Source: an uncultured Acidimicrobiia bacterium (GTDB lineage Bacteria > Actinomycetota > Acidimicrobiia > Spongiisociales > UBA4744). From it: a stretch of 64,000 nucleotides of DNA. Below are positions 1 through 64,000 of the stretch, in pieces. The position numbers were made by a program, and so were the translations under genes. Within the stretch, counting starts at the first letter, position 1. Each line of letters starts with the position of its first letter. Where the stretch lies: positions 5,697 through 69,696 of the forward strand of contig CAZQMF010000002.1 of assembly GCA_964594235.1 (NCBI GenBank), given 5' to 3'. The notes beneath the pieces were generated by a model. It searched no databases, was not told where the DNA came from, and saw only the letters and a list, made by a program, of their open reading frames with translations.

Positions 1-259
1 CCGACCGGAAGCTCGCATCATGGCGTTCAGTGCGGTCGAGGAGACCGTGAAGCGGATGGCCCTCTACAGGGGAGTGACGCCTCTGGCATGCGAGCGATTC
101 GAATCAACAGACGACATGATCGACATGGCCGACCGGTACCTCGTCGCCGGGGGTTTCTGCTCTCGTGAGACGGGTGTAGTGGTCGTGGCCGGAACCCCTC
201 CCAACAGAAGCGCCTCCACCAACCTGTTGAAACTCCACACGGTCGGAGGTGACCGGTAG
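1..259 (+). CDS. pyk: Pyruvate kinase, C-terminal fragment (5' end lies outside the window)
   Basis: The frame that includes ORF 20..259 reads ...RPEARIMAFSAVEETVKRMALYRGVTPL...LVAGG...TGVVVVAGTPP...TNLLKLHTVG. This is the typical pyruvate kinase C-terminal (allosteric) domain. The frame is open to position 1. Confidence 0.55.
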   Translation, partial: RPEARIMAFSAVEETVKRMALYRGVTPLACERFESTDDMIDMADRYLVAGGFCSRETGVVVVAGTPPNRSASTNLLKLHTVGGDR

Positions 260-566
260 GCTTGCGGCGACGAGGGAGCGCATGATGGGCCAGAGGATCG
301 AAGTAGCAGCCGAGACGCACGGCGACACCGCCGTCTTCGTCACCGATCGGACGATCACAGGACAGGATGCCGGAGCCTTTCAAAGGACAGGCCCCTTCGA
401 AGGATTCGCAGGAGGCGTCGCCGAGCGCCTCTTCCACATCGATCCCGCGATCGAACATGTCTTCGTCCAGTTCAATGTCGTCTCCGTTCGTCGCAACGGC
501 GGATGGGATGACGGAAGCCTGGAGCGGGCATCCGAGCAGATAGGCGACTTCTTCTTGGTGTACTGA
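249..566 (+). CDS. Hypothetical small protein, about 92-105 aa (start uncertain, possibly the MMGQR... start)
   Basis: ORF in the track with no recognisable domain. It lies between the pyk end and repeat copy A. Its composition is consistent with coding, but ORF 104..358 on the minus strand overlaps it. Confidence 0.25.
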   Translation: MTGRLAATRERMMGQRIEVAAETHGDTAVFVTDRTITGQDAGAFQRTGPFEGFAGGVAERLFHIDPAIEHVFVQFNVVSVRRNGGWDDGSLERASEQIGDFFLVY

Positions 567-567
567 C

Positions 568-682
568 CACGGGTTCTCGGTTGTCGGTTTTCGGTTCTTG
601 GTAAGAAACTCGCCCTGGGGTCGCCGTGCGCGTTCAGGTCGCGTGCTTAGTGATGACCGGTGGCTGCGAGCGAAGCCGAGCG
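568..682 (+). repeat. Dispersed intergenic repeat, copy A. It carries the GGTTCTCGGTTGTCGGTTTTCGGTTCT module, a degenerate TGATGAC region and the GCGAGCGAAGC end.
   Basis: It aligns block-by-block with 18339-18470 and 40405-40645: ggttgtcggtt / ttcggttct / (c/g)tcgccct / gcgttc / tgatgac / gcgagcgaagc. Confidence 0.6.
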
Positions 683-2602
683 CTAGGGCGCCGTCGTGGT
701 ACTTGACGTCGTCGCGACTGTCGTCGTGGTCGTCTCCGTCGTCGTCGTGGGGCAAGGGATCGGCTCCGAACCATCCTCCGGTGGGATCATGCACGGGTTG
801 ACCTGGACCTTCCGAGGCTCCGGTCGGTAGCGAACCGTCCACTTCTGCGTGTCGACGTGACCGTCCGGGTACTCGATGTCCCTGGTGACGATCACGCTCC
901 AGCCGATTCTCCCTTTCTGGTCCACGATCTCCTCGTCAGGGGCGAGGTCGGGGTTCGGCGTGTACTCGGTCCGGGGGTCGGTCTGATCGAATCGGCCGGA
1001 GACGCTCGATGTCACCTTGCGGGCGGTGCCGTCGCCTTCCGACATGACGGTTGCGTAGGTCTTGCCGCCTTTCTGCTCGCCGACAACGGTCCTTCCACCG
1101 TTGTCGCCGTAGAAACTGACGGTCAGCGAGGTGTCGGTGTAGGAGGTCTTGATGAGGATCGCCGCGTCGGAATCGTTTCGGAAGATGAGGTTCGGTGCCG
1201 GCCACGAGATCGTTGCTTCATGGCCCTCCGGGTAGCGGGTGAAGTAGTAGCTGTGGGGCTTGTGTGTGACGTCCTCATATCCGCCGTAGAACACCGCGTT
1301 GTAGAACGTCGTCGCGAACTGGCTCACGCCGCCGCCGATCGTGTCGACCATCTCCCCTTCGATGATCGTGTGGTCCGGCAGGAATCCACGGGCGGTGTCG
1401 CGTTCGCCGACATACGCGTTGACCGAGAACTCCTCCCCGGGGAGGACGATCGCGCCGTCGATGATGTCGGCCATCAGGTGGATGTTCGTCACCCTGTTCT
1501 GGCAGCAGGAGTAGTAGGTCGTGAATTGGGACACGAGGTGCTTGATGTCCAGAGCCTCTGCATCCTCGGTCGTGAACTCGGGCTGGGCATCGTTCTCATA
1601 CGGGAGGATGCCGGAGCGATTCGGAGTCTGGGATGCGATGAGCAGGGCACCGGTGGTGGCGGTCGGGTCGACGATCTCACCGGGGTGACTGGGGGTGATC
1701 CGCACCGTGCCGTCCTCGGCCACCTCATACGCGGCATCCTGCGGGGCGACCCCAAGGCCGGCGCTTTCGGGCGCAAGAATCTCAGCGACCACCTCGGGAT
1801 CGAATGACAGCTCGATGTGAGGCGGGGAGTCGTGGACGACCTTGCTCGTGAGAGCAGACGCGAGCTGTTTGGATGTGAACACCACCGACAGATCCGGGTT
1901 CGTGCGAGACAGGGCGATGGGTGATCCGATCATGCCTTGGGCTTCGGCTACCGCGGCGTCGATGTCGGCGTCCGTGAGTTCTGGTGTGATGTCCGTCTCC
2001 GGGAGGGTCACGGTGGGATGGGCCGGATCGAGCATGGTTTCGAGGATGAGGTTCGAAGCGGCCGCTCGGTCGATTCCGACGCCATCGTGTGGGTAGCGTC
2101 CGACCGCCTTTCCATCTTCGACTTCGACGGCTCCGTTGAAGGCGTGATCCGAGAATGCCGACTCGTCCCAGTAGTCGAACACATCGCTGAGCGCTGCTGC
2201 GTCGAGCGTTCCCTCGAGCGGGATCTGCTCCTTGCTCACGAGGTGGCCGAGCCACCAACCGAATTGGTCGACGATGGAACCGTTCCTTCCGGCGGCGAGC
2301 GCCTGTCTGGCCATGTCTGAGCGTTCGAGTGCAAAACCGACCGCATCCGGATCGAGTTGCTGGGTCGTGTCACCCACCTCGAGGACTGCACGTGCTGATG
2401 CGAGGGAGTCCTCGAAGCTGAGCAGCCTCAGCCGTGCAGCGGGCTCATCGGCGCCCGAGAGGTCGACCGACGCCACATAGACGTTGTGGAGGACCTTGCC
2501 ATAGTGGAGGGCCCTGTCGACTCCAAACGCAGCCAGGACGACCAGAAGCAGGGTGGCGAGCGCACCCAAAGAGACGATGGTGATGCGAGACGTGCGTGAC
2601 AT
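683..2602 (-). CDS. VanW-family protein with an N-terminal TM anchor and a C-terminal Thr-rich tail
   Basis: 639-aa ORF with an N-terminal hydrophobic segment (IVSLGALATLLLVVLAAF). The central/C-terminal region matches VanW-like blocks (FTTYYSCCQNRVTNIHL...LPGEEFSVNAYVGERD...DTIGGGVSQFATTFYNAVFYGGY...YFTRYPEGHEATISWP). It ends in ...TTTTETTTTTVATTSSTTTAP. Confidence 0.75.
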   Translation of the reverse strand: MSRTSRITIVSLGALATLLLVVLAAFGVDRALHYGKVLHNVYVASVDLSGADEPAARLRLLSFEDSLASARAVLEVGDTTQQLDPDAVGFALERSDMARQALAAGRNGSIVDQFGWWLGHLVSKEQIPLEGTLDAAALSDVFDYWDESAFSDHAFNGAVEVEDGKAVGRYPHDGVGIDRAAASNLILETMLDPAHPTVTLPETDITPELTDADIDAAVAEAQGMIGSPIALSRTNPDLSVVFTSKQLASALTSKVVHDSPPHIELSFDPEVVAEILAPESAGLGVAPQDAAYEVAEDGTVRITPSHPGEIVDPTATTGALLIASQTPNRSGILPYENDAQPEFTTEDAEALDIKHLVSQFTTYYSCCQNRVTNIHLMADIIDGAIVLPGEEFSVNAYVGERDTARGFLPDHTIIEGEMVDTIGGGVSQFATTFYNAVFYGGYEDVTHKPHSYYFTRYPEGHEATISWPAPNLIFRNDSDAAILIKTSYTDTSLTVSFYGDNGGRTVVGEQKGGKTYATVMSEGDGTARKVTSSVSGRFDQTDPRTEYTPNPDLAPDEEIVDQKGRIGWSVIVTRDIEYPDGHVDTQKWTVRYRPEPRKVQVNPCMIPPEDGSEPIPCPTTTTETTTTTVATTSSTTTAP

Positions 2603-2665
2603 GATCGAACCTGGACGCCCGCAGGATAGCCGATCTCCGCGTCAGGACAGCCCTACCATTCGAGC

Positions 2666-3430
2666 GTGATCGTGTTCCCCGACGTCCAGCCTGGCGACGA
2701 CATCCGCGTGTCCGCCTCGACGTTCGTCGCGTACCGGGAGTGCCCGGATTACGCGAAGTCGCGGCTCGAACAGGTGTGGGGCCCCGACACGATCGCAGGC
2801 TTCAAGGGCGGCTTGGCCCATCAGCTGTTTGCGCGACACCTCACGTCGGGCCCCATTCCCCCCGAAGAGATAGCGCATGTCTGCCGGGAAGAGATCGGCG
2901 CCTCGAACCTGAATCACAAGATGGGTCCTCTCGGAATCAAGCCATCGGACCTCGACAGGGTGATCGGAGAGGTCGGGGCGCTCTACGACCGTTTCCGGCA
3001 GTTTCCCACCGACGGGTTCGAGGGAGCGGAGGTGCCGCTGGAGGCGATCCCTGTTGAAGGGGTCACACTGCACGGAAAGGTCGACGCGGTGTTCACCGAT
3101 CCCGCGGGTGTCCGATTGGTCGACTGGAAGACCGGTGACGTGGGTGATGTCGACGACCAGCTCGGCTTCTACGCGCTGCTGTGGTCGCTCGATCGGGGGA
3201 GTCTGCCCGGCGCGGTCGAGGCGGTATCGATACGCACAGGTGAGCGTCACATGTCCCAACCGGAGCCGGCAACCGTGAAGGACACGGCACGACAGGTGGC
3301 CGACATGGTCGACTCCTTGCGAGCCGCCTGGCGCGAGAAGCGGGGAATCGAACGGGTTGGCGGTCCGTGGTGCCGCTACTGCGGTCTCCTCCCGACGTGC
3401 GACGAAGGTCGGTCCGCCACGTCGCTGTGA
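2666..3430 (+). CDS. PD-(D/E)XK nuclease-superfamily protein (Cas4/RecB-like) with a C-terminal Cys cluster
   Basis: 254 aa. It has ...VDAVFTDPAGVRLVDWKTGDV... (D...D/E-x-K core) and a C-terminal WCRYCGLLPTC plus an earlier YRECPDY. This is a candidate Fe-S cluster as in the Cas4/AddB nuclease domains. Confidence 0.55.
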   Translation: MIVFPDVQPGDDIRVSASTFVAYRECPDYAKSRLEQVWGPDTIAGFKGGLAHQLFARHLTSGPIPPEEIAHVCREEIGASNLNHKMGPLGIKPSDLDRVIGEVGALYDRFRQFPTDGFEGAEVPLEAIPVEGVTLHGKVDAVFTDPAGVRLVDWKTGDVGDVDDQLGFYALLWSLDRGSLPGAVEAVSIRTGERHMSQPEPATVKDTARQVADMVDSLRAAWREKRGIERVGGPWCRYCGLLPTCDEGRSATSL

Positions 3431-3433
3431 CAG

Positions 3434-3958
3434 TCAGTCGTCTTTGCCGTGATCGCCATGTCCATCGTCGGTCGACGCAACGATCGTCCCGCGCTCGCAC
3501 GTTGCGTGGAACGTCGACGTGTGCTCTTCACTCTCGAACGTGATCTCCACGGCCGAGTCGCTCACCTCATGCTGCACGACCTGATAGCCGGCCCGTGGTG
3601 CGGCGGACTTGAACACGATCCTGTCCCCATCGCACGCGACCTTCACCCACCCTCCATCGAGGTCATATCGTTCAGTCCCTGTTGTGGTCGTGGTGGTGAC
3701 CTGGGCCGGCTGTGTGGTCGTTGTGTCCATCGATGCCGTCGTGGTGGTCGTGTCGGCTCCGCCCTCGGTGGTCGACGTGAAGGTCGGGAGGCTGGTGGTC
3801 GGCTCCTGGGAGGAGTTCGTCTGGGCCGGAACTGCAGCGCGGGATGGCCTGTCGGTGACTTGGTCCCTGACGAGTGCAACTGCTTGACTGGCCAGCGCCA
3901 CCGCCAGAACGGTGCCCATGAGCCAGGCGGCGAACAAGCCGAGCCGTCGAGTATTCAC
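3434..3958 (-). CDS. Secreted or membrane-anchored hypothetical protein with a Thr-rich linker and a 2-Cys globular domain
   Basis: It has an N-terminal signal/anchor (LGLFAAWLMGTVLAVALASQA), then a T-rich low-complexity stretch (TTTTASMDTTTTQPAQVTTTTTTGT), then a C-terminal domain with two Cys. It is convergent with the nuclease gene, and the stops are 4 nt apart. Confidence 0.5.
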   Translation of the reverse strand: MNTRRLGLFAAWLMGTVLAVALASQAVALVRDQVTDRPSRAAVPAQTNSSQEPTTSLPTFTSTTEGGADTTTTTASMDTTTTQPAQVTTTTTTGTERYDLDGGWVKVACDGDRIVFKSAAPRAGYQVVQHEVSDSAVEITFESEEHTSTFHATCERGTIVASTDDGHGDHGKDD

Positions 3959-4010
3959 GATGGCAGTCTGGTCGGGTACGGAGCATCCGGGCGGTAAGGA
4001 GAGGTTAAGG

Positions 4011-4032
4011 ATGCACTAAGCGGGCTGTGCAT
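4011..4032. promoter_or_regulatory. Inverted repeat ATGCAC-N10-GTGCAT, 30 nt upstream of the response-regulator start (candidate operator)
   Basis: atgcactaagcgggctgtgcat; the arms are exact reverse complements. Confidence 0.2.
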
Positions 4033-4061
4033 TCGGTCAATCGAAGATAGGGTTTGCGTTC

Positions 4062-4739
4062 GTGGCATCCGTGCTGATCATCGAGGATGATGTTCGAATC
4101 CGTCAGACGCTCTCCGCGCTCCTTGCCGACAGGGGACACGATGTCGAATCGGTTGGGGCGGGCATGGCGGGTCTCGAGGCGACGTTGTCGCGGAACCGCG
4201 ACGTGGTGATCCTCGATCTCGGGCTGCCCGACATCGACGGTGCCGAACTCCTCAAGATGATTCGGGCGGTGACGTCCACACCCGTGATCGTCGCGACCGC
4301 CCGCGACGACGAGCATGAGATCGTGCGGCTGCTCGACACCGGCGCCGACGACTACGTGGTCAAGCCGTTCTCGGCACGGCACCTCGATGCGAGAATCCGT
4401 GCGGTGCTCCGCCGCGGCATGACGAGCGACGATGACAAGGTCATCGAAGTGGGCGATCTGGTGATCGACACAACATCGAGGGAGGTGTCGCTCGCGGGGA
4501 GTGCGGTGTCGTTGAGCAGGAAGGAATTCGATCTGCTCGCCTATCTCGCGACGCGGCCCGGCACGGTGATCAGCAAGCGAGAGCTGCTTGCGGAGGTGTG
4601 GCGTCAGCCGTACGGGGGAGCGGACAAGACCGTCGACGTACACCTGTCCTGGTTGAGGAAGAAGCTCGGCGAAACGGCAGCCCAGCCGAAGTATCTGCAC
4701 ACGGTGCGGGGAGTTGGCGTCAAGCTGGTGGCGCCGTGA
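4062..4739 (+). CDS. Two-component response regulator, OmpR/PhoB family (receiver + winged-helix)
   Basis: GTG start. It has receiver motifs (LIIEDD...DVVILDLGLPDIDG...DYVVKPF) and a C-terminal trans_reg_C-like region (SRKEFDLLAYLATRPGTVISKRELLAEVW...VDVHLSWLRKKL). Confidence 0.85.
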   Translation: MASVLIIEDDVRIRQTLSALLADRGHDVESVGAGMAGLEATLSRNRDVVILDLGLPDIDGAELLKMIRAVTSTPVIVATARDDEHEIVRLLDTGADDYVVKPFSARHLDARIRAVLRRGMTSDDDKVIEVGDLVIDTTSREVSLAGSAVSLSRKEFDLLAYLATRPGTVISKRELLAEVWRQPYGGADKTVDVHLSWLRKKLGETAAQPKYLHTVRGVGVKLVAP

Positions 4740-6013
4740 GAAGAAGGCTCGCCGTGGTCTCCGCCGCCGTCACGGCGATGGTGGTGCTTGCCTTCCTCAT
4801 CCCACTCGCTGGAATGGTCAAGACCCTTGCCCGCGATCGGGTCTTGGTTGCTGCCGAGCGCGACGCACAGATCTTTGCGCAGACCCTCAGCCCGTACATC
4901 GTCGGCGGAGATTCCGACGACGTTGCGTCGGTGGTGGGCACCGGCGAGCTGTCGGGAGGCGGGCTCCTGTCGATCATTCTTCCGGATGGAACCGTTGTGG
5001 GGGCACCTGTCTCGCTTGACGCCGGGTACCGGCGGGCGGTCGAGGGTGAGGCCTTCCGACAGCCGGTCGACGGTGGTGAGGCGATCTGGGTGCCGGTAGC
5101 TCTGAACGAGACGTTGGGGACGGCCGTCGTTCGGGTGTTCGTCGCCAAAGACCTCCTCACGCGCAACGTGGGGTCATCGTGGTTGATCCTCGGGTCGTTG
5201 GGAATCGCCCTCGTAGCCCTCTCCGCGCTTGTCGCCGACCGCCTCGCACGTTCTGTCGTGTACCCCGTGCAGGATCTTTCGAACGCTGCGCACCTGCTCG
5301 GCGAGGGTGACCTCTCGGTGCGAGTGAGCCCTGACGGTCCGCCGGAAGTCGTCGAGGTCGGAGAGGCGTTCAACCGGCTCGCCGGCAGGGTCGGCGACCT
5401 TCTCGAGGAGGAACGGCGCAACGCCGCCGATCTATCGCACCGGCTCCGGACGCCCCTCACCGCGCTCAGGTTGGAGATCGAGTCGATGCCCGAACGCACG
5501 GACCGTCTCACCGACGCGCTCGACGAACTGGAACGCACGGTCGACTACGTGATTCGACAGGCTCGTCGGCCGGTGCGAGAGGGCATTGGTGTGCTGACCG
5601 ATCTCGGCACCGTCGTCGATGAGAGGGTTTCGTTCTGGGGTGCACTCGCCGACGATCAGGGGAGGGAATGGTCGGCTGACGTTCGGGGAGGTCCGTACAT
5701 GGTTCATGTAGCCCGGGAAGATGCCGCGGCGATGGTCGACGCGTTGCTCGGCAACGTCCTTGCTCACACGCCCGAAGGAGTGGGGTTCCGGGTGCGGATC
5801 CACGCGAGAGATGGGAACGTACATCTGCTGGTCGATGACTCAGGTCCAGGTTTCGCCGACGGATCGCCGCGTCGTGGTCAGTCCAGTACCGGATCGACGG
5901 GTCTCGGTCTCGACATCGTTCGCCGGACGGCCGAGTCCACCGGCGGGACCTTGACAATCGGTCGAGCCGTGGACGGGGGAGGACTCGTGGAGGTCGTGTT
6001 CGGCCGGACGTGA
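4736..6013 (+). CDS. Sensor histidine kinase (TM-HAMP-HisKA-HATPase)
   Basis: The GTG start overlaps the RR stop (GTGA). It has an N-terminal TM, an H-box (LSHRLRTPLTALRLEIESM) and a G-box (GLGLDIVRRTAESTGGTLTI). Confidence 0.8.
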   Translation: MRRRLAVVSAAVTAMVVLAFLIPLAGMVKTLARDRVLVAAERDAQIFAQTLSPYIVGGDSDDVASVVGTGELSGGGLLSIILPDGTVVGAPVSLDAGYRRAVEGEAFRQPVDGGEAIWVPVALNETLGTAVVRVFVAKDLLTRNVGSSWLILGSLGIALVALSALVADRLARSVVYPVQDLSNAAHLLGEGDLSVRVSPDGPPEVVEVGEAFNRLAGRVGDLLEEERRNAADLSHRLRTPLTALRLEIESMPERTDRLTDALDELERTVDYVIRQARRPVREGIGVLTDLGTVVDERVSFWGALADDQGREWSADVRGGPYMVHVAREDAAAMVDALLGNVLAHTPEGVGFRVRIHARDGNVHLLVDDSGPGFADGSPRRGQSSTGSTGLGLDIVRRTAESTGGTLTIGRAVDGGGLVEVVFGRT

Positions 6014-6020
6014 CGGGTTC

Positions 6021-7694
6021 ATGTGGGACAATTCCACAGTGGAACACCTGATCTCACCGGTGGCACGGCTGCGCGCGTCGCTCGACGCACTGGCGGAGCA
6101 GGTCGAGGGGTTACGCTTCGACCTCCCGTCCGAGAGTCGTTCCTACCGTCTGGAGCTGAGGGACGAGCTGACTCGAAGCATTCGCGGGTATCTGATTCCC
6201 CGACTGGGTGATCTCGATGGAGATGTGGTTGCTGTCGTCGTCGGCTCGACGGGGAGCGGCAAGTCGACGCTCGTAAACACTCTGGCAGGGAAGAAGATCA
6301 CACCGACGGGTGCAATTCGACCGACGACGACAGCGCCGGTGGTGTGGTGCCACGTCGATCGAGCAGACGCCTACAGGACCGGGTTCTTCGGCGCTGTCGA
6401 GCCGACCATCGTCGGAGACGAGGAACTCATCCTTCGCGGAGTCACCCTGGTCGACGCGCCGGACTTCGACTCCGTCGTGACCGAGCATCGGGAGATCGCC
6501 GAGGATCTCCTGGCGGTGGCCGATCTGTGCGTGTTCGTGACCAGCGCGCAACGGTACGCCGATGCGGTTCCATGGGAGTTCCTCGAACAGGCGACGCGGC
6601 GTGGAGTGCCGACGATGTTCGTGATCAACCGATTGCCGGCCGATGGCAGGGACGGCATCGTGAGCGACTACCAGCGTCACCTCGCCGAGCGAGGGGTTTC
6701 GCGCGGTGACGTGACACTCATCGAGATAGGAGAGCAGGAGGTCATCGATGGCCGGCTGCCGGCATCTACGGTCGCCTTGATCAAGGACGCGCTGGAGCGA
6801 CTCGCCGATCCTGTCGACCGTCACCGAGTCCTGATCGACGCGACACGTGGAACGATCGACGATGCCGTGACGCGATGTCAGCAGCTCGCCAAGGAAGTCA
6901 GGCGCGACGCAGGCGAGGCACGAGCCTTGGCCGACATCGCGAGGAATGCGTACACAGACCAATACGCAGAAGTCGCCCGTTCGTTGAAAGACGGAACACT
7001 CATCAGAGCCGAGGTGGCTGCACGATGGCAGAAGTTCCTCGGTACCGGCAGGTTCCTCAAGGCGGTCGGCGATCGTCTCGGCAATCTGGGCCGGATGTTC
7101 ACGGACAGACCCTCCCCGGTGGACCCTGATGCACGCAGGGCGCTTGCTATGGAAGTCGAACGGCATCTCGATGCGGCAGCCGCACGGGCCGCAGACTCTT
7201 GGGAACTCGATCACGCCGGCAGGGCGCTTCTCGAGGAAGGGAGGTTGTGGCGTTCAACCCCCGGCCTCGAACGCCGACTCGAGGAGATGATGGACGAGTG
7301 GGTCATCGACGTCGGGACACTCGTCTCAGAACAGGGCAGCGATAGAAAACGTAGGGCACAAATAGGCTCGCTCGGGGTGAACGCGGCGGCAGTCGTTGCG
7401 ATCGTCGCGATCTTCTCACAGACAGGTGGGCTCACCGGCGGTGAGCTGGGTGTCGCCGCCGGGGCGGCAGCGCTTCAGCAGAAGCTCCTCGAGCAGGTGT
7501 TCGGGACGGCGGAGGTCAGGTCGATGGTCTCGGGTGCCCGCGACGCGCTGCTCGCCCGCCTCCAGACCGTCTTCGATCACGAGTCCAGCCGATTCACAGA
7601 GAGGGTGGTCACGCTCGGCTCGGATTCACCCGTCGAACTCGAGACCGCCACCACAGCCGTTCGTGATGCCGCGGAGAGGTTCTATGGCACCTGA
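6021..7694 (+). CDS. Dynamin-like GTPase (IniA/IniC-like, bacterial DLP family), paralogue 1
   Basis: It has a P-loop (VVVGSTGSGKSTLVNTLAG) followed by TGAIRPTTTAPVVW, then a long alpha-helical C-terminal region. The ATG lies 8 nt after the kinase stop. Confidence 0.7.
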   Translation: MWDNSTVEHLISPVARLRASLDALAEQVEGLRFDLPSESRSYRLELRDELTRSIRGYLIPRLGDLDGDVVAVVVGSTGSGKSTLVNTLAGKKITPTGAIRPTTTAPVVWCHVDRADAYRTGFFGAVEPTIVGDEELILRGVTLVDAPDFDSVVTEHREIAEDLLAVADLCVFVTSAQRYADAVPWEFLEQATRRGVPTMFVINRLPADGRDGIVSDYQRHLAERGVSRGDVTLIEIGEQEVIDGRLPASTVALIKDALERLADPVDRHRVLIDATRGTIDDAVTRCQQLAKEVRRDAGEARALADIARNAYTDQYAEVARSLKDGTLIRAEVAARWQKFLGTGRFLKAVGDRLGNLGRMFTDRPSPVDPDARRALAMEVERHLDAAAARAADSWELDHAGRALLEEGRLWRSTPGLERRLEEMMDEWVIDVGTLVSEQGSDRKRRAQIGSLGVNAAAVVAIVAIFSQTGGLTGGELGVAAGAAALQQKLLEQVFGTAEVRSMVSGARDALLARLQTVFDHESSRFTERVVTLGSDSPVELETATTAVRDAAERFYGT

Positions 7695-9228
7695 TCCAGG
7701 CAAGGCACTCGACACGCTCGACATGGTCGTGGCCAAGGCTCGGGACCTCACAGGCGATGACCGGCTCGAAACCTACGCGCGCCTGTCCACGCAGACGAGG
7801 TCACGGCTGGGGTTCCTCGGTGAGACGGTCGTTATCGCGCTGGCCGGCGGAACCGGCGTCGGCAAGTCCAGCCTCCTGAACGCGATCGCCGGCACGCACG
7901 TCGTACCCACCGGCACGATCCGGCCGACGACCGATCGTCCCAGGGTGTGGATGCCGGCGACACCGGAGCCCGGCTTGACCCGGCTCCTCGACTCGTTCGG
8001 GATCGACGAGCGGATTGGGCACTCAGGACGGATCGACGTCGCGATCATCGACCTGCCCGATTTCGACTCGATCGACCTGGGACATCGGGAAGTGGTCGAA
8101 CGACTCGTCCCACTGGTCGACGCGATCGTGTGGGTGTTCGATCCGCAGAAGTACGCCGATCGAGCCGTACACGAGGGCTACCTGCGGCCACTCTCGGATC
8201 ACCGCGACCGGTTTCTGTTCGTCCTCAACCAGATCGACCTGTTCGGCCCTGGGGAGCTCGATCTGGTGAGCGCCGATCTACTCACTCGCCTCGCCGAGGA
8301 CGGCATTCCTGACGCCGAGCTGTTCGCGACGGTTGCCGCCGAGGGTCGCACCGCCGGCATCGACAGACTCCGACGGTTCATCGATGATCGCCTCCTCGCG
8401 AAGCAGCTCGTCCTTGGGAAGCTCGCACACGACCTGTCGACTGCCGTCGAAGGGATCGGGTCAGTGGTCGGGGTGCGCGACGGGCTGGACTTCGATCGTC
8501 GATGGATGCTCACCCGCGACACCTCGGCCGGGTTGCTCGCCGACGTCGTTGCCGGTCCGCCTGAGATCGCCATCATCGAACGAGTGGGGCGCAGGCTCGC
8601 AGTTCGGTCGAGCCCCGCAGCATTGTTCGTTCGTGCGAGGGAACAGGACCGAGCGGAGCCCCACGGGCGACAGGATGCCGCCATCCAAGCAGCCTCCGGC
8701 GAAATCGACACCCTCGTGACCGACCTGGCGTTCGAGTCGGGGGGCTTCTTCGGGGCGCGGCTCCGCGCGATCTTCGGGCCGGCGGACGTCTCACGTCAAG
8801 TGAGGAGGTCGCTCGAAGGTACGAAACTCGCGGCTCCACCGGCCGTGATCCCTTCTGCATGGTGGAAGGTCGCCGCGATGGCGGAGTGGCTCATGGTCGC
8901 AACCGTCGTAGGGTCGATCGTGTGGGCATGGGCAAGGCCCGCCACGCTCGAGAGGGGCACGTGGCCATGGCCCATCATCGTGGGTCTCGCCGCAGTGCTG
9001 GTCGGCGCGGGGTTGGTTCGCCTCGTCATGTCCGGCGGGACCAGGGCCGGAAGGAGATCCGCCATCGCGTACCGGGAGACCGTCGTCGCGTCGGTCGGCT
9101 CGCAAGTCGATCGTCGATTCGGGGTCGAACTCCGCACGGCGATCAGGGACAGGGCAGAACTCGTCGGCCTGTTGACGGAGCTGTCGATCGAAGCCGCCAA
9201 GCTGGAGGCGGCCGTACCCACCGTCTAG
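7684..9228 (+). CDS. Dynamin-like GTPase (IniC-like), paralogue 2, with a C-terminal TM hairpin
   Basis: The ATG at 7684 overlaps the previous stop by 11 nt. It has VIALAGGTGVGKSSLLNAIAG...TGTIRPTTDRPRVWM, which is the same architecture as paralogue 1, and C-terminal hydrophobic segments (WWKVAAMAEWLMVATVVGSIVWAW...WPIIVGLAAVLVGAGLVRLVM). Confidence 0.7.
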   Translation: MAPDPGKALDTLDMVVAKARDLTGDDRLETYARLSTQTRSRLGFLGETVVIALAGGTGVGKSSLLNAIAGTHVVPTGTIRPTTDRPRVWMPATPEPGLTRLLDSFGIDERIGHSGRIDVAIIDLPDFDSIDLGHREVVERLVPLVDAIVWVFDPQKYADRAVHEGYLRPLSDHRDRFLFVLNQIDLFGPGELDLVSADLLTRLAEDGIPDAELFATVAAEGRTAGIDRLRRFIDDRLLAKQLVLGKLAHDLSTAVEGIGSVVGVRDGLDFDRRWMLTRDTSAGLLADVVAGPPEIAIIERVGRRLAVRSSPAALFVRAREQDRAEPHGRQDAAIQAASGEIDTLVTDLAFESGGFFGARLRAIFGPADVSRQVRRSLEGTKLAAPPAVIPSAWWKVAAMAEWLMVATVVGSIVWAWARPATLERGTWPWPIIVGLAAVLVGAGLVRLVMSGGTRAGRRSAIAYRETVVASVGSQVDRRFGVELRTAIRDRAELVGLLTELSIEAAKLEAAVPTV

Positions 9229-9238
9229 CCTGACCACA

Positions 9239-10075
9239 ATGAGTCCCGAAATCATCCACCAACTCATCGTCACCGGCATCGTTCTTCTCGGAACGGTCGC
9301 AGGTTGGCTGATCGTGAACCGCTCGGTTGCGCATTGGGTAGAGAAGATCGGGATCGGCGACAGCATCCCGGACACCGAGCGACGGCAGCGAGCCACAACG
9401 CTGTGGGGAGGGATCCGCAGGGTGATGCTGGTCGTCGTCGGCATCGTCGTCGTACTGACGGTCATGAATATCTGGGACATTCCGATCGGTTCCTTCATCG
9501 CCATCGGTTCGGCTGTCGGCGTGGCTGTCGGCTTCGGCGCTCAGAGCGTCGTCAAGGATGTCATCGCGGGGTTTCTCATCTTGGTCGAGAATCAGTTCGC
9601 GATCGGTGACGTTGTGAAGATCGCGGGGGTCGCCGGCTCCGTTCAGGAGATGCGGCTCAGAGTCACGGTTCTGCGCGATCTGGACGGCTACGTGCACTTC
9701 ATCCCCAACGGCACGATCACTGTCGCCTCGAACTACACGAGCCTGTTTGCGCGCGTCGTGGTCACCGTCGGCATCTCATACTCCAGCGATGTCGATCGCG
9801 CTATCCAAGTGATGGGAGACGAGCTCTCGGCAATGGCCGAAGACCATCCGACCGAGATCCTGGAGCCACCTCAGATGCTGGGCGTCGAGGAGCTGGGTGA
9901 CTCGGCGGTTTCTCTACGGGCTCTGATGGTGGTCGGACCGCAGGATCGATGGGCGATGCGAAGAGAGGCGCTGCGGCGGATCAAGAAGCGATTCGATAGC
10001 GAAGGCATCGTGATTCCGTTCCCGCAAGTGACCGTCCACATGCCGCCGCCTCCCATGGCTGCGCCCCCCGCATAG
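9239..10075 (+). CDS. Small-conductance mechanosensitive channel (MscS family)
   Basis: It has three N-terminal TM segments, then the MscS signature region (NQFAIGDVVKIAGVAGSVQEMRLRVTVLRDLDGYVHFIPNGTI). It starts 11 nt after the DLP2 stop. Confidence 0.8.
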   Translation: MSPEIIHQLIVTGIVLLGTVAGWLIVNRSVAHWVEKIGIGDSIPDTERRQRATTLWGGIRRVMLVVVGIVVVLTVMNIWDIPIGSFIAIGSAVGVAVGFGAQSVVKDVIAGFLILVENQFAIGDVVKIAGVAGSVQEMRLRVTVLRDLDGYVHFIPNGTITVASNYTSLFARVVVTVGISYSSDVDRAIQVMGDELSAMAEDHPTEILEPPQMLGVEELGDSAVSLRALMVVGPQDRWAMRREALRRIKKRFDSEGIVIPFPQVTVHMPPPPMAAPPA

Positions 10076-10105
10076 CCGCTACAGTTCGTCGGATCCGGAG
10101 GGATC

Positions 10106-10963
10106 ATGACGGAATGGCGGGAGTGGCAGGCATGGCGCCGTGTGACAGCGGTATCGCTCAACGCCGTCTCGAGCGCGGCAGCCGTCGGTGCAGAAGCTGC
10201 AGCCGCTCTCGAACAGCTCGCTTCGAGCGTCGCCGCGTACGCTCCGGAGTCGTATCCGGAGGCGATCGAGGATGCCATCGAGCTACTCGTCGACCGCCAA
10301 GCGGTCCGGGCGCCGGTCCTGGCGCTCTGCAACCAGATCTACCTCGCACTAGGAGAAGGCCCTGAGCGTGTTGTCGACGTCGCACGTGAGTTCGCCGAAC
10401 GGCTCAGCGCGTCGACGGCGAAGATCGGTTCCGAAGGCGCGAGCCTGATCGGGGAAGGGATGACCGTTCTGGTCCACGGTGTCTCCCGTTCGGTGAGGGC
10501 GGTCCTCGACGCCGCGAAGGAGCACACATCGTTCCAGGTGTGTTGCACCGAGGCGATGCCCGGTGGCGAGGGCCTCGAGATGGCGGCGGAACTCACCATC
10601 GCCGGCTTCGACGTAGAAGTGCTCGACGACGATTCCGCCGTTGAGTTCCTGCCTGGGGTCGACCTGGTGTTGTCTGGCGCCGATGCCATTGGACCTCACA
10701 GAGCTGTCACGAAGGCCGGCATACGCCGGCTCGCCTCTGCAGCGATGATCGCCGGGGTCGACCGATACCTGACCGCCGGTCGTGACAAGATCCTCCCGGT
10801 CGGTCTGTTCCGTCTCACATCCCAGCTGAGTTGGCGCCGATCTCTCTCAGAAGTCGTCGAACTGGATCAGTTCACTGCAATCGTTTCGGATGTCGGCATC
10901 CTGGCCATCGACGACATACCGGACCTCACGATCGAACAGCCCGTCGCTCCGGAACTCGCCTGA
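10106..10963 (+). CDS. eIF-2B alpha/beta/delta-like family protein (MtnA / ribose-1,5-bisphosphate isomerase-like), short and divergent
   Basis: It has C-terminal blocks (VLVHGVSRSV..., DLVLSGADAIGPHRAVTKAGIRRLASAAMIAGVDRYL) like the eIF2B-family Rossmann domain. The N-terminal domain is reduced. Confidence 0.45.
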   Translation: MTEWREWQAWRRVTAVSLNAVSSAAAVGAEAAAALEQLASSVAAYAPESYPEAIEDAIELLVDRQAVRAPVLALCNQIYLALGEGPERVVDVAREFAERLSASTAKIGSEGASLIGEGMTVLVHGVSRSVRAVLDAAKEHTSFQVCCTEAMPGGEGLEMAAELTIAGFDVEVLDDDSAVEFLPGVDLVLSGADAIGPHRAVTKAGIRRLASAAMIAGVDRYLTAGRDKILPVGLFRLTSQLSWRRSLSEVVELDQFTAIVSDVGILAIDDIPDLTIEQPVAPELA

Positions 10964-10964
10964 C

Positions 10965-11891
10965 TCAATCGCCGATCGGTGCGACCACCCTCAATCCGTG
11001 TGGCAGAGCGGAGAATCGCACCACTCCCGGACTACCGAGAGACTCGCCGTCCGCCTGGAGGGGTGACGGGGGATCCGACCACACTTCGACTTCGGGGACG
11101 TCTGGCCACACATCTACTCCCCCGATCGAGGAGAGATCCCGACCTGTCACCGCCGCGGCGAGGATCCGTGGCATGTTCGTGAACGAGAGACGCTCGATCA
11201 GAAGGACGGCCAGGCCTTCGTGTGGTGCCGTCGAAACCCTCAGACGGAGGCGTCCGAAATACGTATAGGGGTCGTGGATCTGAATCAACACCGCCGCGGC
11301 GTCCGCCGACCGCTCTCCCGCCTGGACTCGCATCGTTGGCGCTGGTCTGCCGTCGCGTGACAACACGACCGAGGCGGCCGACCGGGCGTAGTGGACACTG
11401 CCGAACCGATACTTGCGATATGGTTCCAGATTGGACAGACGGACGACCTCGGCGTCGAAGCCGAGACCCGTGGCGAATGTGGCGTACCGAACCGTCATGC
11501 TGTTCGCGGTCTCGACGGAGATCCGGGCGAGCGCCGTGCGAACGGCAGGCGGTTGAGATGCCAGGTAGGATGCCGCCTTCGCCGGCCTCGCCGGGATACC
11601 CAGGATGCGTGCAAGCACGTTCGTCGTGCCGGCCGGGATGATTCCGAGCGTCGTCTCCGTACCGACGATTCCGTTGACGACATGGTGGACGACCCCGTCG
11701 CCGCCCATTGCGACCACGATGTTGGTCCCCTCATGAGCCGCTTGCAGCGCCCGAGCCTCGACGCCGCCTGCACTCGTCGGCCATGCCGTCTCAACCTCGT
11801 AGGCGCGGGACAGACGTGCTACCACCGTACGGTGCAGGCCACCGGTGAAGCGAGAGGCGGCGGGATTCGCGATCAACAGCAGCGAACGCAT
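10965..11891 (-). CDS. Diacylglycerol kinase catalytic-domain lipid kinase (YegS/BmrU-like)
   Basis: It has LLIANPAASRF...NIVVAMGGDGVVHHVVNGIVG...LGIIPAGTTNVLAR, the DAGK_cat signature. It is convergent with the upstream gene, with the stops adjacent. Confidence 0.75.
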   Translation of the reverse strand: MRSLLLIANPAASRFTGGLHRTVVARLSRAYEVETAWPTSAGGVEARALQAAHEGTNIVVAMGGDGVVHHVVNGIVGTETTLGIIPAGTTNVLARILGIPARPAKAASYLASQPPAVRTALARISVETANSMTVRYATFATGLGFDAEVVRLSNLEPYRKYRFGSVHYARSAASVVLSRDGRPAPTMRVQAGERSADAAAVLIQIHDPYTYFGRLRLRVSTAPHEGLAVLLIERLSFTNMPRILAAAVTGRDLSSIGGVDVWPDVPEVEVWSDPPSPLQADGESLGSPGVVRFSALPHGLRVVAPIGD

Positions 11892-11949
11892 CCCGCAAGG
11901 CTACCGCTGGTCCTCAAGGATCGGATCACTCGCTCCGATACCTCCAGCT

Positions 11950-12906
11950 ATGAACGGTTCACGGCACGCCGCCACCTATGAAGCAGGCGGCGAGGGGGCG
12001 CTGCTCGGAGCGGCAGCCGGGGAGATGTTGGTGTCGGGCACCCGTCGGGCGTACGGGGCCACGGTGCAACAGATGGTGTTCACCGCCTACCACCTCCTCC
12101 GATCTCAACCTATCCAAGGGGAGGCCATCGCAACGCATCTGCTCGAATTCGCGTACCCGTCAGACGGGCGTGCGAGTGTCTATCGATCGCCGTCGCCGTG
12201 GCTCGCGGCGTACATCGACGAAGCGAAGCTGTCGCCGCCTACACCGATGCCGTTCTTGAACCCCGGTGCGGCGATCAGGGCCGTGCCGATAGGCGTCTGG
12301 TTCAGAAAGGAACCTCAGGCATTGATCGAAGGTGCTATCGAGGCGGTCCGCGCAACGCACACCCGGCCCGAGTCGTCGATTGTCGGAAGCGTCGTCGCGG
12401 GAATGGTCGCAGCGGCAGGCTATGGCCAGTCGGGCCGAGACCTGGTGAACGGCGCCATCGAGGTCGCTCAACGAGCCGAGAGGACGCTCGATGTGTCAAC
12501 GCCCATCCCAGCGATGCTCGATCGCACTACCGAGCTCATTGTGGGCAGCGCCAAGGACGTGTCCGTCGAGGTGCTGTCGTGGGGGGCGAACGACACCGAA
12601 GTCGAAGTCGTAGCGATGGTCGTAGCGCTCGCATCGCGGGCGTTCGAAGAAGCGTCGGTCGTGGTGCGAAACGCGGCAGGCGTCGTCTCGCATGCGGAAT
12701 GGGTCGCTCCACTCGTGGGAGCCGTGGTTGGTGCCCGGAGTGGACTCCACAAGTGGCCGTGGCCGCTTCCGAACGATCTCTGGTTCGCCGAGCTGGGTAG
12801 ACGCCTCGCCCGGCAGAATGCCGTGGTCGAGGATCTTCCCGATCCGTACGCGGTCGAGGAGGTGCTCAACTACGAGCTCGCCACGGACACTCTCGTAGAG
12901 AGGTAG
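11950..12906 (+). CDS. ADP-ribosylglycohydrolase-like protein (divergent; catalytic Asp positions appear substituted)
   Basis: It has an N-terminal G-rich block (AGGEGALLGAAAGEML) and a C-terminal block (WGANDTEVEVVAMVVALA...GAVVGARSG) resembling the two metal-binding motifs of ADPRH. The in-frame ATG at 11950 avoids overlap with the divergent kinase gene. Confidence 0.4.
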   Translation: MNGSRHAATYEAGGEGALLGAAAGEMLVSGTRRAYGATVQQMVFTAYHLLRSQPIQGEAIATHLLEFAYPSDGRASVYRSPSPWLAAYIDEAKLSPPTPMPFLNPGAAIRAVPIGVWFRKEPQALIEGAIEAVRATHTRPESSIVGSVVAGMVAAAGYGQSGRDLVNGAIEVAQRAERTLDVSTPIPAMLDRTTELIVGSAKDVSVEVLSWGANDTEVEVVAMVVALASRAFEEASVVVRNAAGVVSHAEWVAPLVGAVVGARSGLHKWPWPLPNDLWFAELGRRLARQNAVVEDLPDPYAVEEVLNYELATDTLVER

Positions 12907-12924
12907 CGATCGAAGATCGCTGCC

Positions 12925-12965
12925 TCACAGCTCACAGCTGGCGACTGAAGACTGACGACTCACTC
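12925..12965 (+). repeat. Partial copy (B) of the dispersed repeat: CTGAAGACTGACGACTCACTC tail
   Basis: It matches the 3' end of copy D (gactgaagactgaa...gactcactc). It overlaps the last codons and stop of the minus-strand MFS gene. Confidence 0.4.
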
Positions 12966-14189
12966 CGACTCCAAAGGAATCGGAGCGTCCGTCACTCCCG
13001 CGAGAACGATGCGTGCCGCGCCGAAGAACAACAGCAACGACGCAATCGCAGCGACGCGTCCCCACTTGAGTACGTCGGTGATGAGAGCCCAGACGAGCGG
13101 TCCGAGAAGCGTGGCGAACCTACCGACGGTCGCGTAGAGGCCATAGAACTCGCCGTAGTGCTCGGAAGGTGAGATCCTCGCCATGTACACGCGGTCCGAC
13201 GTCCAGGTGGCTCCCGCGGCCGCCCCGCCGAGGACTCCGACGAACCATCCGAGACCTCCGCGATCGGACAAGGCGGCGACAACTGCGACCACCACTGCGG
13301 CGCTCCACAGGTACAGCGCAGAGTGAAGCGCCTTGCGTGGCCCGACCCGATCGACAACCTTCCCGACGATGAACGAGGCGATGACTGCCGACACAATCGC
13401 CGAGAGCGCGAGCACGTCGGTCTGACGGTCGCTGAATCCCATCTCGGTGACGGCGAAGATCGCCACGAACAGAAACGCCGTGTTCGCACCATCCGCGTAC
13501 AGGAACCGCCCGATGAGAAACCGCGCCACGCCCGGATAACGTCGAGCTCGACGCCACGAGCTTGCAAGGTGCGCGAGCGCTTCGATGAGGCGTGGCGGTC
13601 GCCCCGGCCGTCGGGGTCGTGGGCGCTCCTCGACGAAGACGAACGCCGGCAATGCGAAGACGAGAAACATGAGAGCGAGTACCCGAAACAGCGGCCCGTA
13701 CCCGTAGCGATCCAACATGATGAGGCCGGTCCCGATCGCGAGAAACGACCCGAGATAGCCAACACCCACGCCGAGCCCGGACACGAAGCCTCGGTTCATC
13801 TCGGTACTGACATCGGGGAGCATCGCGTCGTAGACGACGCTGCCCAGCGTGAACCCGATTTGACCCACGATGTAGAGCGCGAGTGATGGGTACAAGCCCC
13901 ATATGGTGAGGAGCGCCGTCGCTGCGACCGTCGCCAGCGTCGTCACGATGAGCGCCGGGCGCCGTGTTCCAGCCCGGTCGGAGCGGGTGCCGACCCACGG
14001 TGCCAGCACGATCACGATCGCCATTGCGAGCGCCGTCGCATATCCGAAGAGGGCATCGGTGCCCCCTTGCTCCTGCACCACCCACACGGAGAAATAGCGG
14101 CCGCCGACCGCCAGCGCGAACACCGTGTTCGCCAGGTCATACAGGACCCATGAGCCGGTACTTCGTCGTGACGGGATCCAAGGGTCCAT
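12960..14189 (-). CDS. MFS transporter
   Basis: 409 aa with 12 predicted hydrophobic helices. It has the MFS-like G-x-x-x-D-R/K loop (GTRSDRAGTRRP). Confidence 0.7.
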   Translation of the reverse strand: MDPWIPSRRSTGSWVLYDLANTVFALAVGGRYFSVWVVQEQGGTDALFGYATALAMAIVIVLAPWVGTRSDRAGTRRPALIVTTLATVAATALLTIWGLYPSLALYIVGQIGFTLGSVVYDAMLPDVSTEMNRGFVSGLGVGVGYLGSFLAIGTGLIMLDRYGYGPLFRVLALMFLVFALPAFVFVEERPRPRRPGRPPRLIEALAHLASSWRRARRYPGVARFLIGRFLYADGANTAFLFVAIFAVTEMGFSDRQTDVLALSAIVSAVIASFIVGKVVDRVGPRKALHSALYLWSAAVVVAVVAALSDRGGLGWFVGVLGGAAAGATWTSDRVYMARISPSEHYGEFYGLYATVGRFATLLGPLVWALITDVLKWGRVAAIASLLLFFGAARIVLAGVTDAPIPLESE

Positions 14190-14219
14190 GAAGGGCGACT
14201 GTAGCCGGAGGCAGTTGGC

Positions 14220-15275
14220 TCAGAAGGTCACCGCGACGGAAATCAGTTCCTCGTGTCCGAGGAGTCCAGCCGCTGCCTCCACAGCTCGTTCGGCTTCATC
14301 CAGCGGAAACTCGTGACTCACCAGGTCGTCGAGTCTCGGATCGGTCTCCAAATGGCGGGCCGCCCAGTGGTACCCGGCGCTACTCGCCCCGAACCCTCCA
14401 CGAATCGTGATCTCTTTCAAGACGATCAGGTCGGAGAACAGCTGGTTGACAGCCCGTACTCCCTTCAGGGACGCGACGACGACGGTTCCCCCTGCCCGTA
14501 CGAGATCCAGTGCCGTGTGTATGGCCTCGGGGTCGTCCTTGGTCACGTCCAGCACGACCTCCGGCCGGGCGCCGAGGCTGTCGGCGACGGCGCCGGCGAC
14601 ATCGTCCTTGCGGGCGTCAACGACCATGTCGGCACCGAGTCGTCTGGCGAGTTCGAGCCGGTCTCGATTCTCCGTGAGACCGCTCACCCCGATCCAGCCT
14701 GCTCCCGCCTCCTTGGCGGCGATGACCGCCGCCAGACCTCGCGGTCCCGGTCCGAGGATCAGAACCGAGTCCCCGGTGCGAAGAGCCGAGATCTCGACCG
14801 TCCACGTGAACGCGTCGGCCAGCGCGTGGCCGAACGTGGCCACTGGCGCCTCGATATCGTCGCTGATCGGATGAAGTCGCGCCCCGGGATCCAGGTAGAG
14901 GTACTCGGCGAAGCCTCCCCAGAGGCCGGGGGGTTCCGTCGATGGCAGGCGGCCATATGCGTTGATCGGTCTGCGGAACGAGCACGAGTGAAGGTGTCCG
15001 AGGCATCGGCGGCATGCGCCACAGCGGATGGAGGACTCGACAATCACGCGTGTGCCGATCGGGATGTCGAACGAGTCGTCCACCAGGGATGCAACCCGTC
15101 CAACCACTTCGTGGCCGGGGATCAGTGGGTATCGGATGTATCGGTTCGTTCCCTGCCACACCTGGACATCCGAGCCGGTGACACCGGTCGCTTCGATCGC
15201 GAGCCAGCCGCCGGTTTCGACGGGCTGCAACGCGAATGTCGTTGCCGTGAAACGCTGCGGCTCAACCAACAGCAT
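14220..15275 (-). CDS. Zinc-dependent alcohol dehydrogenase (MDR family)
   Basis: It has a GroES-like N-terminal domain (LIPGHEVVGRV...), a structural-Zn Cys cluster (CGACRRCLGHLHSC) and a Rossmann domain (LILGPGPRGLAAVIAAKEAGAG). I chose the internal start MLLVEP... to avoid overlap with the next gene. Confidence 0.75.
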   Translation of the reverse strand: MLLVEPQRFTATTFALQPVETGGWLAIEATGVTGSDVQVWQGTNRYIRYPLIPGHEVVGRVASLVDDSFDIPIGTRVIVESSIRCGACRRCLGHLHSCSFRRPINAYGRLPSTEPPGLWGGFAEYLYLDPGARLHPISDDIEAPVATFGHALADAFTWTVEISALRTGDSVLILGPGPRGLAAVIAAKEAGAGWIGVSGLTENRDRLELARRLGADMVVDARKDDVAGAVADSLGARPEVVLDVTKDDPEAIHTALDLVRAGGTVVVASLKGVRAVNQLFSDLIVLKEITIRGGFGASSAGYHWAARHLETDPRLDDLVSHEFPLDEAERAVEAAAGLLGHEELISVAVTF

Positions 15276-15336
15276 GGCTTTGGCCGTTGACACACCACAC
15301 TCCTCCGCGGCGAGTGTATACCCGTCGGTACGGGCT

Positions 15337-16530
15337 TCAGCCGTTGAGGAACGCCGCCAGTCGGCGCATGCCCTCCTCGAGCTGGTCGTCGGCCAAGGCA
15401 TACGAAAACCTCGCGTATCCAGGTGCGCCGAATGCTTCGCCTGGAACGAATGCCACCAAGGCCTTCTCGAGGATGAGTTCGGCGAGTTCGGATGTGGACG
15501 TCGCGACCGATCCTCGAAGGGGTTTGTTCAGGAAAGCCTCCAGCGAGGGGAACGCATAGAACGCCCCGTGTGGCTCGGAGACTCGAACGCCTTCGATCTC
15601 GCTGAGCATTCGGTACATGGTTTGTCGTCGTCTGTCGAACGCCGCCCTCATCGACTCCACCGTCTCCATTCCGCCTCTCAGCGCGGTGAGAGCGGCGATC
15701 TGAGCGACGTTGTTGACGTTCGAAGTCGAGTGTGACTGGAGGTTCGATGCAGCCTTGATGACATCTGCTGGACCTACCATCCAGCCGACCCTCCATCCGG
15801 TCATTGCGTACGACTTGGCGACCCCGTTGACGATCACCGCACTGTTCCGCAGTTCGGGAACGATCCCCGGCATCGAGACGTACTCGGCGTCGCCGTACAC
15901 GAGGTACTCGTAGATGTCGTCGGTGAGCACCCAGACATTGCGTTCGACGGCCCACCGGCCGATCGCCTCCACTTCGTCTCGCGAGTAGACGGCACCACTC
16001 GGATTTGACGGCGACACGAACACGAGGAGCTTGGTGCGCGGCGTCCACGCCGCATCGAGTGCCTCGACAGATACTCGGAAGTCGTCCTCGACGCCGGCCT
16101 GCACCACGACCGGGACTCCGCCGGCCAATCGGATAGCCTCCGGGTAGGTGACCCAGTAGGGCGCGGGGAGAAGCACTTCGTCACCGATGTCGATGAGCGT
16201 TGCCATCGCCGCGAAGACTGCGTGTTTCCCGCCGTTGGTAACCAGCACCTGGCCGGCCCCGACCGTGAATCCGGCGTCGCGGGTGGTCTTCGCCGCAACC
16301 TCCTCTTTGAGCTCCGGTAGCCCTGACGCGGCCGAGTACTTGTGGTAGGTGGGATTCGCGCATGCTTCGGCTGCCGCAGCGACGATGTACGAAGGGGTCG
16401 CGAAGTCGGGCTCGCCTGCACCAAAGCCGATCACGTCGTGGCCGGCGACTCTCAACGCCCTCGCCTTCGCCGTCACGGCGAGCGTCGGCGACTCGGAAAT
16501 CGAGGCGATTCGTTGCGAGATCCTGGCCAT
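15337..16530 (-). CDS. Aspartate/aromatic aminotransferase, class I PLP-dependent
   Basis: It has GAGEPDF...LPELKEEV...NGGKHA...[10 protein letters not shown]...[10 protein letters not shown]...[16 protein letters not shown], the classical AspC family blocks. Confidence 0.85.
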
Positions 16531-16564
16531 GATCCATTAGGTTGGTCGACTCCGAGAGACCTTA

Positions 16565-17668
16565 GTGATCGTGGAATCGAAGATCAGCATCCCAGCCGGG
16601 CTTCTCCCAAAGGACGGCCGTTTCGGATCCGGGCCAACGAAGGTACGGACAGAGTGGCTCGATGCGCTGGCGTCGTGGCCGGCCGTCGGGACATCGCATC
16701 GTCAACAGCCGATCAAGGACGTCGTGCACCGGATCCGAGCCGGTCTCGTGGAACTGCTGACTGCCCCAGACGGCTACGAAGTCGCGCTGGGCAACGGTGG
16801 GGCGACCGCATTCTGGGACATGGCGGCGTTCGGGCTGATCGAACGACGTAGCCAGCACCTCTCCTTCGGGGCGTTCAGTTCACGGTTCGCATCGGTCGTC
16901 GCATCGACCCCACACCTCGAAGCTCCTGATGTGATCGAATCGGTCCCAGGAACGCACCCGATGCCACGAGCCTCCGAGGACATCGACGCGTACGCACTCA
17001 CGCACAACGAAACGTCGACCGGAGTCGCGATGGAACTCAACCGACCGGCACCCGGAATCGTCGTGGTCGACGGAACCTCGGCAGCCGGTGCACTTCGTTT
17101 CGATGCTGCCGCCGTCGACGTCTACTACTTCTCAACACAGAAGGCGTTTGGTGCAGATGGGGGGTTGTGGGTCGCGTTGCTCTCGCCGGCTGCCGTAGAG
17201 CGGATCGAGCAGATCGCGGCATCGGACAGACACATCCCCGCGTTCCTGAGCCTCAGCGATGCAGTTGTGAACTCGCGTCGAGATCAGACCCTCAACACAC
17301 CATCGCTCGTCACCCTGTTCCTCCTCGAACGGCAAATCGAATGGATTCTCTCCAACGGTGGAATGGAGTGGGCAGGGCGCCACTGTCGTGGCATGTCCTC
17401 GATGCTCTACGAATGGGCCGAGCAGCGCGACTACGCCTCGCCTTTTGTCGTGAATCCTGCGATGCGCTCTCCTGTCACGGTGACCATCGACCTGACCGTC
17501 GACGCGGCGGAAGTGTCGGCTGCACTCAGGGAGAACGGGATCGTCGATACCGAGTCGTATCGGAAGCTCGGCAGGAACCAGCTGCGAATCGGTGTATGGC
17601 CGTCGACCGACCGGGAGGACGTCCAGCGACTCATCGCCTGTGTCGACTATGTGGTCGAACGCCTCTGA
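16565..17668 (+). CDS. serC: Phosphoserine aminotransferase (actinobacterial SerC type)
   Basis: GTG start. It has FGSGPTKVR... and an aminotransferase class V fold (YYFSTQKAFGADGGLWVALLSPAAVERI). It is divergent from the aminotransferase above, with a 34-bp spacer. Confidence 0.75.
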   Translation: MIVESKISIPAGLLPKDGRFGSGPTKVRTEWLDALASWPAVGTSHRQQPIKDVVHRIRAGLVELLTAPDGYEVALGNGGATAFWDMAAFGLIERRSQHLSFGAFSSRFASVVASTPHLEAPDVIESVPGTHPMPRASEDIDAYALTHNETSTGVAMELNRPAPGIVVVDGTSAAGALRFDAAAVDVYYFSTQKAFGADGGLWVALLSPAAVERIEQIAASDRHIPAFLSLSDAVVNSRRDQTLNTPSLVTLFLLERQIEWILSNGGMEWAGRHCRGMSSMLYEWAEQRDYASPFVVNPAMRSPVTVTIDLTVDAAEVSAALRENGIVDTESYRKLGRNQLRIGVWPSTDREDVQRLIACVDYVVERL

Positions 17669-18330
17669 CCTAGATCGACGTCGATGAGCGTGTGTGCCGG
17701 GCGGTACACACGCCGGGCCAGCGGAGAAAGCATGTTGAGGGGATGCAAGACGGGAAGGACCGGGGTCGATCGGGCCAGCGCACGCTCGGCGATGCCGGCG
17801 ATGCGCGCCGTGGTCCAGACCCTGTCGCCGAATCTCGCAGCGGCGGGAACCAAGACCACGTCTGACGCCTCTGGTGGGCCGAGAAGGACGTTCGAATCGA
17901 GATAGCCCAACCCTCTCGCTACAGCGACCATGTCGGTCACGAGATCGTGCTCTCGTTCGGTCACGACGAGTTCCAGAACCGCAAGCGTCGAGTCTCCGAG
18001 CGACGGTACCCCGATCGACTGCCGTTCCGCCAACCGTGAGGCGAGGACCCGGATCCACCTCGTATCGTGGAGAGCACGGTCGACGGCTTCGAGACCGGAC
18101 AGGACCCGACCGATGTCCGGGTCAACGGCGGGATCTGTCACGGCGAGGAGGAGGGCGCTATCGGCACGCTCCTTGCGGAAGCGTTGAATCCGGGGGAGCG
18201 CGTTCGACCAGTCCGAGTCGGCGAGCGATCGAAGCGCCGACACAACGGCGACAGCCGAGGCGAGGGGGTCGGCCCACTCCCTGCGGAAGGCGTCCGCCAA
18301 AACATCCATCGGATCCTGCATCGTCGACAA
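17647..18330 (-). CDS. Hypothetical protein (227 aa)
   Basis: Long ORF with codon-biased composition and no recognisable motif. Its 3' end overlaps the serC end by about 20 nt. Confidence 0.4.
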   Translation of the reverse strand: MSTMQDPMDVLADAFRREWADPLASAVAVVSALRSLADSDWSNALPRIQRFRKERADSALLLAVTDPAVDPDIGRVLSGLEAVDRALHDTRWIRVLASRLAERQSIGVPSLGDSTLAVLELVVTEREHDLVTDMVAVARGLGYLDSNVLLGPPEASDVVLVPAAARFGDRVWTTARIAGIAERALARSTPVLPVLHPLNMLSPLARRVYRPAHTLIDVDLGQRRSTT

Positions 18331-18338
18331 CCTACAAC

Positions 18339-18470
18339 AGGCGAGCTTCGCTCGCCGTGGTTGTCGGTTATGGGTTTTCGGTTCTCGGTGGGAGGGTCGC
18401 CCTACGGGTTGTCTGGGGCAGCGTTCTTACTGATGACTGATGACTGATGACTGCGAGCGAAGCGAACCGG
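18339..18470 (+). repeat. Dispersed intergenic repeat, copy C (left palindrome GGCGAGCTTCGCTCGCC, GGTTGTCGGTT/TTTTCGGTTCTCGG module, (TGACTGA)x3 array, right end GCGAGCGAAGCG)
   Basis: Homologous to 568-682 and 40405-40645. Its ends are reverse complements of each other (gcttcgctcgc / gcgagcgaagc), which is TIR-like. The heptamer array puts TGA in all three plus-strand frames. Confidence 0.65.
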
Positions 18471-18516
18471 GCAGCGCCCGCCTCTTCTAGTCTGGGTATG
18501 CGCACAAGGAGGAACA

Positions 18517-20064
18517 TTGTTCGAGCCGTACGTGAACGAACCGTACTCCGACTTCTCCGACCCGGTAAATGCCGACGCCTATCGCGCCGCACTGTCGACG
18601 GTCAGGGAGAGATTCACTCACCATCCTCTGGTCATCGGCGGCGAGGAGGTGACGACGAGCCGAGATCTCGAGAGCCTGAACCCTGCGAAACCCGCCGAGA
18701 TCGTCGGGACTGTCTCGCTGGCCGATCAGGACGCCGCCGGGCGAGCGCTGGACGCCGCGTGGGCCGCGTTCGCTTCGTGGTCGCGCCTGGACGGAGCGGC
18801 ACGGGCCAGACACCTCATCAAGCTCGCAGCGATCTTGCGGTCGCGCAAGTACGAACTGTCTGCCTGGGAGACACTCGAAGCGTCGAAGAACTGGCTCGAG
18901 GCCGAAGCCGACGTAGCCGAGGCGATCGACTTCTGCGAGTACTACGCGCGCCAGGCGGTCGAGATGTCGAAACCACTCCCCGTGTACTCGTACCCAGGGG
19001 AGGACAACGAGTCGCATCTCATCCCGATCGGCGCCGGCGTCGTGATCCCGCCGTGGAACTTCCCCCTCGCGATCCTTGCCGGAATGACGGCAGGCCCCGT
19101 CGCTGCAGGCAACACGGTGGTCGTGAAGCCTGCCTCGGCAACACCGGTGATCGCCGCCAAGTTCATGGAGGCCGTCGAGGAGGCGGGATTTCCACCGGGA
19201 GTCATCAACTACCTCCCGGGTGCGGGGTCTGAGATCGGTGACTTCCTCGTCGATCACCCGAGAACTCGGTTCGTGAACTTCACCGGATCGATGGAGGTGG
19301 GGCTTCGGATCGGTCAGCGAGCGGCTGTCGTGAGCGACGGTCAGCTGTGGTTGAAGCGGGCGTACATGGAGATGGGCGGCAAGGATGCGATGGTCGTGGA
19401 CGAGACCGCCGATGTGGACGCGGCTGCGGCCGCAGCGGTGGCGAGTGCCTACGGGTTTCAGGGACAGAAGTGCTCGGCGCTGTCGCGGTTGATCCTCGTC
19501 GATGACGTGTACGACGAGGTGCTGGAACGCGTCGTGGCGGGGACCGGTGCCCTGCAGGTCGGCCCTGCCGAGACCAATGCACGTGTCAACGCTGTGATCA
19601 GCGACTCACAGCAGACGACGATCATGGCAGACATCGAGCGCGGCAGAGGGGAGGCCAAGCTGCTCGTTGGGGGGGGTCGAATCGACATGGACGGCGGCTA
19701 CTACCTCGAGCCGACCGTGTTTGGCGACGTCGGACCGAGCGACTACATCGCCCAGCACGAGATCTTCGGCCCCGTTCTTTCGGTGCTGCGCGCCCGCGAC
19801 TTCGATCACGCAGTCGAGATCTTCAACGGCACCCTCTACGGACTGACCGGCGGCTTGTTCTCGGCGCGCCGGGATCGGATTGAACGAGCCAGGGTGGAGT
19901 TCCATGTCGGCAACCTCTACATCAACAGGAAGATCACCGGAGCGTTGGTCGGAGTCCAGCCTTTCGGTGGATTCAACATGTCAGGGTCGAACGCGAAAGC
20001 GGGGGGGCCCGACTATCTGCGCCTGTTCATGGAGATGAAGACCGTCGCCGAACGCTGGGTTTGA
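18517..20064 (+). CDS. pruA: L-glutamate gamma-semialdehyde (1-pyrroline-5-carboxylate) dehydrogenase, ALDH superfamily
   Basis: It has an N-terminus like RocA/PruA (FEPYVNEPYSDFSDP), NWLEAEADVAEAIDFCEYYARQ, FTGS..VG, EMGGKDAMVVDETADVD and a catalytic Cys region (GFQGQKCSALSRLIL). Confidence 0.8.
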   Translation: MFEPYVNEPYSDFSDPVNADAYRAALSTVRERFTHHPLVIGGEEVTTSRDLESLNPAKPAEIVGTVSLADQDAAGRALDAAWAAFASWSRLDGAARARHLIKLAAILRSRKYELSAWETLEASKNWLEAEADVAEAIDFCEYYARQAVEMSKPLPVYSYPGEDNESHLIPIGAGVVIPPWNFPLAILAGMTAGPVAAGNTVVVKPASATPVIAAKFMEAVEEAGFPPGVINYLPGAGSEIGDFLVDHPRTRFVNFTGSMEVGLRIGQRAAVVSDGQLWLKRAYMEMGGKDAMVVDETADVDAAAAAAVASAYGFQGQKCSALSRLILVDDVYDEVLERVVAGTGALQVGPAETNARVNAVISDSQQTTIMADIERGRGEAKLLVGGGRIDMDGGYYLEPTVFGDVGPSDYIAQHEIFGPVLSVLRARDFDHAVEIFNGTLYGLTGGLFSARRDRIERARVEFHVGNLYINRKITGALVGVQPFGGFNMSGSNAKAGGPDYLRLFMEMKTVAERWV

Positions 20065-20075
20065 CTATGGCTGTG

Positions 20076-20100
20076 GGCGCGTCACCGACGCGCCCACAAG
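20076..20100. terminator. Bidirectional hairpin between the convergent P5C dehydrogenase and small-repeat-protein genes
   Basis: gtgggcgcg-tcaccga-cgcgcccac, a 9-bp perfect stem. Confidence 0.45.
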
Positions 20101-20115
20101 ACTCTCGGGTCGGTT

Positions 20116-20436
20116 CTAGCCCTCGGTCGGCTCTTCGGTCACCTTCTCGACGGCCTCAGGCGCGTCTTCGGCTACGCCCCTGTTGCGGAAGTCCTCCGCG
20201 ACGTCCTTGGCCTTCTCGAACGCCTCTGAGGCTGCTTCCTTGGCCTTGCCCATCATCGGTGCGGCCTTCTCGCCGAGATCGCCTGCCATCTCCTTGGCCT
20301 TGCCCACCATCGGTGCGGCCTTCTCGCCGAGATCGTCGGCCATCTCCTTGGCCTTGCCCACCATCGGTGCGGCCTTCTCGCCGAGATCGTCGGCCATCTC
20401 CTTGGCCGAGCCGAATAACTTCTTGAGCGAATCCAT
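20116..20436 (-). CDS. Small hydrophilic protein with three tandem 18-aa repeats (AKEMADDLGEKAAPMVGK)
   Basis: The start MDSLKKLFG is preceded by AAGGAGAGG. The DNA has 3 x 54-bp near-identical tandem repeats (about 20247-20410). It has an acidic, lysine-rich, helical composition like LEA/CsbD/phasin-type stress proteins. Confidence 0.55.
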   Translation of the reverse strand: MDSLKKLFGSAKEMADDLGEKAAPMVGKAKEMADDLGEKAAPMVGKAKEMAGDLGEKAAPMMGKAKEAASEAFEKAKDVAEDFRNRGVAEDAPEAVEKVTEEPTEG

Positions 20437-20458
20437 GAATCCCACGGGTACCTCTCCT

Positions 20459-21244
20459 TTACTTACCCGGAGGATACGTGACGGTATCGACGAGTGCACC
20501 CGATTCATCGTAGATCAGAGCGGTATCCCCGTCGTTGTCCCAGATTGGGCCGTTCTCGCACCAGAAGAGGTCTGTCGACGTATCCGTTCCACACCCGGAG
20601 TGGATCGTCACCCGGCCATCGAGAACGAAGCCGCTAGGGAAGTGAAACCGGTGGCTGCTGGAACCGTCTCGGAGTACCCATCCGGTGAGATCTGTGCTGG
20701 TGGTTGCGACGATGGTGACCGTTTCTGCGTTGAGAACGTTCTCATCGGGGCCGGACGGGTTTGCGGTGATCGAACCGATGGACACATCGCCTGTCGCGCG
20801 ACCGCACGCATCCTCCGCCCACATACCGATCCGGTGGTCCTGCGCCGTGGTCATCGCCGCGTTCAGCTCATCTTGGTGACGGGTGTTCGGAGGGTATGCC
20901 TGAGCGAGGGCGAACCCGCCGGCGACGAGGTCCAGGTTCACGGAACGTCCGTCGAGATACACGTAGGCGAGAGTTCTGCCGTAGCCGTCAACGACCTGTG
21001 CGTCGGTTTCGAGCGACACGGTCACTCCCTGAATGAGGCGGGCGAGTTCGTTGGTTGCCTGGGCGCCGAAGCACTCGTCGTGTTCCGGAGCGTTCACACC
21101 GATCAGCCGGACGCGCGACCCTCCCGCGTCGAACGTGTCGCCGTCGATGACACGGGTGACTCTCGCTTCCGAGAGGGGCGCCATCGGGGTGGAGGTGCAG
21201 GCAGAGGATGTGACGACGAGTAGGAGCAGCGCGAGCAATCTCAT
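20459..21244 (-). CDS. Secreted thermonuclease (SNase-like) fused to a lamin-tail (LTD) domain; lipoprotein-type signal
   Basis: It has MRLLALLLLVVTSSAC then VIDGDTFD...RLIGVNAPE...GRTLAYVYL...NLDLVAGGFA (staphylococcal-nuclease fold motifs). The C-terminal LTD-like beta domain reads VTIVATTSTDLTGWVLRDGSSSHRFHFPSGFVLDG...IYDESGALVDTVTY. Confidence 0.75.
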   Translation of the reverse strand: MRLLALLLLVVTSSACTSTPMAPLSEARVTRVIDGDTFDAGGSRVRLIGVNAPEHDECFGAQATNELARLIQGVTVSLETDAQVVDGYGRTLAYVYLDGRSVNLDLVAGGFALAQAYPPNTRHQDELNAAMTTAQDHRIGMWAEDACGRATGDVSIGSITANPSGPDENVLNAETVTIVATTSTDLTGWVLRDGSSSHRFHFPSGFVLDGRVTIHSGCGTDTSTDLFWCENGPIWDNDGDTALIYDESGALVDTVTYPPGK

Positions 21245-21256
21245 GACTGGGACCAT

Positions 21257-22042
21257 ATGGTGTCGGAGGGACAGTATCGTGTAGTTATGCAGATTCGTGG
21301 ATCGATTTCCTTCGAGGAGTCCGGCTCCGGGCCACTCGCGGTGTTCGTCCACGGCTATCCCCTGGACCATCGGTTGTGGCTCGACCAGCTCGAGGCCCTC
21401 TCGGACATCCGGCACTGCGTCGCTCCGGACCTTCCAGGGTTCGGCTCGTCTCAACCTCTCGGAATGTTCACCATGGAGACCGTTGCAGACTCGATCGCGG
21501 CCTTCGTCGGCAACGAGCAGGCCGATGTCGTTGCACTCTCGATGGGCGGCTATGTCGCGCTGGCCCTCTGGGAACGGCACCCCGAGGTCGTTCGATCGCT
21601 CGCGTTGCTGGACACGAAGGCGGGTGCGGACACGCCGGAGGCTCGAGAGGGCAGGAGCGCCCAGGCAGCGCAAGTCGCAGAGCAAGGCACCGGCTCGCTC
21701 GTCGAGGGGATGACACGTGCGCTTCTCGCACCACAGGCCGGCGGGGATGCGAAGAGGCGCTTGGCCGAGATGATCGAGGCAACGACGCCGCAAGCCGTCA
21801 TCGCCGCGCTCCAAGCGATGGCGGGCCGTCGCGACCGTACCGAAGTCCTGTCGACGATCGACGTGCCGGCCGCGGTGCTCGTCGGGGCACTCGATACGCT
21901 CACCCCGCCGACCGTTGCCGTCGAAATGGCCACGCGCATTCCCAACGCGACGGTCAGCGTCATACCAGGGGCGGGTCATCTCACGCCGATCGAGGCACCC
22001 GATGACGTGAGTGCTCTCCTTCGGCACTTTTTCGCTCGCTGA
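21257..22042 (+). CDS. Alpha/beta-fold hydrolase
   Basis: It has HGYPLDHRLW...PDLPGFGSS...the nucleophile elbow ALSMGGYVA...VIPGAGHL. The start is uncertain (21257 or 21287). Confidence 0.7.
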   Translation: MVSEGQYRVVMQIRGSISFEESGSGPLAVFVHGYPLDHRLWLDQLEALSDIRHCVAPDLPGFGSSQPLGMFTMETVADSIAAFVGNEQADVVALSMGGYVALALWERHPEVVRSLALLDTKAGADTPEAREGRSAQAAQVAEQGTGSLVEGMTRALLAPQAGGDAKRRLAEMIEATTPQAVIAALQAMAGRRDRTEVLSTIDVPAAVLVGALDTLTPPTVAVEMATRIPNATVSVIPGAGHLTPIEAPDDVSALLRHFFAR

Positions 22043-22941
22043 TGTCACCACTGGACGGGAGTGCGCCGTCCTGGTCGGTGGTGTGGACCCGGGGTGAAGG
22101 CTGCGAAGCTCTCGCACGCATGCTCTCGGATGGCGAGGCCACGTTCGCCGAGGGTGATCCTCGAGGGGCGTGTATCGCTGCTCGTGCCGACGTGATCGTC
22201 CAGCGGAAGCTCACATCCTTCGATCTCGTGAACGTCGTCGCGTCGAACCGGTTTGATCCCGACGGGGTGTCCTCGGTGGTCGCCGCCATCGGAGGGGGCC
22301 CACACTCGCTGTTCGCCGGGCAGGTCGCTCAGCGCATCGCGATCGCTGCGGGTATTCCGGGCACGATCGTATCGGCATCGAGGAGTTCCGCCGAGGATGA
22401 GGCGGGTCGCAGACATCTCTATGACGTGGGGGCGCATGTTGAGAAGATGGATCGTCGCCTGGAGCGCGTGTCGAGCGCCGGCGAACTCGTCTCGAAGCTC
22501 CCTGACGCGACGCTGCTCGTTCTCGGTGCACCCGGTGGTTCATGGTTCCAGCGGCAGTTCTTCGGGCCAGGACGGCGTCTCATCCAGGCCGCGCCGGGCG
22601 GGATCGTCGTCGTTCGCAGCTCACCGAGACGGTGTTTTCAGGTGGCTGAAGATGCAACCGTGATCGGACCGCTCCTTTCGGTTGCCGAGGTGGCGTCGCT
22701 GAGCGGTGCTCCGGTCATACCTGTTGCCGCGGATGGGAAGCTCGTCGGGCTGTTTCGAAGCGGTGTGGAAGCGTCGGCCGGCATGACCGTACAGGACGTC
22801 ATGGAAGATCCGCTATTCCTCGAGGCGGATGACCCGATTGAGGCTTCGGCCGACCTCCAGACGTTCTTCGACGGGGCGCCGATTCCGGTCGTCGACCGTG
22901 ACGGACGACTCGTCGGTGTCCTGTCCAGCGGCGGGACCTAA
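22042..22941 (+). CDS. Universal stress protein (UspA) domain fused to tandem CBS domains
   Basis: The ATG overlaps the upstream stop (TGATG). The N-terminal half has a USP-like Rossmann region (VVAAIGGGPHS...LLVLGAPGG) and the C-terminal half has CBS-like repeats (VIPVAADGKLVGLF...PIPVVDRDGRLVGVLS). Confidence 0.6.
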   Translation: MSPLDGSAPSWSVVWTRGEGCEALARMLSDGEATFAEGDPRGACIAARADVIVQRKLTSFDLVNVVASNRFDPDGVSSVVAAIGGGPHSLFAGQVAQRIAIAAGIPGTIVSASRSSAEDEAGRRHLYDVGAHVEKMDRRLERVSSAGELVSKLPDATLLVLGAPGGSWFQRQFFGPGRRLIQAAPGGIVVVRSSPRRCFQVAEDATVIGPLLSVAEVASLSGAPVIPVAADGKLVGLFRSGVEASAGMTVQDVMEDPLFLEADDPIEASADLQTFFDGAPIPVVDRDGRLVGVLSSGGT

Positions 22942-24287
22942 CGGAGGGCTGAGGCCGCCTTGCGTCCAGCGATGTTCACCGGTTCCCAAACGCCCGAGAA
23001 CGGCGGCGCGTAGGACAGGTCGACGTATTCCAGGTCTGCGCCCGTCATACCCGACCACAAGGCCATGGCGAAGGTGTCGATGCGCTTCCCCGATCCGGGA
23101 CCACCGACGATTTGGGCGCCGAGCAGCTTGCCGGTTGCTCGGTCGACGATCGTGCGGATTCGCATCTGGGTCGATTTCGGCCAGTAGTGCGAACCAGTCG
23201 AGCTGCGCAAACTCGTGGCCACGGCGTCGAACCCGGCCGCCGTCGCCTCAGCAAGGCTCAGGCCGGTGCGGGAGATCTCGATGTCGTCGACCTTGGTGAT
23301 CGCAGTGCCGAGCACCCCGGGAAACGATGCATCACCACCGCCCAGGTTGGTGCCGGCAACCCGCCCCTGTTTGTTGGCAACGGTGCCGAGGTGGAAGTTG
23401 ACCGCGGTTCCGCTGATGCGATGGAGTGCCTCCGCGCAATCACCTGCTGCATACACACCGTCGGCGCTCGTCCGTTGATGATCGTCGACGGCGACCGCCC
23501 CGGTGGGGCCGAGGGCGAGCCCCGCGGCGTCCGCCAGGGCTGCGTTCGGGGCCGACCCGAGCCCCAACACGACGATGTCCGCCGGGTAGGTTTGTCCGGC
23601 CGCTTCCACGCCGACGACATGACCATCCTCACCGAGGATCCGGTCGACATGTATGCCCGTTCGAACATCGATACCGAGTTCGCGGACCTGAGACGCAACG
23701 AGTTCGCCCATCTCCGGGTCCATCGTTCGGCACAGGACCGTGTCGGTCATCTCGAGCACCGTCACCGGGATGTCGAGGTTGTGGAACGCCTCGGCAGCTT
23801 CGAGTCCGATGTACCCACCTCCTACGACGACGGCATGCTGTGGCTTCTCGGCGATCGCCGATCGCACCGCGACCGCATCGTCGAGCGTTCGCACCTGGAA
23901 CACACCATTGAGGTCGAGACCCTCGATCGCCGGGAGCAAAGGATGAGCTCCCGTGGCGTACAGCAGCAGGTCGTACCGTTCTTGTGAGCTGGTGCCCGCG
24001 TCGAGGTTGTGGACCGTCACCCTCTTCGCCGAGGTGTCGATCGCGGCAACTTCATGACGGAGGCGAACGTCAATGTCCATTCGAGCGAACTGTTCGGGTG
24101 TTCTCGCCTGGAGCTGACGCAGTTCCTTGACGTCTTCACCCACGTAGTAGGGAACCCCGCACGCCGCGTAGCTGACCCAGTTGGTGCGCTCGTAGACGAC
24201 GATGTCGAGGTCGGAGTCGAGACGACGTGCCTGACTCGCTCCGGACATGCCGGCGGCATCGCCACCGACGACGATGAGGTGGCTCAT
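22938..24287 (-). CDS. FAD-dependent pyridine nucleotide-disulfide oxidoreductase (NADH oxidase / CoA-disulfide reductase family)
   Basis: It has HLIVVGGDAAGMSGASQ...SYAACGVPYYV (redox-active Cys near the N-terminus), a second GxGxxG (VVVGGGYIGLE) and a dimerisation C-terminal region. Confidence 0.8.
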   Translation of the reverse strand: MSHLIVVGGDAAGMSGASQARRLDSDLDIVVYERTNWVSYAACGVPYYVGEDVKELRQLQARTPEQFARMDIDVRLRHEVAAIDTSAKRVTVHNLDAGTSSQERYDLLLYATGAHPLLPAIEGLDLNGVFQVRTLDDAVAVRSAIAEKPQHAVVVGGGYIGLEAAEAFHNLDIPVTVLEMTDTVLCRTMDPEMGELVASQVRELGIDVRTGIHVDRILGEDGHVVGVEAAGQTYPADIVVLGLGSAPNAALADAAGLALGPTGAVAVDDHQRTSADGVYAAGDCAEALHRISGTAVNFHLGTVANKQGRVAGTNLGGGDASFPGVLGTAITKVDDIEISRTGLSLAEATAAGFDAVATSLRSSTGSHYWPKSTQMRIRTIVDRATGKLLGAQIVGGPGSGKRIDTFAMALWSGMTGADLEYVDLSYAPPFSGVWEPVNIAGRKAASALR

Positions 24288-24622
24288 TCGGCGTTCTTCT
24301 TCAACCGAGCGAGTTGTTGCTTCTCGTGCAGTCGACGTCTGCGACTCCTACGCACGGCGAGGCCGACCAGCTCGTCGACGATGACGGCCAAAGCTGCGAC
24401 CACGAGGATGATCGAGATGAGGGGCGCCTGAACTGTCTCGAACACGAGATCGACGGATACCGAAGCGGTGTTGACGGCCGCGAGGACAGCGACGATCACG
24501 ACGACGACGAGGACGATGATCAGTGTCCACGAGACGCCCGTACCCTTGTACGGGTGTTCGCCATGGGTGTCGGTCGGCTGTGAAGGCTCGCCGGCAGGGA
24601 TCGGGTCGGACTCCGTATTCAT
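24284..24622 (-). CDS. LapA-domain (DUF1049) small membrane protein
   Basis: It has two TM segments followed by a basic tail (RRSRRRRLHEKQQLARLKKNAE). The internal start MNTESDPIP was chosen. It overlaps the downstream oxidoreductase start by 4 nt. Confidence 0.45.
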   Translation of the reverse strand: MNTESDPIPAGEPSQPTDTHGEHPYKGTGVSWTLIIVLVVVVIVAVLAAVNTASVSVDLVFETVQAPLISIILVVAALAVIVDELVGLAVRRSRRRRLHEKQQLARLKKNAE

Positions 24623-24665
24623 ACTGCTCCTTTCGACCCCAAGCCTAGGTCTCTTCGTGTAGCGC

Positions 24666-26846
24666 TCATCCTCCGCGCTGTATTCCGGCGTCGGCTTCCA
24701 CAGCGACACGTCGGCCCTCATCGACATCAACTGTCCCGAGGATCACGATGCCGACGATGAAGAACAGCACCAGGCTGAGGACGGCAGGCCGGCTACTGCC
24801 GGTGATGGCGACTGCGGCGGCGAACAACACAGGACCGATGATCGACGAGAACTTCGACATAACCGAGAAAAACCCGAAGAACTCGCCACTCTCGTAGGCA
24901 GGGGACATCCATGCGTAAAGGCTGCGGCTCAACGCCTGGCTTCCTCCCTGCACCACGGCCACCATCCAGGCGAGGAACCAGAACTCGAAGACGGCGTCGA
25001 GGAAGAACCCCCAGACGGCGATGATGGCGTATGCAGCTATCGCGAGGATGATCGTTCGCTTGGTCGTCATCTTGTCGGCTATCCGGGAAAACAGCGTCCT
25101 CCCGAACAGGGCGGAGAGCGCGAGTCCGACGACCTCGATGATGAGGATCAGTCCAAGGATGACCCCGAGGTTGCTGGTTCGTTCGGGCGGCAGAACCTTG
25201 AACCGACCAACGGCGAGCGAACCGTTCGGTGTTGATGGATCGACCGACAAGGTCAGCTCGTGTGGTCCGGGAGTTCCCGCGTCGATCGTCACCGGTGCGC
25301 CGTACCGGACGCGGGACGTGGTGGCATCGATCGTGAACGGCTCATCGTCGACCACGAGTGGTGATCCGTCGATCGCGACATCCCAGACTCCTCGGTCAGG
25401 GCCCGTCGAGTAGTCGAGATCGACCTTCTGTCCGTTGAACGCGAACGTCGCCGTTGCGTCCGAACCGGACGCGCTCGCGTACGGAATGGGATCGGATGCG
25501 GTGAGCACGAGCAGTTCGGCAAGCGCGGCGATGAGCAGGGCGGTGATCCCTGTGAGGAGTGGTGTGAGGACCGTCCACAGAGAGGAGTTCGGGTTTCGTC
25601 GGCGTCTCATGCCGAGTGCCCACACGAGAACGAAGGCGACGAGCGCCACGATCAGAGTAATAGGAGCTGCACCGTGCGCCAGCCTGGTCAGACCGCCGGT
25701 TGCCTCGCCAACGGTGTCCGTTGAGATGTCCGTCCAGTCGCCCACCAGGTTGATGACGTCGATGCCGTAGGTTCCCTCACCGACATTCGAACCGATCGTC
25801 TCGTAGGGGGCTTGAGCTGCGCCCGTGGTCGACGCCGGGAGGGTACGAGCGCCGATGATCCCGACAAGCGGAAGGGCGATGATGTTGAACACGATGAACG
25901 CGAGGTAGACCGCCCGGTTTGCGTCCTTGCGGCCGGGGATTCGGCCGAACGCGAGACTGAACGGGATGCCGACGAACTGGACGAGCAGGATCGCAAGGAT
26001 GAGCTGGGTGGTCTCGAAGCCCAGTTCGGTGCCGTAGATGACGGCGACGCTGATGATCGTGCCGATTCCGTCGTTGTAGATGAGGAATCCGATCAGGAAG
26101 CGGAAGAGCTGGCGATACCTGCGGAGATGCCGGAACGTGGTGCCCAGCCGTTCGAGGCTGGCGGTGAAGGTGCCCCGCGTGCGCTCGGCGAGCGATGACG
26201 CCGATGGGGGTTCGGGCACCCTGCGAAACAGCGGGATCGAGAACGCCGCCCACCAGATCGCCACTGACAGGAACGACAGGCGAGCACCTATCTCGGAGCC
26301 GATGAATAGGATCATCGCGACGTTGATCGCCAGCAAGAGCCCGCCACCCAGGTAGCCGATGGCGTACCCACGTGTGGAGACGACGTCCTGGTCTTCCGGG
26401 CGGGCAACGTGGGGGAGGAGGGCGTCGTAGAAGACGTTGGCGCCGGCGAACCCGACTCGCCCGACGATGAAGAACACCGACGCGAGGATCCAGTCGCCCG
26501 TGCTGATGAGGACGAGCAGTCCGGTGCCAAACACCCCCATGCCGACGAAGATCGAAAGGAACTTCTTCTTCCCACGCATGATGTCGGCGATCGTGCCGAG
26601 CACGGGGGAGAGAAACGCGACGATGATCAGCGAGATGCTCAGCGTCGTCGTCCAGTAGGCGGTGGCGACCGCCGCACTCGGGAGGGTCGCTCCGGCCACC
26701 GAGCTGTAGTAGGCCGGTAGAACGGCAGAGAGGATCGTGGTCGCGAACGCCGAGTTCGCCCAGTCGTAGAGCGTCCAGGCGGAGATGCGGCGCTTGTACT
26801 CCTTCTCCGAGATGCCTTCGTACGCAGGAGTCAACGCAGCCATCAC
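24666..26846 (-). CDS. MFS transporter, UMF1/Atg22-like, with a large (about 230-aa) extracytoplasmic beta-rich insertion
   Basis: 726 aa. The N- and C-terminal halves have multiple TM helices typical of the UMF1 family (WTLYDWANSAF...). A central soluble segment (TIGSNVGEGTYGIDV...GPHELTLSVDPSTPNGSLAVGRFKV) is flanked by TM helices. The RBS GAGGGAAGG precedes ATGATG. Confidence 0.7.
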   Translation of the reverse strand: MMAALTPAYEGISEKEYKRRISAWTLYDWANSAFATTILSAVLPAYYSSVAGATLPSAAVATAYWTTTLSISLIIVAFLSPVLGTIADIMRGKKKFLSIFVGMGVFGTGLLVLISTGDWILASVFFIVGRVGFAGANVFYDALLPHVARPEDQDVVSTRGYAIGYLGGGLLLAINVAMILFIGSEIGARLSFLSVAIWWAAFSIPLFRRVPEPPSASSLAERTRGTFTASLERLGTTFRHLRRYRQLFRFLIGFLIYNDGIGTIISVAVIYGTELGFETTQLILAILLVQFVGIPFSLAFGRIPGRKDANRAVYLAFIVFNIIALPLVGIIGARTLPASTTGAAQAPYETIGSNVGEGTYGIDVINLVGDWTDISTDTVGEATGGLTRLAHGAAPITLIVALVAFVLVWALGMRRRRNPNSSLWTVLTPLLTGITALLIAALAELLVLTASDPIPYASASGSDATATFAFNGQKVDLDYSTGPDRGVWDVAIDGSPLVVDDEPFTIDATTSRVRYGAPVTIDAGTPGPHELTLSVDPSTPNGSLAVGRFKVLPPERTSNLGVILGLILIIEVVGLALSALFGRTLFSRIADKMTTKRTIILAIAAYAIIAVWGFFLDAVFEFWFLAWMVAVVQGGSQALSRSLYAWMSPAYESGEFFGFFSVMSKFSSIIGPVLFAAAVAITGSSRPAVLSLVLFFIVGIVILGTVDVDEGRRVAVEADAGIQRGG

Positions 26847-26906
26847 CCTTCCCTCGTCGGCTGTGGGCAGGCTACTTGGCAGCGAGGGTCGGTGTCGGGA
26901 GGATCG

Positions 26907-26936
26907 ATCCGAGGATCGATCCTCCCGGTACCGGGT
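26907..26936. promoter_or_regulatory. Perfect 14-bp-arm palindrome GGGAGGATCGATCC-GA-GGATCGATCCTCCC in the 270-bp leader region of the MFS gene
   Basis: The arms are exact reverse complements. It lies about 60-90 nt upstream of the MFS start (minus strand). Confidence 0.4.
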
Positions 26937-27016
26937 ACTTCGTACGCGGTCAGCAGCGTTCTCAAGCCGGGGGCGCTCCGTACGGGATACGACGTTGGTG
27001 AGAACGACCCTCTCCG

Positions 27017-27040
27017 GCGTCGAGCGTCAGCTCGACGCCA
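27017..27040. promoter_or_regulatory. Perfect 10-bp-arm palindrome GGCGTCGAGC-GTCA-GCTCGACGCC
   Basis: Exact inverted repeat in the same spacer. Confidence 0.35.
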
Positions 27041-27087
27041 CCTCCCCCAACACTCGGCCTGCGGCCTCGCGAGGGGAGGAAACGACG

Positions 27088-27116
27088 AGGTTTCGGGTAC
27101 TAGGCACCCGAAACCT
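27088..27116 (-). terminator. Rho-independent-type terminator after the cystathionine gamma-synthase-family gene
   Basis: The minus strand reads GGTTTCGGG-TGCCTAGTA-CCCGAAACC followed by TCGTCGTTTCC. Confidence 0.5.
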
Positions 27117-28378
27117 CAGACCGTTGCCAGTGCCTGCTCCAGATCCAGGATCAGATCGTCGGGGTGCTCCACCCCGATCGAGACTCGAACGAGCCCGTCG
27201 GTGATCCCATACCGCTTCTTGTCGACATCGGGCACACCGGCGTGTGTCATGGTGCCCGGATGTTCCGCCAGCGACTCATTGGATCCAAGGCTCACGGCCA
27301 GGTGGATCAATCGCAGAGCGTTCAGGAACCGGAACGCGCCGGCTTCCCCTCCGTCGACTTCGAATGAGATCATCGCGCCGGCGCCGAGGCACTGCTTCTC
27401 GTAGATCGCACGTTGCGGGTCGTGGGGTTCGATGAAACCCAGGTAGTTGACGTGGCTGACCTTCGGATGTCCGGCCAGGTAGTCGGCGACCTTCTCGGCG
27501 TTCTCGGCCTCCCGACGCATGCGCAGTGACAGCGTCTCCAGGCTGCGCATGAGGAGCCATCCGGTCCACGGCCCCGCATGGGTACCGAGGTGGCTGCGCA
27601 TCCCGCGGATCGGGCCGACATGAATCTCCGAGCCGAGGACCGCCCCCGCGATCAAGTCGCTGTGACCCCCCAAGTACTTGGTGGCACTGTAGATCACCAG
27701 GTCGGCGCCATGGTCGAGCGGACGCTGGAAGATCGGTCCGAGGAACGTGTTGTCGACGGCCAGTAGGACCTTGCGATCGGGAGTCGAAGCCGCCTGCGTC
27801 ACTGCGGCACACTCCTCTATGTCGAAGAGCGCGTTCGTCGGGTTGGCAGGTGTCTCGATGAGGATCATCCCGAGTGGCTTGCCCGAACTCGTCACTCGTC
27901 GCAGTAGCTGCTCCCGCGTCTCGTCGGGGAAGAACCCGATCGACTCGATGCCGAACTCGGGAAGGAACTCGTTGACCAGATGGTCTGTACCTCCGTAGAG
28001 GGGTTCGCTGTGCAGCAGGAGGTCGCCGGGTCGCAAGTGAACGAGCAGAGTCGTCGCGATCGCCGACATCCCGCTGCTGAACAGTGCTGCGGACTCGCTG
28101 CCGTCCCACAGACAGAGACGGTCCTCTGCGATCTCCAGATCGGGGTTGTTGAGGCGGCTGTAGATGAGGCCGACCTTCTCACCCGGTGCCGGTGGTCGTT
28201 TGCCTGTTGCGACTTCGAAAAACGCCTTGCCTTCTTCCGCGGTCTCGAACACGAATGTCGATGTCTGGAAGATGGGGCTCTTCACCGCCCCCTCGGACCA
28301 TGCCGGGTTGTAGCCGTACCCCATCATCAGGCTCTCGGGGCGAAGGTGCTTTCCCTCGATGGTGTCGTCCCACTTCAT
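27116..28378 (-). CDS. Cys/Met-metabolism PLP-dependent enzyme (cystathionine gamma-synthase / O-acylhomoserine sulfhydrylase / methionine gamma-lyase family)
   Basis: The start MKWDDTIEG... was chosen. It has YSRLNNP...SSGMSAIATTL...PLYGGT...DNTFLGPIFQRPLDHGADLVIYSATKYLGGHSDLIAGAV, with the PLP-Lys in SATKY. Confidence 0.8.
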   Translation of the reverse strand: MKWDDTIEGKHLRPESLMMGYGYNPAWSEGAVKSPIFQTSTFVFETAEEGKAFFEVATGKRPPAPGEKVGLIYSRLNNPDLEIAEDRLCLWDGSESAALFSSGMSAIATTLLVHLRPGDLLLHSEPLYGGTDHLVNEFLPEFGIESIGFFPDETREQLLRRVTSSGKPLGMILIETPANPTNALFDIEECAAVTQAASTPDRKVLLAVDNTFLGPIFQRPLDHGADLVIYSATKYLGGHSDLIAGAVLGSEIHVGPIRGMRSHLGTHAGPWTGWLLMRSLETLSLRMRREAENAEKVADYLAGHPKVSHVNYLGFIEPHDPQRAIYEKQCLGAGAMISFEVDGGEAGAFRFLNALRLIHLAVSLGSNESLAEHPGTMTHAGVPDVDKKRYGITDGLVRVSIGVEHPDDLILDLEQALATV

Positions 28379-28423
28379 AGCCGCTCCTATCCACGTGCAC
28401 ACCGTTCCCTTCAACGATAGGGT

Positions 28424-29674
28424 TTGAGAATGATCCGCGTTGCGCGTGCCGCGTCGATCCTGATGGTCGTGATTGCCGCAGCTTGTTCGTCGGAGCAGCA
28501 GCTTGCTCCAACACAGACGAGTGCGATGCCGACCACGACTCAGGCTCTCGCCTCCACGACAACGTCGACGACCGAGAGTGCGACTACCACAGTCGAGATC
28601 ACCACGACGACTACGACGACCACCCTCCCCGCGCTCAAAGGGGTGCAGTTCGACGAAGTGGCAGACGGCTTCAACGATCCGCTGTTCGTGACGACCGCCC
28701 CGGACAGCTCCGATCTGTACGTCGTCGAACAGGGCGGCATCATCAAAGTCGTCCGGGACGGTCAGGTCCTCGACCAGCCGTTTCTGGACATCCACAGCCT
28801 GGTGACCCATGGGGGGAACGAACAGGGTCTCCTCGGTCTGGCGTTTCAGCCGAACTACCCCAGCGACGCTCGAGTGTTCGTCGACTACACGAACACAAGC
28901 GGCAACACCACTGTCGCGTCCTATCGGGTCGTCGGCGGTATCGCCGACCCGTCCTCGGCAGAGGTGCTCTTGAGCGTGAAGCAGCCGGCCTCGAACCACA
29001 ACGGCGGCATGGTGGTGTTCGGTCCCGACGGCTACCTGTACATCGGCCTCGGTGACGGCGGCGCATCTGGGGACAGGTTCGGCAACGGACAGAGCACGGA
29101 CACGCCGCTTGCGGCGATCCTCCGCGTCGACGTGTCCGGGTCCACCGGGTACGCGATCCCGCCCGGCAATCCGTTCACAGGAGGGGCACCGGAGATCTGG
29201 GACTACGGACTACGAAACCCATGGCGCTTCTCGTTCGACAGCGGGCTTCTCTACATCGGCGATGTCGGTCAGGACCACTACGAGGAGGTGGACGTCGCCC
29301 CAGCCGACCACGGCGGACTGAACTTCGGCTGGCCCATCACCGAGGGACTGCACTGCTACAAGCCATCCCGAGGCTGTGACACGACGGGCATCACCATGCC
29401 GGTGATCGAGTACAGCCACACGGATGGCTGTTCGATCACGGGAGGGTACGTGTACCGGGGTTCGGTGATTCCGGAACTGGACGGGACGTACTTCTACGCC
29501 GACTACTGCTCCGGGTGGATTCGCAGTTTCCGCTATGTCGGCGGTGGGGCCACCGACGAGCAGCAGTGGATCGATTCGATTGGCAACGTCACGTCTTTCG
29601 GGCTCGACGCCGACGGCGAGTTGCTCGTGGTGACTCGTGGCGGAACGATCTACCGGATGGTGCCGGTGCGCTGA
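28424..29674 (+). CDS. PQQ-dependent sugar dehydrogenase (soluble glucose/sorbosone dehydrogenase family) lipoprotein with a Thr-rich linker
   Basis: It has a lipobox (MVVIAAAC), then a T-rich low-complexity stretch, then the beta-propeller GSDH blocks (GLLGLAFQPNY...NHNGGMVVFGPDGYLYIGLGDGG...LRNPWRFSFD...GWPITEG). Confidence 0.8.
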   Translation: MRMIRVARAASILMVVIAAACSSEQQLAPTQTSAMPTTTQALASTTTSTTESATTTVEITTTTTTTTLPALKGVQFDEVADGFNDPLFVTTAPDSSDLYVVEQGGIIKVVRDGQVLDQPFLDIHSLVTHGGNEQGLLGLAFQPNYPSDARVFVDYTNTSGNTTVASYRVVGGIADPSSAEVLLSVKQPASNHNGGMVVFGPDGYLYIGLGDGGASGDRFGNGQSTDTPLAAILRVDVSGSTGYAIPPGNPFTGGAPEIWDYGLRNPWRFSFDSGLLYIGDVGQDHYEEVDVAPADHGGLNFGWPITEGLHCYKPSRGCDTTGITMPVIEYSHTDGCSITGGYVYRGSVIPELDGTYFYADYCSGWIRSFRYVGGGATDEQQWIDSIGNVTSFGLDADGELLVVTRGGTIYRMVPVR

Positions 29675-29675
29675 A

Positions 29676-29792
29676 CGTCCCCGTTCTTGTCAATCTCAGC
29701 CCCGCTGGCCGGGGCCCAGGTTGACGAGAACCAGACCCCTCCGTTCATGTCAATCTCAGCCCCGCTGGCCGGGGCCCAGGTTGACAAGAAGG
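29676..29792. repeat. Tandem direct duplication (2 x about 55 bp, period 60 bp) of an imperfect palindromic element GTCAATCTCAGCCCCG-CTGGC-CGGGGCCCAGGTTGAC. It fills the entire convergent intergenic space.
   Basis: Copy 1 is 29679-29730 and copy 2 is 29736-29790. The flanks ccgttc(t/a)tgtcaatc and ttgac(g/a)agaa are also conserved, so it is a duplication and not CRISPR. Confidence 0.65.
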
Positions 29793-29794
29793 CG

Positions 29795-30442
29795 CTAGGT
29801 CCGGGGCCCGCGACCTCGCCGGGCGTAGCGCGGGTATGGCCGGCCGGCAGGCCAGTAGCCCTGCCGGCGGTATGCCCAGTACTCGAACGGGTTGTGGTAG
29901 TAGGCGAACGTGTCGACGTTCTTCTGCAGGCCATCGCGCCGTCGGACCCATGCGGCAGTGCCGGCTAGTGCACCCAGGGCTGTCCAGGCGCCGTAGAGGA
30001 GCGGGAAGACAGGTCCGAACAATCGCGCTTGCCAGACGTGGACCATCTCGTGTCGTTCGAGCAAGTCGCGTCGGCCGCCCAGGTTGGTAACCGTGTTGCC
30101 GACCGTCATTGCGAAGTGCTTCCGCACGGTGACGCCGGTGTCGTAGACGTGACGGTTCTGCCGTTCGCTGAGGTCGGGTCGGTATGTTCCCCGGTCGCGT
30201 CTCGTCTGCTGCAGCGCGTGGACGCCGAGCGCTGCTCCCGTACCGATCAGCCCCCAGGTCGAATCCAGCACGTAGGCGACCCAGCCTGCGGGCCGGTTCC
30301 AGTCGTAGATCCGTCGGGAGCCGGATACGAGCCCGTTGAGGCCGCCGACCACCGCGCCGGGAACGCCGAGTCCGAGGGGAGTCAGTGCCGCTCCACCCAG
30401 TACCGCTCCTGACACGCCGGTCGCGAGCGTCTCACCGTTCAC
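29795..30442 (-). CDS. Hypothetical membrane protein with a Gly-zipper N-terminus and an HExxH motif (LLERHEMVHVWQ)
   Basis: The candidate GTG start at 30442 overlaps the stop of the upstream CPBP gene (GTGA). It has a Gly-rich hydrophobic N-terminus (GAVLGGAALTPLGLGVPGAVVGGLNGLVSG) and a C-terminal region with HEMVH and FAYYHNPFEYW. The longer 484-aa ORF in the track would overlap the CPBP gene. Confidence 0.4.
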   Translation of the reverse strand: MNGETLATGVSGAVLGGAALTPLGLGVPGAVVGGLNGLVSGSRRIYDWNRPAGWVAYVLDSTWGLIGTGAALGVHALQQTRRDRGTYRPDLSERQNRHVYDTGVTVRKHFAMTVGNTVTNLGGRRDLLERHEMVHVWQARLFGPVFPLLYGAWTALGALAGTAAWVRRRDGLQKNVDTFAYYHNPFEYWAYRRQGYWPAGRPYPRYARRGRGPRT

Positions 30443-31296
30443 AGCAACCCCTTGTGGAACAGCGCGAGGAGGTCCATGGCCCCTGCGATGGAGATGTGCA
30501 GCGCCGCTCCCCACCACACAGACCGGGTCTTGAGGCTCAGCGTGCCGAGTACGATCGCACCGAACATCGCCGCCAGCGCCTCGAGAATCGGCTTGGGGAA
30601 GTGCAGCATCACGTACGGGACCATCATCACGAAGATCGCCGAGTACCCGAGCCGCAGCTTCAGCCCGTGCACCATGAATCCTCTGAAGAAGAACTCCAAC
30701 GCGGCGAACTGGAGCGCGTAGAGCACCCACCACAACCACATGTACGGCCAGAAACTCTCGCCCGGTCCGAGGTGATAGAAGGAATACTTGGCGAGGAACG
30801 GAGCCGACGACGACACAACGATGATGAACGGCATACTCACGGCAAGAAGCAGCGCATACACCCACACGTGCGACGCCGAGCCTCGAACTCTCAGTCCAAA
30901 GTCTCGCAGCCGGCCGCCTATCACATAACGGATTGCGAACACCGGGATGGCCACGTACGCGAAGATGTGCACGATCGCCCACAGGGCGAGTCCGTTGAAT
31001 TGGGCCGAGGGCGACGTCGTGAGCCAGGCATCGACCCCGTCGGCGGCTCCTCCGAGACCCACCGTGTGCAGGAGCGTCACGAGCCACCAACCGTCGCGGG
31101 ATGCGTAGTCTCGGATCAGGAGGGCCAACGCCGAGGCAACGAGGATCGTCACCATGTCTCTGGTTGCCTTCGCCTCGGACGTCACCTCGCGATAGAGGTC
31201 CGATTCGGCATCGGCGGTCACCCGCACGTCCGTGACGTAGGTCTGCCACAGGCGGACCGGGAGCGACGGTGTGCGCGGGAGGGTTTCGATGGCCAC
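30439..31296 (-). CDS. CPBP-family intramembrane metalloprotease (CAAX protease / Abi)
   Basis: It has multiple TM helices, motif 1 EExxxR (ALEFFFRGF) and later conserved His-containing helices (FGAIVLGTL...ALHISIAGAMD). Confidence 0.75.
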   Translation of the reverse strand: MAIETLPRTPSLPVRLWQTYVTDVRVTADAESDLYREVTSEAKATRDMVTILVASALALLIRDYASRDGWWLVTLLHTVGLGGAADGVDAWLTTSPSAQFNGLALWAIVHIFAYVAIPVFAIRYVIGGRLRDFGLRVRGSASHVWVYALLLAVSMPFIIVVSSSAPFLAKYSFYHLGPGESFWPYMWLWWVLYALQFAALEFFFRGFMVHGLKLRLGYSAIFVMMVPYVMLHFPKPILEALAAMFGAIVLGTLSLKTRSVWWGAALHISIAGAMDLLALFHKGLL

Positions 31297-31340
31297 GCAG
31301 GCAGGCTACCGGCTGTTGTTGGTCTCACCCCGTTACTACT

Positions 31341-31772
31341 GTGATCCAGAGGAGGGTGTCACTGGACGAGACGGAAGCACTCCATCGACTCGTAGCGGCT
31401 CGGTCCGGCTATCTCGCCACCGCCGGTTCCGATGGCCGTCCGCACATTGTCCCGTTGGTCTTCGCCGTCGATGACCGCACGATCGTGTCGATGGTCGACG
31501 CAAAACCAAAACGGAGCACCGATCTGCGGCGCGTTCGCAACATCCGCGACAATCCGTCGGTGAGCGTGCTCGCCGACCACTACGAACCGGACTGGTCTCG
31601 GCTCTGGTGGGTGCGAGCCGACGGAACGGCGCACATCCTCGACTCGGGTTTCGAGCAGGTCGCAGGACTCCTCCGTGCGAAGTACCCGCAGTACGTCGAC
31701 ATCGACCTCGTCGGTCCGGCGATCATCATCGACATCGAGCGGGTTGCCGGGTGGGCGAGTTCCACCAGGTGA
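31341..31772 (+). CDS. PPOX-class (pyridoxamine 5'-phosphate oxidase-like) probable F420/FMN-dependent split-barrel protein
   Basis: It has LVAARSGYLATAGSDGRPHIVPLVFAVDDRTIV...NIRDNPSVSVLADHYEPDWSRLWWVRADGTA, the typical PPOX class F420-dependent family. The start is uncertain (GTG 31341, GTG 31356 or ATG 31269). Confidence 0.55.
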   Translation: MIQRRVSLDETEALHRLVAARSGYLATAGSDGRPHIVPLVFAVDDRTIVSMVDAKPKRSTDLRRVRNIRDNPSVSVLADHYEPDWSRLWWVRADGTAHILDSGFEQVAGLLRAKYPQYVDIDLVGPAIIIDIERVAGWASSTR

Positions 31773-31809
31773 ACGGGCTCCGTCCCAACCCCCTGGTACG
31801 CTCGCCGAA

Positions 31810-33483
31810 ATGACTGAGCAGCAGCCCGTCGGTCGGGTCATCGGCACCGAAGACGCCACGCCACTCGAGTTCTGGGTCGGCGTCGAGGAAGGCCAGTACC
31901 TCCAGTTGGACGACGTCGTCGCTCTCGAACGCACCCTGCCCGCAGGCGATGTGGTTCACATCTACGGGATGGTCGAACAGGTTCGTGCCCGTCACGAGGG
32001 TGCCAGGTTCGACTCGGACGTGTTCCTCATCGAAGACGGTGTCCTTCCTGCCGAGGTGAGCGAGGCGGCCAAGGTCGTCGCGACCCGGTTCGAACCCGAG
32101 ACGTTCGTGCCGCCCCGGCCCGGTCAGGCCGTCCGGCGAGCGGTCGGCGAGGATCGAGACAAAGCGTTGTTCTTCGATCAGATGGTCGAACGTATCCCCG
32201 TGGGTCTGTCGAGAGCCGGTGAACCCATGTTCGTCAACCTCGAGTTTCTCGACGGCACTCGTGGCGCCCACGTCAACATCTCCGGTGTGTCCGGTGTCGC
32301 CACCAAGACCACCTATGCGACATTCCTGCTGCACAGCCTGTTCACCTCAGGTGTGCTTGGCGCCAAAGCGGTGAACACCAAGGCGCTGATCTTCAACGTC
32401 AAAGGCGAAGATCTGTTGTATCTCGATCGCCCGAATCTGTCGCTCGATGCCGCCCAGCGCGACAAGTACGCGCCACTCGGGCTGCCCGCCGACCCGTTCC
32501 GCTCGGTCAGCATCTACGCCCCTCCGAAGCACGGGTCGAAGACCGGCGCCCCCGACGTCGCCTCCCGCCACGAGGGCGTCACGCCGTTCTTCTGGTCTCT
32601 CGCCGAGTTCTGCTCCGACGACCTGCTCCCGTTCTTGTTCGCCGGCGCCGAGGACGATCGGGCCCACTACTCGATGGTCGTGTACAACGTCATGGCCCAG
32701 CTCCACAAGGCGATCCGGCTCGACGACGGAGGTGTCGCCATCGACGGGCAAGAGATCCTCACCTTTCGCGATCTCGTCGACTTCATCACGACCAAGGTTC
32801 AGGACGAGGAGACTCGATACGAGTGGGCGGGTCCGGCGATCGGTGCCGGGACCGTCAACGCGTTCGTTCGGAGGCTCCACGGTGCGGTTCGCCATGTCGA
32901 GCACCTCATCAGAGGTGACCTGTCGAACGTCCACCCGATCGAACTCCAGAAGCAGATCACCGTCGTCGACATCCACAACCTCAACGACAGGGCAAAACGC
33001 TTCGTGGTCGGCGTCACGGTCCGGCGTGCCTTCGAGGACAAGGAACGCCAGGGGCACTCCGACGAGCTGCTGTTTTTGGTTCTCGACGAACTGAACAAGT
33101 ATGCGCCGAGGGAGGGGTATAGCCCGATCAAAGAGATCCTGCTCGACGTTGCCGAACGGGGACGGTCGCTGGGCGTGATCCTCATCGGCGCGCAGCAAAC
33201 GGCCTCTGAGGTCGAGCGGCGCATCATCGCCAACTCGGCGATCAGGGTGGTCGGCCGTCTCGACTCGGCGGAAGCGAGTCGAGAGGAGTACGGGTTCCTT
33301 CCCGGCGTCCAGCGGCAACGAGCCACCATCATGAAGCCCGGCACGATGCTCGTCTCGCAACCGGAACTGCCGATCCCGGTCACCGTCGAGTTTCCGTTCC
33401 CCGCGTGGGCGACTCGGGTCTCGGAGGCGGGCCCGGCACCCGGCGGCGGGAACGGCCCGGCCGATCCGTTCGACGGGCTGTAG
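31810..33483 (+). CDS. HerA-like / FtsK-like (DUF87) ATPase with an N-terminal HAS-barrel-like domain and a non-canonical P-loop
   Basis: It has an N-terminal barrel-like region (GRVIGTEDATPLEFWVGVEEGQYLQLDDVVAL), a P-loop-like GVSGVATKT (no GK[ST] dipeptide), Walker B (LLFLVLDELNKYAP) and a C-terminal SLGVILIGAQQTASEV (the TQ-motif region of HerA/VirB4-type ATPases). Confidence 0.65.
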   Translation: MTEQQPVGRVIGTEDATPLEFWVGVEEGQYLQLDDVVALERTLPAGDVVHIYGMVEQVRARHEGARFDSDVFLIEDGVLPAEVSEAAKVVATRFEPETFVPPRPGQAVRRAVGEDRDKALFFDQMVERIPVGLSRAGEPMFVNLEFLDGTRGAHVNISGVSGVATKTTYATFLLHSLFTSGVLGAKAVNTKALIFNVKGEDLLYLDRPNLSLDAAQRDKYAPLGLPADPFRSVSIYAPPKHGSKTGAPDVASRHEGVTPFFWSLAEFCSDDLLPFLFAGAEDDRAHYSMVVYNVMAQLHKAIRLDDGGVAIDGQEILTFRDLVDFITTKVQDEETRYEWAGPAIGAGTVNAFVRRLHGAVRHVEHLIRGDLSNVHPIELQKQITVVDIHNLNDRAKRFVVGVTVRRAFEDKERQGHSDELLFLVLDELNKYAPREGYSPIKEILLDVAERGRSLGVILIGAQQTASEVERRIIANSAIRVVGRLDSAEASREEYGFLPGVQRQRATIMKPGTMLVSQPELPIPVTVEFPFPAWATRVSEAGPAPGGGNGPADPFDGL

Positions 33484-33531
33484 GCCCACTCCAGACGACA
33501 TCGGTCCGGTGACGGTGACTACCGTCACGGT

Positions 33532-34635
33532 GTGGGTTCGGTGATCCTCATCGTTGCGTTCCTCGGATTCCCTGCGGTGGCCACGTGGGGAGCTCGCAGG
33601 TTCAAACCGCTCGAGTTTCTCGGACCGATCGTGCTCTGCTACCTGTTCGGAATCGCCCTCGGGAACATGTTCACCATCGATACCGATCTGGCGACGACGT
33701 TCACCGAGGCGACGGTCGTCCTCGCCATTCCACTCCTGTTGTTCACCACCGACTTCAGGGCGTGGCTCCGGATCGCCCGTCCGGCCGTCGTGTCCTTCGC
33801 GCTCGCCACGATCGCCGTCGTGATCACTTCGACGATCGCGACGTTGGTCCTGTCGGTCGCCCACGACTGGCAGATGGCCGGCATGACCGTCGGCGTCTAC
33901 ACGGGAGGCACGCCCAACATGAGCGCAGTCGGCATCGCGCTGGACGTACCGGACGAGACGTTCGTTCTCATGAATGGGGCCGACGTGATCCTCTCCGGCC
34001 TCTATCTCCTGTTCCTCCTGTCGATCGCTCAGCGGGTCCTTGGTCGGTTCCTTCCCGCATTCGACGTGTCCCGTTTCGGCGGCGACACCACGGAAGACGC
34101 GAAGGTCGCACCGAAGGTTCGGAACGTGGTTCTGGCCCTCGCAACCAGCATCGGCGCTTCCGCCGTCGCGGTCGGACTTGTCTACCTCTTCGCCCCCGAC
34201 CTGCCCATCGCTTTGGTGATCCTGTCCATCACGACGGTCGGGGTCCTCGCTTCGTTCGTGCCGAAGATCAGGACACTTCCCGGGACGTTCGAGACGGGCG
34301 AGTTTCTCCTCCTCATCTTCGCCGTTGCCATCGGCACACTCGCCAACGTGCGGCAACTCGCCGGGGCGTTCGGGGGAGTGTTCCTCTTCGTCGCCGTGGT
34401 GCTCATCGGGGCGATCGTGTTGCACTACGTGCTGGCTGCAATCTTCCGAATCGACACCGACACCGTCCTGATCACCTCGACCGCCGCCGTGTTCGGACCG
34501 GCGTTCGTGCCGACCGTGGCGGGAGCGTTGAAGAACCGAGCAATCATCGTGTCGGGGTTGACGACCGGGGTGGTCGGCTACGCGATCGGCAACTATGCCG
34601 GCATCGCGCTGGCCTATCTGCTCAAGCCTGGATAG
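33532..34635 (+). CDS. DUF819-like polytopic membrane protein
   Basis: 367 aa with about 10-12 hydrophobic helices. It has a two-fold internal repeat architecture with conserved Gly/Pro loops (VYTGGTPNMSAVG...; LITSTAAVFGPAF). Confidence 0.55.
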   Translation: MGSVILIVAFLGFPAVATWGARRFKPLEFLGPIVLCYLFGIALGNMFTIDTDLATTFTEATVVLAIPLLLFTTDFRAWLRIARPAVVSFALATIAVVITSTIATLVLSVAHDWQMAGMTVGVYTGGTPNMSAVGIALDVPDETFVLMNGADVILSGLYLLFLLSIAQRVLGRFLPAFDVSRFGGDTTEDAKVAPKVRNVVLALATSIGASAVAVGLVYLFAPDLPIALVILSITTVGVLASFVPKIRTLPGTFETGEFLLLIFAVAIGTLANVRQLAGAFGGVFLFVAVVLIGAIVLHYVLAAIFRIDTDTVLITSTAAVFGPAFVPTVAGALKNRAIIVSGLTTGVVGYAIGNYAGIALAYLLKPG

Positions 34636-35955
34636 CTACAGCGAGTACAAGCCGTCGAGGGTCTGAAGCACGATCTCGTGCAGGGTGCCGTCATCCGGCA
34701 GCGTTGTCATCATCCCGTACATCGCCGCCTGTCCGCTCGATGCCAGCTCGGGATGCGCTCGCACATCGTCGACGGCGCTCCGAAGATCGTCCAGGAACTC
34801 TTCCACGATCCCTGCGTGGGCAGGTGTCACCATGAAGTGGAGCGACGCCGGCTTGATCTGCCGGTCGACATGCCACCCGCGAGCCTCCAACGCGTCCCCG
34901 ACCGCGTAGGTGTCGACATCGACTCCCCGGAAAGCGAAGACGCTCAGTCTGGGGTCTCCGAGGATCTCCAAACCCTCCACCTTTCGGACTCCTTCGACAA
35001 GCCGCCGCGAGATGTCGAGGATCTGCTCGGTTATCGCCAGGTAGCCGTTCTGGCCGATCGCCTGCATAGCCGCCCACGCGGCCGCAATCGGCCCACCGGG
35101 GCGGGTGCCGGCCATCGACGGTGAGGCGTAGATTCCTCCCGGCCAGTCGCTGGTGACATGGAATTGAAACCTGCGGAGCTCAGGCGTTCGGTAGAGGATG
35201 GTGGATGCCCCTTTGGCCCCGAACCCGTACTTGTGAACATCAGCAGACATCGACGTCACACCGGACGCACGGAAGTCCCACACGCCGAGTGAGACTCCGA
35301 GTTGTTCAGCCCACGGAACGAGGAAGCCGCCCAGGCAGGCATCGACGTGCATCCCGATGTCATGCGCGGCGGCGATCGACGCCAGCTCCTCGATCGGGTC
35401 GACCTGACCGAACGGGTAGTCGGGAGCCGAGCCGACCATGAGGATCGTGTTCGGGGTGATGGCTGCCTCCATCGCCCCCAGGTCGGCCCTCAGGTCATCT
35501 GCCAGGGGGACCCGCACCTGTCGCACCCCGAAGTAGGCGGCAGCCTTGTCGAACGCTGCGTGCGCGGTCACAGGCAACACCATCTCTGGTTCCGAGTTCC
35601 CCTTGGTCGCCGCCGCCCAGTCTCTGTACGTCTTCACGGTCGCGAGCAGGCTCTCCGTGCCACCGGAGGTCATTGTGCCGGCGACCTGAGCGTCCCCGTT
35701 GAGCATCGTGGCGGTCATGCGAACCACCTCGGCCTCGAACCGACGCAACGCGGGAAACGCCATCGGGTTGAGTGCATTCTCGGAGAAGAACAGCCCGTGG
35801 GCGTCCTTCAGGAATGTCGTGTGGTCGTCGCCGGCGTGATAGACGAGACTCCACGTGCGACCGTCCTCCCAACTCGCTTCGGCCTCCGCGAGAGACTTCA
35901 TCTCGCTCAGGATCTGGTCGTGTGGTCTGCCGACAGGCGGGATCTGGGTGTCCAT
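34636..35955 (-). CDS. PLP-dependent decarboxylase (group II; glutamate decarboxylase / sphingosine-1-phosphate lyase-like)
   Basis: Start MDTQIPP. It has TSGGTESLL...HVDACLGGF...the PLP-Lys in SADVHKYGFGAKGAS. Confidence 0.8.
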   Translation of the reverse strand: MDTQIPPVGRPHDQILSEMKSLAEAEASWEDGRTWSLVYHAGDDHTTFLKDAHGLFFSENALNPMAFPALRRFEAEVVRMTATMLNGDAQVAGTMTSGGTESLLATVKTYRDWAAATKGNSEPEMVLPVTAHAAFDKAAAYFGVRQVRVPLADDLRADLGAMEAAITPNTILMVGSAPDYPFGQVDPIEELASIAAAHDIGMHVDACLGGFLVPWAEQLGVSLGVWDFRASGVTSMSADVHKYGFGAKGASTILYRTPELRRFQFHVTSDWPGGIYASPSMAGTRPGGPIAAAWAAMQAIGQNGYLAITEQILDISRRLVEGVRKVEGLEILGDPRLSVFAFRGVDVDTYAVGDALEARGWHVDRQIKPASLHFMVTPAHAGIVEEFLDDLRSAVDDVRAHPELASSGQAAMYGMMTTLPDDGTLHEIVLQTLDGLYSL

Positions 35956-36018
35956 GACCGCAGCGTAGCGACGACGGGTGACGCGGTTGCGTCCCTCGTC
36001 GTCGGTACCATCGGCGCG

Positions 36019-37158
36019 GTGAAGATCCTGCACACAGCCGACTGGCACGTCGGCCGTGCCATCCGCGGTCGAAGTCGGGCGGACGAACACCGGGCGGTTC
36101 TCGAGGAGATCGCATCGATCGGCGCCAGGGAGGCTGTCGATCTGATCGCCGTCGCCGGCGACATCTTCGACGTGGTCGCGCCGACCGCGGAGTCCGAACA
36201 GATCGTCTACCGGGCGCTACTGCGATTTGCCGACATTGCACCCGTCGTGATGGTCGCAGGCAACCACGACAATCCGCGGCGCCTCGACGCGGTAGCGCCC
36301 CTTCTCGAACTCGGCCGGGTGCATGTGGTCGCGACACCGATGAAGCCGGACGAAGGCGGTGTCGTGAAGATCGAAACCAGTTCCGGGGAGGTCGCAAGAG
36401 TGGCGATGCTGCCGTTCGTCACGCAACGCGGCATCGTCTCGGCGTCCGCGCTCATGGACCTCGAGGCGTACGAGCATGGGGCGCTGTATGCCGAGCGGCT
36501 CACTGCGATCCTCGCGATGCTCACTGAAGGGATCACGACGGACGATGTCAACATCGTTGTCGCCCACGTGATGGTCGCCGAGGGCGTCCTCGGTGGGGGA
36601 GAACGCAGCGCACACACGGTCTTCGACTACTGGGTGCCGGCGGGAGCGTTCGACGGCGCCCTCTCATACGTCGCCCTCGGGCATCTGCACCGGCCGCAGC
36701 AGACCCCCGCCGCGGCTCCTGTGTGGTACGCAGGGTCACCACTTCAGCTCGACTTTGGGGAAACCGAGGATGAGAAAGCCGTGCTCGTCGTGGATGTTCA
36801 ACCGGGACTGCCTGCCGCGGTCACTCAGGTGCCCCTCACGTCCGGGCGACGTTTGCAGCAGCTCCGAGGGAGCATCGAGTCGCTCGAACCCCTTGCCGGC
36901 ACAACCGGTGACGCGTACCTGAAGATCGTCCTCGAAGAGCCGGCGAGAGCGGGGCTCGCCGATCAGGTACGAGAACTGTTTCCCGAAGCCGTCGATGTCG
37001 TTCTCGCGGCACCCGAGGGTCGGCACCGCAGCACCCCTCGCGAAGCGCGATTGGGTCGTGTTCCGCACGAACTGTTCGTCGAGTACCTCGCCGAGGCCAA
37101 CGCTTCCGATGAGCGAGTCGTAGTGTTGTTCGACGAGCTCCTGGAGGAGGCTCAGTGA
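36019..37158 (+). CDS. sbcD: Nuclease SbcCD subunit D (Mre11-family calcineurin-like phosphoesterase)
   Basis: GTG start. It has ILHTADWHVG (motif I), AGDIFD (II), AGNHD (III), VAHVMV (IV) and LGHLH (V). Confidence 0.8.
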   Translation: MKILHTADWHVGRAIRGRSRADEHRAVLEEIASIGAREAVDLIAVAGDIFDVVAPTAESEQIVYRALLRFADIAPVVMVAGNHDNPRRLDAVAPLLELGRVHVVATPMKPDEGGVVKIETSSGEVARVAMLPFVTQRGIVSASALMDLEAYEHGALYAERLTAILAMLTEGITTDDVNIVVAHVMVAEGVLGGGERSAHTVFDYWVPAGAFDGALSYVALGHLHRPQQTPAAAPVWYAGSPLQLDFGETEDEKAVLVVDVQPGLPAAVTQVPLTSGRRLQQLRGSIESLEPLAGTTGDAYLKIVLEEPARAGLADQVRELFPEAVDVVLAAPEGRHRSTPREARLGRVPHELFVEYLAEANASDERVVVLFDELLEEAQ

Positions 37159-39506
37159 GGCCGGTCGAGCTCGAGATCGCGGGATTCACCGCATATCGGG
37201 ACGAGACAACGATCGACTTTCGAAACGCCGACCTGTTCGCCCTCACCGGTCCGACCGGATCAGGCAAGTCCAGCATCGTCGACGCGATCGTGTTCGCTCT
37301 CTACGGGTCCGTCCCGAGATATGGGGACCGGCGCGCCGTCGAGCCGGTCATCACGCTCGGCAAGAACGAAGCTCGCATCCAGTTCGACTTCACCGTCGGC
37401 GACGATGCGTACCGTGTTGCCAGGGTCGTCCGACGCACCAAGGGCGGGGGCGCGACCACCGCCGAAGCACGCCTCGAACATGGCCGTGTCACGCTCGCAT
37501 CCGGCGCAGACGAGGTCACCAAGAAGGTCGAGGAGCTTCTCGGACTTGCCTATGAGCACTTCATCAAGGCCGTCGTCCTTCCGCAGGGCGAGTTCGCTCG
37601 ATTCCTCCATGACAAACCTCGTGAGCGACAGGAGCTGCTGCGAGAGCTCCTGGACCTCCGCGTCTACCGGCGCATCCGGGATCTCGCCAATGAACGCAAG
37701 TCGGTTGCAGATCGACTGCTCGCAGGGCACCAACGCGAGGTCGATCTGCTTGCCGAGAGGGCCGGTGGTGATGAGGACGCCGCTTCCCGTCGTGTATCCG
37801 AACTCGAGCGGCTCCGCGACACCATCGCCAGGATCCGCACGCAGGTGGCATCGATCGACGAACAACTGAAGGATGCGACGAAGCAGATCGCCGACGAAGA
37901 GGCAGCTATGTCGGCCCTGGCCATCCGGTCTCCGGACGGTCTCGACGAGCTGGTGGGTCGGATTTCCGATGCAGACACCGCGGTCGACAAAGCCAAGTCC
38001 GCCATGGTGAAGGCGAGCGAGGCACTGAGCGCGCATGAGCAGTCGATCGCAGGGCTCCCGAACCCGGCGATACTCGAGTCTCAGATTGCGCAGCAACGAT
38101 CCCTCGAGGACCTCCTTGGTCGGCACGAGCGCGCGACCGAACAGCTTGCCAAGTCGGCCGCGGACATCGAACAGAAGCGCCGGACTGCCGGCGCGGTCGC
38201 ACAGGCACACTCGCAGACGGAGGAGGAACTCGAACGGCTCCGGCGCGCACACGCGGCGCACGAACTCGCTGCGAACGTCGTAGTCGGTGAGCCGTGCCCG
38301 GTGTGCGGAGTCCCCATCGCAGAGATCCCGAAGGTCGAACCGATCGCGGACGTGGAACGAGCCGTAGCCGACGTTGCTCGCCGAACAGCCGATCTCGATG
38401 CTGCACGAAGGGCCCTGACCGAAGCTGAACTCGCCGGTGAGCGATCGAGGGCTACTGCGGACGAGATCTCCGCTCAGATCGGCGCGCTTCGAGCCGGCCT
38501 CGATGGTGTCCCCGGTATCGACGAGCTGGCTCGAACCCTCGCTGCCACTGCGGCTGCACAGCAACGACTCGCCGAGCTGAAGGCAACTGCACTCACCTCA
38601 GCCAACGAGCTCCGCGCCGCCGAACAGCGTCGGGAAGCGCTCACCGAAGCGCGGGCCGAGGCGCTTGCCAAATTCCACGGCGCACGAGATCGCGTCGCTC
38701 ACCTGGAGCCACCACCGGTAGTGCCGGACGATCTTGCCATCGCATGGGCGGCATTGACCGAGTGGGCAGTCGCCCGCTCACAGGAGACGCACAAGCGGCT
38801 GGAAGGGCTCCGAGCCGACGCGAAGCAGCTCGTGGACGATAGATCCCGCCTCACCGAGGATCTCGACACGCACCTTGCCGGCATGGGCGCGGATCTCACG
38901 CCGGATGAGGCCGTGTTCTCGGCCCGCAAAGACCTCGAAGGCATACGGGAGGCGAAACAGCGAACCAAGGAACTCGCAGCAGACATCACCGCCGAGAAGG
39001 ACCGAAGTCACGTCGCCGCAGCACTCTCGCGACACCTGCACTCCAACCGGTTCGAGTCATGGATCCTCGAAGAGGCACTCATCGGACTGACCGTGGGTGC
39101 CAATCAGCTGCTCGACGAGCTGTCTTCTGGCATCTACTCGCTCGAGATCGACAAGGCGGGTTTCACCGTCATCGACCATCGCAACGCCGATCAGCGACGC
39201 TCCGTCCGCACGCTGTCAGGAGGCGAGACGTTCCTCGTGTCCCTTGCCTTGGCACTCTCACTCTCTGAGGAGCTCACCAGGATGTCATCGCAGGGGAAGC
39301 TGGAGTCGATCCTTCTCGACGAGGGATTCGGCACCCTCGATCAAGAGACCCTGGACGTGGTGGCCTCGGTTGTCCAGCAGCTCGGCGCCAAAGGACTCAC
39401 CGTTGGTCTCATCAGCCATGTGCCCGACCTCGCCGAGCAGGTACCGACCCGGTTCGTCGTCACCAAGGATGTCAGCGGGGCACACGTCGAACGGATCGAC
39501 GCATGA
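37155..39506 (+). CDS. sbcC: Nuclease SbcCD subunit C (Rad50/SMC-like ATPase)
   Basis: The GTG overlaps the sbcD stop (GTGA). It has N-terminal Walker A (LTGPTGSGKSS), a long coiled-coil, a CPVCG zinc hook (GEPCPVCGVP), and a C-terminal signature (LSGGETFLVSLALALSLS) with D-loop/Walker B (LLDEGFGTLD). Confidence 0.85.
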   Translation: MRPVELEIAGFTAYRDETTIDFRNADLFALTGPTGSGKSSIVDAIVFALYGSVPRYGDRRAVEPVITLGKNEARIQFDFTVGDDAYRVARVVRRTKGGGATTAEARLEHGRVTLASGADEVTKKVEELLGLAYEHFIKAVVLPQGEFARFLHDKPRERQELLRELLDLRVYRRIRDLANERKSVADRLLAGHQREVDLLAERAGGDEDAASRRVSELERLRDTIARIRTQVASIDEQLKDATKQIADEEAAMSALAIRSPDGLDELVGRISDADTAVDKAKSAMVKASEALSAHEQSIAGLPNPAILESQIAQQRSLEDLLGRHERATEQLAKSAADIEQKRRTAGAVAQAHSQTEEELERLRRAHAAHELAANVVVGEPCPVCGVPIAEIPKVEPIADVERAVADVARRTADLDAARRALTEAELAGERSRATADEISAQIGALRAGLDGVPGIDELARTLAATAAAQQRLAELKATALTSANELRAAEQRREALTEARAEALAKFHGARDRVAHLEPPPVVPDDLAIAWAALTEWAVARSQETHKRLEGLRADAKQLVDDRSRLTEDLDTHLAGMGADLTPDEAVFSARKDLEGIREAKQRTKELAADITAEKDRSHVAAALSRHLHSNRFESWILEEALIGLTVGANQLLDELSSGIYSLEIDKAGFTVIDHRNADQRRSVRTLSGGETFLVSLALALSLSEELTRMSSQGKLESILLDEGFGTLDQETLDVVASVVQQLGAKGLTVGLISHVPDLAEQVPTRFVVTKDVSGAHVERIDA

Positions 39507-40405
39507 AGTTCTCCGTCGAACCGTGGGCGCCGGAGTACGGCACCCCCATGTCGCCCGACTTGGAAGAGACCACCACCGTTCCGGATGTGGACGTCGAGGT
39601 CCCGGCGGGGAAGTGGCACCCGATCAGCCCGAGCGTCACACCCGCCTCGACGATTCTGTTCGTCGATGGAGTTCGCCGAATCGATGCGAACGTCTGGATC
39701 GGCGACGAACAGCCGGTACTCGGCATCTGCGCCACCTACGCCGCCGGGGCGGTCCGCTCAGACGGCGACGCGAAGCTCGTCGCTGCAGCGGTGCGGCGCG
39801 GGCTGTTCACCTCGTCGCCTCAAGCCGAAGCAGTCGATACTCGCCACGGACGGTACGAAGTTCGAGCGACAGCCGGTTCATCCACCGAGGACCTGTGGCT
39901 GGGGCTTCAGCAGCGGATGGGCGAACTGGAGCACGAGATCTCCTCCGAACATCTCGACGTCGAACTCGTCATCACCGATGGGCCGTTGAGGACGGGCCGG
40001 GAGCCGGGTGTCGTGGGCTACGTCAAGACACACCACGTGCAGTACCTCCCTCCTGCCCTGAACGGCGTGCTCGCCGCGCTGCGCCCCGGCGATCGAACGC
40101 CCCTGTTTCTGATGACCACGGCGTGGAGTCGCTACTCGTGGTACCTGCGGCTGCCAGGAGGCGGTAGCGGTCCTTTCGCGGGGGTGGTCCGGTGTGAGGC
40201 GTCGGCCGACCAGGATGTCGCGTCTGCACGAGCGCTCGCCGACCGCGTCGCCGCAACGCTGCCCCGGTTTGCCTCCGAACGCCACAAGGATCCGCGTGCC
40301 CCGCAGAACCTCTACCCGATCGGGGGCCTGGAGCGGGAGTTGCGCCGGAGGCTCGGAGACCAGCATCTGCTGTACCGGGCATTGCTGGTGGCGGCGGGCG
40401 CCTAG
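39503..40405 (+). CDS. Hypothetical protein translationally coupled to sbcC; tentatively a NurA-like (RNase H-fold) nuclease
   Basis: The ATG overlaps the sbcC stop (ATGA). It has an ordered D...E...D...H pattern reminiscent of NurA catalytic motifs: ILFVDGVRRID (D55), GELEHEISSE (E143/145), VELVITDGPL (D160) and YVKTHHVQYL. It has no other recognisable domain. Confidence 0.35.
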   Translation: MKFSVEPWAPEYGTPMSPDLEETTTVPDVDVEVPAGKWHPISPSVTPASTILFVDGVRRIDANVWIGDEQPVLGICATYAAGAVRSDGDAKLVAAAVRRGLFTSSPQAEAVDTRHGRYEVRATAGSSTEDLWLGLQQRMGELEHEISSEHLDVELVITDGPLRTGREPGVVGYVKTHHVQYLPPALNGVLAALRPGDRTPLFLMTTAWSRYSWYLRLPGGGSGPFAGVVRCEASADQDVASARALADRVAATLPRFASERHKDPRAPQNLYPIGGLERELRRRLGDQHLLYRALLVAAGA

Positions 40406-40645
40406 GCGAGCTGCGCTCGCAGGTTGTCGGTTCTCAGTATTCGGTAGGGAGGCTCGCTGCGCTCGCCGTTCTCGGTTTTTGGTTCTGGGTTTTCTTTAGG
40501 ACACTCGCCGTGCGGCTTTGGTGTGATCCAGGCTGCGTTCTTACTGAAGTATTGATGACTGATGACTGATGACTGAAGACTGAAGACTCATGACTGAAGA
40601 CTGAAGACTGAATACTGTCGGCCGCAGGCTGACTCACTCGCTTTT
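40405..40645 (+). repeat. Dispersed intergenic repeat, expanded copy D, with a long degenerate heptamer array
   Basis: It has the left palindrome GGCGAGCTGCGCTCGC, the GGTTGTCGGTTCTC / TTTTTGGTTCTGGGTTTTC module, GCGTTCTTACTGA, then about 11 heptamers TGA(T/A)GAC/TGAATAC. The 3' end GACTCACTCGC overlaps the gpsA stop. Confidence 0.65.
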
Positions 40646-41626
40646 GGCTTCTCTCGTCATCAGAGCGAGGACGGCTTCCCGTGGACCGGCCCCGTCGTAC
40701 AGCACCCTGCCCACCTGTGTCGCGATCGGCATCTCGACTCCGTGGCGGTGGGCGAGGCTGAGCACCGCCCTGGTGGTCTTCACACCCTCGGCAATCATGT
40801 GCATGTCGGCGATGATGTCGCCGATCGTCCGACCCCTACCCAGTTCCACGCCGACTGTGTGATTGCGGCTCCGGGTCGACACGCAGGTCGCGATCAGGTC
40901 CCCCATGCCGGCGAGTCCCGCGAACGTCTCACGCGAGCCGCCCATCGCGACACCGAGTCGTGTCAGTTCGGCGAGTGCTCTCGTGATGAGCGATGCCAGA
41001 GAGTTGTCGCCGAACCCGAGACCCGACGACATGCCGGCAGCGATGGCGAGGACGTTCTTCAGCGCACCCGCCGTCTCACACCCGACGACGTCCCGATTGG
41101 TGTACACACGAAACGTTGGACCCATGAACAGCCGCTGGAGTTCCTTGGCCTGGTCCATGTTCTCCATCGCGATGACGGTCGCGGTCGGCTGCCCCTCCAT
41201 CACCTCGGATGCGAGGTTCGGACCTGTCATCACACCGACTCGCGAGGGATCGTGATCGAACAGGACGTCCATCGTCACTTGGGTCATTCGCAAGAGGCTG
41301 TCCTGCTCGATCCCTTTCGACAAACTGAGGATCGGTACCGATGAGTCGAGTCTGCCGGTGAGCCCTTCGATCACAGTTCGGTACCCGTGTGACGGGACGG
41401 CCATCACGACCACGTCGGTTCTGTCGACTGCTTCGTCCAGATCACTGGTCGCGCGGAGACCATAAGGGAGGCGGTGACCTGAGAAGTAGTCGGGATTCTC
41501 CCCGGTGGTTCTGATCGCTTCTGCCAGCTCCGGGCGGCGGGCCCAGAGCACAGTGGGGTGGGTTCGGGCGCTGAGGGCCGCGACCGTGGTCCCCCACGAA
41601 CCTGCTCCGATCACACTCACACGCAT
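40634..41626 (-). CDS. gpsA: NAD(P)H-dependent glycerol-3-phosphate dehydrogenase
   Basis: It has MRVSVIGAGSWGTTVA...NPDYF...LSKGIE...GALKNVLAIAAGM. The upstream part of the 725-aa ORF is antisense to ychF. Confidence 0.85.
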   Translation of the reverse strand: MRVSVIGAGSWGTTVAALSARTHPTVLWARRPELAEAIRTTGENPDYFSGHRLPYGLRATSDLDEAVDRTDVVVMAVPSHGYRTVIEGLTGRLDSSVPILSLSKGIEQDSLLRMTQVTMDVLFDHDPSRVGVMTGPNLASEVMEGQPTATVIAMENMDQAKELQRLFMGPTFRVYTNRDVVGCETAGALKNVLAIAAGMSSGLGFGDNSLASLITRALAELTRLGVAMGGSRETFAGLAGMGDLIATCVSTRSRNHTVGVELGRGRTIGDIIADMHMIAEGVKTTRAVLSLAHRHGVEMPIATQVGRVLYDGAGPREAVLALMTREAKSE

Positions 41627-41683
41627 CTCGTCGTACCGTAGTCCGCTCCGCCATCCCATCGTCGCCGGCGTCCGGCATTCCTC

Positions 41684-42787
41684 GTGCAGTCGATCGACCG
41701 GTACAGTTGTGCCGTGGCTCGACTCGGGATCATCGGCCTTCCCAACGTGGGCAAGACGGCGCTGTTCAACGCGATGACCGGCCTCGACGCGCCCACCGCC
41801 CCGCACCCGTTCTCGACGACATCTCCGAACCTTGGGGTCGCATCCATCCCGGACGAACTGCTCGAGACCGCTGCCGAAGTGGAGCACTCGAAGAAGATCG
41901 TGCACGCAAGCCTGGAACTCCTCGATCTTCCTGCCATGGCCGCCCACGGGGGAGGCTTGGGCACCCAGTTCCTCGGGAGACTCCGAGAGATGGACGGCCT
42001 GGTGATGGTCGTGAGAGCGTTCACCGACGAGGAGGTTCCCTCCGACGAGTCCGGGACCGACCCGGCCGCACAGGCGGAAGAGCTCCTTCTCGAGTTGACG
42101 ATGGCGGACGCGGACGTGTTCGAACGAAGGCGGCCGAAGATTGCCAAGGAAGCTTCTGCCGACCCGAAGAAGAAGCGGGCATCTGAGGCGATCTCCGAAG
42201 CGGCCGATCACCTCGCGCAGGGACGTCCACTCCGCGACCGGGAGTGGGAGGAACCGGATCTCGTCGCCTTCCGGGATCTTGCACCGCTCACGTTGGAGCC
42301 TGCGGTCTGGGTCGTGAACATCGACGAGGGTGAGGCGCGGCAGGAGGAGCTCGTCACGGCTGTCGCCGAGCTGGTGCCTCAAGGCGACTCTGTTGTTGCG
42401 CTGTCCGTGAAGATCGAAGCCGAGGTCGCCGCCATGGACGTCGACGATCGCCGGGATATCCTCGAAGGACTCGGTATGGGCGAGGGAGCGCTCGCCGAGA
42501 TGGTGCGGGCCGCCTACGCGACGCTCGGACTGCTCACCTTCTACACCGTTGGACCGAAGGAGTCTCACGCGTGGACGGTTCGACGTGGAGCTACCGCTCC
42601 CGTTGCGGCAGGCAAGATTCACTCGGACCTGCAGCGAGGGTTCATCAGGGCCGAGGTGGCGACGATCCACCAGGTGATCGAGGCTGGAGGATGGGACGCC
42701 GCCAAGTCCCATGGGGAGGTCCGGGTCGAAGGTAAGGACTACGTCGTCCGGCAGGGGGACGTCCTGGTGGTGAGGTTCTCGGTGTGA
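41684..42787 (+). CDS. ychF: Ribosome-binding ATPase YchF (Obg-like)
   Basis: It has GIIGLPNVGKTALFNAMT (G1), a coiled-coil insert and a C-terminal TGS domain (DLQRGFIRAEV...VVRQGDVLVVRF). An alternative GTG start is at 41714. Confidence 0.85.
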   Translation: MQSIDRYSCAVARLGIIGLPNVGKTALFNAMTGLDAPTAPHPFSTTSPNLGVASIPDELLETAAEVEHSKKIVHASLELLDLPAMAAHGGGLGTQFLGRLREMDGLVMVVRAFTDEEVPSDESGTDPAAQAEELLLELTMADADVFERRRPKIAKEASADPKKKRASEAISEAADHLAQGRPLRDREWEEPDLVAFRDLAPLTLEPAVWVVNIDEGEARQEELVTAVAELVPQGDSVVALSVKIEAEVAAMDVDDRRDILEGLGMGEGALAEMVRAAYATLGLLTFYTVGPKESHAWTVRRGATAPVAAGKIHSDLQRGFIRAEVATIHQVIEAGGWDAAKSHGEVRVEGKDYVVRQGDVLVVRFSV

Positions 42788-44955
42788 TCCTCGCAGCCGC
42801 AACGGCGGCACCGCTGGATGAACACCAGCTGCTCGTCACCCTGGTTCAGGTTGCATTGCTCGTCGGTTTGGCCCGCATTCTGGGCGGCCTCGCGGGAAGG
42901 ATCGGCCAGCCGCCGGTCGTCGGGGAGCTGATCGCGGGGATCCTGCTCGGACCATCTGTGTTCGGTGCGATCGCACCAGGAGGGTACGGCTGGGTGTTCG
43001 GGGGTGGCTACACGACCGTAGATGCGGTCGTGTTCGGACTTGCATGGATCGGCGTGATCATGCTGCTTGTCGCACTCGGATATGAGACGGATCTGGCGAT
43101 CATCAGGAGATTCCGGAGGGCAGCCGCGAGCGTGTCCCTCGGCAGCTTCACCGTCCCGTTCGTGCTGTTCTTCGCGGTCGCCTTCCTCGTCCCGGACGAG
43201 TTCGTCGGTGTGCACGGCATGGGGCTGTTCGCCGCGTTCTTCGCTCTCGCACTTTCGGTCTCGGCGTTGCCCGTTGTCGCGAAGATCCTCGCCGACCTCG
43301 GTTTCCTTCGACGCGATTTCGGCCAGATCACCCTGGCGGCCGGCATGACGATGGACGCGCTCGGATGGCTGATCCTCGCTGCGATGTCGGGAGTCGCGAT
43401 TCAAGGGGAGTTCGACCTGGGCGCGCTGGCGATGTCGTTCGTGGGACTGGTCGTGTTCCTCGCGGTCGCGGCGACGGTCGGGAGATGGGTCTTGGATCGT
43501 CTGTTCAGAATGGCGCTGCGAGGCGGGTCGAGCGTGACGGCTGCCCTGACCGTGATGATCGTCGCCGGTCTGGTCGGCGCGGCAATCACCCAGGCCCTCG
43601 GGCTGGAGGCGATCCTCGGGGCGTTCATCGTCGGCATCCTGCTGGGTGTGACCCGCCATCAGCTCCCGAGGGCACGCGAGGTGCTCGAGTCGGTGACGAT
43701 CAGCTTCTTCGCCCCTGTCTTCTTCGCCTACTCGGGGCTCCGTGTGGACTTCGGTTCACTCCGGGGACCGGCCGTGTGGTGGCTCATTGCCGTGGTGCTC
43801 CTCGCGATCGCCGCCAAGGTAGGTGGCACCATGGCCGGTGCACGCATCGGTGGGCTCGACACCCACCAGGGCATCGTCCTAGGAGCCGGCCTGTCGGCGC
43901 TGGGCGCCATGGGGGTGGTCGTCGCGATCATCGGGTTGAACCTCGGCGTGATCGCCGAATCGGCGTTCACCGTGCTGGTACTCACCGCCTTGGCCACATC
44001 CGTTCTCGCTCCGCAGCTTCTGCGTATGGCCGTCAACGATCGCGACATCGGAGAGGACGAACGCCGGCGACTCGACGAGGAGACCCTTCGCGAGCAGTCC
44101 CTGATCCTGAGATCGCAGCGGATACTCTTGCCCACCCGAGGCGGTGCGAACAGCGCGTTCGCCGCCCGTCTCGTCGCCGCCGCATTTCCGAAGGCCGAGG
44201 TGACGGTCCTCGTGGTCGAGGGTACCTCTCCGACGATTGTCGGACGGCTGCTGCGACAGACCGATCACACCGCCAGTCCGGCCGAGGTACATCTCGCGCT
44301 CGGGGATCAGGACCATCGAGTCGTTCGCAAGCGATCCGCCGATCCGGTGGCTGCGATCGTGGCCGAGTCGGTGCTCGGGTATGACCTCCTCGTGCTTGGT
44401 GCATCCGAGGAAGATTCGGATGAACGAGGGATGTTCTCCACCGTGGTCGATCGGACGCTCGCCAGGGTACGACTCCCGGTGGTGATCGTGAGGACGGCAG
44501 GTGGCACACCCGACGACCTACCGAGTCATCCGCTCGTGCCGGTGTCGAATGACCTCTCGACCCGGGCGGCCGAGGAACTCGCATACGCGATAGCACGTTC
44601 CGGCGCTGGGAGTGCGACGGCGTTGCATGTCGTCAATAGGCCATCCGGCCAAGGGGTCATGCTCGAGACGGTGATGGAGTCGGAGGCCAAGCGTGACGCC
44701 AACGAGTTGGTCGCGGAGGCGGCGGCTCTGGGGACGAGGCTGGGTATCTCCGTCGAAACGCTGATCAGCGTCGCCCCAAACGCTGTCGACGAGGTTCTGT
44801 CGGTGGCCGGCTCCGGCCCATTCGACCTCCTCGTCCTTGGCACATCGACACGACCGCTGACCGACCGACCGTTCCTAGGTCACGGCACCAGCTACATCAT
44901 CGAGCACGCTCAGATTCCCGTGGTGATCGTCGGACTCCCGAACCTGCAGAAATGA
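42784..44955 (+). CDS. Monovalent cation:proton antiporter (CPA2/Kef-type Na+/H+ exchanger domain) fused to two C-terminal universal stress protein domains
   Basis: The GTG overlaps the ychF stop (GTGA). It has about 12 TM helices (VGELIAGILLGPS...), then two USP-like Rossmann modules (ILLPTRGGANSAFAARL...; VPVSNDLSTRAAEELAYAIA...LLVLGTS). Confidence 0.75.
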   Translation: MILAAATAAPLDEHQLLVTLVQVALLVGLARILGGLAGRIGQPPVVGELIAGILLGPSVFGAIAPGGYGWVFGGGYTTVDAVVFGLAWIGVIMLLVALGYETDLAIIRRFRRAAASVSLGSFTVPFVLFFAVAFLVPDEFVGVHGMGLFAAFFALALSVSALPVVAKILADLGFLRRDFGQITLAAGMTMDALGWLILAAMSGVAIQGEFDLGALAMSFVGLVVFLAVAATVGRWVLDRLFRMALRGGSSVTAALTVMIVAGLVGAAITQALGLEAILGAFIVGILLGVTRHQLPRAREVLESVTISFFAPVFFAYSGLRVDFGSLRGPAVWWLIAVVLLAIAAKVGGTMAGARIGGLDTHQGIVLGAGLSALGAMGVVVAIIGLNLGVIAESAFTVLVLTALATSVLAPQLLRMAVNDRDIGEDERRRLDEETLREQSLILRSQRILLPTRGGANSAFAARLVAAAFPKAEVTVLVVEGTSPTIVGRLLRQTDHTASPAEVHLALGDQDHRVVRKRSADPVAAIVAESVLGYDLLVLGASEEDSDERGMFSTVVDRTLARVRLPVVIVRTAGGTPDDLPSHPLVPVSNDLSTRAAEELAYAIARSGAGSATALHVVNRPSGQGVMLETVMESEAKRDANELVAEAAALGTRLGISVETLISVAPNAVDEVLSVAGSGPFDLLVLGTSTRPLTDRPFLGHGTSYIIEHAQIPVVIVGLPNLQK

Positions 44956-44956
44956 C

Positions 44957-45000
44957 GAGGCCCCGGCAAGGGGGTAGAACCGGAGCCTCGTTGCCCTTCT
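44957..45000 (+). terminator. Hairpin terminator after the antiporter gene
   Basis: acgaggccccgg-caagggggtagaa-ccggagcctcgt (12-bp stem with 1 mismatch) followed by tgcccttcttgcg. Confidence 0.45.
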
Positions 45001-45166
45001 TGCGAAGAGCCACAATGGGCCGTTGTGTCGGGAAGGCGCCAGGGAGTCCTTGCCCGCAGCCCAATGCGCTTGTTGGGGTGTCGGGTGTGGGTGGCACCCG
45101 ACCTCTTGATCGTAGCGATCGTTTCGAGAAGGTGTCAAAAGGTTCCCAGGACGGCATACTTCTGGG

Positions 45167-45661
45167 ATGCGGGATACCCTGACAACCTTCGCACAGCACT
45201 TTCCCGAACCCCTCGCGGTCATGCTTCTCGCGGCGCTCCCCATCACCGAGCTGAGGTTCTCGATCCCATTCGCCGTGCAGGTGTTCGACATGCAGATCCC
45301 GCAGGCGTTCATCTGGTCTGTCCTCGGCAACATCCTCCCGGTTCCGTTCATCCTGGTGCTGTTGGGGCCGGTCACCTCGTGGGCCGAGGACCACTGGGCG
45401 GGACTCCATCGGTTCCTCGACCGTCTGTTCGCGCACTCACGCCGCCGGCACACGGCTCGTTTCGATCGACTTCGCGACGTGGCACTCATCACGTTCGTTG
45501 CCATCCCGTTGCCGGTCACGGGTGCCTGGAGCGGGGCACTCGCCGCGTTCGTGTTCGGCGTTGAACCGCGGCGCGCGACCCTGTTGATCTCGATCGGTGT
45601 GGTCATCGCCGGGTTGATCGTGTCTGCACTGACGGCGGCGGGGGTTGCGCTCCTCTCCTAG
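45167..45661 (+). CDS. Small membrane protein (putative small multidrug-export-like family)
   Basis: 164 aa with four hydrophobic helices (LPITELRFSIPFAV...). The start is uncertain. Confidence 0.45.
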   Translation: MRDTLTTFAQHFPEPLAVMLLAALPITELRFSIPFAVQVFDMQIPQAFIWSVLGNILPVPFILVLLGPVTSWAEDHWAGLHRFLDRLFAHSRRRHTARFDRLRDVALITFVAIPLPVTGAWSGALAAFVFGVEPRRATLLISIGVVIAGLIVSALTAAGVALLS

Positions 45662-45701
45662 ACGGCGAAGCGGCGGGATCGGCGAAGTAGGCTCAGCATC
45701 C

Positions 45702-46004
45702 GTGAAGTGGATCGTCGCGCTGCTGGCTGTCGCACTGCTGTCGGCATGCACCGTGCCCCGCCTCCCGTCGGACGCCAGTGGTTCGGAGGTCTTCGGCACG
45801 ATCTGTGCACGGTGCCACGGCAAGGATCTCGCGGGCGGCATCGGTCCAGCGCTTGGGTCGGGGTCGGAGGCTGCCCAAATGACCGACGAGTTCTACCGCT
45901 TCACCATCATTCATGGGCTCGGCCGTATGCCGTCATTCAGATCGACTCTGAGTGACGAACAGATCGACCGGGTGATCCGGTACATACGGCAACAGCAGGG
46001 TTGA
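45702..46004 (+). CDS. Class I c-type cytochrome, lipoprotein-anchored
   Basis: The GTG start gives VKWIVALLAVALLSAC (lipobox). It has the heme-binding CARCHG motif and a distal Met (GLGRMP). Confidence 0.65.
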   Translation: MKWIVALLAVALLSACTVPRLPSDASGSEVFGTICARCHGKDLAGGIGPALGSGSEAAQMTDEFYRFTIIHGLGRMPSFRSTLSDEQIDRVIRYIRQQQG

Positions 46005-46016
46005 GAGGAGGACACC

Positions 46017-46787
46017 ATGCGAATCCAGGGAGCGATCGCCCTCGTTACCGGTGGGGCCGGTGGGTTGGGTGAAGGCGCAGCGAGGAAGCTGATCGAGCAC
46101 GGCGCGAAGGTTGCGCTGCTCGACCTCGACCGATCCAACGGTTCCGAGGTCGCAGCGGGATTGGGTGCGGGGACCGTGTTCGTCCCTGTTGACGTCACCG
46201 ACACCGAGTCTGTAGCGCACGCTGTCGACGAAGTAGTCGAGACGTTTGGGCGACTCGATGTGTGTGTGAACGCCGCCGGCATCCTGGCCGCGCATCGGGT
46301 CGTCGGACGGGACGGCAGGCTCTTTCCGATCGACGCGTTCAAGGCCGTGATCGATGTCAACCTCGTCGGCCTGTTCGACATGAGCCGGCGCGCGGCACAG
46401 GCGATGAGTACAAACGAACCCAACGACGACGGCGAACGTGGGGTCATCGTCAACGTGGCGTCGATCGCTGCGTTCGAGGGACAAATCGGCCAGGCCGCCT
46501 ACTCGGCATCGAAAGGAGGCATCGTTTCGCTGACGCTGCCACTGGCGAGAGACCTCGGATCGTTGGGGATCCGCGTGATGGCGATCGCCCCGGGCATCAT
46601 GGATACGCCGATGCTCGGCGCGGTGAGTGACGAGGTGAGGGAATCGCTGGCGAAGGTGCATGTGTTCCCGAAGCGACTCGGCACCCCCGATGATCTCGGC
46701 TCGCTCGTCGTGGCCATCGTCGAGAACCCGCTCCTGAACGGAGAGGTGATTCGTCTCGACGCGGCCGCGAGGCTCGGACCTCGCTGA
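46017..46787 (+). CDS. SDR-family oxidoreductase (3-hydroxyacyl-CoA dehydrogenase type-2-like)
   Basis: It has ALVTGGAGGLG...NAAGI...the YSASK catalytic motif and PGIMDTPM. The RBS GAGGAGG lies upstream. Confidence 0.8.
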   Translation: MRIQGAIALVTGGAGGLGEGAARKLIEHGAKVALLDLDRSNGSEVAAGLGAGTVFVPVDVTDTESVAHAVDEVVETFGRLDVCVNAAGILAAHRVVGRDGRLFPIDAFKAVIDVNLVGLFDMSRRAAQAMSTNEPNDDGERGVIVNVASIAAFEGQIGQAAYSASKGGIVSLTLPLARDLGSLGIRVMAIAPGIMDTPMLGAVSDEVRESLAKVHVFPKRLGTPDDLGSLVVAIVENPLLNGEVIRLDAAARLGPR

Positions 46788-47917
46788 TGGGACCCCTGGC
46801 CGGGTTCACCATCATCGAGATCGGATCGATCGGCCCTGGGCCGTTCTGCGGCATGATCCTGTCGGATCTCGGAGCCCGTGTCGTCAGGGTCGCCCGTCCC
46901 GGACCGTCTCTCTACCGCGACCTCCTGCATAGAGGAAGAGACGCGATCGCCATCGACCTCAAGCACCCAGGCGCGCCAGAGGTCGTGCTCCGAATGGTCG
47001 AGCACGCCGATGCCTTCTTCGAAGGCTTCCGTCCCGGCGTAGCCGAGCGCTTGGGCATCGGTCCCGAGGATGCGCTCGCCCGCAACCCGAAACTGGTATA
47101 TGGGCGGATGACGGGGTTCGGGCAGGAGGGACCACTCGCAGCGTCGGCGGGGCACGACATCGACTACATCGCCGTGTCAGGCGTGCTCGACCTGATCGGG
47201 ATGTCGGGCGGGCCACCCGTGGTGCCCCTCAACCTGGTCGGTGATCTCGGTGGGGGAGCGATGCTGCTCGCTGTGGGATTGCTCGCCGGGCTGCTCGAGG
47301 CAGGGCGCTCAGGGCAGGGGCAGGTGATCGATGCTGCGATGGTCGATGGTTCGGCGACTCTCGGCATGTTCCCTCGCGCGCTGCATGCCATAGGGCAGTG
47401 GGAAGGTGGGCGTGGGGAGAATCTCATCGATGGAGGCGCTCCCTTCTACCGCACATACGAGACGAGCGACGGTCGGTACGTCGCGGTGGGGGCGCTCGAA
47501 CCGCTCTTCTACTCGGAACTCGTGGACGGGCTCGGTCTTGATGCACGTGACCTGCCGGAGCAGTATGACCAGACCCACTGGCCGAGGCTTCGTGCCATGT
47601 TCGAGGCGGTGTTCGCGACGAAGCCTCGAGACGAGTGGGTGGAGATTTTCGCCGGGACCGATGCCTGCGTTGCGCCCGTCCTGACACCGGCCGAGGCGCC
47701 GCAGCACACGCACAACGTCGCCAGGGGCACGTTTGTCGACGTGGGGGGCGTGATGCAAGCGGCGCCCGCTCCACGGTTCGGTCGAACGCCGGCCGGCCCA
47801 CCGGGTGCGATCCCATCGTCAGGTCGTGACAGTGTTCGTGTTCTCGAGTCGTTCGGCTTCGAGCAAGCGGAGATCGAACCGCTGGTGGAGCTGGGCGTTG
47901 TCGTGCAGGATCCCTGA
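46787..47917 (+). CDS. CoA-transferase family III protein (CaiB/BaiF; alpha-methylacyl-CoA racemase-like)
   Basis: It has LAGFTIIEIGSIGPGPFCGMILSDLGA...IDYIAVSGVL (catalytic Asp region). Confidence 0.8.
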   Translation: MGPLAGFTIIEIGSIGPGPFCGMILSDLGARVVRVARPGPSLYRDLLHRGRDAIAIDLKHPGAPEVVLRMVEHADAFFEGFRPGVAERLGIGPEDALARNPKLVYGRMTGFGQEGPLAASAGHDIDYIAVSGVLDLIGMSGGPPVVPLNLVGDLGGGAMLLAVGLLAGLLEAGRSGQGQVIDAAMVDGSATLGMFPRALHAIGQWEGGRGENLIDGGAPFYRTYETSDGRYVAVGALEPLFYSELVDGLGLDARDLPEQYDQTHWPRLRAMFEAVFATKPRDEWVEIFAGTDACVAPVLTPAEAPQHTHNVARGTFVDVGGVMQAAPAPRFGRTPAGPPGAIPSSGRDSVRVLESFGFEQAEIEPLVELGVVVQDP

Positions 47918-47966
47918 GCAAGAACTGACCGTCGCAACTATCGTCTCAGGGTAGGAGGGAGGGTGA

Positions 47967-49736
47967 ATGCGAGCGTACACGAGCCCTGGCGAGGTGCGGA
48001 TCGCACCGGATGACAACGGACTCCGAGCGTTGCTGGAACGGGCCGAGACTCATCCGGACGTCGCAGCGCTCGCGTACAGGGACGGCGACAGGTTTGTGGA
48101 CATCTCGACCGCCGACGCGGTCCGGCGGATTACCTCCATCGCCGCCGCGCTCATCGACGCGGGTGTCCAACCGGGCGACCGGGTCGCGGTGTTCTCCTCG
48201 ACGCGAGTCGAGTACACGCTGATCCAGTTCGCCGTGTGGGCCTCCGGAGCCGCACTGGTCACCATCTACGAGACGTCATCACCTGAGCAGGTCGAGTGGA
48301 TCATGCGCGACAGCGGCTCCGTCGTCCTGTTCTGCGAGAACGACACGCTCCGATCCGTGTACGAAGAGGTCGCTTCGGTACTGCCCGTCTGTCGGAGCGT
48401 GTTCATCATTGAAGGAGGGGAGCTCGGGAAGGGGCCCATCGACGAGGCACGGCGTGCCGAGGTAGCGCGACGCTCAAAGGCAATCACCCACGACGACCTG
48501 GCCATGCTCATCTACACATCGGGCACGACCGGAAACCCGAAGGGGTGCGAGCTGACCCACGGCAACTTCGCCTTCACATCACGAAACGTCATTGCAGCTC
48601 TCCCTGACCTGTTCAAACCGGGAAACTCGACACTCGTGTTCCTTCCGCTCGCCCACTCGTTCGCGCAGACGGTCCAGATTGGGTGTGCCGCTGCCGGTGT
48701 CAGGATGGGGTACGCGACCGGCATGCAGAACCTCGTCGAGGAGTTCTCGATGTTCCACCCGCGGTGGGTGTTCTCCGTACCGAGGGTGTTCGAGAAGGTG
48801 TACAACGGCGCCAAGCTCAAGGCCGACGGGGAGGGCAAGGGCCGCATCTTCGACATGGCGGCGAACGTGGCCATCGGGTACTCATCGCAGACGTCGCCGA
48901 ACTTGCGCACACGTGTGCTGCACGCGGTGTTCGACAAGCTCGTGTACGGGAAGCTGCGAGAGGTGTTCGGTGGGGAACTCGCCTACGCGATCTCCGGTGC
49001 TGCGGCGCTCGGCGAGCGACTCGGACACTTCTTCAGAGGTATCGGTCTGGTCGTGCTCGAAGGCTACGGTCTCACCGAAACGACGGCCGCGACCTTCTTC
49101 AACAGGCCGACCAATGTGAAGATCGGGACGGTTGGCCAGCCGACGCCCGGCATGTCGGTCGCGATCGGTGGCGACGGCGAGGTCCTGCTGCGTGGAGGCT
49201 GTGTCTTCAGGGGATACTGGAACAGTCCCGTAGCAACCGAAGAGGCGTTCGACGGGGATGGCTGGTTCCACAGCGGCGACGTCGGAGAGCTCGACGATGA
49301 GGGGTTCCTGCGCATCACGGGTCGCAAGAAGGAGATTCTGGTCACCGCCGGAGGCAAGAATGTCGCGCCGGCCGTGCTCGAAGACCGGCTGAGAGCACAT
49401 CCGCTGGTCAGCCAGTGCATGGTCATTGGCGACGCCAAGCCGTTCATTTCCGTGCTTGTCACCCTCGACTCGGAGACCCTGCACGAATGGGCACGACGCA
49501 ACGGCAAGAGCGACGAGACCGATCTCGCCACCGACCCCGATCTCATCGCGCAGATCGAATCCGCCGTCGCCGATGCCAACAAGGCGGTATCCAAAGCAGA
49601 GTCGATCCGCCAGTACCGGATTCTTCCGGGCGACTTCACCATCGAAGGAGGGGAGTTGACCCCGACCCTCAAGGTCAAACGGTCGTTCGTGGGGAACAAA
49701 TACCGTGCCGTAATCGACAGCATCTACGGTGGGTGA
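47967..49736 (+). CDS. Long-chain fatty-acid--CoA ligase (AMP-binding enzyme)
   Basis: The RBS GGGAGGG is 5 nt upstream. It has the AMP-binding motif IYTSGTTGNPKG, then YGLTET and GWFHSGD. Confidence 0.85.
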   Translation: MRAYTSPGEVRIAPDDNGLRALLERAETHPDVAALAYRDGDRFVDISTADAVRRITSIAAALIDAGVQPGDRVAVFSSTRVEYTLIQFAVWASGAALVTIYETSSPEQVEWIMRDSGSVVLFCENDTLRSVYEEVASVLPVCRSVFIIEGGELGKGPIDEARRAEVARRSKAITHDDLAMLIYTSGTTGNPKGCELTHGNFAFTSRNVIAALPDLFKPGNSTLVFLPLAHSFAQTVQIGCAAAGVRMGYATGMQNLVEEFSMFHPRWVFSVPRVFEKVYNGAKLKADGEGKGRIFDMAANVAIGYSSQTSPNLRTRVLHAVFDKLVYGKLREVFGGELAYAISGAAALGERLGHFFRGIGLVVLEGYGLTETTAATFFNRPTNVKIGTVGQPTPGMSVAIGGDGEVLLRGGCVFRGYWNSPVATEEAFDGDGWFHSGDVGELDDEGFLRITGRKKEILVTAGGKNVAPAVLEDRLRAHPLVSQCMVIGDAKPFISVLVTLDSETLHEWARRNGKSDETDLATDPDLIAQIESAVADANKAVSKAESIRQYRILPGDFTIEGGELTPTLKVKRSFVGNKYRAVIDSIYGG

Positions 49737-49780
49737 GTGGTGGACTCTTCTCTCCTCGTTGTTGCGTGAGTCAGTTGGCC

Positions 49781-51403
49781 ATGTCGCGGGTAGCTCACGC
49801 AAGAACGGCAACGGCGGACTCGTGGGACAGCCCAGAAGGGCGACGGTACGCCGAGCAGCTCGGACTCAGCGAGTCAGGAAGGGTGGCACTCTCAGCCGGA
49901 GTCATCTATCAGATCTATCCCCGTTCGTTCCAGGATTCGAACGGCGACGGGATCGGTGACCTCGAGGGGATCAGGCACCGGCTCGACTACCTGACGGACC
50001 TCGGCGTCGACGCGGTCTGGTTGTCCCCGTTCTACCCATCTCCGATGGCCGACTTCGGGTACGACATCTCGGACTACTGCGAGATCGACCCCATGTTCGG
50101 GACGCTCGACGACTTCGACCGGCTCCTCTCGGACCTGCATGATCGCGACATGAAGCTGATCGTCGACTGGGTACCCAACCACACGTCCGATGAGCACCCA
50201 TGGTTCGTCGAGTCTCGATCGTCGCGAAACAGCCCGAAACGGGATTGGTATGTATGGGCGGACCCGAAGCCAGACCGCTCGCCGCCGAACAACTGGGAAA
50301 GCCAGTTCGGAGGTGGCGCCTGGCAGTGGGACGACCACACGGGCCAGTACTACCTCCACTCGTTCCTGGCTGTCCAGCCAGATCTCAACTGGCGCAACCC
50401 GGAGGTCGAGGCGGCGATGCTCGATACCCTCCGCTTCTGGCTGAACCGAGGCGTTGACGGGTTCCGCATGGACGTCGTCGCGTTCATCATGAAGGATCCG
50501 GACCTGCGTGATGACCCCGAGCCTCCAACCGATGAGCCTCCACGCAGCAGGGAACATCCGGACGTACACGCGATGTTCCGCACCATCCGGGCGGTTCTCG
50601 ATGAGTATGACCCGCCTCGCTTCTCCATCGGCGAGATCTACGAGCCGAACTGGCAACGATGGGCTTCGTACTACGGGGCCAACCTCGACGAACTCACGAT
50701 GCCATTCAACTTCTCACTCCTCCACGCCCCATGGAACGCTCGCGTTTTCAGGAGTCTCATCGATGCGTGCGAAGCCGCCGTTCCGGCCGGTGCCTGGCCC
50801 AACTACGTCCTCGGCAACCACGACAAAGTCAGGCTCGCCACCAGATACGGTCCAACCTCGGTTCGAGCGGCCGGCATGCTGCTGCTGGCGCTTCGAGGTA
50901 CACCAACCCTCTACTACGGGGACGAACTCGGCATCGAGCAAGTCGACATCCCGCCTGAGCTCCAGCAGGACCCATGGGGGAGGCAGATGCCCGGCATGGG
51001 CCGGGACGGGTGCCGGACCCCGATGCAGTGGGACACGAGCCCGCACTCCGGATTCAGCACTGCCATGCCGTGGCTTCCCGTCGCCGGCGGCTGGCAGACA
51101 CGCAACGTCGCTACCCAAAGCGGCACTTCGACACTTGCCTTCTACCGGGGCATGCTCGCGCTGCGGAGCGCCACGCCGGTTCTCGCGACGGGGGAGTATC
51201 GGTCGTTCGACGCGCCTGACGACTGCCTCGCGTTCGAACGACACGACGGCACCGATCGGGTCGCCGTCGTGATCAACTTCAGCACCGAGAATCGGCATGT
51301 CGATCTCGCGGGAACCGTTCTGCTGTCCACCGTCCTCGACCGAGAAGGACGCGTCGAACACCTCGATCTCCGCCCGAGCGAGGGGATCGTTGTTCGGCTT
51401 TGA
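49781..51403 (+). CDS. GH13 alpha-glucosidase / oligo-1,6-glucosidase / trehalose-synthase-like alpha-amylase-family enzyme
   Basis: The ATG at 49781 is in frame within the longer track ORF. It has YQIYPRSFQDSNGDGIGDL, DWVPNHTS, GFRMDV (catalytic Asp), GEIY and NHD. Confidence 0.8.
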   Translation: MSRVAHARTATADSWDSPEGRRYAEQLGLSESGRVALSAGVIYQIYPRSFQDSNGDGIGDLEGIRHRLDYLTDLGVDAVWLSPFYPSPMADFGYDISDYCEIDPMFGTLDDFDRLLSDLHDRDMKLIVDWVPNHTSDEHPWFVESRSSRNSPKRDWYVWADPKPDRSPPNNWESQFGGGAWQWDDHTGQYYLHSFLAVQPDLNWRNPEVEAAMLDTLRFWLNRGVDGFRMDVVAFIMKDPDLRDDPEPPTDEPPRSREHPDVHAMFRTIRAVLDEYDPPRFSIGEIYEPNWQRWASYYGANLDELTMPFNFSLLHAPWNARVFRSLIDACEAAVPAGAWPNYVLGNHDKVRLATRYGPTSVRAAGMLLLALRGTPTLYYGDELGIEQVDIPPELQQDPWGRQMPGMGRDGCRTPMQWDTSPHSGFSTAMPWLPVAGGWQTRNVATQSGTSTLAFYRGMLALRSATPVLATGEYRSFDAPDDCLAFERHDGTDRVAVVINFSTENRHVDLAGTVLLSTVLDREGRVEHLDLRPSEGIVVRL

Positions 51404-51451
51404 CGCGCTCGGCCAATGTCACGTAGCGTTGGTCGCGAACAGGAGGAGACA

Positions 51452-52366
51452 ATGCCGGACGCAACGTTCGACGGAAGAGTCGCAATCGTCACCGGGGCAG
51501 GGGGAGGACTCGGAAGATCCTATGTGCTGGAGCTCGCGCGGCGGGGCGCCAAAGTCGTGGTCAACGACCTCGGCGGGGCCGTCGACGGTGTTGGTGGCGC
51601 GAAGAGCCCCGCAGACGGTGTCGTTGAGGAGATTCGGGCCGCTGGAGGAGAGGCAGTTGCCAACTACGACTCGGTCAGCACCCCGGAAGGCGGGGAGCGG
51701 ATCGTGCAGACCGCTCTCGATCACTTCGGGACGGTCGACGCCCTCATCAACAACGCGGGGATTCTACGAGACAAGAGCTTCGCCAAACTCGAATGGCCGA
51801 ACCTCGACGCCGTTCTCGACGTCCACCTGAAGGGGGCGTTCTACGTGACCCAGCCGGCTTTCAAGGTCATGAAGGAGAAAGGGTACGGGAGGCTCGTCTT
51901 CGCATCCTCCAACGCCGGCATTCTCGGCAACTTCGGGCAGTCGAACTACGGCTCGGCCAAGATGGGACTCGTCGGGCTCTCGAACATCGTGGCCATCGAA
52001 GGCGCCAAGTACGGCATCCAGTCGAACGTCATCGCTCCGCTCGCCAGGACCCGCATGACCGAAGAGTTGCTTGGCGAAATGGCCGATAACATGGATCCGG
52101 AACAGGTCGCTGCCATGGTCGTCTACCTGGCGTCAGAAGCATGCCCGTTCACACACGAGATCTTCTCCGCCGGCGGAGGGCGCTACGCACGGTTCTTCGT
52201 CGGTGCCACCCACGGCTGGTTCGCCGGAGTCGGCGTGACACCCACCGTCGAAGAGGTCGCGGCGCACCTCGATGAGATTCGCGATACCGACCACTTCGAG
52301 ATCTTCGGAAACCTCTCCGAGGAGATCGGCCTGCTCGTCAAGGACATGCAGAACGATGCCGGTTGA
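51452..52366 (+). CDS. SDR oxidoreductase resembling the dehydrogenase domain of peroxisomal-type multifunctional enzyme 2 (3-hydroxyacyl-CoA dehydrogenase)
   Basis: It has VAIVTGAGGGLGRSYV...NNAGILRD...SSNAGILGNFGQSNYGSAKMG (catalytic YxxxK). Confidence 0.75.
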   Translation: MPDATFDGRVAIVTGAGGGLGRSYVLELARRGAKVVVNDLGGAVDGVGGAKSPADGVVEEIRAAGGEAVANYDSVSTPEGGERIVQTALDHFGTVDALINNAGILRDKSFAKLEWPNLDAVLDVHLKGAFYVTQPAFKVMKEKGYGRLVFASSNAGILGNFGQSNYGSAKMGLVGLSNIVAIEGAKYGIQSNVIAPLARTRMTEELLGEMADNMDPEQVAAMVVYLASEACPFTHEIFSAGGGRYARFFVGATHGWFAGVGVTPTVEEVAAHLDEIRDTDHFEIFGNLSEEIGLLVKDMQNDAG

Positions 52367-53195
52367 TCCGAGACGGGCACTCGGTGCTGCCCTCCCGGTA
52401 ACGACGGTGGCCTGGGACGAGGATCGGGTGATCCTGTACCAGCTGGGCATTGGTGCAGGTACACCGGCGACCGATCCAGATGAGCTCTCCTACGTGTACG
52501 AGGCGAATCTGAAGGTGCTTCCGTCGTTCGCGACCGTTCCGGCCATGTCGACGATGCTGGCTATCGGGCAGGTGGACGGCATCTCGTTCAACCCAGTATT
52601 GCTCGTGCACGGAGACCAGGAGGTTGTCGTTCACCGTCCTCTTCCTGTGGCCGCGACCGTCACCCAGACGGGCCGGATCGCCGAGATCTGGGACAAGGGG
52701 AGTGGAGCACTCGTTGTCGCCGAGGTCGACGGCGTCGACGCGGGCGGTACCCACCTGTACACGACCCGCGGCGGCCTGTTCCTACGCGGTGAGGGGAATT
52801 TCGGAGGGGAGCGAGGACCGAGGGCGGGTGACGTCGCCCCCGATCGGGAACCCGACATCGTCGTCGAATCCCCGACACTGGACCAGCAAGCTCTTCTGTA
52901 CCGGCTCAGCGGCGACAGAAACCCGCTCCATGCCGATCCCGAGTTTGCCGCGATGGCCGGGTTCGAACGCCCGATTCTGCACGGTCTGTGCACCTACGGG
53001 ATCGTCTGCAAGGCCGCGGTCGACGCGGCATTCGACGCGGACGTGTCACAGGTCTCGAGATTCAGCGGCCGGTTCTCGAAGCCGGTGCTTCCGGGTCAGA
53101 CCATCAGCACGGCCATGTGGCGACTCGAAGATCGGGTGGTTCTGCGCGCGACGGTGAACGGTGCAACGGTGCTCACCAACGCGTCGATCGGCTAG
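52356..53195 (+). CDS. MaoC-like (R)-specific enoyl-CoA hydratase (hydratase-2, double hot-dog)
   Basis: The ATG overlaps the SDR end by 11 nt. It has LSGDRNPLHADPEFAAMAGFERPILHG (hydratase-2 motif) in the C-terminal hot-dog. Confidence 0.75.
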   Translation: MPVDPRRALGAALPVTTVAWDEDRVILYQLGIGAGTPATDPDELSYVYEANLKVLPSFATVPAMSTMLAIGQVDGISFNPVLLVHGDQEVVVHRPLPVAATVTQTGRIAEIWDKGSGALVVAEVDGVDAGGTHLYTTRGGLFLRGEGNFGGERGPRAGDVAPDREPDIVVESPTLDQQALLYRLSGDRNPLHADPEFAAMAGFERPILHGLCTYGIVCKAAVDAAFDADVSQVSRFSGRFSKPVLPGQTISTAMWRLEDRVVLRATVNGATVLTNASIG

Positions 53196-53371
53196 CGACG
53201 ACCCAGGGGTGCCCACGCCGACAGAACGATGCCCAGCACCACCCCCGCGATCGGGAGACCGATCAAGGTGAAGGTAGTGAGAGGAGCGATCGCGAGCTGC
53301 TGCAGCAGCAGGGCGACGAAGAACCCGAACAGCAGTCCCGAGATGATTCCGAGCACAGGCCTGCCTTTCAC
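53192..53371 (-). CDS. Unlisted small membrane protein (59 aa, two TM helices)
   Basis: The minus strand reads GGAGGacccc-GTG AAA GGC AGG CCT GTG CTC GGA ATC ATC... which gives VKGRPVLGIISGLLFGFFVALLLQQLAIAPLTTFTLIGLPIAGVVLGIVLSAWAPLGRR*. The GTG overlaps the stop of the upstream secreted-protein gene (GTGA). Its TAG shares nucleotides with the convergent MaoC-gene TAG. Confidence 0.4.
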   Translation of the reverse strand: MKGRPVLGIISGLLFGFFVALLLQQLAIAPLTTFTLIGLPIAGVVLGIVLSAWAPLGRR

Positions 53372-53931
53372 GGGGTCCTCCTTCTGAAGGCCGATCCGAG
53401 CAGGGTCAGACCGGTCACGATCGTTCCGGCCACGGTGGCGATGCCGATCGGACTCGAGAGAGGACTTCCTTCGATCTTCACCATCACATGTGCCGTGCAG
53501 GTCCCGCCGTCCGCTTCATGGGTCCCCGAGAGTTCGTAGAGCCCACGAGGGATCAGCGATTCGGCTACGGGGAAGTCCGCCTTGAAGTCGTCGACGTTGT
53601 AGTTGCCGTTGGCGGATCTGGTGTCCTCCTGGTTGGCGCCGGCCCAGCTGGCGATCTCGATGTCCCAGGGTCCCACCACGATGCCGAGACTCCCGTGGTG
53701 ATTCGTGTTGGCAAACGGCACAGCCCCTTCCCACGCGGCGACAACACCGCTCTTGTCGATCGGAACCACGATCGGGTTGGCGGCCGTATCGTTGGCGGGG
53801 CCATACGTGGTACCGTCGATCACGACGGACCCTGTACAGCCGCCTGTGACCGAGGCGAATGCGAGTGCCGGAATCCACATCAGCGCAAGGAACGCAGACG
53901 CGAACAGCAGCGGTTTCCAGTGGCGCAGCAA
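53368..53931 (-). CDS. Secreted hypothetical protein with a C-terminal TM anchor
   Basis: It has a signal peptide (LLFASAFLALMWIPALAFASV), a Gly/Thr-rich beta-type domain with two Cys, and a C-terminal hydrophobic helix + RRRTP. Confidence 0.5.
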   Translation of the reverse strand: MLRHWKPLLFASAFLALMWIPALAFASVTGGCTGSVVIDGTTYGPANDTAANPIVVPIDKSGVVAAWEGAVPFANTNHHGSLGIVVGPWDIEIASWAGANQEDTRSANGNYNVDDFKADFPVAESLIPRGLYELSGTHEADGGTCTAHVMVKIEGSPLSSPIGIATVAGTIVTGLTLLGSAFRRRTP

Positions 53932-53996
53932 ACAAACCCTCCTCTCCGTAAGGTCAACCTATCACCCCGACCCCGCTTCACAATAGGATTCCCGAC

Positions 53997-54602
53997 TCAT
54001 CGCTCTGGCAGCACCGCCATCAGATTGCCCTCGTCGAGTGAGATGAACGCGGACTCGTGAACGAAAGCGTTCGAGACACCTCGGGTGCCGCCTGGAAGGA
54101 GATCCTCGCCGTCGAGCCGCCAACGAAGACCTGTGGTGCGAACGCCGCGTGCCGGACCACCGAACGCCAGGAGGCTGATGGTCTCGCCCGGGACGCCCGC
54201 GAGGCGCAACGAGCCATTCACCCTGAGCAGGATTCCCGATCCGGTACGCCATTCGACGTCAAGCCCGTCCAAGGAGGCAAGAAGAGATGCGTTGGCGAGA
54301 AAGTGATCCATCCGACCACCCGCACCACCGATGACGTACAGCGATGTCGCACCCATCGACCGAGCGCGACCGATTGCGAGTTCCAGGTCGGTCTCGTCCT
54401 TGTCGACAGGGAAGCGGAGCGTCTCTGGTACACGGTCCACGGCATCTCCGGACACGGAGTCGAGATCGCCGATCAACAGGTCCACTGCAACGCCCGCACG
54501 CTCTGCAACGTCGAAGCCGGAATCGGCGGCGATGACGAACGCGTCGTCGGGCAGCTCACCGATGTCCAGCGGGTCGGCTCCGCCGGCAAAGATGACGATT
54601 CG
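53997..54602 (-). CDS. Thiamine pyrophosphokinase
   Basis: Start MRIVIFAGG. It has IAADSG...LLIGDLDSV...FPVDKDETDLELAI...YVIGGAGGRMDH, which are TPK catalytic-domain motifs. Confidence 0.7.
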   Translation of the reverse strand, partial: RIVIFAGGADPLDIGELPDDAFVIAADSGFDVAERAGVAVDLLIGDLDSVSGDAVDRVPETLRFPVDKDETDLELAIGRARSMGATSLYVIGGAGGRMDHFLANASLLASLDGLDVEWRTGSGILLRVNGSLRLAGVPGETISLLAFGGPARGVRTTGLRWRLDGEDLLPGGTRGVSNAFVHESAFISLDEGNLMAVLPER

Positions 54603-54666
54603 CATGGCTACAGCGTAGGGGATCGACCTCATCCTCGACTCGCGGTTGAGACGAACTACAAAATCG

Positions 54667-54691
54667 TCTTACGCGCATTGTGCGCGTAAGA
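54667..54691 (-). terminator. Perfect 11-bp-arm palindrome TCTTACGCGCA-TTG-TGCGCGTAAGA followed (minus strand) by CGATTTTGTAGTT; probable terminator of the S9 peptidase gene
   Basis: Exact inverted repeat. A T-tract follows in the transcription direction of the upstream minus-strand gene. Confidence 0.5.
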
Positions 54692-54732
54692 AGCTCTCTA
54701 CCAGGCACTACTGGCGACTGTCGCGAGTCTCC

Positions 54733-56661
54733 TCAGCTACCCTCGACCGACGGTTGAAGGTAGCGCGCAAGCCACTGGTGAACTTCGTCGTACCAACGGA
54801 CCGAGTTGTCTCGCTTGAGAATCCAGTGGTTCTCGTCCGGGTAGTAGACGAGGCGCGCCTCGACACCCTTTGCTTTGAGAATCCCGTACAGCTCGAGACC
54901 TTGCGTGAGTGGCACCCGGTAGTCGTGCTCACCGACGATCACGAGCGTGGGCGTCGAGTACCCGGACGCGTGCCGGGCAGGACTCCAGAGATCGACCCGA
55001 TCGGGATCGGTCCAGTAGTCGGCGCCGTAGGCACGCGGGCGACCACGGGTCATGTCCGACGCATACATACCCGAGAGGTTGGTGACGGCAGCATGGGCGA
55101 TTGCGCATGCGAACCGGTCGGTCTGTGTCGTGAGCCACGTCGTCAGGTACCCGCCGTACGACCCACCCGTGATCGCTACACGGTCCTCGTCGATGAAGCC
55201 GAGTGAAACCAGATGGTCGGTGGCCTTGAGGATGTCCTGGGTCGGCATCGCACCCCATGCACCCTGTATCGACTCGGTGAACGCCTGGCCCCAGGACGTC
55301 GAACCGTGGAAGTTGACGAGCGCGACGACATACCCGGGTGCGGCGAACGCATGCGCATTCCAGCGGAAGTGGAACGTGTCGCCGAAGATGCCGTGGGGTC
55401 CGCCATGAATCATGTGTACGAGCGGCCACCGGCTGGCTGGATCGAACCCTGGCGGGTAGACAATGAATCCTTGAATGCGGTCACCGCCGGCACCATCAAA
55501 GTGGAACTCCTCGACTGCGCCGAGTTCCAGTCCGTCGAGCACGTCGACGGTGACGGCGGTCAGCGCGGTGCGCCGACCCTCCTCGACGCGAACCACCTCC
55601 GGTGGGTGGCTCAGGTCTTGGTAGGTGGCAACGAAACCACCCTGGACGGGGACCGGCGCACCGTACGTTCCTCCAGTGGCGATCGCCTCGGGTTGCCCGT
55701 CCGTGAAGCGGTAGACGTTGACCGTCGCCGCGTCCTCCGCTGTGAACAGGAGTGTTCCGTCGTGGCTGAACGCCCAGTCGGACGCCGACCTGTCCCAGTC
55801 TTCTGTCAGGACTTCGTGTGTCTCGGTGCTGCGGTCGAACCGGACGAGACGCACGTTGTCCGCATAGAAGTCCAGTTCTCGCTGCATTCCGTAGACGATG
55901 GACGCGCCGTCCGGGCTGTAGCGGGGGCGCCGCTCGTGGCCCGTGCCGTCAGGGGTGATGCAGCGGAGTGGCCCGCCCTCGATGGGCACCACGAACACGA
56001 CGGACCGTCTCTCGTCCTCCGGCGTGTCGACGGTGAATGCAGAGAACGCGACTTCCTTCCCGTCGGGCGAGACGTCGTAGGAATCACCCTCCTGGTTCCA
56101 CATCCACCAGTTCGTCGCGTCGGGGGTCAGGTCCTCGACCGTTCGAGTTGTGAGGTCGAGGTGAAACAGATGCGGGACCTTGCCGTCGGTCAGCCACCGG
56201 TCCCAATACCGGAAGACCCGTTGTTCCGTGGCTCTCACGGTGGGCGGTTCGAACACTCGCGTCTCCTCAACGGTGAGGGCGTCTCTGTAGAGGGGCGACA
56301 GGAACAACACACCCGTGCCGTCCGGCATCCACCTGGGTCCCATGACACCCAAGGGCATGTCCGTGACCCGCTCCGCCTCGCCACCGTCGAGTGGCATCAC
56401 GTGGAGTTGACCGGGGCCCTCGGGTTCGGGGGAGCGAACGAACGCAACTCTCGAACCGTCAGGGGAGACCGAGGGCGACGTGGCGTCTGCCTGGGTGAGC
56501 GCGACGGGCCTGTCCCCGACGAGTACGGTGATCGTCGTCGTCGACGACGATCCTTCGTACCTCGTCACCGGGACGACGATTCTGCCTCCACCGACAGATG
56601 GTTGGCCCACGCGCGGGAGGACCCACAGGTCATCCGCGGTCATGATGTGTTTCATCATCGT
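54733..56661 (-). CDS. S9-family serine peptidase (prolyl oligopeptidase / acylaminoacyl-peptidase type) with an N-terminal beta-propeller
   Basis: Start MMKHIM. It has propeller repeats (SPDGSRVAFV...; SPDGKEVAF...; SPDGASIVY), a catalytic Ser in GGSYGGYLT, and later Asp/His (VGEHDYRVP...ENHW). Confidence 0.8.
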   Translation of the reverse strand, partial: TMMKHIMTADDLWVLPRVGQPSVGGGRIVVPVTRYEGSSSTTTITVLVGDRPVALTQADATSPSVSPDGSRVAFVRSPEPEGPGQLHVMPLDGGEAERVTDMPLGVMGPRWMPDGTGVLFLSPLYRDALTVEETRVFEPPTVRATEQRVFRYWDRWLTDGKVPHLFHLDLTTRTVEDLTPDATNWWMWNQEGDSYDVSPDGKEVAFSAFTVDTPEDERRSVVFVVPIEGGPLRCITPDGTGHERRPRYSPDGASIVYGMQRELDFYADNVRLVRFDRSTETHEVLTEDWDRSASDWAFSHDGTLLFTAEDAATVNVYRFTDGQPEAIATGGTYGAPVPVQGGFVATYQDLSHPPEVVRVEEGRRTALTAVTVDVLDGLELGAVEEFHFDGAGGDRIQGFIVYPPGFDPASRWPLVHMIHGGPHGIFGDTFHFRWNAHAFAAPGYVVALVNFHGSTSWGQAFTESIQGAWGAMPTQDILKATDHLVSLGFIDEDRVAITGGSYGGYLTTWLTTQTDRFACAIAHAAVTNLSGMYASDMTRGRPRAYGADYWTDPDRVDLWSPARHASGYSTPTLVIVGEHDYRVPLTQGLELYGILKAKGVEARLVYYPDENHWILKRDNSVRWYDEVHQWLARYLQPSVEGS

Positions 56662-58151
56662 CCTCTCGTTCTTCGTCCTGGCTTGCGTCTGGTCGCCTTG
56701 TTGAGTGCCCGCATGTTGGCGATCACGTCGTCCGTCAACGCGTCGATATCCGCCCTCCACTGCCAGTTGTTCGACATCGAGCCAGGGAGGTTCATGCGGG
56801 CATCGGTGCCGAGGTCGAGCACATCTTGGAGAGGCGCGATCGCGAAGACGGCCCTGGACTTCCACACTGCCCACATACCATCCCATGCAATCTCGCTGTC
56901 ATCAGTGCCGAGGTACTCGAGCACGAACGTCCGTTCGTCGTCGACAAGGCTGTCGAACCACCCTCTGGTGGTGTCGTTGTCGTGGGTACCCGTGTAGGCG
57001 ACGCTGTTCTTCGGGTAGTTGTGGGGGAGAAACGGGTTCCTGCGGTCCGTGTCGAAACCGAACTGAAAGATCTTCATTCCCGGGAAACCGAGGCGGTCGC
57101 GCAGTATCGGAACCCGCGGGTCGATCTCACCGAGGTCTTCGGCGATGATCGGGAGCGTGCCGAGTTCTGTCTCGATCGACCGGAAGAATCCCTCACCGGG
57201 CCCGTCGACCCACCGTCCATCGATGGCAGTGTCGGCACCTCCTGGGACTTCCCAGTAGTTGACGAAGCCGCGGAAGTGGTCGATGCGAATGACATCCACG
57301 CGACGGAGCGTCGACCTGAAGCGTTCGATCCACCACGCGTAGCCCGTGCGCCTGTGTGCTTCCCAGTCGTAGAGGGGGTTTCCCCAGAGTTGACCTGTTT
57401 CGGAGAAGTAGTCGGGCGGTACGCCCGCCTGAACTGAAGGACGTCCCTCCTCGTCGAGTTGGAACAGGTCACGGTTTGCCCATACATCTGCGGAATCTGC
57501 AGCGGTGAAGATCGGGATGTCGCCGATGATCGAGATGCCGGCGCGCTGCGCGCGATCGTGGAGCCGTTTCCACTGGCCGCCGAAGAGGAACTGCGCGAAC
57601 TGATGCCGTTCGATGTCCCCGCGATATGCCTTCCGAGCCTTCTCGAGCTGGTCGGGATCCCGGTCTCTCAGCTTCGGCGGCCAGAGCGTCCACGCGCTGC
57701 CCCCGTACATGTCCTTCAGCGTCATGAAGAGTGCGAAGTCGTCGAGCCATGTCCGATTGTCCTGCTTGAACGTCTCGAAATCCGAGTCGGAGCCGAAACG
57801 CTCGAAGGCAGTGTCGATCAACCTGCGCTTCCAAGGGATGAGTAGTCCGTAGTCGACCCGCCCGGCAGGGAAGGTGGGGGTTGGATCGAGATCCGACGTC
57901 TCGAGGAGACCGTCCTCGACGAGAGCGGACGGGCTGATCAGATTCGGGTTGCCCGCGAAGCTCGAAAAGCTCTGATAGGGGGAGTCGGCGTACCCTGTCG
58001 GACCAAGAGGGAGCACCTGCCAAAGAGCACAACCCATGGCTCCGAGCTGGTCTATCCAACGGTGGGCATCTGGACCGATATCGCCGATTCCCGTCGGGCC
58101 GGGCAGGCTGGTCGGGTGGACGAGCACACCTGACGATCGAGTGAAGTGCAT
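56655..58151 (-). CDS. malQ: 4-alpha-glucanotransferase (amylomaltase, GH77)
   Basis: It has RSSGVLVHPTSLPGPTGIGDIG...IIGDIPIF...RIDHFRGF...HDNDT. The start at MHFTRSSG was chosen to clear the upstream gene. Confidence 0.8.
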   Translation of the reverse strand: MHFTRSSGVLVHPTSLPGPTGIGDIGPDAHRWIDQLGAMGCALWQVLPLGPTGYADSPYQSFSSFAGNPNLISPSALVEDGLLETSDLDPTPTFPAGRVDYGLLIPWKRRLIDTAFERFGSDSDFETFKQDNRTWLDDFALFMTLKDMYGGSAWTLWPPKLRDRDPDQLEKARKAYRGDIERHQFAQFLFGGQWKRLHDRAQRAGISIIGDIPIFTAADSADVWANRDLFQLDEEGRPSVQAGVPPDYFSETGQLWGNPLYDWEAHRRTGYAWWIERFRSTLRRVDVIRIDHFRGFVNYWEVPGGADTAIDGRWVDGPGEGFFRSIETELGTLPIIAEDLGEIDPRVPILRDRLGFPGMKIFQFGFDTDRRNPFLPHNYPKNSVAYTGTHDNDTTRGWFDSLVDDERTFVLEYLGTDDSEIAWDGMWAVWKSRAVFAIAPLQDVLDLGTDARMNLPGSMSNNWQWRADIDALTDDVIANMRALNKATRRKPGRRTRGR

Positions 58152-58158
58152 CCGTGCA

Positions 58159-59379
58159 TTATTGCGCGGGTTCATCGATCAGAATCCGCAGTGCATCACG
58201 TGCGGTGCGCAGCGATGTCGCCACCGAGTCCGACGAGGATCCGGTGGCAAACAGGAATCCGAGGTAGCGGGAAGGGTCGGGAAGCGCTGCGACCCGGGCA
58301 CCTTTCGGGACGACGATCACCACCTCGGAGACCCCCGGGACGTCTCCGGCCGCGGAAAGGCCCTCGACGCCGCGGAACGTTCCGGAGATGGGGACCGGCA
58401 GCATATAGACGCCCGACGCCACGTGCTCGCGGTGTGGGTCGACAGGCAGTCCAACGGCATGACGGAGCAGGAGATTCTCGAGTGTCGTTCCGAGCAGCCC
58501 GAAGCGCAGCGAACGCGAGCACAGTCCGCCGATCGAACGGGCGGCGACCTCGATGATCGTGACCGTCGGCCCGTCGACGCGCAGCTCGGCGTGTATCGGG
58601 CCCTCTCGCAGACCGATAGCGTCGACGGCCCGGGCCGTGACAGCCTCGACCTCCTCCGACACTTCGGGATGCAGGGTCGATGGTGTCACCAGCATTGTTT
58701 CTTCGAAGTACGGCCCCTCCGTCTGCTCGGGTTTGTCCAAGATCGCGAGCACGACCAGGTTTCCGTCGGTGATCAGTCCTTCCACGGCAACCTCGACGCC
58801 GGGTTGGTACCGCTCGACGAGGATCGGCTCGTTCGGGTTCCTTCCTGCCACGGCGAGGATCCGCCTGATGCGCTCTGCGGCCGCCGGGGACTGCAGTGGA
58901 TGGTCGACCCTGATCACTCCGGCGGCTCCAGACAGTGACAACGGTTTGAGCACGACTGGAGTCCCGACGAACTCGGTGATGGCCACGATGTCGGTGCTTG
59001 GCGTGGCGAGTTCGAACGCGGGCTGTGGAACGTGACCTGATTCGAGCGCCCTCCGCAGCATTGCCTTGTTGAGGGTCGTCGCCACCGCCGATGGTGGGTT
59101 GTGGCGTACACCGAGCAGCTCAGCGGCCATTGCAGCCGCCATCACCGACCCATCATCCACCGCGATGACGGCATCGATCGAGGACCCCATCTGTGCGATT
59201 GCCGTGGCGGACGCCCTCGGATCGGTGAGGTCGACGCGGAGATACCGGTCGTCCTCAAACGCGGGTGGGGCATCCGAGGCGACGATGAGATCGAGATCCA
59301 GCGACCGGGCAGCCTCGACGAAGGCGCCGGCCCGGTACGTGCCGGACGGGATGACGATCACGGCGGTGTGCACCGACAC
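58159..59379 (-). CDS. ATP-grasp domain protein (pre-ATP-grasp + ATP-grasp; carboxylate-amine ligase-like)
   Basis: It has TPVVLKPLSLSGAAGVIRV...LVERYQPGVEVAVEGL...GPIHAELRV. The start is uncertain (GTG near 59379, or ATG 59442 which would overlap the divergent gene). Confidence 0.6.
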   Translation of the reverse strand: MSVHTAVIVIPSGTYRAGAFVEAARSLDLDLIVASDAPPAFEDDRYLRVDLTDPRASATAIAQMGSSIDAVIAVDDGSVMAAAMAAELLGVRHNPPSAVATTLNKAMLRRALESGHVPQPAFELATPSTDIVAITEFVGTPVVLKPLSLSGAAGVIRVDHPLQSPAAAERIRRILAVAGRNPNEPILVERYQPGVEVAVEGLITDGNLVVLAILDKPEQTEGPYFEETMLVTPSTLHPEVSEEVEAVTARAVDAIGLREGPIHAELRVDGPTVTIIEVAARSIGGLCSRSLRFGLLGTTLENLLLRHAVGLPVDPHREHVASGVYMLPVPISGTFRGVEGLSAAGDVPGVSEVVIVVPKGARVAALPDPSRYLGFLFATGSSSDSVATSLRTARDALRILIDEPAQ

Positions 59380-59440
59380 ATTCTCGTCACCTGCAGGGAC
59401 TGTGTCAGCTTGCTCCCGGTCGGGGGTACGATCATGAGCC

Positions 59441-60052
59441 ATGGCCAACACGCTCACGATCACCGATCCGGCGCTCACCAAGATCATTGAGATCAGGGAC
59501 GAGGAACGTGCCGACGGCGAAGTAGTGCTCCTGCTCGAAGTGACAGGCATGCGAGATGAGGAGTTCACCTACGCGTTGAGTTTCGTCCCGCTCACGCACG
59601 TGGAACGATCATGTCTCATCGAACGTCACGGTGATCTCGGGCTCGCGCTTCGCGACGAGGATCTCGACAAGCTCCGGGGGGCCACGCTGGACATGAGGGC
59701 GGGCGGTCTGGCGATGGACAACCCCAACCGTCCGGCCAGCCCGACGCTCGAGTCCGGCTCGTTTGGAACACTCGAGGGATCGATGGCCGAACGCGTTGCC
59801 CACGTGATCGACCACCAGGTGAACCCGGCCATCGCTGCCCACGGCGGTGCCGCCAGGCTGGCCGGCGTCGAGGGAACCGACGTGTACCTGCAACTCCTCG
59901 GAGGATGCCAGGGGTGTGGTCTCGCTGCGGTCACGCTGAGGCAAGGCATCGAACGGATCCTTCGAAACGCCATCCCCGAGATGGGCAGGATCGTGGACGT
60001 GACCGACCATCAGGCGGGCACGAATCCGTACTACGAGACCGCCAAGAAGTGA
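59441..60052 (+). CDS. Nfu/NifU-like Fe-S cluster assembly protein (A-type-like N-domain + C-terminal NifU domain)
   Basis: The C-terminal region has the CQGCG motif (LLGGCQGCGLAAVTL), typical of Nfu-type carriers. Confidence 0.65.
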   Translation: MANTLTITDPALTKIIEIRDEERADGEVVLLLEVTGMRDEEFTYALSFVPLTHVERSCLIERHGDLGLALRDEDLDKLRGATLDMRAGGLAMDNPNRPASPTLESGSFGTLEGSMAERVAHVIDHQVNPAIAAHGGAARLAGVEGTDVYLQLLGGCQGCGLAAVTLRQGIERILRNAIPEMGRIVDVTDHQAGTNPYYETAKK

Positions 60053-60076
60053 TCCATCTCGAATAGTCTCGCTCTC

Positions 60077-60763
60077 ATGGGGTGGCCTAGCACTCCTTCG
60101 AGCCTCGTCGGTGAGCAGATCCGAGTCGCGTTACTCGACGCGCCCGAGTGGACACCGGGACCTGACCTCCTCATCGGAGGGGTGTTTGTGTGTTTCGAGC
60201 GAGGGGGCGCCGGCCCTGGTGCAGCCGGAGATCGTGGCTGGGCGGCCGCGGCGGTGCGGAGAGGACGTCGAGTCGTCATCGCAACGACGAGTGGAGAGGC
60301 GGGAGCGGCCTATGAGCCGGGATTCCTCGCGCTACGTGAGGGCCCGCTGCTCGAAGCGGCGGTGATGTCCCTCGCCGTTCGGCCCGATGTGCTCCTCGTC
60401 GACGCGACAGGCAGGGACCACCCTCGCCGGGCCGGGCTGGCGCTCGAGCTGGGAATGGTGCTGGATCTGCCGACGGTGGGTGTGACGAACCGGCCCCTGG
60501 TCGCATGCGGTCCAGAACCGGGTTCCGATCGACTCAGTCGAGCGGGGCTGTCGATAGAGGGAGACGTGGTCGGGTACCGGCTTCGAACTCGCGAGTCCAC
60601 CCGTCCTCTCTGCGTGCATGCGGGCTGGCGCACGACGCCCGAGACAGCTCTCGATGTGGTCGTGCAGGCGACCGGAAGGTTCCGAACCCCTGAACCGCTC
60701 AGGAAAGCGAGGACATTGGCGCGCAGGGCACGGTCACTGGCGGAGTGCGTTGGCGACTCGTAG
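60077..60763 (+). CDS. nfi: Endonuclease V (deoxyinosine 3'-endonuclease)
   Basis: It has GGVFVCFERGG...YEPGFLALREGPLL...VLLVDATGRDHPRRAGLALELG...LPTVGVTNRPL, which are the conserved Nfi blocks. Confidence 0.8.
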   Translation: MGWPSTPSSLVGEQIRVALLDAPEWTPGPDLLIGGVFVCFERGGAGPGAAGDRGWAAAAVRRGRRVVIATTSGEAGAAYEPGFLALREGPLLEAAVMSLAVRPDVLLVDATGRDHPRRAGLALELGMVLDLPTVGVTNRPLVACGPEPGSDRLSRAGLSIEGDVVGYRLRTRESTRPLCVHAGWRTTPETALDVVVQATGRFRTPEPLRKARTLARRARSLAECVGDS

Positions 60764-61183
60764 TACGAAGTTCTGGACGGTGCTCTCCGCAATCCGATGC
60801 AGCAGCGCGTCATCGAAGATCTGACCGATCGAACCGAACGGGACCGAGTACGAGCCACTCAGCCGGATCTGAGTGGTCCCGTCGCTCACTCCGGCCAGTC
60901 GCAGTTCGGCCGTCATCATCGGGAAGAGCATCGGTGTGCCGGTCGCTTTCCACGCGATGGGGACCGTGAAGAGGTCATGGCCGTACTCGGGCTCCCCGGT
61001 TTCCATCACCACCGTCTTGGCGAGCACGGGAGTGGTCCTGCCCGGACCGACCTTCGCTCGCAGGAGCTCGCCGGTTCGATACGCCTCGTATGCCCAACCG
61101 CCGAGTTCGGCCAGCACCGGCTCGAGACGTTGTACCGCGACGTCAAACGGCACCTGTATCTGCGACAGATAGGTGACAAACAC
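60734..61183 (-). CDS. Hypothetical protein (149 aa)
   Basis: ORF with codon-biased composition and no confident motif. It is convergent with nfi, with the 3' ends overlapping by 30 nt. Confidence 0.4.
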   Translation of the reverse strand: MFVTYLSQIQVPFDVAVQRLEPVLAELGGWAYEAYRTGELLRAKVGPGRTTPVLAKTVVMETGEPEYGHDLFTVPIAWKATGTPMLFPMMTAELRLAGVSDGTTQIRLSGSYSVPFGSIGQIFDDALLHRIAESTVQNFVLRVANALRQ

Positions 61184-61439
61184 CGAAGCAGTGTGTCATA
61201 CCGTCCAGGGGTACAACAAGGGCCGAACGTCACATACGAGAAGAGAGAGCCGGGAGGGTGTGGGATCGATTGGGGTCGGTTCGCTCCCGGCTCTCTCGGG
61301 CCGACAGGTTGGTGGTGCCCGCCGACCCGCGTCATCTCATATCGTGGGGGACGCGACTCGAACGGTCCAGGGGCAAATGGCCCTTTTCGAGCAGCCGGCC
61401 GCCTCCGCAGTACAGTTCGTCCGTCGACGCGGAGGACCG

Positions 61440-62237
61440 ATGAGGGAATCGACCTTTCCTGGAAGCGAGGGCAGCGTCCACTACCGAGTGTGGGATGCAT
61501 CCGATCGACCTCGCCGGGTAGTCCTCATCGTGCACGGCTACGCGGAACACGGCGGACGGTACGCGCACGTCGCAGATGCGCTCGCCACGCAGGGTGCGAC
61601 CGTGTACGCCCCTGATCACATCGGGCATGGACAGACCGACGGCGAACGCGCGCTGATCCGTGACTTCGAGCGTGTCGTTGACGACCTGGAGCAGGTGTCG
61701 CGTATCGCTGCGGAGGAACAGGGCGACGTGCCGCTCGTCGTAGTCGGCCACTCGATGGGAGGGCTCTTGAGCGCCCGGTTCGCCGAGCGCAACCCTTCAG
61801 CCATCGCCGGTCTCGCGTTCATGGGGGCGGTGATCGGCGACTGGGATTGGGCGCGCAGGGCACTCGACGACCCGTCACTGATGGAAGCACCATCGGACGT
61901 CGCCGGCATGTCTACCGTCCGAGAGGCGCAGGAGTCGTACGCGAACGACCCGCTCGTCTATCACGGTCTCTACAAGCGTCCACTTCTCGTAGCCGAGGTT
62001 GCAGCGCTCGACCGTTTCAACGCGGAGCTCGACCGCTTGACCATGCCGATCCTGTTCATGCACGGCATCGACGATCCGTTCGTGCCCTACCTCACGTCGA
62101 TGGATGCGGTCCTGCGCATGCCGTCCGACGACGTCACGATCCGGCTGTTCAAGGGAGACCGGCATGAACTCGTCAACGAACGGGACCGGTACGAGGTCAT
62201 TGCCGAGCTCGCTCGCTTCGCGGCCAGGTTCACCTAG
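61440..62237 (+). CDS. Alpha/beta hydrolase (lysophospholipase / monoacylglycerol lipase family)
   Basis: Start MRESTFPG. It has VLIVHGYAEHGGRY...GHSMGG (nucleophile elbow)...D...H (GDRHEL). Confidence 0.75.
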   Translation: MRESTFPGSEGSVHYRVWDASDRPRRVVLIVHGYAEHGGRYAHVADALATQGATVYAPDHIGHGQTDGERALIRDFERVVDDLEQVSRIAAEEQGDVPLVVVGHSMGGLLSARFAERNPSAIAGLAFMGAVIGDWDWARRALDDPSLMEAPSDVAGMSTVREAQESYANDPLVYHGLYKRPLLVAEVAALDRFNAELDRLTMPILFMHGIDDPFVPYLTSMDAVLRMPSDDVTIRLFKGDRHELVNERDRYEVIAELARFAARFT

Positions 62238-63007
62238 CCCATTCGACCTTCGAGGTGAAGAGGTCGGAGGAGGCGGTCTGCGAAACCCGGTGTGAGGGTC
62301 GAGAACCACACGTAGAGCCGCCCGCGCACGGCAGGGACGTACACCTCCGGCCTCGGACGTCGAATCGCCGATATCACCGCCTTCGCCGCGGTCTCGGCCG
62401 AGGTCTTGCGTTGGACCGAGGGGACGTCGAGCCGTTCGATCATCGCCGTGTCGACTCTGCCCGCGTGAATCCCGGTGACAGCGATGCCTCGTTCCGCCAG
62501 CTCCTGTCGGGCGACACCGGTGAATCCGGTCAGCGCGTGCTTCGCAGCAGCGTAGGCACCCTCGGCCGGCACTCCCCGCTTGCCGTCCAGTGAGTTCATG
62601 AAGATGAAGTGCCCACCGTGAGTCATGAACGGAAGGGCGGCGAGGGTCAGCGACACGTTGGACAGATAGTCGATGCGCATGATCTTTTCCCAGAGGTCTG
62701 GGCCCGTCTCTTCGATGGCACCGTGATGCCAGATGCCGGCATTGCCGATCACGACGTCGATGTGACCCCATCGGTCGATCGTCGCCTGTACGAGCTGTCG
62801 GACCTGATGATCGTCGGCGACGTCGGTTGGAGCCACCAACCCCTCGCCGCCTGCTCGGAAGACCTCGTCGGCCAACGTCTGAAGGAGTGGTTCCCTCCGC
62901 GCCGCGAGCGCGATCCGTGCGCCCCGACGACCCAGGGCCAGTGCCGTGGCTCGGCCGATGCCTGACGACGCCCCGGTGAGGACGATGACGCGCTCCGACA
63001 GGTTCAC
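62234..63007 (-). CDS. SDR-family oxidoreductase
   Basis: GTG start (VNLSERVIVLTGASSGIGRATA). It has NAGI and the catalytic YAAAKHAL. It is convergent with the hydrolase gene, with a 4-nt overlap. Confidence 0.75.
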   Translation of the reverse strand: MNLSERVIVLTGASSGIGRATALALGRRGARIALAARREPLLQTLADEVFRAGGEGLVAPTDVADDHQVRQLVQATIDRWGHIDVVIGNAGIWHHGAIEETGPDLWEKIMRIDYLSNVSLTLAALPFMTHGGHFIFMNSLDGKRGVPAEGAYAAAKHALTGFTGVARQELAERGIAVTGIHAGRVDTAMIERLDVPSVQRKTSAETAAKAVISAIRRPRPEVYVPAVRGRLYVWFSTLTPGFADRLLRPLHLEGRMG

Positions 63008-63076
63008 CCCGCGATGGTAGGAAGTTTCTCCTGCCTCCGTCACTGCGGCTCCTAGTCTGCCGAGTGAGGAGGTGCG

Positions 63077-64000
63077 ATGGACGCGAAGCAGTATTCGACC
63101 AACGAAGCGACGTACGGTGCCTACGCGACGCACATCTCGCCGGGCAAGGTGGCCCTTTTTCGGCAACTCGACCTGCAACTCGTCATGGGCGAAAGAGGGG
63201 GTTCGAGCTTCAAGGACGCCTACACGGGCGACCGTTTCTACAACTGCCACTGCAACGGTGGCGTCTTCAACCTCGGTCACCGCAACGCCACGGTGCTCAA
63301 CGTGGTTCGTGAGGCGCTCGACTCCCTCGACATCGGCAACCACCACCTCGTGTCGGGCCTCCGGGCGCGCCTCGCCGAGCGGCTCAGCGCGACGACGGAT
63401 GATGAGCTACCAGGCGTGATCTTCGGTGTTGGTGGTGGCGAGGCAATGGATCTCGCCCTCAAGGCCGCTCGGGGTGTCACGGGACGTCAAGTCATCGTGT
63501 CGGCGAAGGGCGGCTATCACGGCCACACCGGTCTCGCCGTTGCCGCCGGGAATCCCGAGTACCGATCACCGTTCGGTCCCAACCTCCCGGGCTTCGTTCA
63601 GGTCCCCTTTGACGACCTGGACGCGCTCGAAGCAACCGTCGACGACGCCACTGCTGCGGTGCTTCTCGAACCGGTGCCGGCCACGTTGGGCATGCCGATC
63701 GCCGCGGACGGGTACTTCCGGTCGGTTGCCGAGATCGTTCGACGAGCCGGTGCACTGCTCATCATGGACGAGGTGCAAACGGGTCTCGGAAGGACCGGAT
63801 CCATGTGGTGCTACGGGCAACTCGGTGTCGTGCCAGACATACTCGTCACCGGCAAGGGGCTGAGCGGAGGTATCTACCCGATCAGCGCGACGATGATGAC
63901 GAGGGAGGTGCTGTCCTTCTTCGAGTCCTTACCGTTCGTGCATCTGTCGACGTTTGGCGGAGCCGAACCAGGCTGCGCAGCAGCGCTCGCAGTGCTCGAC
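63077..64000 (+). CDS. Class-III (omega) aminotransferase, PLP-dependent (acetylornithine/GABA aminotransferase family); 3' end is beyond the window
   Basis: The RBS GAGGAGG lies upstream. I translated it by hand: MDAKQYSTNEATYGAYATHISPGKVALFRQLDLQLVMGERGGSSFKDAYTGDRFYNCHCNGGVFNLGHRN...LLIMDEVQTGLGRTGSMWCY...VTGKGLSGGIYP. It is not in the ORF track because it has no stop in the window. Confidence 0.75.
   Translation, partial: MDAKQYSTNEATYGAYATHISPGKVALFRQLDLQLVMGERGGSSFKDAYTGDRFYNCHCNGGVFNLGHRNATVLNVVREALDSLDIGNHHLVSGLRARLAERLSATTDDELPGVIFGVGGGEAMDLALKAARGVTGRQVIVSAKGGYHGHTGLAVAAGNPEYRSPFGPNLPGFVQVPFDDLDALEATVDDATAAVLLEPVPATLGMPIAADGYFRSVAEIVRRAGALLIMDEVQTGLGRTGSMWCYGQLGVVPDILVTGKGLSGGIYPISATMMTREVLSFFESLPFVHLSTFGGAEPGCAAALAVLD

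Follow-up and report, generated by a model that had tools for sequence, protein, structure and literature searches.

The 64-kb window analysed here, a 64,000-nucleotide stretch from an uncultured Acidimicrobiia bacterium, probably carries two adjacent units of different evolutionary age: an ancient pair of dynamin-like GTPase genes (DLP1 and DLP2) linked to a mechanosensitive-channel gene (MscS), and a recent two-component system. The older unit would comprise tandem dynamin-like GTPases of the actinobacterial type, as in Streptomyces DynA/DynB, with DLP1 soluble and equipped with a paddle-like segment and DLP2 held in the membrane through a transmembrane (TM) hairpin. Over a large Acidimicrobiia-like clade, these two genes and MscS would form a three-gene operon with an extended −10 promoter of its own, TGTGGGACAAT, giving a leaderless mRNA beginning at GTG 6039, in which DLP2 translation is coupled to DLP1 through an 11-nt overlap and MscS follows after a 10-nt gap. 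We propose that DLP2 in the cytoplasmic membrane recruits DLP1 and that nucleotide-dependent DLP1–DLP2 hetero-oligomers may tether, stabilise or remodel membrane; co-expression with the tension-gated MscS would suggest a function when the membrane is under mechanical or osmotic stress, possibly where division septa form. The younger unit, an OmpR/EnvZ-class two-component system with the small gene hyp174, appears to have been gained once in the window's subclade, where it lies between a PD-(D/E)XK nuclease-family gene and DLP1. Its most likely targets are its own genes and the divergent hyp174 gene, and any control over the DLP operon would come through read-through transcription only.

What bacterial dynamin-like proteins do in vivo is still poorly understood. 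The operon that joins a DLP pair to MscS, retained over a large Acidimicrobiia-like clade, is a new genomic association (a full-text search of the open-access literature did not find it) and leads to a testable hypothesis, namely that DLPs act in membrane-tension and osmotic-shock homeostasis. The more specific reading, in which the translationally coupled DLP1–DLP2–MscS operon reflects that pair and channel are physically or functionally linked in tension-responsive membrane maintenance or repair in Acidimicrobiia and the pair uses a non-canonical nucleotide switch (G3 DxPDxDS), is offered as speculative and, as it stands, unlikely. The features are as follows.

2666-3430: PD-(D/E)XK nuclease-family gene, bounding the two-component unit on the side away from DLP1
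3434-3958, minus strand: hyp174, small protein with N-terminal membrane anchor, Thr-rich linker and C-terminal domain of ~75 aa
3995-4019, plus strand: TAA-N5-GGTTAA-N8-TAA repeat element in the hyp174/RR intergenic region
4048-4053: −10-like hexamer TAGGGT, 8 nt before the RR GTG start
4062-4739, plus strand: RR, OmpR-family response regulator with receiver and winged-helix domains
4736-6013, plus strand: HK, histidine kinase with 2 TM helices, extracytoplasmic loop of ~110 aa, HAMP, HisKA and HATPase_c
6022-6032, plus strand: extended −10-like element TGTGGGACAAT, TG at −15/−14, hexamer GACAAT at 6027-6032
6039-7694, plus strand: DLP1, dynamin-like GTPase, 551 aa (557 aa from ATG 6021)
7684-9228, plus strand: DLP2, dynamin-like GTPase, 514 aa, C-terminal TM hairpin
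9239-10075, plus strand: MscS-type small-conductance mechanosensitive channel, 278 aa
10106-10963, plus strand: IF-2B-family gene (PF01008, 80.6 bits), 30 nt 3' of MscS

RR, HK, DLP1, DLP2 and MscS all run in the same direction, and the tight junctions described in the initial annotation were all confirmed at the positions given. The RR stop (TGA 4737-4739) overlaps the HK start (GTG 4736) by 4 nt as GTGA, DLP2 begins at ATG 7684 (preceded by an SD-like GGAGAGG at 7673) and so shares 11 nt with DLP1, which ends at 7694, and a gap of 10 nt separates the DLP2 stop at 9228 from the MscS ATG at 9239. The close approach of DLP1 to HK is real if DLP1 begins at ATG 6021, 7 nt after the HK stop at 6013; the relatives, however, favour GTG 6039. 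The terminator scan placed no intrinsic-terminator-like site between these genes; its three matches (mean 2.7 in shuffles) fall inside HK, MscS and the IF-2B-family gene. Match counts in the generic sigma-70 and terminator scan stayed at shuffle level and are uninformative, and the Rfam and tRNA scans found nothing. The IF-2B-family gene, missing from the earlier description, is the sixth co-directional gene and encodes a relative of ribose-1,5-bisphosphate isomerase and MTR-1-P isomerase. Many MscS-linked loci lack it in the interval from MscS to DAGK, and in L013 and L015 a distance of 250-277 nt separates it from MscS; it is probably a co-directional neighbour outside the system.

Judged by profile scores and predicted structures, both GTPases are members of the dynamin superfamily, with a G domain followed by a helical neck and trunk, as first proposed. 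Dynamin_N (Pfam PF00350) matches DLP1 at 56.8 bits and DLP2 at 45.6 bits, above the cut-off of 27, and outscores MMR_HSR1 for both. AlphaFold (AF2) models (pLDDT 79.7 for DLP1 and 83.0 for DLP2) were compared with the PDB by Foldseek: the best match to DLP1 is BDLP (2j69, E = 1.2e-10), followed by Drp1, Cj-DLP2 and IniA, and the best match to DLP2 is Cj-DLP1 (5owv_A, E = 1.4e-10), followed by BDLP and IniA, the full-length models matching BDLP, Cj-DLP1/2, IniA and Drp1 at E values of 1e-10 to 1e-8. All 50 matches listed for DLP1 belong to the dynamin superfamily and align over most of their length, as do, with few exceptions, those listed for DLP2. Sequence searches of the PDB with the DLPs gave generic P-loop matches alone (Der, EngA, HydF and Era); an Era/HSR1-type identity was rejected because the Pfam ranking and the full-length fold matches favour dynamin.

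The best structural matches, spanning ~600-680 aligned columns, are C. jejuni Cj-DLP1/Cj-DLP2 (5owv/5oxf) and Nostoc BDLP (2j68/2j69), which share the G domain, helical neck and trunk, and membrane paddle with the window's DLPs; paired genes, with heterotypic assembly proposed, are a further likeness. Sequence identity to these proteins is 12-14%, and sequence searches barely detect them (E 0.015-0.1). They differ in their G3 motif, DxxG instead of DxPD, and from DLP2 in its true TM hairpin near the C-terminus. Mycobacterial IniA and IniC, to which the pair was initially likened, are also actinobacterial dynamin-superfamily proteins encoded side by side, and the structural comparison does recover IniA (E = 2.5e-8 and 3.3e-8). 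As a family name, "IniA/IniC-like" nonetheless had to be abandoned: IniA (6j72/6j73) is absent from the best 60 of 142 PDB profile matches (E ≤ 1; weakest shown 0.19), the best of which are Der/EngA/HydF-type P-loops, and the iniB-iniA-iniC context is missing, with no Gly-rich IniB-like ORF and a histidine kinase gene upstream of DLP1. IniA binds membrane through a loop, not through a TM hairpin as in DLP2. It also lacks an N-terminal extension, its P-loop lysine being K49, and its G4 is canonical, with K200 and D202 (PMC6715688).

The P-loops are GSTGSGKS in DLP1 (residues 75-82, counted from ATG 6021) and GGTGVGKS in DLP2 (residues 55-62), followed, as reported initially, by the TG(A/T)IRPTT motif (TGAIRPTT at 96-103 and TGTIRPTT at 76-83), and both proteins have G1 and the switch-I Thr of RPTT. 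The G3 motif is atypical, DAPDFDS in DLP1 and DLPDFDS in DLP2, i.e., DxPDxDS without the canonical Gly, and this Gly-less form occurs in both paralogues in every clade examined. G4 reads NQID in DLP2 and NRLP, without Asp, in DLP1, and neither protein has the full canonical G1–G4 set (GxxxxGKS/T, T, DxxG, N/TKxD). Because G3 lacks the canonical Gly and the DLP1 G4 lacks the Asp, GTPase activity cannot be assumed for either protein; in the speculative reading of a non-canonical switch, the degenerate G4 would point to a regulatory role for DLP1, with weak hydrolysis or none. Together, the RPTT switch I and the Gly-less DxPDxDS G3 form the signature of a large actinobacterial DLP subfamily (~1,800 clusters at 50% identity, E ≤ 1e-10), in which the nucleotide switch may not work by the chemistry of classical dynamins. 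No DLP2–MscS or DLP–HK fusion occurs among the best 150 of the ~1,800 cluster representatives; the single long match among them, P0423 (796 aa), is either a DLP1–DLP2 fusion or a frameshift artefact.

Both proteins carry a membrane-binding element. The TM hairpin assigned to DLP2 from the outset consists of two hydrophobic helices (approximately residues 392-417 and 426-455; hairpin nt 8857-9048) followed by a long helix; it is conserved in 17 homologues and absent from a 415-aa DLP2 subclade. DLP1 consists of N-terminal helices, the G domain, and a helical neck and trunk, and its conserved Gly/Ala-rich hydrophobic segment at residues 446-495 looks paddle-like. In gene order and architecture, the pair resembles DynA/DynB of Streptomyces, a member of the same phylum, where DynA is cytoplasmic, DynB has two TM segments and dynA precedes dynB (PMC8748795; bioRxiv 10.1101/2025.06.23.661029) in the published order P_dynAB-dynA-dynB (PMC8748795 and supplement). 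Soluble thus precedes membrane-anchored, as with DLP1 and DLP2, and DLP2 shares the two TM segments of DynB (vnz_12105 in S. venezuelae). The P-loop lysine has a similar position in DynA (K74) and DLP1 (K81), whereas it is K129 in DynB and K61 in DLP2, so the DLP2 N-terminus is shorter. Homologous pairs with 29-37% identity occur in Streptosporangiaceae and in Nonomuraea, the latter on an unannotated chromosome found by PLSDB search; a homologue search seeded with a Streptosporangiaceae DLP2 returned close relatives only and no Streptomyces sequence.

We collected ~95 related loci through exact-protein look-ups and a metagenome scan with a DLP2 alignment, and a genome-collection scan with a DLP1 alignment confirmed at least 8 loci. 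Across the ~95 loci, the invariant core is the DLP1–DLP2 pair, in keeping with the coupling of the two GTPases first claimed: DLP1 is followed by DLP2 wherever both contig ends permit, including in Streptosporangiaceae and Nonomuraea. MscS (PF00924 MS_channel_2nd, 70.3 bits, and PF21082 MS_channel_3rd, 43.7 bits, both above cut-off; PF21088, 22.3 bits, just below its cut-off of 23.1) lies directly 3' of DLP2 in 22 loci (18/60 when informative loci are counted), and the MscS-linked loci fill one large Acidimicrobiia-like clade with ~7 scattered losses. The DLP2–MscS gap is at most 48 nt where the start can be placed (9-48 nt in most non-overlapping loci), and ATGA/GTGA overlaps are found in 8-9 loci, with 4-nt overlaps in L013, L031, L033, L034, L043, L050, L053 and L057. 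Other Actinomycetota clades have an HtrA-like protease downstream of the DLP pair, likewise an envelope-quality-control function.

The whole region is a long syntenic block that includes housekeeping genes of no related function, so a module cannot be read from conserved gene order by itself; for the DLP–MscS adjacency, some of the conservation could reflect inertia and not selection. Such synteny would suit a reading in which the pair is a divisome accessory, like Streptomyces DynA/DynB, and its MscS and two-component neighbours are incidental. DynA/DynB, which stabilise and regulate FtsZ rings, are the sole experimentally studied actinobacterial tandem pair so built (PMC8748795; bioRxiv 10.1101/2025.06.23.661029), and the Streptosporangiaceae and Nonomuraea pairs also fit this reading. 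We nevertheless find it doubtful: the 8-9 independent ATGA/GTGA overlaps and the retention of MscS where the neighbouring IF-2B-family gene has been lost argue for a selected operon, the HtrA-like protease in other clades points to the envelope, and the scan of ORFs over the 64-kb window turned up no gene for cell division. The window's pair shares an operon with MscS, whereas dynAB of Streptomyces is under the control of sporulation factors and acts together with SsgB, SepF2 and SepX; SsgB is not known outside sporulating actinomycetes, and the window's bacterium is presumably unicellular.

The same stable, vertically inherited block, which does not have the character of a variable defence island, bears on a further reading, that of an anti-phage dynamin system akin to Eleos/LeoABC or B. 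subtilis DynA. These proteins belong to the same superfamily and act in membrane protection or phage defence, and DLP1 does match PADLOC models (LeoBC 24.7 bits, LeoA 23.2 bits). The PADLOC LeoA and LeoBC matches are, however, very weak (14-25 bits) and cover the G domain only, the NCBIfam model for Bacillus DynA gives 24.7 bits where its cut-off is 1600, and Bacillus DynA is a fused two-headed protein, unlike the two separate DLPs. Given the weak PADLOC scores and the stable synteny, we rejected a defence system as extremely improbable.

The two-component genes are of the OmpR/EnvZ class, a receiver and winged-helix RR (Pfam Response_reg 92 bits, Trans_reg_C 87 bits) adjoining a TM/HAMP/HisKA/HATPase_c HK. 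The best NCBIfam matches of RR (CseB, MtrA and CreB, ~184 bits) all fall under their cut-offs, and none of the NCBIfam equivalogs (CseBC, MtrAB, BaeSR and others) reaches cut-off for RR/HK. The hyp174 gene, divergent from RR and without a Pfam match, has homologues in RR+HK loci only (L009, L010, L011, L012 and L017), a distribution that assigns it to the two-component unit and not to the DLP operon. The repeat element at 3995-4019 is unique in the 64-kb window at ≤1 mismatch (0 expected) and recurs at the same place in L010, L011 and L012 and nowhere else among 96 loci; it is a candidate operator for an OmpR-type RR.

The initial annotation joined RR-HK, the DLP pair and MscS into one dedicated envelope-surveillance and repair module, in which the kinase would sense membrane or cell-wall damage and RR would induce DLP1-DLP2-MscS through the same transcript or by direct activation. 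The arrangement is compatible with this, since all six genes run the same way, adjoining genes overlap or lie ≤30 nt apart and no terminator intervenes; so is the kinase itself, whose 2-TM, HAMP and HisKA architecture is of the class typical for envelope-stress sensors. Moreover, L009, L010, L011 and L017 retain RR+HK next to the DLPs, with DLP1 identity as low as 54%, and HK–DLP1 spacing is tight (7-27 nt) in 4/5 two-component loci. Yet RR+HK stand upstream of DLP1 in only 5/53 informative loci, which form a single subclade when the loci are placed on the neighbour-joining tree; in L012, a 421-aa opposite-strand gene separates HK from DLP1, and L011 has the two-component system without MscS. 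The candidate RR box, confined in the 96 loci to the hyp174/RR intergenic region, is never near DLP1. We therefore regard a single dedicated module as quite unlikely and return to the two-unit reading, with the two-component system probably a recent neighbour of the DLPs and not their dedicated controller. What survives of the "self-contained module" and of its conserved order is the operon linkage of the DLP pair to MscS in the large clade; the dedication of the sensor kinase does not. Tight spacing and the lack of a terminator after a two-component system do not establish a regulatory module, a caution that applies especially to Actinomycetota, in which a promoter inside the 3' end of one gene can give rise to a leaderless transcript of the next.

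Comparison with relatives favours GTG 6039 over ATG 6021 as the true DLP1 start: DLP1 from GTG 6039 is 551 aa, equal in length to database protein P0001, and the HK–DLP1 gap becomes 25 nt and contains the promoter-like element. The spacer from TGTGGGACAAT to GTG 6039 is 6 nt in the window, and elements of this type lie 6-10 nt 5' of the conserved DLP1 start across relatives, with a spacer of exactly 6 nt in 9/16 loci. The exact 11-mer TGTGGGACAAT is present at the DLP1 start in the window, L009, L010, L011, L012, L013, L016 and L017, and the variant CGTGGCACAAT or TGSSASAAT in ~13 further loci; among the 22 clade loci where the DLP1 N-terminus and upstream DNA could be placed, 20 have TG[GC][GC]A[CG]AAT within a few nt of the start (a near-variant occurs in L030). 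Over the whole window, the layout of extended −10 and start codon gives 6 matches, compared with 3.0 ± 1.3 in shuffles, an excess too small to support leaderless initiation as a genome-wide signal.

Relative to the DLP1 ORF, the element is found in each of the three frames, so its conservation is not that of coding sequence, and it is kept in loci with and without a two-component system upstream. This independence of frame and of the two-component system suggests that DLP1, DLP2 and MscS share a leaderless transcript with a promoter of its own and that DLP1 starts at GTG 6039, promoter activity and leaderless initiation being inferred from the consensus match and its conservation. No SD precedes either candidate start (ATG 6021 or GTG 6039), so DLP1 would be poorly translated from a read-through transcript, which, like the persistence of the element in lineages without the two-component system, weighs against the single module. 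The spacing would allow co-transcription of all the genes, as the one-operon claim supposed, but the DLPs keep their own conserved promoter-like element. Some read-through from the two-component promoter into the DLP genes is plausible, since the HK–DLP1 spacing is tight and no terminator is predicted.

Six plus-strand genes lie between 4062 and 10963, where the ORF calls are approximate because the DNA is GC-rich (window G+C ~64%):

4062-4739, plus strand: OmpR-type response regulator (RR)
4736-6013, plus strand: histidine kinase (HK) with two TM helices, HAMP, HisKA and HATPase_c
6021/6039-7694, plus strand: dynamin-like GTPase DLP1, with two candidate starts
7684-9228, plus strand: dynamin-like GTPase DLP2
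9239-10075, plus strand: mechanosensitive channel MscS
10106-10963, plus strand: IF-2B-family protein

The gene cluster that the initial annotation described at 4062-10075 is confirmed, and every junction claimed for it holds: RR and HK overlap in GTGA, 7 nt separate HK from DLP1 (to ATG 6021), DLP1 and DLP2 overlap by 11 nt, with GGAGAGG preceding the overlap, and MscS follows DLP2 after 10 nt. The sequence likewise bears out both P-loops, the TG(A/T)IRPTT motif of each GTPase and the hydrophobic hairpin of DLP2. A terminator scan, whose overall yield was at shuffle level, gave no terminator-like site between the genes; the window has no tRNA or Rfam match. Close protein relatives of the window proteins are annotated as Acidimicrobiia MAGs.

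Dynamin_N is the best Pfam family for both GTPases (DLP1, 56.8 bits; DLP2, 45.6 bits; cut-off 27). PDB sequence searches gave no more than generic P-loop matches to Der, EngA, HydF and Era (E 3e-5 to 0.03), with Cj-DLP1/2 barely detected, and the fold was therefore examined in AlphaFold2 models built on 17-sequence alignments (mean pLDDT 79.7 for DLP1 and 83.0 for DLP2). In both models long helices follow the G domain, and the best 50 Foldseek matches listed against the PDB are, for both proteins, essentially all members of the dynamin superfamily, aligned over ~600 or more columns. The best matches of DLP1 are BDLP 2j69 (1.2e-10), Drp1, Cj-DLP2 and IniA, and those of DLP2 are Cj-DLP1 5owv_A (1.4e-10), BDLP and IniA; the low TM-scores of these matches (0.25-0.38) are what one would expect when hinge-rich proteins differ in conformation. 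Since these matches span most of the length of each protein and agree with Pfam, the GTPases belong to the dynamin superfamily, as first proposed, rather than to the Era/HSR1 type.

When the two paralogues of ten loci covering all clades were aligned, a distinctive set of motifs emerged. G1 (GxTGxGKS) and switch I (RPTT) are the same in DLP1 and DLP2, and G3 reads DxPDxDS, not DxxG, in both (DLP1 residues 145-151, window 6453-6473; DLP2 residues 123-129, window 8050-8070), the canonical glycine being missing from both proteins in every lineage examined. G4 is NQxD-like in DLP2 and NR(L/M/I) or SRVP, without Asp, in DLP1; the window DLP1 has NRLP and so lacks the guanine-specifying Asp. Judged from these motifs, the nucleotide switch of the pair may be non-canonical. 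DLP1 residues 446-495 form a strongly conserved, Gly/Ala-rich, hydrophobic segment whose sequence resembles a paddle. At E <= 1e-10 the family counts 1,807 cluster representatives (clustering at 50% identity). One DLP2 subclade (database proteins P0186, P0200 and P0222, 415 aa; loci L025, L026, L044 and others) lacks the TM hairpin and is shorter by ~100 residues, so a membrane anchor on the second partner is not universal. In P0423 (796 aa), a DLP1-like and a DLP2-like part are joined by a low-complexity linker, seemingly out of frame; this protein is a genuine two-headed fusion or else the product of a frameshift in the assembly.

The pair is a variant of known tandem bacterial DLPs, and its best architectural match in our comparison appears to be Streptomyces DynA/DynB. 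In Streptomyces, the first gene, dynA, encodes a cytoplasmic protein and the second, dynB, one with two TM segments; DynB orthologues are reported to be widespread in Actinobacteria, unicellular ones included (PMC8748795; bioRxiv 10.1101/2025.06.23.661029). Homologous DLP pairs occur in Streptosporangiaceae and Nonomuraea. The suggested IniA/IniC membership was not borne out: iniB is missing, the N-terminal architecture differs, IniA is missing from the 60 PDB profile matches listed (weakest listed E 0.19), and its G4 is canonical (K200 and D202; PMC6715688), whereas that of DLP1 lacks the Asp. Bacillus DynA and Eleos LeoA/LeoBC, also considered, gave trace scores only, confined to the G domain.

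To place the neighborhood, relatives were found by exact-protein look-ups at falling DLP1 identity:

Gene order in related loci, with DLP1 identity to the window
L009, 85%: complete order RR-HK-DLP1-DLP2-MscS-IF-2B
L010, 70%: complete order RR-HK-DLP1-DLP2-MscS-IF-2B
L011, 54%: two-component system present, MscS absent
L012, 49%: HK and DLP1 separated by an opposite-strand 421-aa gene
L013 and L015, 42% and 41%: DLP1-DLP2-MscS without the two-component system
L014 and L016, 44% and 47%: DLP pair only

The flanking genes (pyruvate kinase, VanW, PD-(D/E)XK nuclease-family, IF-2B-family, DAGK, ADP-ribosylglycohydrolase and MFS transporter) are also conserved; the region is thus a long syntenic block, and conserved order by itself is little informative. 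The sample was enlarged by 8 genome and 80 metagenome loci, with neighbors scored by BLASTP against the window proteins. The loci were gathered via sequence patterns, and the near-duplicates L009/L017, L053/L054, L025/L026 and L068/L069 are among them. MscS lies directly downstream in 18 of the 60 pairs having at least 1.1 kb of downstream sequence, and in four more loci on shorter contigs. In a neighbor-joining tree of the DLP2 G domain (~230 residues), the MscS-linked loci fill a clade much larger than the small subclade, window included, that holds all two-component loci; DAGK is kept downstream there too, and MscS shows about seven scattered losses (L001, L011, L014, L016, L023, L024 and L060). 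MscS is absent from the remaining Actinomycetota clades of the tree, Streptosporangiaceae included. An HtrA-like Trypsin_2+PDZ protease follows DLP2 in at least ten loci of those other clades, in place of MscS and on the same strand as DLP2 (L002, 13648-14616; equivalent genes in L005, L065, L066, L075, L079, L081, L084, L085 and L087). In L002, the only one of these loci with a scanned upstream gene, and in Nonomuraea (L097), the pair has a CysG-like gene upstream. The latter locus, the 11.85-Mb Nonomuraea gerenzanensis chromosome NZ_LT559118.1, is filed in PLSDB as 'plasmid I' with only 10 annotated features, none of them over its DLP pair. Two DLP1-DLP2 pairs stand in tandem on the same strand, within ~6-8 kb, in L063 (1180-3485 and 7175-9801) and in L076 (8998-11240 and 14836-17543), and in each locus the two belong to different DLP2 clades.

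The proposal of a dedicated, self-contained membrane surveillance and repair module is not supported as a conserved unit: RR and HK lie directly upstream in only 5 of 53 pairs having at least 2.3 kb of upstream sequence, in one subclade; the two-component system is a recent positional neighbor of the DLP operon. Divergent from RR is hyp174 (3434-3958, minus strand), a gene for a small protein with a membrane anchor, a Thr-rich linker and no Pfam match. Across the loci compared, it occurs only where the two-component system does, and this exact co-occurrence marks the two as a single insertion/deletion unit. The intergenic region between them (3959-4061) holds a conserved TAA-N5-GGTTAA-N8-TAA at 3995-4019, unique in the window (0 expected) and recurring only at the equivalent place in L010-L012; it is near DLP1 in none of the loci. 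OmpR-family operators typically have repeats about one helical turn apart. The start of RR is preceded, 8 nt away, by the hexamer TAGGGT. Read most simply, this layout suggests that the two-component system would regulate itself and the divergent gene.

The junction between DLP2 and MscS is a 4-nt ATGA/GTGA overlap in L013, L031, L033, L034, L043, L050, L053 and L057 (and, by eye, L036), a gap of 9-19 nt in L010, L015, L028-L030, L035, L037 and L041, 10 nt in the window, and 41-48 nt in L009, L017 and L018; the MscS start could not be placed in L012 and L020. Since the junction is tight and MscS still adjoins DLP2 in loci that lost the IF-2B-family gene, we consider the gene arrangement good evidence that DLP1-DLP2-MscS would constitute a conserved operon.

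A conserved element marks the start of DLP1. The exact 11-mer TGTGGGACAAT occurs there in the window (6022-6032), L009, L010, L011, L012, L013, L016 and L017, including loci whose inspected upstream regions lack the two-component system, and is absent from the rest of the 0.95 Mb of loci. In other subclades the same place is taken by the variants CGTGGCACAAT and TG[GC][GC]A[CG]AAT. The element is present in 20 of the 22 clade loci in which the N-terminus and upstream DNA could be located. Three-frame translation puts it in the DLP1 frame in the window, L009, L011 and L016 and in one of the two remaining frames in L010, L012, L013, L023 and L028/L029; it is thus conserved as DNA, not protein. 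Its layout is T(-15) G(-14) n, then a hexamer (G/C)A(C/G)AAT with A(-11) and T(-7), which established knowledge of bacterial and actinobacterial promoters identifies as that of an extended -10 element. The spacer was measured from the hexamer to the start codon opening the conserved DLP1 N-terminus:

Spacer between hexamer and DLP1 start codon
6 nt: window, L009, L017, L011, L020, L041, L049, L053, L054
7 nt: L010
8-10 nt: L012, L016, L013, L023, L028, L029

With a 6-nt spacer, transcription would be expected to begin at the first nucleotide of the start codon and yield a leaderless mRNA. In the window this codon is GTG 6039, giving a 551-aa DLP1, a length shared with the identical database protein P0001; neither ATG 6021 nor GTG 6039 is preceded by a convincing SD. 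We infer for the DLP operon a promoter of its own that overlaps the 3' end of HK; DLP1 would be poorly translated from transcripts reading through from the two-component operon. Three features set the window pair apart: a probable operon with MscS conserved class-wide, a predicted conserved promoter of leaderless type and a non-canonical G3. Its role may lie in membrane-tension or envelope-stress maintenance or as a divisome accessory, the main candidates.

Upstream of the DLP1 element by 17-43 nt, a second conserved extended -10-like element, GGTGTGACA(G/C)(G/A)TT, is found in L012 (~7960), L015 (~7984) and L020 (~1475). A divergent gene of 347-421 aa in L012 and L015 and a same-strand upstream gene of 418 aa in L014 have no Pfam match. 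Elsewhere in the window, the remaining ORFs scanned are ordinary metabolic genes, beside these three:

20459-22117, minus strand: SNase plus lamin-tail-domain protein
40634-42811, minus strand: 725-aa ORF with GpsA in its C-terminal half only; it may be over-extended or have an N-terminal part of a new kind
42784-44955, plus strand: Na+/H+ exchanger fused to a universal stress protein domain

Follow-up and report, generated by a model that had tools for sequence, protein, structure and literature searches.

The intergenic repeats found in a 64-kb stretch of DNA from an uncultured Acidimicrobiia bacterium (hereafter the window) constitute a genuine and hitherto undescribed family, represented there by three full copies (A, C, and D) and one stub. 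The family was seen in uncultured salt-marsh Acidimicrobiia, both in MAGs and in metagenomes, and its elements are 115-240 nt long and contain no ORF. It appears to be a novel form of the hairpin-forming, REP/MITE/BOX-type intergenic repeats of bacteria. A complete unit consists of a GC-rich terminal 15-17-mer, in which two GCGAGC/GCTCGC half-sites flank a 3-nt spacer; a (GGTTNTC)n array, which is the 5' arm; an apical block of about 25-35 nt (GGTRRGA..CTCGCCC....GCGTTCTTAC); a (GANGACT)n array, equivalent to (TGACTGA)n, which is the 3' arm; and a terminal 15-mer complementary to the first terminal motif (Table 1). At least 15 further loci with identical architecture were found in related Acidimicrobiia MAGs and metagenomes. 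The TGACTGA-type array itself falls within an already described cross-phylum class, the NNACTGA heptamer repeats.

Table 1. Positions in the window of the parts of the repeat copies and of one neighbouring hairpin
Feature	Position	Strand	Sequence or remark
Copy A, 5' arm	572..606	+	GGTTCTC GGTTGTC GGTTTTC GGTTCTT GGTAAGA
Copy A, apical block	607..640	+	AACTCGCCCTGGGG...GCGTTCAGGTC
Copy A, degenerate 3' arm	641..665	+	GCGTGCTTAGTGATGACCGGTGGCT
Copy A, right terminal motif	666..682	+	GCGAGCGAAGCCGAGCG
Degenerate stub filling a convergent spacer	12905..12962	+	profile E 0.066
Copy C, left terminal palindrome	18340..18356	+	GGCGAGC-TTC-GCTCGCC
Copy C, 5' arm	18359..18393	+	GGTTGTC GGTTATG GGTTTTC GGTTCTC GGTGGGA
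Copy C, apical block	18394..18420	+	GGGTCGCCCTACGGGTTGTCTGGGGCA
Copy C, 3' arm	18421..18452	+	GCGTTCTTAC, then (TGATGAC)n = (TGACTGA)3.6
Copy C, right terminal motif	18453..18467	+	GCGAGC-GAA-GCGAAC
Copy D, first 5' module	40406..40449	+	GCGAGC-TGC-GCTCGC, then GGTTGTC GGTTCTC AGTATTC GGTAGGG
Copy D, second 5' module	40451..40501	+	GGCTCGC-TGC-GCTCGCC, then GTTCTC GGTTTTT GGTTCTG GGTTTTC TTTAGGA
Copy D, apical block	40502..40534	+	CACTCGCCGTGCGG...ATCCAGGCT, related to the L065 copies
Copy D, 3' arm	40535..40617	+	GCGTTCTTACTGA and 10.6 units of TGACTGA/AGACTGA
Older small hairpin outside the element	40618..40633	.	TCGGCC-GCA-GGCTGA, beside the gpsA stop (TCA 40634-40636)

The blocks described for the window copies in the initial annotation were all found at the places given, on the + strand. 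Allowing up to three mismatches, GGTTNTCGGTTNTCGGTT matched the window 10 times, always within A, C, or D (0.41 matches expected), and TGACTGATGACTGA matched 15 times (5.5 expected), with 13 of these matches in C, D, and the tail. A profile made from family members recognized C, D, and A with E values of 2e-31, 6e-30, and 1e-21, respectively (nhmmer), and the pairwise identity among the three is 62-70%. The terminal 15-mers do not occur elsewhere in the window, and across the window and the loci examined the terminal motifs are restricted to the elements. These profile matches bear out the proposal of a dispersed intergenic family with inverted-repeat ends, as do the ends of copy C, which are reverse-complementary as claimed, exactly so over 11 nt (18344-18354 versus 18453-18463). 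Local segmental duplication is ruled out as the source of the similarity, because the flanking genes are unrelated housekeeping genes (VanW, ADP-ribosylglycohydrolase, MFS, aldehyde dehydrogenase, NurA-like, and GpsA). Carriage by phages or plasmids was also rejected, as no family copy was present among the plasmid, phage, and IMG/VR matches. A tRNA and tmRNA search returned none, and a look-up of the gene at 14220-15401 returned no record.

Many further copies exist beyond the window, at other loci and in related genomes. Copies that had not been picked by the search pattern were also found complete by nhmmer (L132, L138, L147, L131, L065, and L098). A 3'-junction scan of metagenomes yielded 19 stretches, representing about 10 distinct loci, and these stretches independently carried the 5' GGTT array and an apical block. 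Three other loci from the metagenome scan (L139, L142, and L144) have no family architecture and are probably chance 20-mer matches. Subfamilies are common to different species at non-orthologous loci, with A resembling L147/L098 and D resembling L065, and near-identical neighbour pairs occur in inverted orientation 1.5 kb apart at L132, in tandem at L147, and also at L065.

The individual copies differ in completeness. Copy C has both terminal motifs, the left of which can form a local hairpin or else pair with 18453-18463; G·U wobbles pair its 3' arm, which has TGA in all three frames, with the 5' arm. Copy A has no left terminal palindrome, its arm beginning 6 nt past a TGA stop (564-566); its apical block is nearest to those of the L147/L098 copies, at a different locus in another MAG; and its 3' arm is present only in degenerate form (TGATGACCGGTGGCTG), with GCGTGCTTAGTGA in place of GCGTTCTTACTGA. 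Its right motif adjoins the CTA at 683-685 with which the convergent VanW gene stops, so that the context previously described as a gene end is actually a convergent spacer between the stops of a + strand gene (564-566) and a - strand gene (683-685). Although its heptamer array is lost, copy A is kept unchanged in five metagenomes. In copy D, the palindrome starts immediately 3' of a TAG stop (40403-40405), the 5' module is present twice, and the right terminal motif is absent. This copy had been drawn to 40645, but it ends at 40617; positions 40618-40645 are older spacer containing the TCGGCCGCAGGCTGA hairpin and do not belong to the element, since the hairpin is also conserved in the relative L150, which is without the element. 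The tail fragment reported at 12925-12965 does exist, but as a degenerate stub with a profile E value of only 0.066, beginning with the palindrome AGCGATC-GAA-GATCGCT (12905-12921). Its arrays are (CTCACAG)2 at 12924-12939 and (NGACTGA)3 at 12942-12962, the last NGACTGA unit overlapping the TCA stop of the MFS gene.

The heptamer arrays of the two arms are quasi-complementary: each unit provides four Watson-Crick pairs, two fixed G·U/G·T wobbles, and a variable N·N position. Because the two arrays pair through G·U, the whole element constitutes one long, strand-asymmetric hairpin; as RNA or ssDNA, the + strand is predicted to fold into a single hairpin of 40-60 bp and the reverse strand to fold poorly. 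For copy C, the computed fold of the + strand has -69.6 kcal/mol (z -5.0) and that of the - strand -36.8 kcal/mol (z -1.2), and in 12 of 20 copies the + strand folds better by 10-35 kcal/mol. The arms of 18 copies contain 102 G·U pairs versus 10 A·C mismatches, and pairing in register reaches 93.4% of cells, compared with 24-56% when the partner is slid. The terminal 15-mers also pair, 11/11 in copy C and 14/15 in L147 (by reading of the sequence, with which the MFE fold agrees), so that they close the whole element, as an inverted palindrome pair that makes up a larger hairpin. In these in silico folds, the heptamer SSR is an arm of a long RNA hairpin. Three covariation tests were all negative: the energy of arms folded with their own partners was no better than that of cross-element arms (-33.0 versus -34.3 kcal/mol, p 0.83), shuffled columns were 94.0% paired versus 93.4% as observed, and RNAalifold gave no support. 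Covariation was therefore discarded as support for the hairpin, the stem being a property of the family consensus. Compensatory covariation is lacking, so that selection on the hairpin is not established, and the G·U asymmetry may have been inherited from a founder copy.

We favour, with guarded confidence, the reading of the family as a mosaic palindromic repeat that is restricted to its lineage, resembles REP/MITE/BOX elements, has arms prone to slippage, and forms a hairpin as RNA or ssDNA. Under this reading, whole modules would be duplicated locally, and copies would reach non-homologous intergenic sites through recombination or a copy-and-paste process. Once placed, copies would persist for long while their heptamer sequence turns over. 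A transcribed hairpin would probably act as a double-stranded RNA structure that blocks exonucleases or is cut by RNase III; such an effect would be a side effect, maybe exploited at some sites, and not the reason for the existence of the family.

The strand-asymmetric folding due to G·U pairs is also what would be expected of a dedicated cis-acting RNA that is co-transcribed with the adjacent gene, such as a 3'-UTR stabiliser, a U-tract-less terminator, or an RNase III 'rheostat' tuned by heptamer number, a reading that we consider unlikely. Many copies (winD, L134, L064, and L132c) begin 0-3 nt past the stop of a gene in the same orientation, and at about 10 of 15-16 independent sites the 5' neighbour is a co-oriented gene end. 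The unit number varies at D, some sites stay occupied across species despite heptamer change, and experimental precedent is available in hmw1A (PMC12721329). However, the orientation bias (about 10 against 5-6) does not reach significance, and a strict sense orientation is contradicted by at least two sites at which the copy is antisense to both co-directional flanks. At L132p these flanks are uppS and an aminoacyl-tRNA synthetase gene; at L147 they are a 206-aa gene and an MR_MLE gene. There is no U-tract, nor any terminator-like site at the hairpin base, and close relatives are without the element at the D site. Moreover, copy C appears from its surroundings to sit between two putative divergent promoters and not within a UTR; a -10-like TAGGTT lies 7 nt before the left ATG and TAGTCT on the right, both kept in orthologues. 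The negative covariation results likewise speak against this reading. A dedicated regulatory role, whether as a 3' stabiliser or as an RNase III rheostat of the hmw1A kind, is conceivable, and the mosaic-repeat reading is preferred.

The copies had been described as all lying on the plus strand, but four of four in one orientation does not reach significance (p 0.125), and related contigs hold copies in both orientations. A replication-strand bias is not supported, as orientation is mixed within 12 kb in both L132 and L147. The common strand of the window copies, the stable fold on one strand, and the presence of multiple copies would fit a family of independently transcribed small-RNA genes, which the initial annotation had offered as one possibility. 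However, no promoter- or terminator-like signals were found, the upstream flanks are gene ends that leave no space for a promoter, the length is highly variable (115-240 nt), and no covariation was detected. The Rfam scan that had been suggested supports the absence of a known RNA family: Rfam 15 at gathering thresholds gave no match in the whole window, and scans by E value gave nothing for C and A and only chance snoRNA-like matches on the array for D. We regard the small-RNA reading as very improbable. An integron attC site and an intrinsic terminator were also considered and rejected, as neither the core motifs nor the U-tract is present.

The TGACTGA array does place TGA in all three forward frames, as had been pointed out, but the accompanying claim that the reverse strand has no stops is only partly true, as it holds for pure (TCAGTCA)n, whereas the junction unit TTACTGA yields one TAA. 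The stops in all frames had led to the suggestion of a translational insulator, to which a protein-binding heptamer array may be added. In line with such roles, (GACTGAN)n arrays in other phyla are often directly upstream of start codons (PMC4679880 and our own scan), and in paired arrays the stop-rich member forms the 3' arm 29 times and the 5' arm 7 times. However, in three of the four window copies the array points toward the 3' end of a convergent gene and not toward a start; a start codon follows the array in copy C only, 64 nt off, whereas A, D, and the stub face gene ends. In addition, the array lies 60-140 nt beyond the stop codon of the upstream gene, read-through from the convergent gene would meet the stop-free strand, and copy A has lost its array yet is unchanged in five metagenomes. 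The insulator and small-RNA readings are both weak, and we would give the insulator or protein-binding array hardly any credence.

The heptamer arrays are unstable in length. The unit number of copy D differs between metagenomes by -7 and -28 nt, which shows that the arrays grow and shrink in 7-nt steps by replication slippage, and short-read contigs break within the array of this copy. Copy D is missing from the orthologous site in two relatives: L150 (87% aa identity) has a 49-nt spacer that retains a palindrome-like remnant, GGCCTCGCTTCGCCCGC, and L151 (74%) has a short related hairpin, a simple one of 52 nt. Given the remnant in L150 and the hairpin in L151, neither is clearly a clean empty site. 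No family copy was present in 80 kb of four relatives with the same spacers. Conversely, three sites are occupied in several species with differing units, namely the 3' end of the HIT gene, the era-recO spacer, and the divergent spacer between Aldh and a 224-aa gene, and such long persistence at orthologous sites could be a sign of function and not of selfish residence. One and the same terminal palindrome stands beside (GGTTNTC), beside (CGTAYCT) in L147 7219 and L137, and beside (AACAGCG) in L064, and the site orthologous to C carries (CTGTCAG)/(CTGTTCG) heptamers.

These observations raise the question of whether mobility is needed at all. The arrays might arise by slippage beside GC mini-hairpins (GCGAGC-GAA/TTC-GCTCGC) that stall replication, the similarity among copies then being due to convergence and to gene conversion between nearby copies. 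Such an origin would account for the joining of the same terminal palindrome to quite different heptamers, for the most similar copies being physical neighbours, and for the long occupation of orthologous sites; furthermore, heptamers are reported, in a study cited in PMC4679880 (Mrazek 2007), to be the most frequent of the long simple repeats of prokaryotes. However, non-repetitive apical blocks of 25-35 nt and the order of the blocks are shared by non-orthologous loci in different species, and slippage cannot create them. The family is also absent from the 80 kb of related genomes with the same spacers. We therefore consider an origin without mobility distinctly improbable and retain the mosaic repeat as the preferred reading.

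The proposal of a mobile miniature element was upheld in that the elements are small, non-coding, and dispersed and have inverted ends, but they show no target-site duplication and about half of the copies are without one terminal motif. Terminal inverted repeats are present in C (11/11) and, by sequence reading, in L147 (14/15), L134, and L137, whereas one end is missing in A, D, L132p/m, and L135. No matching direct repeats were found across 22 copies. The tetranucleotide CTAG was considered as an IS5/IS630-like target-site duplication, as seven of seven adjacent TAG stops are preceded by C, but it does not form two-sided repeats; CTAG or TAG occurs at the borders because of neighbouring stop codons and -10-like TAGNNT boxes, which are conserved in orthologues. 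Approximate IS608 TnpA and E. coli RayT probes (tblastn) detected no transposase or RAYT in about 300 kb of family-positive sequence; the genomes are far from fully sampled, and the rejection of a RAYT or IS200 near the copies is accordingly weak negative evidence. The REP-style GTAG before an imperfect palindrome was not found at the element flanks and is not conserved; the left outer flank reads NAG followed by GC, and the right CTA(C/G) in 5 of 16 copies.

Several known repeat systems share some of these features. The REP, BIME, and REPIN sequences of Proteobacteria are short, GC-rich, imperfect extragenic palindromes that occur in many copies, often as inverted pairs forming a hairpin of about 100 nt, and are mosaic in structure; they are common within operons and at the ends of genes, and their effects on mRNA are secondary to their spread. 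The present family resembles this type in its palindrome pairs, mosaic structure, and extragenic location. However, it has no conserved GTAG, no RAYT was found, its hosts belong to the phylum Actinomycetota, and the spacer between its palindromes consists of two heptamer microsatellites and an apical block. Correia/NEMIS elements of Neisseria and ERIC sequences of enterobacteria are 100-160-nt non-coding elements with terminal inverted repeats, which form RNA hairpins when co-transcribed, fold in an orientation-dependent manner, have RNase III or RNase E effects, and differ in presence or absence between relatives. In contrast to these elements, which have TA target duplications and a fixed length, the present family has no such duplications, varies by 7-nt slippage, and often lacks its termini. 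The pneumococcal BOX element, boxA-(boxB)n-boxC, has a variable tandem internal module between pairing end modules. The family is likewise modular, with a variable copy number of the internal module between pairing ends, but the variable module of BOX is 45 nt long and is not itself a stem, whereas the 7-nt units of the family form both arms of the stem.

The array alone has closer relatives. The TAACTGA/NNACTGA heptamers are tandem, intergenic, and cross-phylum repeats with an ACTGA core that vary by 7-nt indels and break assemblies, and they are excluded from ORFs because of their forward-strand stops in all frames (MacGregor 2015, PMC4679880). The family shares with them the tandem ACTGA heptamers, the intergenic location, and the 7-nt indel polymorphism. 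However, those arrays were described as unstructured direct repeats, mostly just upstream of starts, whereas the array of the family is a hairpin arm within a larger element and mostly is not next to starts. In the 5'-UTR of hmw1A in Haemophilus influenzae, an (ATCTTTC)n SSR of varying repeat number is one arm of a hairpin that pairs with a G-rich partner arm through wobble pairs (Rapun-Araiz 2025, PMC12721329). The family is similar in having a heptamer SSR arm that is predicted to pair through wobble and varies in repeat number. However, hmw1A is a single locus with a defined 5' UTR and proven RNase III cleavage and expression effect (PMC12721329), whereas the family is dispersed in all intergenic contexts and has arrays in both arms. 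The 'class 3' sites of Geobacter metallireducens are multicopy, contain five tandem MTYCTGA heptanucleotides in a hairpin arrangement, and were proposed to be regulator-binding sites (PMC2700814). Like the family, they have NNNCTGA heptamers as inverted pairs in intergenic DNA, but the polarity is opposite in the Geobacter loci L027 and L071 (the stop-rich arm first) and they have no GC terminal palindromes.

If the family is selfish or neutral, its practical value is that it accounts for breaks in short-read assemblies of these salt-marsh Acidimicrobiia, offers VNTR markers for strain typing, and provides an actinobacterial example of a REP/MITE-like repeat. If the hairpin is used, the family would be of more consequence and would link the reported abundance of heptamers among prokaryotic repeats with the NNACTGA arrays, which are scattered among phyla and not known to have a role, by a testable mechanism, namely microsatellite stems whose length mutates often and thereby alters RNase III susceptibility or exonuclease blocking. 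The systematic G·U design further constitutes a natural experiment for separating RNA-level from DNA-level selection on palindromes, as it abolishes the DNA cruciform but preserves the RNA hairpin of one strand.

The cross-phylum scatter of NNACTGA-type arrays was also seen in our scan. A broader and quite doubtful reading is that the Acidimicrobiia family is one branch of a cross-phylum group of 'microsatellite-armed' expandable hairpins, 5'-(NTCAGTC or G·U equivalent)n - loop - (GACTGAN)n-3', which would have a conserved polarity, with the stop-rich array as the 3' arm, and would be tunable RNA elements. If so, slippage in the arms would alter the stem length and hence the processing by RNase III, the stability of the mRNA, or the translation of adjacent genes, and the single-locus mechanism of hmw1A would be generalized to many bacteria. 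The shift from AGTC to GGTT in a high-GC lineage would then keep the RNA hairpin and remove the DNA cruciform.

Three full copies of the repeat (A, C and D) and one stub, all on the plus strand and matching in sequence the description in the initial annotation, are the only scoring matches in the window to a profile HMM built from family members (2e-31 for C, 6e-30 for D, 1e-21 for A and only 0.066 for the stub). With up to three mismatches allowed, the 5' motif GGTTNTCGGTTNTCGGTT occurs 10 times in the window against 0.41 expected, always within A, C or D, and TGACTGATGACTGA occurs 15 times against 5.5 expected, with 13 of the 15 in C, D and the stub. The copies are homologous and dispersed: A, C and D share 62-70% pairwise identity, and the genes flanking the copies (VanW-like, ADP-ribosylglycohydrolase, MFS transporter, aldehyde dehydrogenase, NurA-like and GpsA) are unrelated, which removes a segmental duplication as their origin. 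Several details of the initial annotation had to be revised. The element at D stands, with its 3' boundary moved inwards; the tail fragment is present, as a 58-nt stub filling a convergent spacer; and copy A, described as lying at a gene end, is located between convergent genes. The 5' module is present twice in D, and the 3' arm of A is degenerate. The elements have a GC content of 52-63%, compared with 64% for the window, and are G+T-rich on the plus strand.

Coordinates of the repeat copies and other features in the window and in loci outside it (L plus a number)
Sequence	Coordinates	Initial annotation	Feature
Window	568-682	568-682	Copy A
Window	12905-12962	12925-12965	Stub
Window	18340-18467	18339-18470	Copy C
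Window	40406-40617	40405-40645	Copy D
Window	18321-18334		-10-like TAGGTT, 7 nt before ATG of leftward 224-aa gene
Window	18488-18516		-10-like TAGTCT, ~20 nt before SD/TTG of aldehyde dehydrogenase gene
Window	20237-20407		54-nt tandem repeat in a small ORF, 3.2 copies, 97% identity; minus strand encodes MADDLGEKAAPMVGKAKD x3
Window	29681-29790		Different palindromic unit of 50 nt, CCGTTCTTGTCAATCTCAG-CCCCGCTGGCCGGGG-CCCAGGTTGACGAGAA, present as two tandem copies (60-nt spacing, 96% identity) in the convergent spacer of ORFs 28424-29674 (+) and 29795-31249 (-); fold -68 kcal/mol
Window	35302-40405		SbcD-like (Metallophos) and SbcC-like (783 aa) genes, then 300-aa NurA-domain protein (4-nt overlap with SbcC); cluster conserved in Acidimicrobiia relatives
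Window	20072-20098, 26896-26927, 27087-27117, 54667-54691		Perfect hairpins (stems of 11-14 bp) not related to the family
L132	2425-4110		Two near-identical inverted copies, 1.5 kb apart, bracketing recO-uppS in an era-recO-uppS-aaRS string
L142	989-1018		Exact 20-mer CTGATGACTGCGAGCGAAGC in phase with NNACTNA heptamers
L147	7219		Terminal palindrome joined to (CGTAYCT)n array
L159/L160	1-180		Other heptamer family
L064	80-110		Other heptamer family
L012	2436-2497, 7838-7901		Other heptamer family
L072	138-159, 4447-4477		Other heptamer family

An alignment of 11-13 distinct copies resolves the element into an ordered mosaic. A left terminal 15-17-mer, consisting of two GCGAGC/GCTCGC half-sites that flank TTC or TGC, is followed by two to five GGTTNTC units (variants AGTTNTC, AGTCNTC and GGTCNTC), the heptamer-like GGTRRGA, an apical block of ~25-35 nt (..CTCGCCC.....GCGTTCTTAC), three to more than ten GANGACT units (the TGACTGA array; variants GANAACC and GANGACC), and the right terminal motif GCGAGC-GAA-GC(G/T)(A/C)GC. 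The half-sites of the left 15-17-mer can flip orientation, giving hairpin, direct or everted versions. The terminal motifs are confined to the copies in the window and to such elements in related contigs; in L147 and L137, (CGTAYCT)n arrays too are attached to this terminal palindrome.

A feature absent from the initial annotation is the mutual pairing of the two arrays, in which GGUUNUC and GANGACU are matched by four Watson-Crick pairs and two fixed G·U wobbles, plus a variable N·N position. The plus strand of copy C is predicted to fold as a single RNA hairpin of -69.6 kcal/mol (z -5.0), and its reverse complement reaches only -36.8 kcal/mol (z -1.2). Among 20 distinct copies, the plus strand is better by 10-35 kcal/mol in 12 and about equal in eight. 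G·U pairs outnumber A·C mismatches by 102 to 10 in the arms of 18 copies, and 93.4% of the cells in a 13-core alignment are paired in register, compared with 24-56% when the partner is slid by one to three columns. Since the outer 15-mers also pair (11/11 in copy C; 14/15 in L147, as read from the sequence by eye and in agreement with the MFE fold), the whole element is one long imperfect palindrome.

Such an element might be a dedicated cis-regulatory RNA hairpin, acting as a stabiliser or terminator or as an RNase III rheostat, which we consider possible though unlikely. [quoted passage not shown] There is no evidence of selection on the stem. Covariation, which the initial annotation had suggested looking for, did not appear: RNAalifold gave zero compensatory pairs on the family alignment, and shuffling partners among sequences left 94.0% paired against 93.4% observed, with 445 of 500 shuffles at least as high. 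Arms had no advantage with their own partners over arms from other copies (-33.0 vs -34.3 kcal/mol; permutation p 0.83). On these null results the stem belongs to the family consensus, and a founder copy could be the source of the G·U asymmetry. The fold of copy A is not significant (z +0.5), yet its sequence is unchanged in five metagenomes.

Independent sites include about 6-7 convergent, 3-4 divergent, four co-directional sense and two co-directional antisense spacers, the last being those between uppS and an aminoacyl-tRNA synthetase gene in L132 (copy L132p) and between a 206-aa gene and an MR_MLE gene in L147. Many copies start 0-3 nt past a stop codon, and the upstream gene is co-oriented at ~10 vs 5-6 independent sites, a bias that is not significant. 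Neither sigma-70-like promoters nor U-tract terminators were found at the elements, and because the U-tract is absent the element is not an intrinsic terminator. An sRNA family, as raised in the initial annotation, seems to us very improbable; Rfam scans, also suggested there, returned zero family matches. On either side of copy C lies a -10-like box. The position of the first suggests that the 224-aa gene has a leaderless mRNA; a TANNNT box 6-7 nt upstream of this start is conserved in four orthologous loci, including L141, L159 and L161, and a second conserved box, TAG(T/G)CT, precedes GCGCACAAGGAGG-N5-TTG of the aldehyde dehydrogenase gene. Equivalents of both are kept in orthologues, and on this reading copy C would sit between two divergent promoters and outside a UTR.

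Further copies, whose absence the initial annotation had counted against the family, were found in related contigs. Searching metagenomes for the 3' junction CTGAWGACTGCGAGCGAAGC yielded 19 stretches, the majority in JGI metagenomes of the series that includes the window's contigs; these stretches, picked on the 3' end alone, also have the 5' GGTT array and apical block, and a profile search of the same contigs added copies not picked by the pattern. Some contigs hold three to four copies in 10-15 kb, in both orientations, and tandem pairs occur in L147 and L145. The inverted pair in L132 has a layout resembling a composite transposon. A protein identical to one in the window is also present on JGI metagenome contigs, which we took as salt-marsh samples, and two window proteins have homologues whose annotation assigns them to Acidimicrobiia MAGs. 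The pattern (GACTGAW)2GACTGA, scanned over 185,579 species genomes, matches in many phyla (among the matches listed, Cyanobacteria, Bacteroidota, Acidobacteriota, Chloroflexota, Planctomycetota and Desulfobacterota); among the matches listed, the GTDB genomes with true homologues of the window family are likewise Acidimicrobiia MAGs (L065, L098, L064 and L054). Plasmid and phage searches gave no match other than a Nostoc plasmid bearing a bare heptamer array, and the unit strings were not found in the context of such elements in the literature searched. The 20-mer match in L142, a low-GC contig probably of Bacteroidota, may reflect chance or convergence.

The arrays slip by 7 nt: the length of copy D changes by -7 and -28 nt in other metagenomes, and its array is where several short-read contigs stop, which shows slippage. 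Copies A and C, with short or imperfect arrays, are invariant. Elements are also gained and lost. At the sites orthologous to D, L150 (87% protein identity) has a 49-nt spacer containing GGCCTCGCTTCGCCCGC, a palindrome-like remnant, along with the small TCGGCCGCAGGCCGA hairpin that is also present 3' of D, and L151 (74% identity) has a simple 14-bp hairpin. A family search of 80 kb from four relatives detected zero copies, which argues for a family restricted to a narrow clade and for D as a lineage-specific gain. Turnover is seen at sites filled in multiple species by versions differing in their heptamers: 3' of a HIT-family gene (L136, L138 and L132), in the era/recO spacer (L132 and L138), after a gene ending in ...PF* (L134 and L064), and in the Aldh/224-aa spacer, where L141 has the same element, L161 only GCGAGCGAAGCGAGC, and L159 (CTGTCAG)n...(CTGTTCG)n.

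Arrays growing in place beside stalling GC mini-hairpins, together with gene conversion, could give such heptamer differences, and we regard this account as quite improbable. Apical-block subfamilies are common to different species at non-orthologous loci (A with L147 and L098; D with L065), so that copy-and-paste or recombination is needed at some time. On balance we favour, with moderate confidence, a lineage-restricted mosaic palindromic repeat of REP/BIME/REPIN-, MITE- or BOX-like type. Its heptamer arms are prone to slippage; its spread would proceed through a copy-and-paste or recombination process, its copies would be long-lived once in place, and one strand would form a hairpin, as RNA or as single-stranded DNA. 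That the element is mobile is inferred, as is any influence on transcripts. The element resembles REP/REPIN, MITE and related repeats in architecture and falls outside their definitions: it has no GTAG, and approximate probes found no RAYT in family-positive loci, for which reasons it is not filed as REP/REPIN. The MITE-like inverted-repeat ends proposed initially are present and pair in some copies, about half of the copies lacking one terminal motif; target-site duplications were not found at the copies, and the element is therefore not filed as a MITE.

TAACTGA-type intergenic heptamer direct repeats occur in Beggiatoaceae, Cyanobacteria and Bacteroidetes, with three-frame stops forward, strain-to-strain indels of 7 nt, and breaks in assemblies (MacGregor 2015, PMC4679880). 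Heptamers are reported to rank first in frequency among the long simple repeats of prokaryotes (Mrazek 2007, as cited in PMC4679880), and Geobacter metallireducens has MTYCTGA x5 sites in a hairpin arrangement (PMC2700814). The window family has a heptamer array of the NNACTGA class, but without the typical place of that class beside start codons; a translational insulator, as initially suggested, or a protein-binding array is highly unlikely in our estimate.

Among 110 sampled (GACTGAN)n arrays of many phyla (L011-L130, among the matches listed), a strongly complementary partner lies upstream in 29 and downstream in seven, and a strict TCAGTC array lies upstream in eight and downstream in zero, so where arrays pair, the 3' arm is usually the stop-rich one. 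A 5' arm of exactly complementary sequence (NTCAGTC) is usual outside Acidimicrobiia; the window family has GGTT in place of AGTC, two transitions that keep pairing on one strand only. That these arrays belong to a single class spanning phyla, made up of tunable hairpins with microsatellite arms and a fixed polarity, is a tentative idea, and distinctly unlikely. About a third of (GACTGAN)n arrays hairpin with an upstream complementary array, and some lie inside conserved operons (e.g., rpmA/obg in L099). Related Actinomycetota MAGs have other intergenic heptamer families, some again strand-asymmetric hairpins, with units such as (CTGTCAG)n, (CTGTTCG)n = (AACAGCG)n, (ACGGTTG)n paired with (ACGATGG)n, (CGGGARA)n, (ATGCCAG)n and (CCCAGAY)n.

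The window also encodes SbcD- and SbcC-like proteins. SbcCD cuts DNA hairpins, an activity that may bear on the tolerance of long palindromes.

Follow-up and report, generated by a model that had tools for sequence, protein, structure and literature searches.

The archaeal gene order herA-mre11-rad50-nurA is said to have been described by Constantinesco in 2004. For Sulfolobus the four genes are listed in the order herA-mre11-rad50-nurA (PMC4351679). The bacterial NurA-HerA pair is stated to occur in few bacteria (PMC9960219), and its connection to SbcCD has been left open in the literature (PMC4663267). What is known of the bacterial proteins comes largely into focus here through Deinococcus radiodurans HerA (DrHerA), in which K175 contacts the β-phosphate of ADP and T176 binds Mg, and in which ATPase activity is lost upon mutation of K175 or of D487/E488 (PMC9960219). 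After deletion of nurA or herA in D. radiodurans and Thermus, resistance to damage was modest or even improved (PMC9960219).

Here we analyse a HerA-like ATPase gene, and the genes around it, in a 64-kb stretch of DNA (hereafter, the window) from an uncultured Acidimicrobiia bacterium.

Results

Identity of the ATPase

The frame that encodes the ATPase is open on the forward strand from 31675 to 33483; read from the ATG at 31810 it yields a protein of 557 aa, the same length as that of homologues 90–95% identical to it. The reading frame is not a product of chance, given its very strong homology: a phmmer search of solved structures returned D. radiodurans HerA (PDB 7f6d_B/7wrw/7wrx) as a full-length match at E=4e-153, and there are thousands of database homologues. 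With a profile search the DrHerA match reached E=5e-176. Residues 5–543 align with residues 13–604 of the 7f6d_B chain, and the N-terminal HAS-barrel region aligns to that of DrHerA without gaps. A preliminary description of this DNA had proposed a HerA-type ATPase with an N-terminal barrel, a Walker B LVLDEL and an AQQ motif. The DrHerA match bears out the first of these proposals, and all three elements are present, LVLDEL at aa 423–428 and the AQQ motif as GAQQTASEV starting at aa 460.

The identity of the protein was settled by the search of solved structures, where family libraries fell short. In the search with HerA and DUF87 models that had been suggested, the HAS-barrel model PF09378 covered residues 7–62 at E=3.6e-4 and 21 bits, under its cut-off of 25.2 bits, and Pfam DUF87 gave no match at E≤0.01. 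Across Pfam, NCBIfam and PADLOC the ATPase received no classification, the sub-threshold HAS-barrel and weak C-terminal HerA matches being all that was returned. No archaeal HerA chain in the PDB was matched at E≤1, the profile search included; since neither DUF87 nor archaeal structures match in sequence, the kinship to archaeal HerA rests on shared architecture (PMC9960219). We assign the product as an intact, full-length, bacterial-type HerA, an orthologue of DrHerA, and predict it to be an active ATPase that forms a hexameric ring and translocates double-stranded DNA.

The gene is under strong purifying selection, with a dN/dS of ~0.05 (0.04–0.11 within the lineage in which the locus is split). 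The 64-kb window shows no second herA. An open reading frame at 6021–7694, which also encodes 557 aa, was considered as a paralogue and rejected, as its product is an unrelated dynamin-family GTPase.

Partner genes and arrangement of the locus

All four genes, herA, sbcD, sbcC and nurA, are in the window (Table 1). They are not contiguous there, as herA is parted from sbcD by 2.5 kb of inserted DNA, one gene of which is on the opposite strand. The neighbours are those described previously, a DUF819 gene and an oppositely oriented decarboxylase gene standing between herA and sbcD-sbcC-nurA, and it is also confirmed that no NurA gene adjoins herA.

Table 1. Features of the herA and sbcD-sbcC-nurA region, in window positions
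Feature	Position	Strand	Remarks
Promoter motif of herA, RecA-NDp-like (putative)	31781..31802	+	CGTCC-N11-TACGCT, 7 nt, ATG; leaderless geometry
herA, bacterial-type HerA, 557 aa	31810..33483	+	DrHerA match
Possible transcript-end hairpin	33509..33528	+	Perfect 8-bp stem, 4-nt loop, no U-tract
DUF819 membrane protein, inserted cargo	33532..34635	+	Pfam DUF819 E=1.9e-38
PLP-dependent decarboxylase, inserted cargo	34636..35955	-	Pfam Pyridoxal_deC E=3e-17
Inverted promoter-motif copy	35962..35983	-	CGTCAC-N10-TACGCT, 6 nt before decarboxylase ATG
Promoter motif of sbcD, RecA-NDp-like (putative)	35990..36011	+	CGTCC-N11-TACCAT, 7 nt, GTG
sbcD, bacterial Mre11-type nuclease, 379 aa	36019..37158	+	Pfam Metallophos; GTG start conserved
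sbcC, Rad50-type ABC ATPase, 783 aa	37155..39506	+	Pfam AAA_23, SMC_N, SbcC_Walker_B
nurA, bacterial-type NurA nuclease, 300 aa	39503..40405	+	Overlaps sbcC by 4 bp

The gene that closes the sbcDC operon had been called NurA-like, and this holds: its product scores 22.8 bits with Pfam NurA, over the 21-bit cut-off, and matches both D. radiodurans NurA (DrNurA; PDB 7f6d_H; E=3.6e-23) and TM1739 (E=1.9e-9). It keeps W8 (W8 in DrNurA too), D55 (DrNurA D53), K175 (DrNurA K201), the DGP motif and the sequence HKDPRAPQNL, the Arg of which corresponds to DrNurA R309. We assign it, from these resemblances, as a bacterial-type NurA nuclease. The best PDB matches of SbcD are bacterial SbcD structures (7dog, 4lty and 6s6v, E ~1e-22), and SbcC matches E. 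coli SbcC in the PDB at E=7e-42. The SbcC translation shows a CPVC zinc-hook motif, and sbcC overlaps sbcD by 4 bp.

The possible hairpin lies in the 48-nt spacer that separates the herA stop from the DUF819 start, and this spacer folds at a predicted -15.9 kcal/mol; a generic terminator scan returned terminator-like sites at chance level.

Conservation of the operon in relatives

In the neighbourhood analysis proposed earlier, herA abuts sbcD in 62 of 72 related loci, with a median gap of 26 bp, and the 56 loci that hold all four genes without exception carry them on the same strand in the order herA-sbcD-sbcC-nurA. The DUF819 gene was found solely in relatives whose HerA is at least 84% identical and is missing from the other 80 loci; the decarboxylase gene is distributed among relatives in the same way, and the inserts that other lineages carry at the herA|sbcD junction are unrelated genes. 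herA thus stands 2.5 kb from sbcD-sbcC-nurA because two unrelated genes were inserted at this junction, and the decarboxylase gene, lying between herA and sbcD on the opposite strand, uncouples herA transcription from sbcD. We regard the DUF819 and decarboxylase genes as inserted cargo, outside the repair module. Relatives share flanking synteny, with GSDH upstream and gpsA and ychF downstream, but this synteny is lineage-limited and no fifth conserved gene flanks herA-sbcD-sbcC-nurA in them.

The preliminary description had seen in the window a split herA-mre11-rad50-nurA gene set, a view supported by the presence of all four genes and by their contiguity in most relatives. It had also called herA an orphan. 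This is correct for the window, where herA stands apart, and not for the independent locus that the word implies, as relatives keep herA next to sbcD. As judged from these loci, herA is not ancestrally orphan, and its apartness is a derived state that arose by insertion.

A promoter-like motif before herA and sbcD

A new point is that the same promoter-like motif, in two near-identical copies, stands 7 nt before both herA and sbcD. The consensus of the RecA-NDp promoter is tTGTCRgtg-8nt-TAnnnT (PMC5656591); the two sites keep the GTC, the 11-nt spacing and the TAnnnT, with CGTCC replacing the strict TGTCR. Upstream of orthologous herA genes, a site with the strict consensus was present in 30 of 76 related loci (0.16 expected) and one with the relaxed consensus in 48 of 76 (0.33 expected), and the -10 element was 6–8 nt from the herA start codon in 41 of 58 loci. 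Upstream of herA the motif was missing from all six loci whose MAGs bear the label Dehalococcoidia, Gemmatimonadota/Longimicrobiales or Bacteroidota. The window holds seven occurrences, the herA and sbcD sites among them, and four of the seven sit 6–7 nt before the start of an open reading frame of at least 80 aa, where 0.11 would be expected.

Before sbcD, the motif was found in none of 39 loci where the two genes abut, in 14 of 23 with a spacer of 40–300 bp and in 13 of 15 split loci; a second copy ahead of sbcD thus occurs in relatives solely where a spacer or insert opens the herA|sbcD junction. In the window, the sbcD motif and the decarboxylase motif copy form a 20-nt inverted repeat (35965–35984 / 35989–36008).

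We infer that the motif is a putative LexA-independent damage promoter of the RecA-NDp/PafBC type, which would give leaderless mRNAs. If it is a PafBC-type damage promoter, the herA and sbcD-sbcC-nurA halves would still be co-induced in trans. A search for the LexA SOS box TCGAAC-N4-GTTCGA, allowing up to three mismatches, found none with one mismatch or fewer close to either herA or sbcD; LexA-box-like matches were in excess overall, which reflects TCGA-rich composition. A generic promoter scan found no sigma-70-like promoter, and the open reading frames scanned in the window include none for a WYL/PafBC-like protein. A review passage listing members of the PafBC regulon does not name herA, sbcDC or nurA, and sbcC and sbcD are absent from the running text of PMC5656591.

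Probable partnership with NurA and SbcCD

Probably, the ATPase is the bacterial HerA of a NurA-HerA end-resection machine, encoded by a four-gene module that was split by insertion and carries paired putative damage-type promoters. By analogy with the D. radiodurans orthologues, a HerA hexamer would dock the NurA dimer on its HAS-barrel face, and a broken DNA end would be threaded through the pore of the hexamer. HerA would feed the end to NurA, leading to unwinding, cutting of the 5′ strand and a 3′ tail for RecA. SbcD-SbcC, the bacterial Mre11-Rad50 (36019–39506), may recognize and open blocked or hairpinned ends; judged from gene linkage, bacterial SbcCD may cooperate with HerA-NurA.

Alternatively, HerA could since the split have worked without NurA and SbcCD, either alongside a different partner such as RecJ or by pumping DNA in segregation or transfer, so that the sbcDC-nurA linkage would be merely historical. 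The opposite-strand gene that uncouples transcription of the two units is in line with such independence, as is a relative (L006) in which neither the 10 kb downstream of herA nor the 6 kb upstream of it hold sbcDC or nurA, and an interaction of DrHerA with RecJ has been reported (PMC4663267). Moreover, the NurA-docking acids D78/E80/D81 of DrHerA correspond to D70/F72/L73 in the window (E75/D76 follow three residues later), and because two of the three acidic contact residues are not conserved, the HerA-NurA interface may differ from that of DrHerA-DrNurA. The D70/F72/L73 state is, however, common to relatives with contiguous operons, and is therefore uninformative on the split. Independence is also at odds with the retention of nurA under purifying selection alongside herA (dN/dS 0.06–0.14) and with the presence of the same promoter motif on both units, and we consider it unlikely.

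A role in anti-phage or anti-plasmid defence, be it as a HerA-SIR2 or HerA-DUF4297 system or as a RecBCD-like destroyer of foreign linear DNA, had been raised before and is very unlikely. The C-terminal part of the ATPase does weakly match the HerA/mad8 models of PADLOC (E=3e-9 to 7e-3) and the defence HerA structures 8xau, 9c1m, 8yho and 8ziq (E ~1e-3 to 1e-2), and ImmA/IrrE genes lie beside plasmid-borne four-gene clusters. The herA-sbcD-sbcC-nurA cluster borne by a Streptomyces plasmid has TIGR02678/TIGR02680/DUF2397 genes beside it, which we take to be Wadjet-like. A genome-protection role has been speculated for archaeal HerA-NurA (PMC3326311). However, no SIR2, DUF4297 or other effector adjoins herA, whose conserved partners are SbcD, SbcC and NurA, and NCBIfam HerA_antiphage_2 gives 14.9 bits, its cut-off being 850. 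The locus is chromosomal, its housekeeping synteny is conserved and its putative promoter is of the DNA-damage type. HerA is matched by just six plasmid records, in five of which 80% or more of the protein is covered, and by three phage records, the latter distant, at no more than 29% identity; there is no sign in the phage and plasmid collections of a mobile or viral origin of the herA locus.

The Walker A motif

The P-loop of the window HerA, GVSGVATKT at aa 159–167, has no GK[ST] dipeptide, as the preliminary description had noted. It had also called the loop deviant, and had offered as an alternative a degenerate or purely regulatory paralogue, in which a non-canonical P-loop would not support ATP hydrolysis. 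The failure of Pfam and NCBIfam P-loop ATPase models to recognize the protein would agree with degeneracy, as would the low ATPase activity of DrHerA with Mg (PMC9960219). The alignment with DrHerA, in which the P-loop reads ISGISGVATKTSYA, argues otherwise: the loop is intact, re-alignment reveals no hidden canonical GKT, and its Lys and Thr equal K175 and T176 of DrHerA, which bind nucleotide and metal and the first of which is needed for ATPase activity. (Residues were mapped onto DrHerA by counting along the pairwise alignment; R434 and R491 correspond to the translocation-related arginines R495 and R552 of DrHerA.)

Conservation of the loop extends across the family. All 80 related species-level loci have NISG[IV]SG[VI]ATKT[ST][YF], and G-x-[ST]-G-[VI]-A-[TS]-K-T fits 104 of the 150 HerA-family representatives listed, down to ~34% identity. 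A looser pattern adds three variants among these 150 (GVAAKT twice and GVATKT once), the representatives without a P-loop match being mostly fragments that miss the region, and GK[ST] occurs in none of the P-loops found among them. The remaining catalytic motifs are all intact: besides K166/T167 (Walker A), E200/D201 (the acidic position that follows β2), D426/E427 (Walker B), R434, R491 and FNVKGEDLL are conserved, and D426/E427, E200/D201, R434 and R491 are invariant both in the HerA alignment and across related loci. The strong purifying selection on herA and the lack of a second copy in the window also speak against a degenerate or regulatory paralogue, which we regard as extremely improbable. 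From its conservation and its use in DrHerA, we take GxSGVATKT to be the normal, functional Walker A of the bacterial HerA family, not a degenerate one.

That the protein instead serves in conjugation or DNA transfer, as an ATPase of the VirB4/TraG/FtsK/TdtA kind, can practically be discounted: it shares the fold class of the ASCE FtsK-HerA superfamily and has weak EssC/YukB matches over ~70 C-terminal residues (NCBIfam EssC E=0.004; 9qks E=0.9), but no VirB4, TraG, TrwB or FtsK family or structure was matched above noise in Pfam, NCBIfam or the PDB, full-length HerA is the best match (E=1e-153 to 1e-176), and no conjugation genes are nearby.

Discussion

In public records, members of the bacterial HerA family are labelled merely "ATP-binding protein" or "hypothetical protein", and the non-canonical Walker A of the family is not caught by Pfam and NCBIfam models. 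In a collection with one genome per species, a HerA relative is encoded by at least 561 candidate stretches, and naming the family as HerA/NurA would correct many annotations. The near-constant herA-sbcD-sbcC-nurA operon in the 80 loci examined provides genomic-context evidence for the connection of SbcCD with HerA-NurA.

Beyond the resection module that we favour for the window, we tentatively propose a wider reading, plausible although not one we would yet back outright, in which herA-sbcD-sbcC-nurA encodes a dedicated machine for the resection of double-strand-break ends. In Actinomycetota it would be LexA-independent, controlled by PafBC through RecA-NDp-type promoters and expressed from leaderless mRNAs, and in several other phyla it would be regulated differently; bacterial SbcCD would be a physical partner of HerA-NurA, as Mre11-Rad50 is in archaea. 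The operon of one Acidimicrobiia subclade would have split after a second damage promoter had arisen before sbcD, because that promoter freed the junction for insertions. From the conserved RecA-NDp-like promoter, the module is predicted to form part of the LexA-independent damage regulon of Actinomycetota, and the sequence "second promoter first, insertions afterwards" would be a natural example of operon fission with co-regulation kept.

Among described systems, the anti-phage SIR2-HerA and DUF4297-HerA complexes (8xau, 9c1m and 8ziq) share the ATPase core of the HerA superfamily with the window protein, their C-terminal ATPase half aligning weakly; unlike them, the window HerA has no effector partner and no significant full-length similarity, and falls short of the curated models. 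The putative promoters have the TGTCR-N11-TAnnnT geometry of the RecA-NDp/P1 promoter of the PafBC regulon in Mycobacterium and Streptomyces, and are likewise non-palindromic and placed before DNA-repair genes, although the window copies depart from the TGTCR consensus; the RecA-NDp-like motif at herA is seen solely in Actinomycetota-type loci. The nurA-hepA-sbcD-sbcC cluster of Oceanithermus profundus (PMC5448004) also links a bacterial HerA with SbcD and SbcC. There, as in the nurA-herA-sbcD-sbcC layout of cyanobacterial and Chloroflexota plasmids, nurA comes before herA, whereas the Actinomycetota-type cluster ends with nurA.

The archaeal herA-mre11-rad50-nurA operon (Sulfolobus, Pyrococcus) comprises the same four functions, with a presumed role in 5′–3′ end resection, and relatives of the window have the genes in the order given for the archaeal operon. 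Yet the proteins of the window belong to the bacterial type, E. coli SbcCD being the best match of SbcD and SbcC; the identity of bacterial HerA and NurA to the archaeal ones is under 20–27% according to published papers; the Walker A of the window HerA is non-canonical; and the window cluster is split. From the NurA-HerA pair of D. radiodurans (DR0836/DR0837; 7F6D, 7WRW and 7WRX) the window differs in that nurA comes after sbcC, with herA 6 kb upstream of nurA, in that the acidic NurA contacts E80 and D81 of DrHerA are not conserved, and in the shorter NurA (300 versus 349 aa). The two HerA proteins nevertheless share the layout of HAS-barrel, RecA-like domain and inserted helical bundle, the GxSGVATKT Walker A, the Walker B DE and the Arg residues, and the NurA proteins, both of the bacterial type, have the N-terminal Trp, the pin region and the catalytic Asp in common.

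Results

The herA gene lies within a plus-strand open frame (31675..33483), and from ATG 31810 it encodes 557 amino acids, a length equal to that of homologues of 90-95% identity. Its translation contains what the preliminary description had read there: a P-loop GVSGVATKT (residues 159-167) that has no GK[ST] dipeptide, the Walker B motif LVLDEL (residues 423-428) and, in GAQQTASEV starting at residue 460, the AQQ motif. Another 557-residue product in the window shares this length by coincidence; it is an unrelated dynamin-family GTPase (Pfam Dynamin_N), encoded in tandem with a second as a bacterial dynamin-like pair.

Profile libraries gave weak HAS-barrel and HerA-like matches (Pfam, HAS-barrel alone, sub-threshold, E=3.6e-4; NCBIfam and PADLOC, C-terminal HerA-like matches and nothing more) and missed the ATPase itself; a search of solved structures decided the matter. 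There, HerA matched its Deinococcus radiodurans orthologue DrHerA (PDB 7F6D, 7WRW, 7WRX) over its full length (E=4e-153), and a profile of nine relatives did so at E=5e-176. This full-length match settles the proposed HerA-type identity. The same search returned no VirB4, TraG or FtsK family, and a conjugation ATPase is thus rejected. Defence-system HerAs matched the profile weakly, with similarity confined to the C-terminal ATPase region (E about 1e-3 to 1e-2).

The P-loop had been called deviant. In the alignment, however, DrHerA has ISGISGVATKTSYA at this position, which is the same non-canonical P-loop. Counted along the alignment, K166 and T167 of the window protein, the K-T of GVATKT, correspond to DrHerA K175, which pairs with the ADP beta-phosphate, and T176, which serves in metal coordination; K175 mutants and D487/E488 mutants lose both ATPase activity and resection (PMC9960219). 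NISG[IV]SG[VI]ATKT[ST][YF] is present in 80/80 species-level relatives. Clustered at 50% identity, the family comprises 527 representatives at E<=1e-30 and extends to about 34% identity to the window protein. Among the 150 listed of these, the pattern G-x-[ST]-G-[VI]-A-[TS]-K-T holds for 104, a looser one adds three variants (GVAAKT twice, GVATKT), most of the others are fragments without the P-loop region, and none of the P-loops found has GK[ST]. Conservation across relatives and identity with DrHerA thus indicate that the GVSGVATKT-type P-loop typifies the bacterial HerA family and does not mark decay; it probably accounts for the failure of generic P-loop and DUF87 models to recognise the window protein. 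Also conserved are Walker B D426/E427, the acidic pair after beta-2 (E200/D201), and R434 and R491 (DrHerA R495 and R552). A dN/dS of 0.04-0.11 against close relatives having the same split arrangement shows purifying selection on herA. A degenerate or regulatory paralogue, the alternative offered earlier, is contradicted by this conservation and by the DrHerA structure.

The surrounding genes (table) are those originally described, and the NurA-like gene among them is indeed nurA: its 300-residue product exceeds the Pfam NurA threshold (22.8 versus 21 bits) and matches DrNurA of the 7F6D complex (E=3.6e-23) and Thermotoga TM1739 (E=1.9e-9). The window protein and its relatives retain the residues that were mutated in work on DrNurA, namely W8, beside the unwinding pin (window W8), catalytic D53 (D55), K201 (K175) and R309 (within HKDPRAPQNL). 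HerA and NurA are thus orthologous to the characterised DrNurA-HerA pair, with catalytic residues conserved. The best structural relatives of SbcD and SbcC, the latter with a CPVC hook motif in translation, are E. coli SbcCD and Thermotoga Mre11/Rad50 and not archaeal proteins. The hairpin after herA may serve in termination or have a regulatory function. In another assembly of this organism, identical in other respects (locus L001), sbcC (15347-17697) is called as ORFs of 375 and 401 aa and DUF819 (11723-12802) is uncalled; tblastn found both at 100% identity, and the differences in gene calling probably stem from frameshifts in the assembly and have no biological basis.

Features of the window discussed in the text
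Feature	Coordinates	Strand	Remarks
dynamin-family GTPase gene	6021-7694		
dynamin-family GTPase gene	7396-9228		
motif, 261-aa gene	21244-21273	-	TGTCC-N11-TATGGT, 7 nt before ATG 21244
herA motif	31781-31802	+	CGTCCC-aaccccctgg-TACGCT-cgccgaa-ATG
herA	31810-33483	+	
hairpin	33509-33528		perfect 8-bp stem, 4-nt loop (GTGACGGT gact ACCGTCAC); 26 nt past herA stop, 4 nt before DUF819 start; no U-tract
DUF819	33532-34635	+	between herA and sbcD
PLP-dependent decarboxylase	34636-35955	-	between herA and sbcD
near-palindrome	35965-36008		44 nt; two 20-nt arms, 85% complementary
sbcD motif	35990-36011	+	CGTCCC-tcgtcgtcgg-TACCAT-cggcgcg-GTG
sbcD	36019-37158	+	GTG start
sbcC	37155-39506	+	4-bp overlap with sbcD
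nurA	39503-40405	+	4-bp overlap with sbcC

We compared 80 related loci from a one-genome-per-species collection, in which at least 561 candidate stretches encode a relative; their MAG labels are Acidimicrobiia, Nitriliruptoria, other Actinomycetota, Dehalococcoidia, Gemmatimonadota and Bacteroidota. Three loci of 70-72% HerA identity to the window protein (L036, L040, L058) belong to MAGs with the labels Gammaproteobacteria, Myxococcales and Acidobacteriota. Either mis-binning or a recent transfer may explain this, and the taxon given for a MAG locus is to be taken with caution. In 62 of the 72 loci holding both genes, sbcD comes directly after herA (median gap 26 bp), and wherever all four genes are present (56 loci) their order is herA-sbcD-sbcC-nurA on one strand, with no fifth conserved gene accompanying the four among the related loci. 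The cluster is also found on a Streptomyces plasmid. In nearly all loci examined sbcD-sbcC-nurA is kept as one unit. DUF819 and the decarboxylase separate herA from sbcD in the window and in relatives of at least 84% HerA identity, and the flanks are shared with genomes lacking this insert (GSDH and Rce1-like upstream, gpsA and ychF downstream). Elsewhere in the subclade the junction is occupied by other, unrelated genes (DsrE-like, FAD oxidoreductase, DsbA-like thioredoxin, mannosyl-3-phosphoglycerate synthase, disulfide reductase, luciferase-like oxidoreductase, or AlkZ-like glycosylase with phosphatase and kinase), and it has therefore been opened repeatedly. The four-gene operon is ancestral and the split secondary; window herA adds one more member to the bacterial HerA family, in a split variant of the HerA-Mre11-Rad50-NurA module. 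A split arrangement of this gene set is what had been surmised. At the junction of one split locus (L091, 10756-13212; 78% HerA identity) lie AlkZ-like, low-molecular-weight phosphatase and fructosamine-kinase-like genes. AlkZ-like proteins are DNA glycosylases for interstrand crosslinks; with this insertion, a further DNA-repair gene has come to lie within the module.

When the sequences preceding sbcD in split loci were aligned, a common motif emerged just before the start codon; this motif also precedes herA in most Actinomycetota-type loci (consensus TGTCaCacCCCnnngnTACgcT; form NGTCN-N11-TAnnnT). It has the geometry of RecA-NDp/P1, an actinobacterial RecA-independent DNA-damage promoter of consensus tTGTCRgtg-8nt-TAnnnT (PMC5656591), a type activated by PafBC (PMC5656591, PMC6789036, PMC8223512); the window motifs have CGTCC instead of TGTCR, and no PafBC-like protein was found among the window ORFs scanned. 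Within 100 nt upstream of herA the motif occurs in 48/76 loci (0.33 expected), and its strict form in 30/76 (0.16 expected; expectations derive from motif frequency in the same loci). Upstream of herA it is found in 0/6 loci from Dehalococcoidia, Gemmatimonadota/Longimicrobiales or Bacteroidota-labelled MAGs. The distance from the end of the -10 element to an in-frame start codon is 6-8 nt in 41 of 58 cases, a spacing that would suit leaderless transcripts. A second copy precedes sbcD in 0/39 abutting loci, 14/23 loci with a 40-300 bp spacer and 13/15 split loci. The whole 64-kb window holds only seven relaxed motifs, four of them 6-7 nt before the start codon of an ORF of at least 80 aa (0.11 expected from shuffles); the motif is therefore not that of a general housekeeping promoter.

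The near-palindrome filling the 63-bp divergent spacer between the decarboxylase gene and sbcD consists of two RecA-NDp-like copies back to back; the inserted decarboxylase (CGTCAC-N10-TACGCT-6nt-ATG) therefore also has a putative damage-type promoter of leaderless geometry. The only other motif of this geometry in the window stands before a gene for a 261-aa protein whose N-terminus resembles that of a lipoprotein (MRLLALLLLVVTSSAC); judged by eye, this protein looks like a staphylococcal-nuclease-type enzyme, and it may be another damage-regulated nuclease.

Discussion

From Deinococcus and archaeal work, a HerA hexamer would bind a NurA dimer via its HAS-barrel face and move duplex DNA into NurA, which would split the strands and degrade the 5' strand, with SbcCD preparing blocked DNA ends; mycobacterial work suggests that the herA and sbcD motifs would give PafBC-dependent induction by damage. 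Two of the three acidic DrHerA residues contacting DrNurA are not conserved in the clade of the window HerA. The physiological role of bacterial NurA-HerA is disputed, since nurA/herA deletions do not sensitise Deinococcus cells (PMC9960219).

A defence system was the other function envisaged. Plasmid four-gene clusters of Streptomyces (L085, 1-6313) and Candidatus Chlorohelix (L087, 2844-4835) adjoin ImmA/IrrE-family metallopeptidase genes, the former also TIGR02678/TIGR02680/DUF2397 genes, a Wadjet-type set; these neighbours hint at damage-responsive regulation or a defence-island context, and across the whole family some activity against foreign DNA is possible. The window locus, however, has no effector gene, does not satisfy curated defence models and sits in stable housekeeping synteny. 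It is also possible, with low probability, that HerA acts without NurA and SbcCD after the split: in one Acidimicrobiia MAG (L006; herA 6225-7880, 78% identity) no sbcD, sbcC or nurA lies in the 10 kb after herA or the 6 kb before it, a separation more extreme than that of the window.

For the split itself, we infer that promoter gain came first and insertions afterwards. An internal damage promoter would have arisen before sbcD in one Acidimicrobiia subclade; once sbcD had its own promoter, junction insertions would have left co-regulation intact, and the "orphan" herA of the window would be the outcome.

The components and likely mechanism of the module are already known. The genes of the archaeal operon are listed in the order seen in the bacterial relatives (herA-sbcD(mre11)-sbcC(rad50)-nurA equivalent; PMC4351679). 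SbcD and SbcC of the window are of the bacterial kind. The order nurA-herA-sbcD-sbcC, which we found on cyanobacterial and Chloroflexota plasmids, was noted once earlier, in Oceanithermus (PMC5448004). In the literature searched we found no description of how widely the herA-sbcD-sbcC-nurA operon occurs among bacterial phyla, of its RecA-NDp-type promoter in Actinomycetota, or of a link between duplicated promoter and operon fission; these are modest extensions, not a new kind of system.
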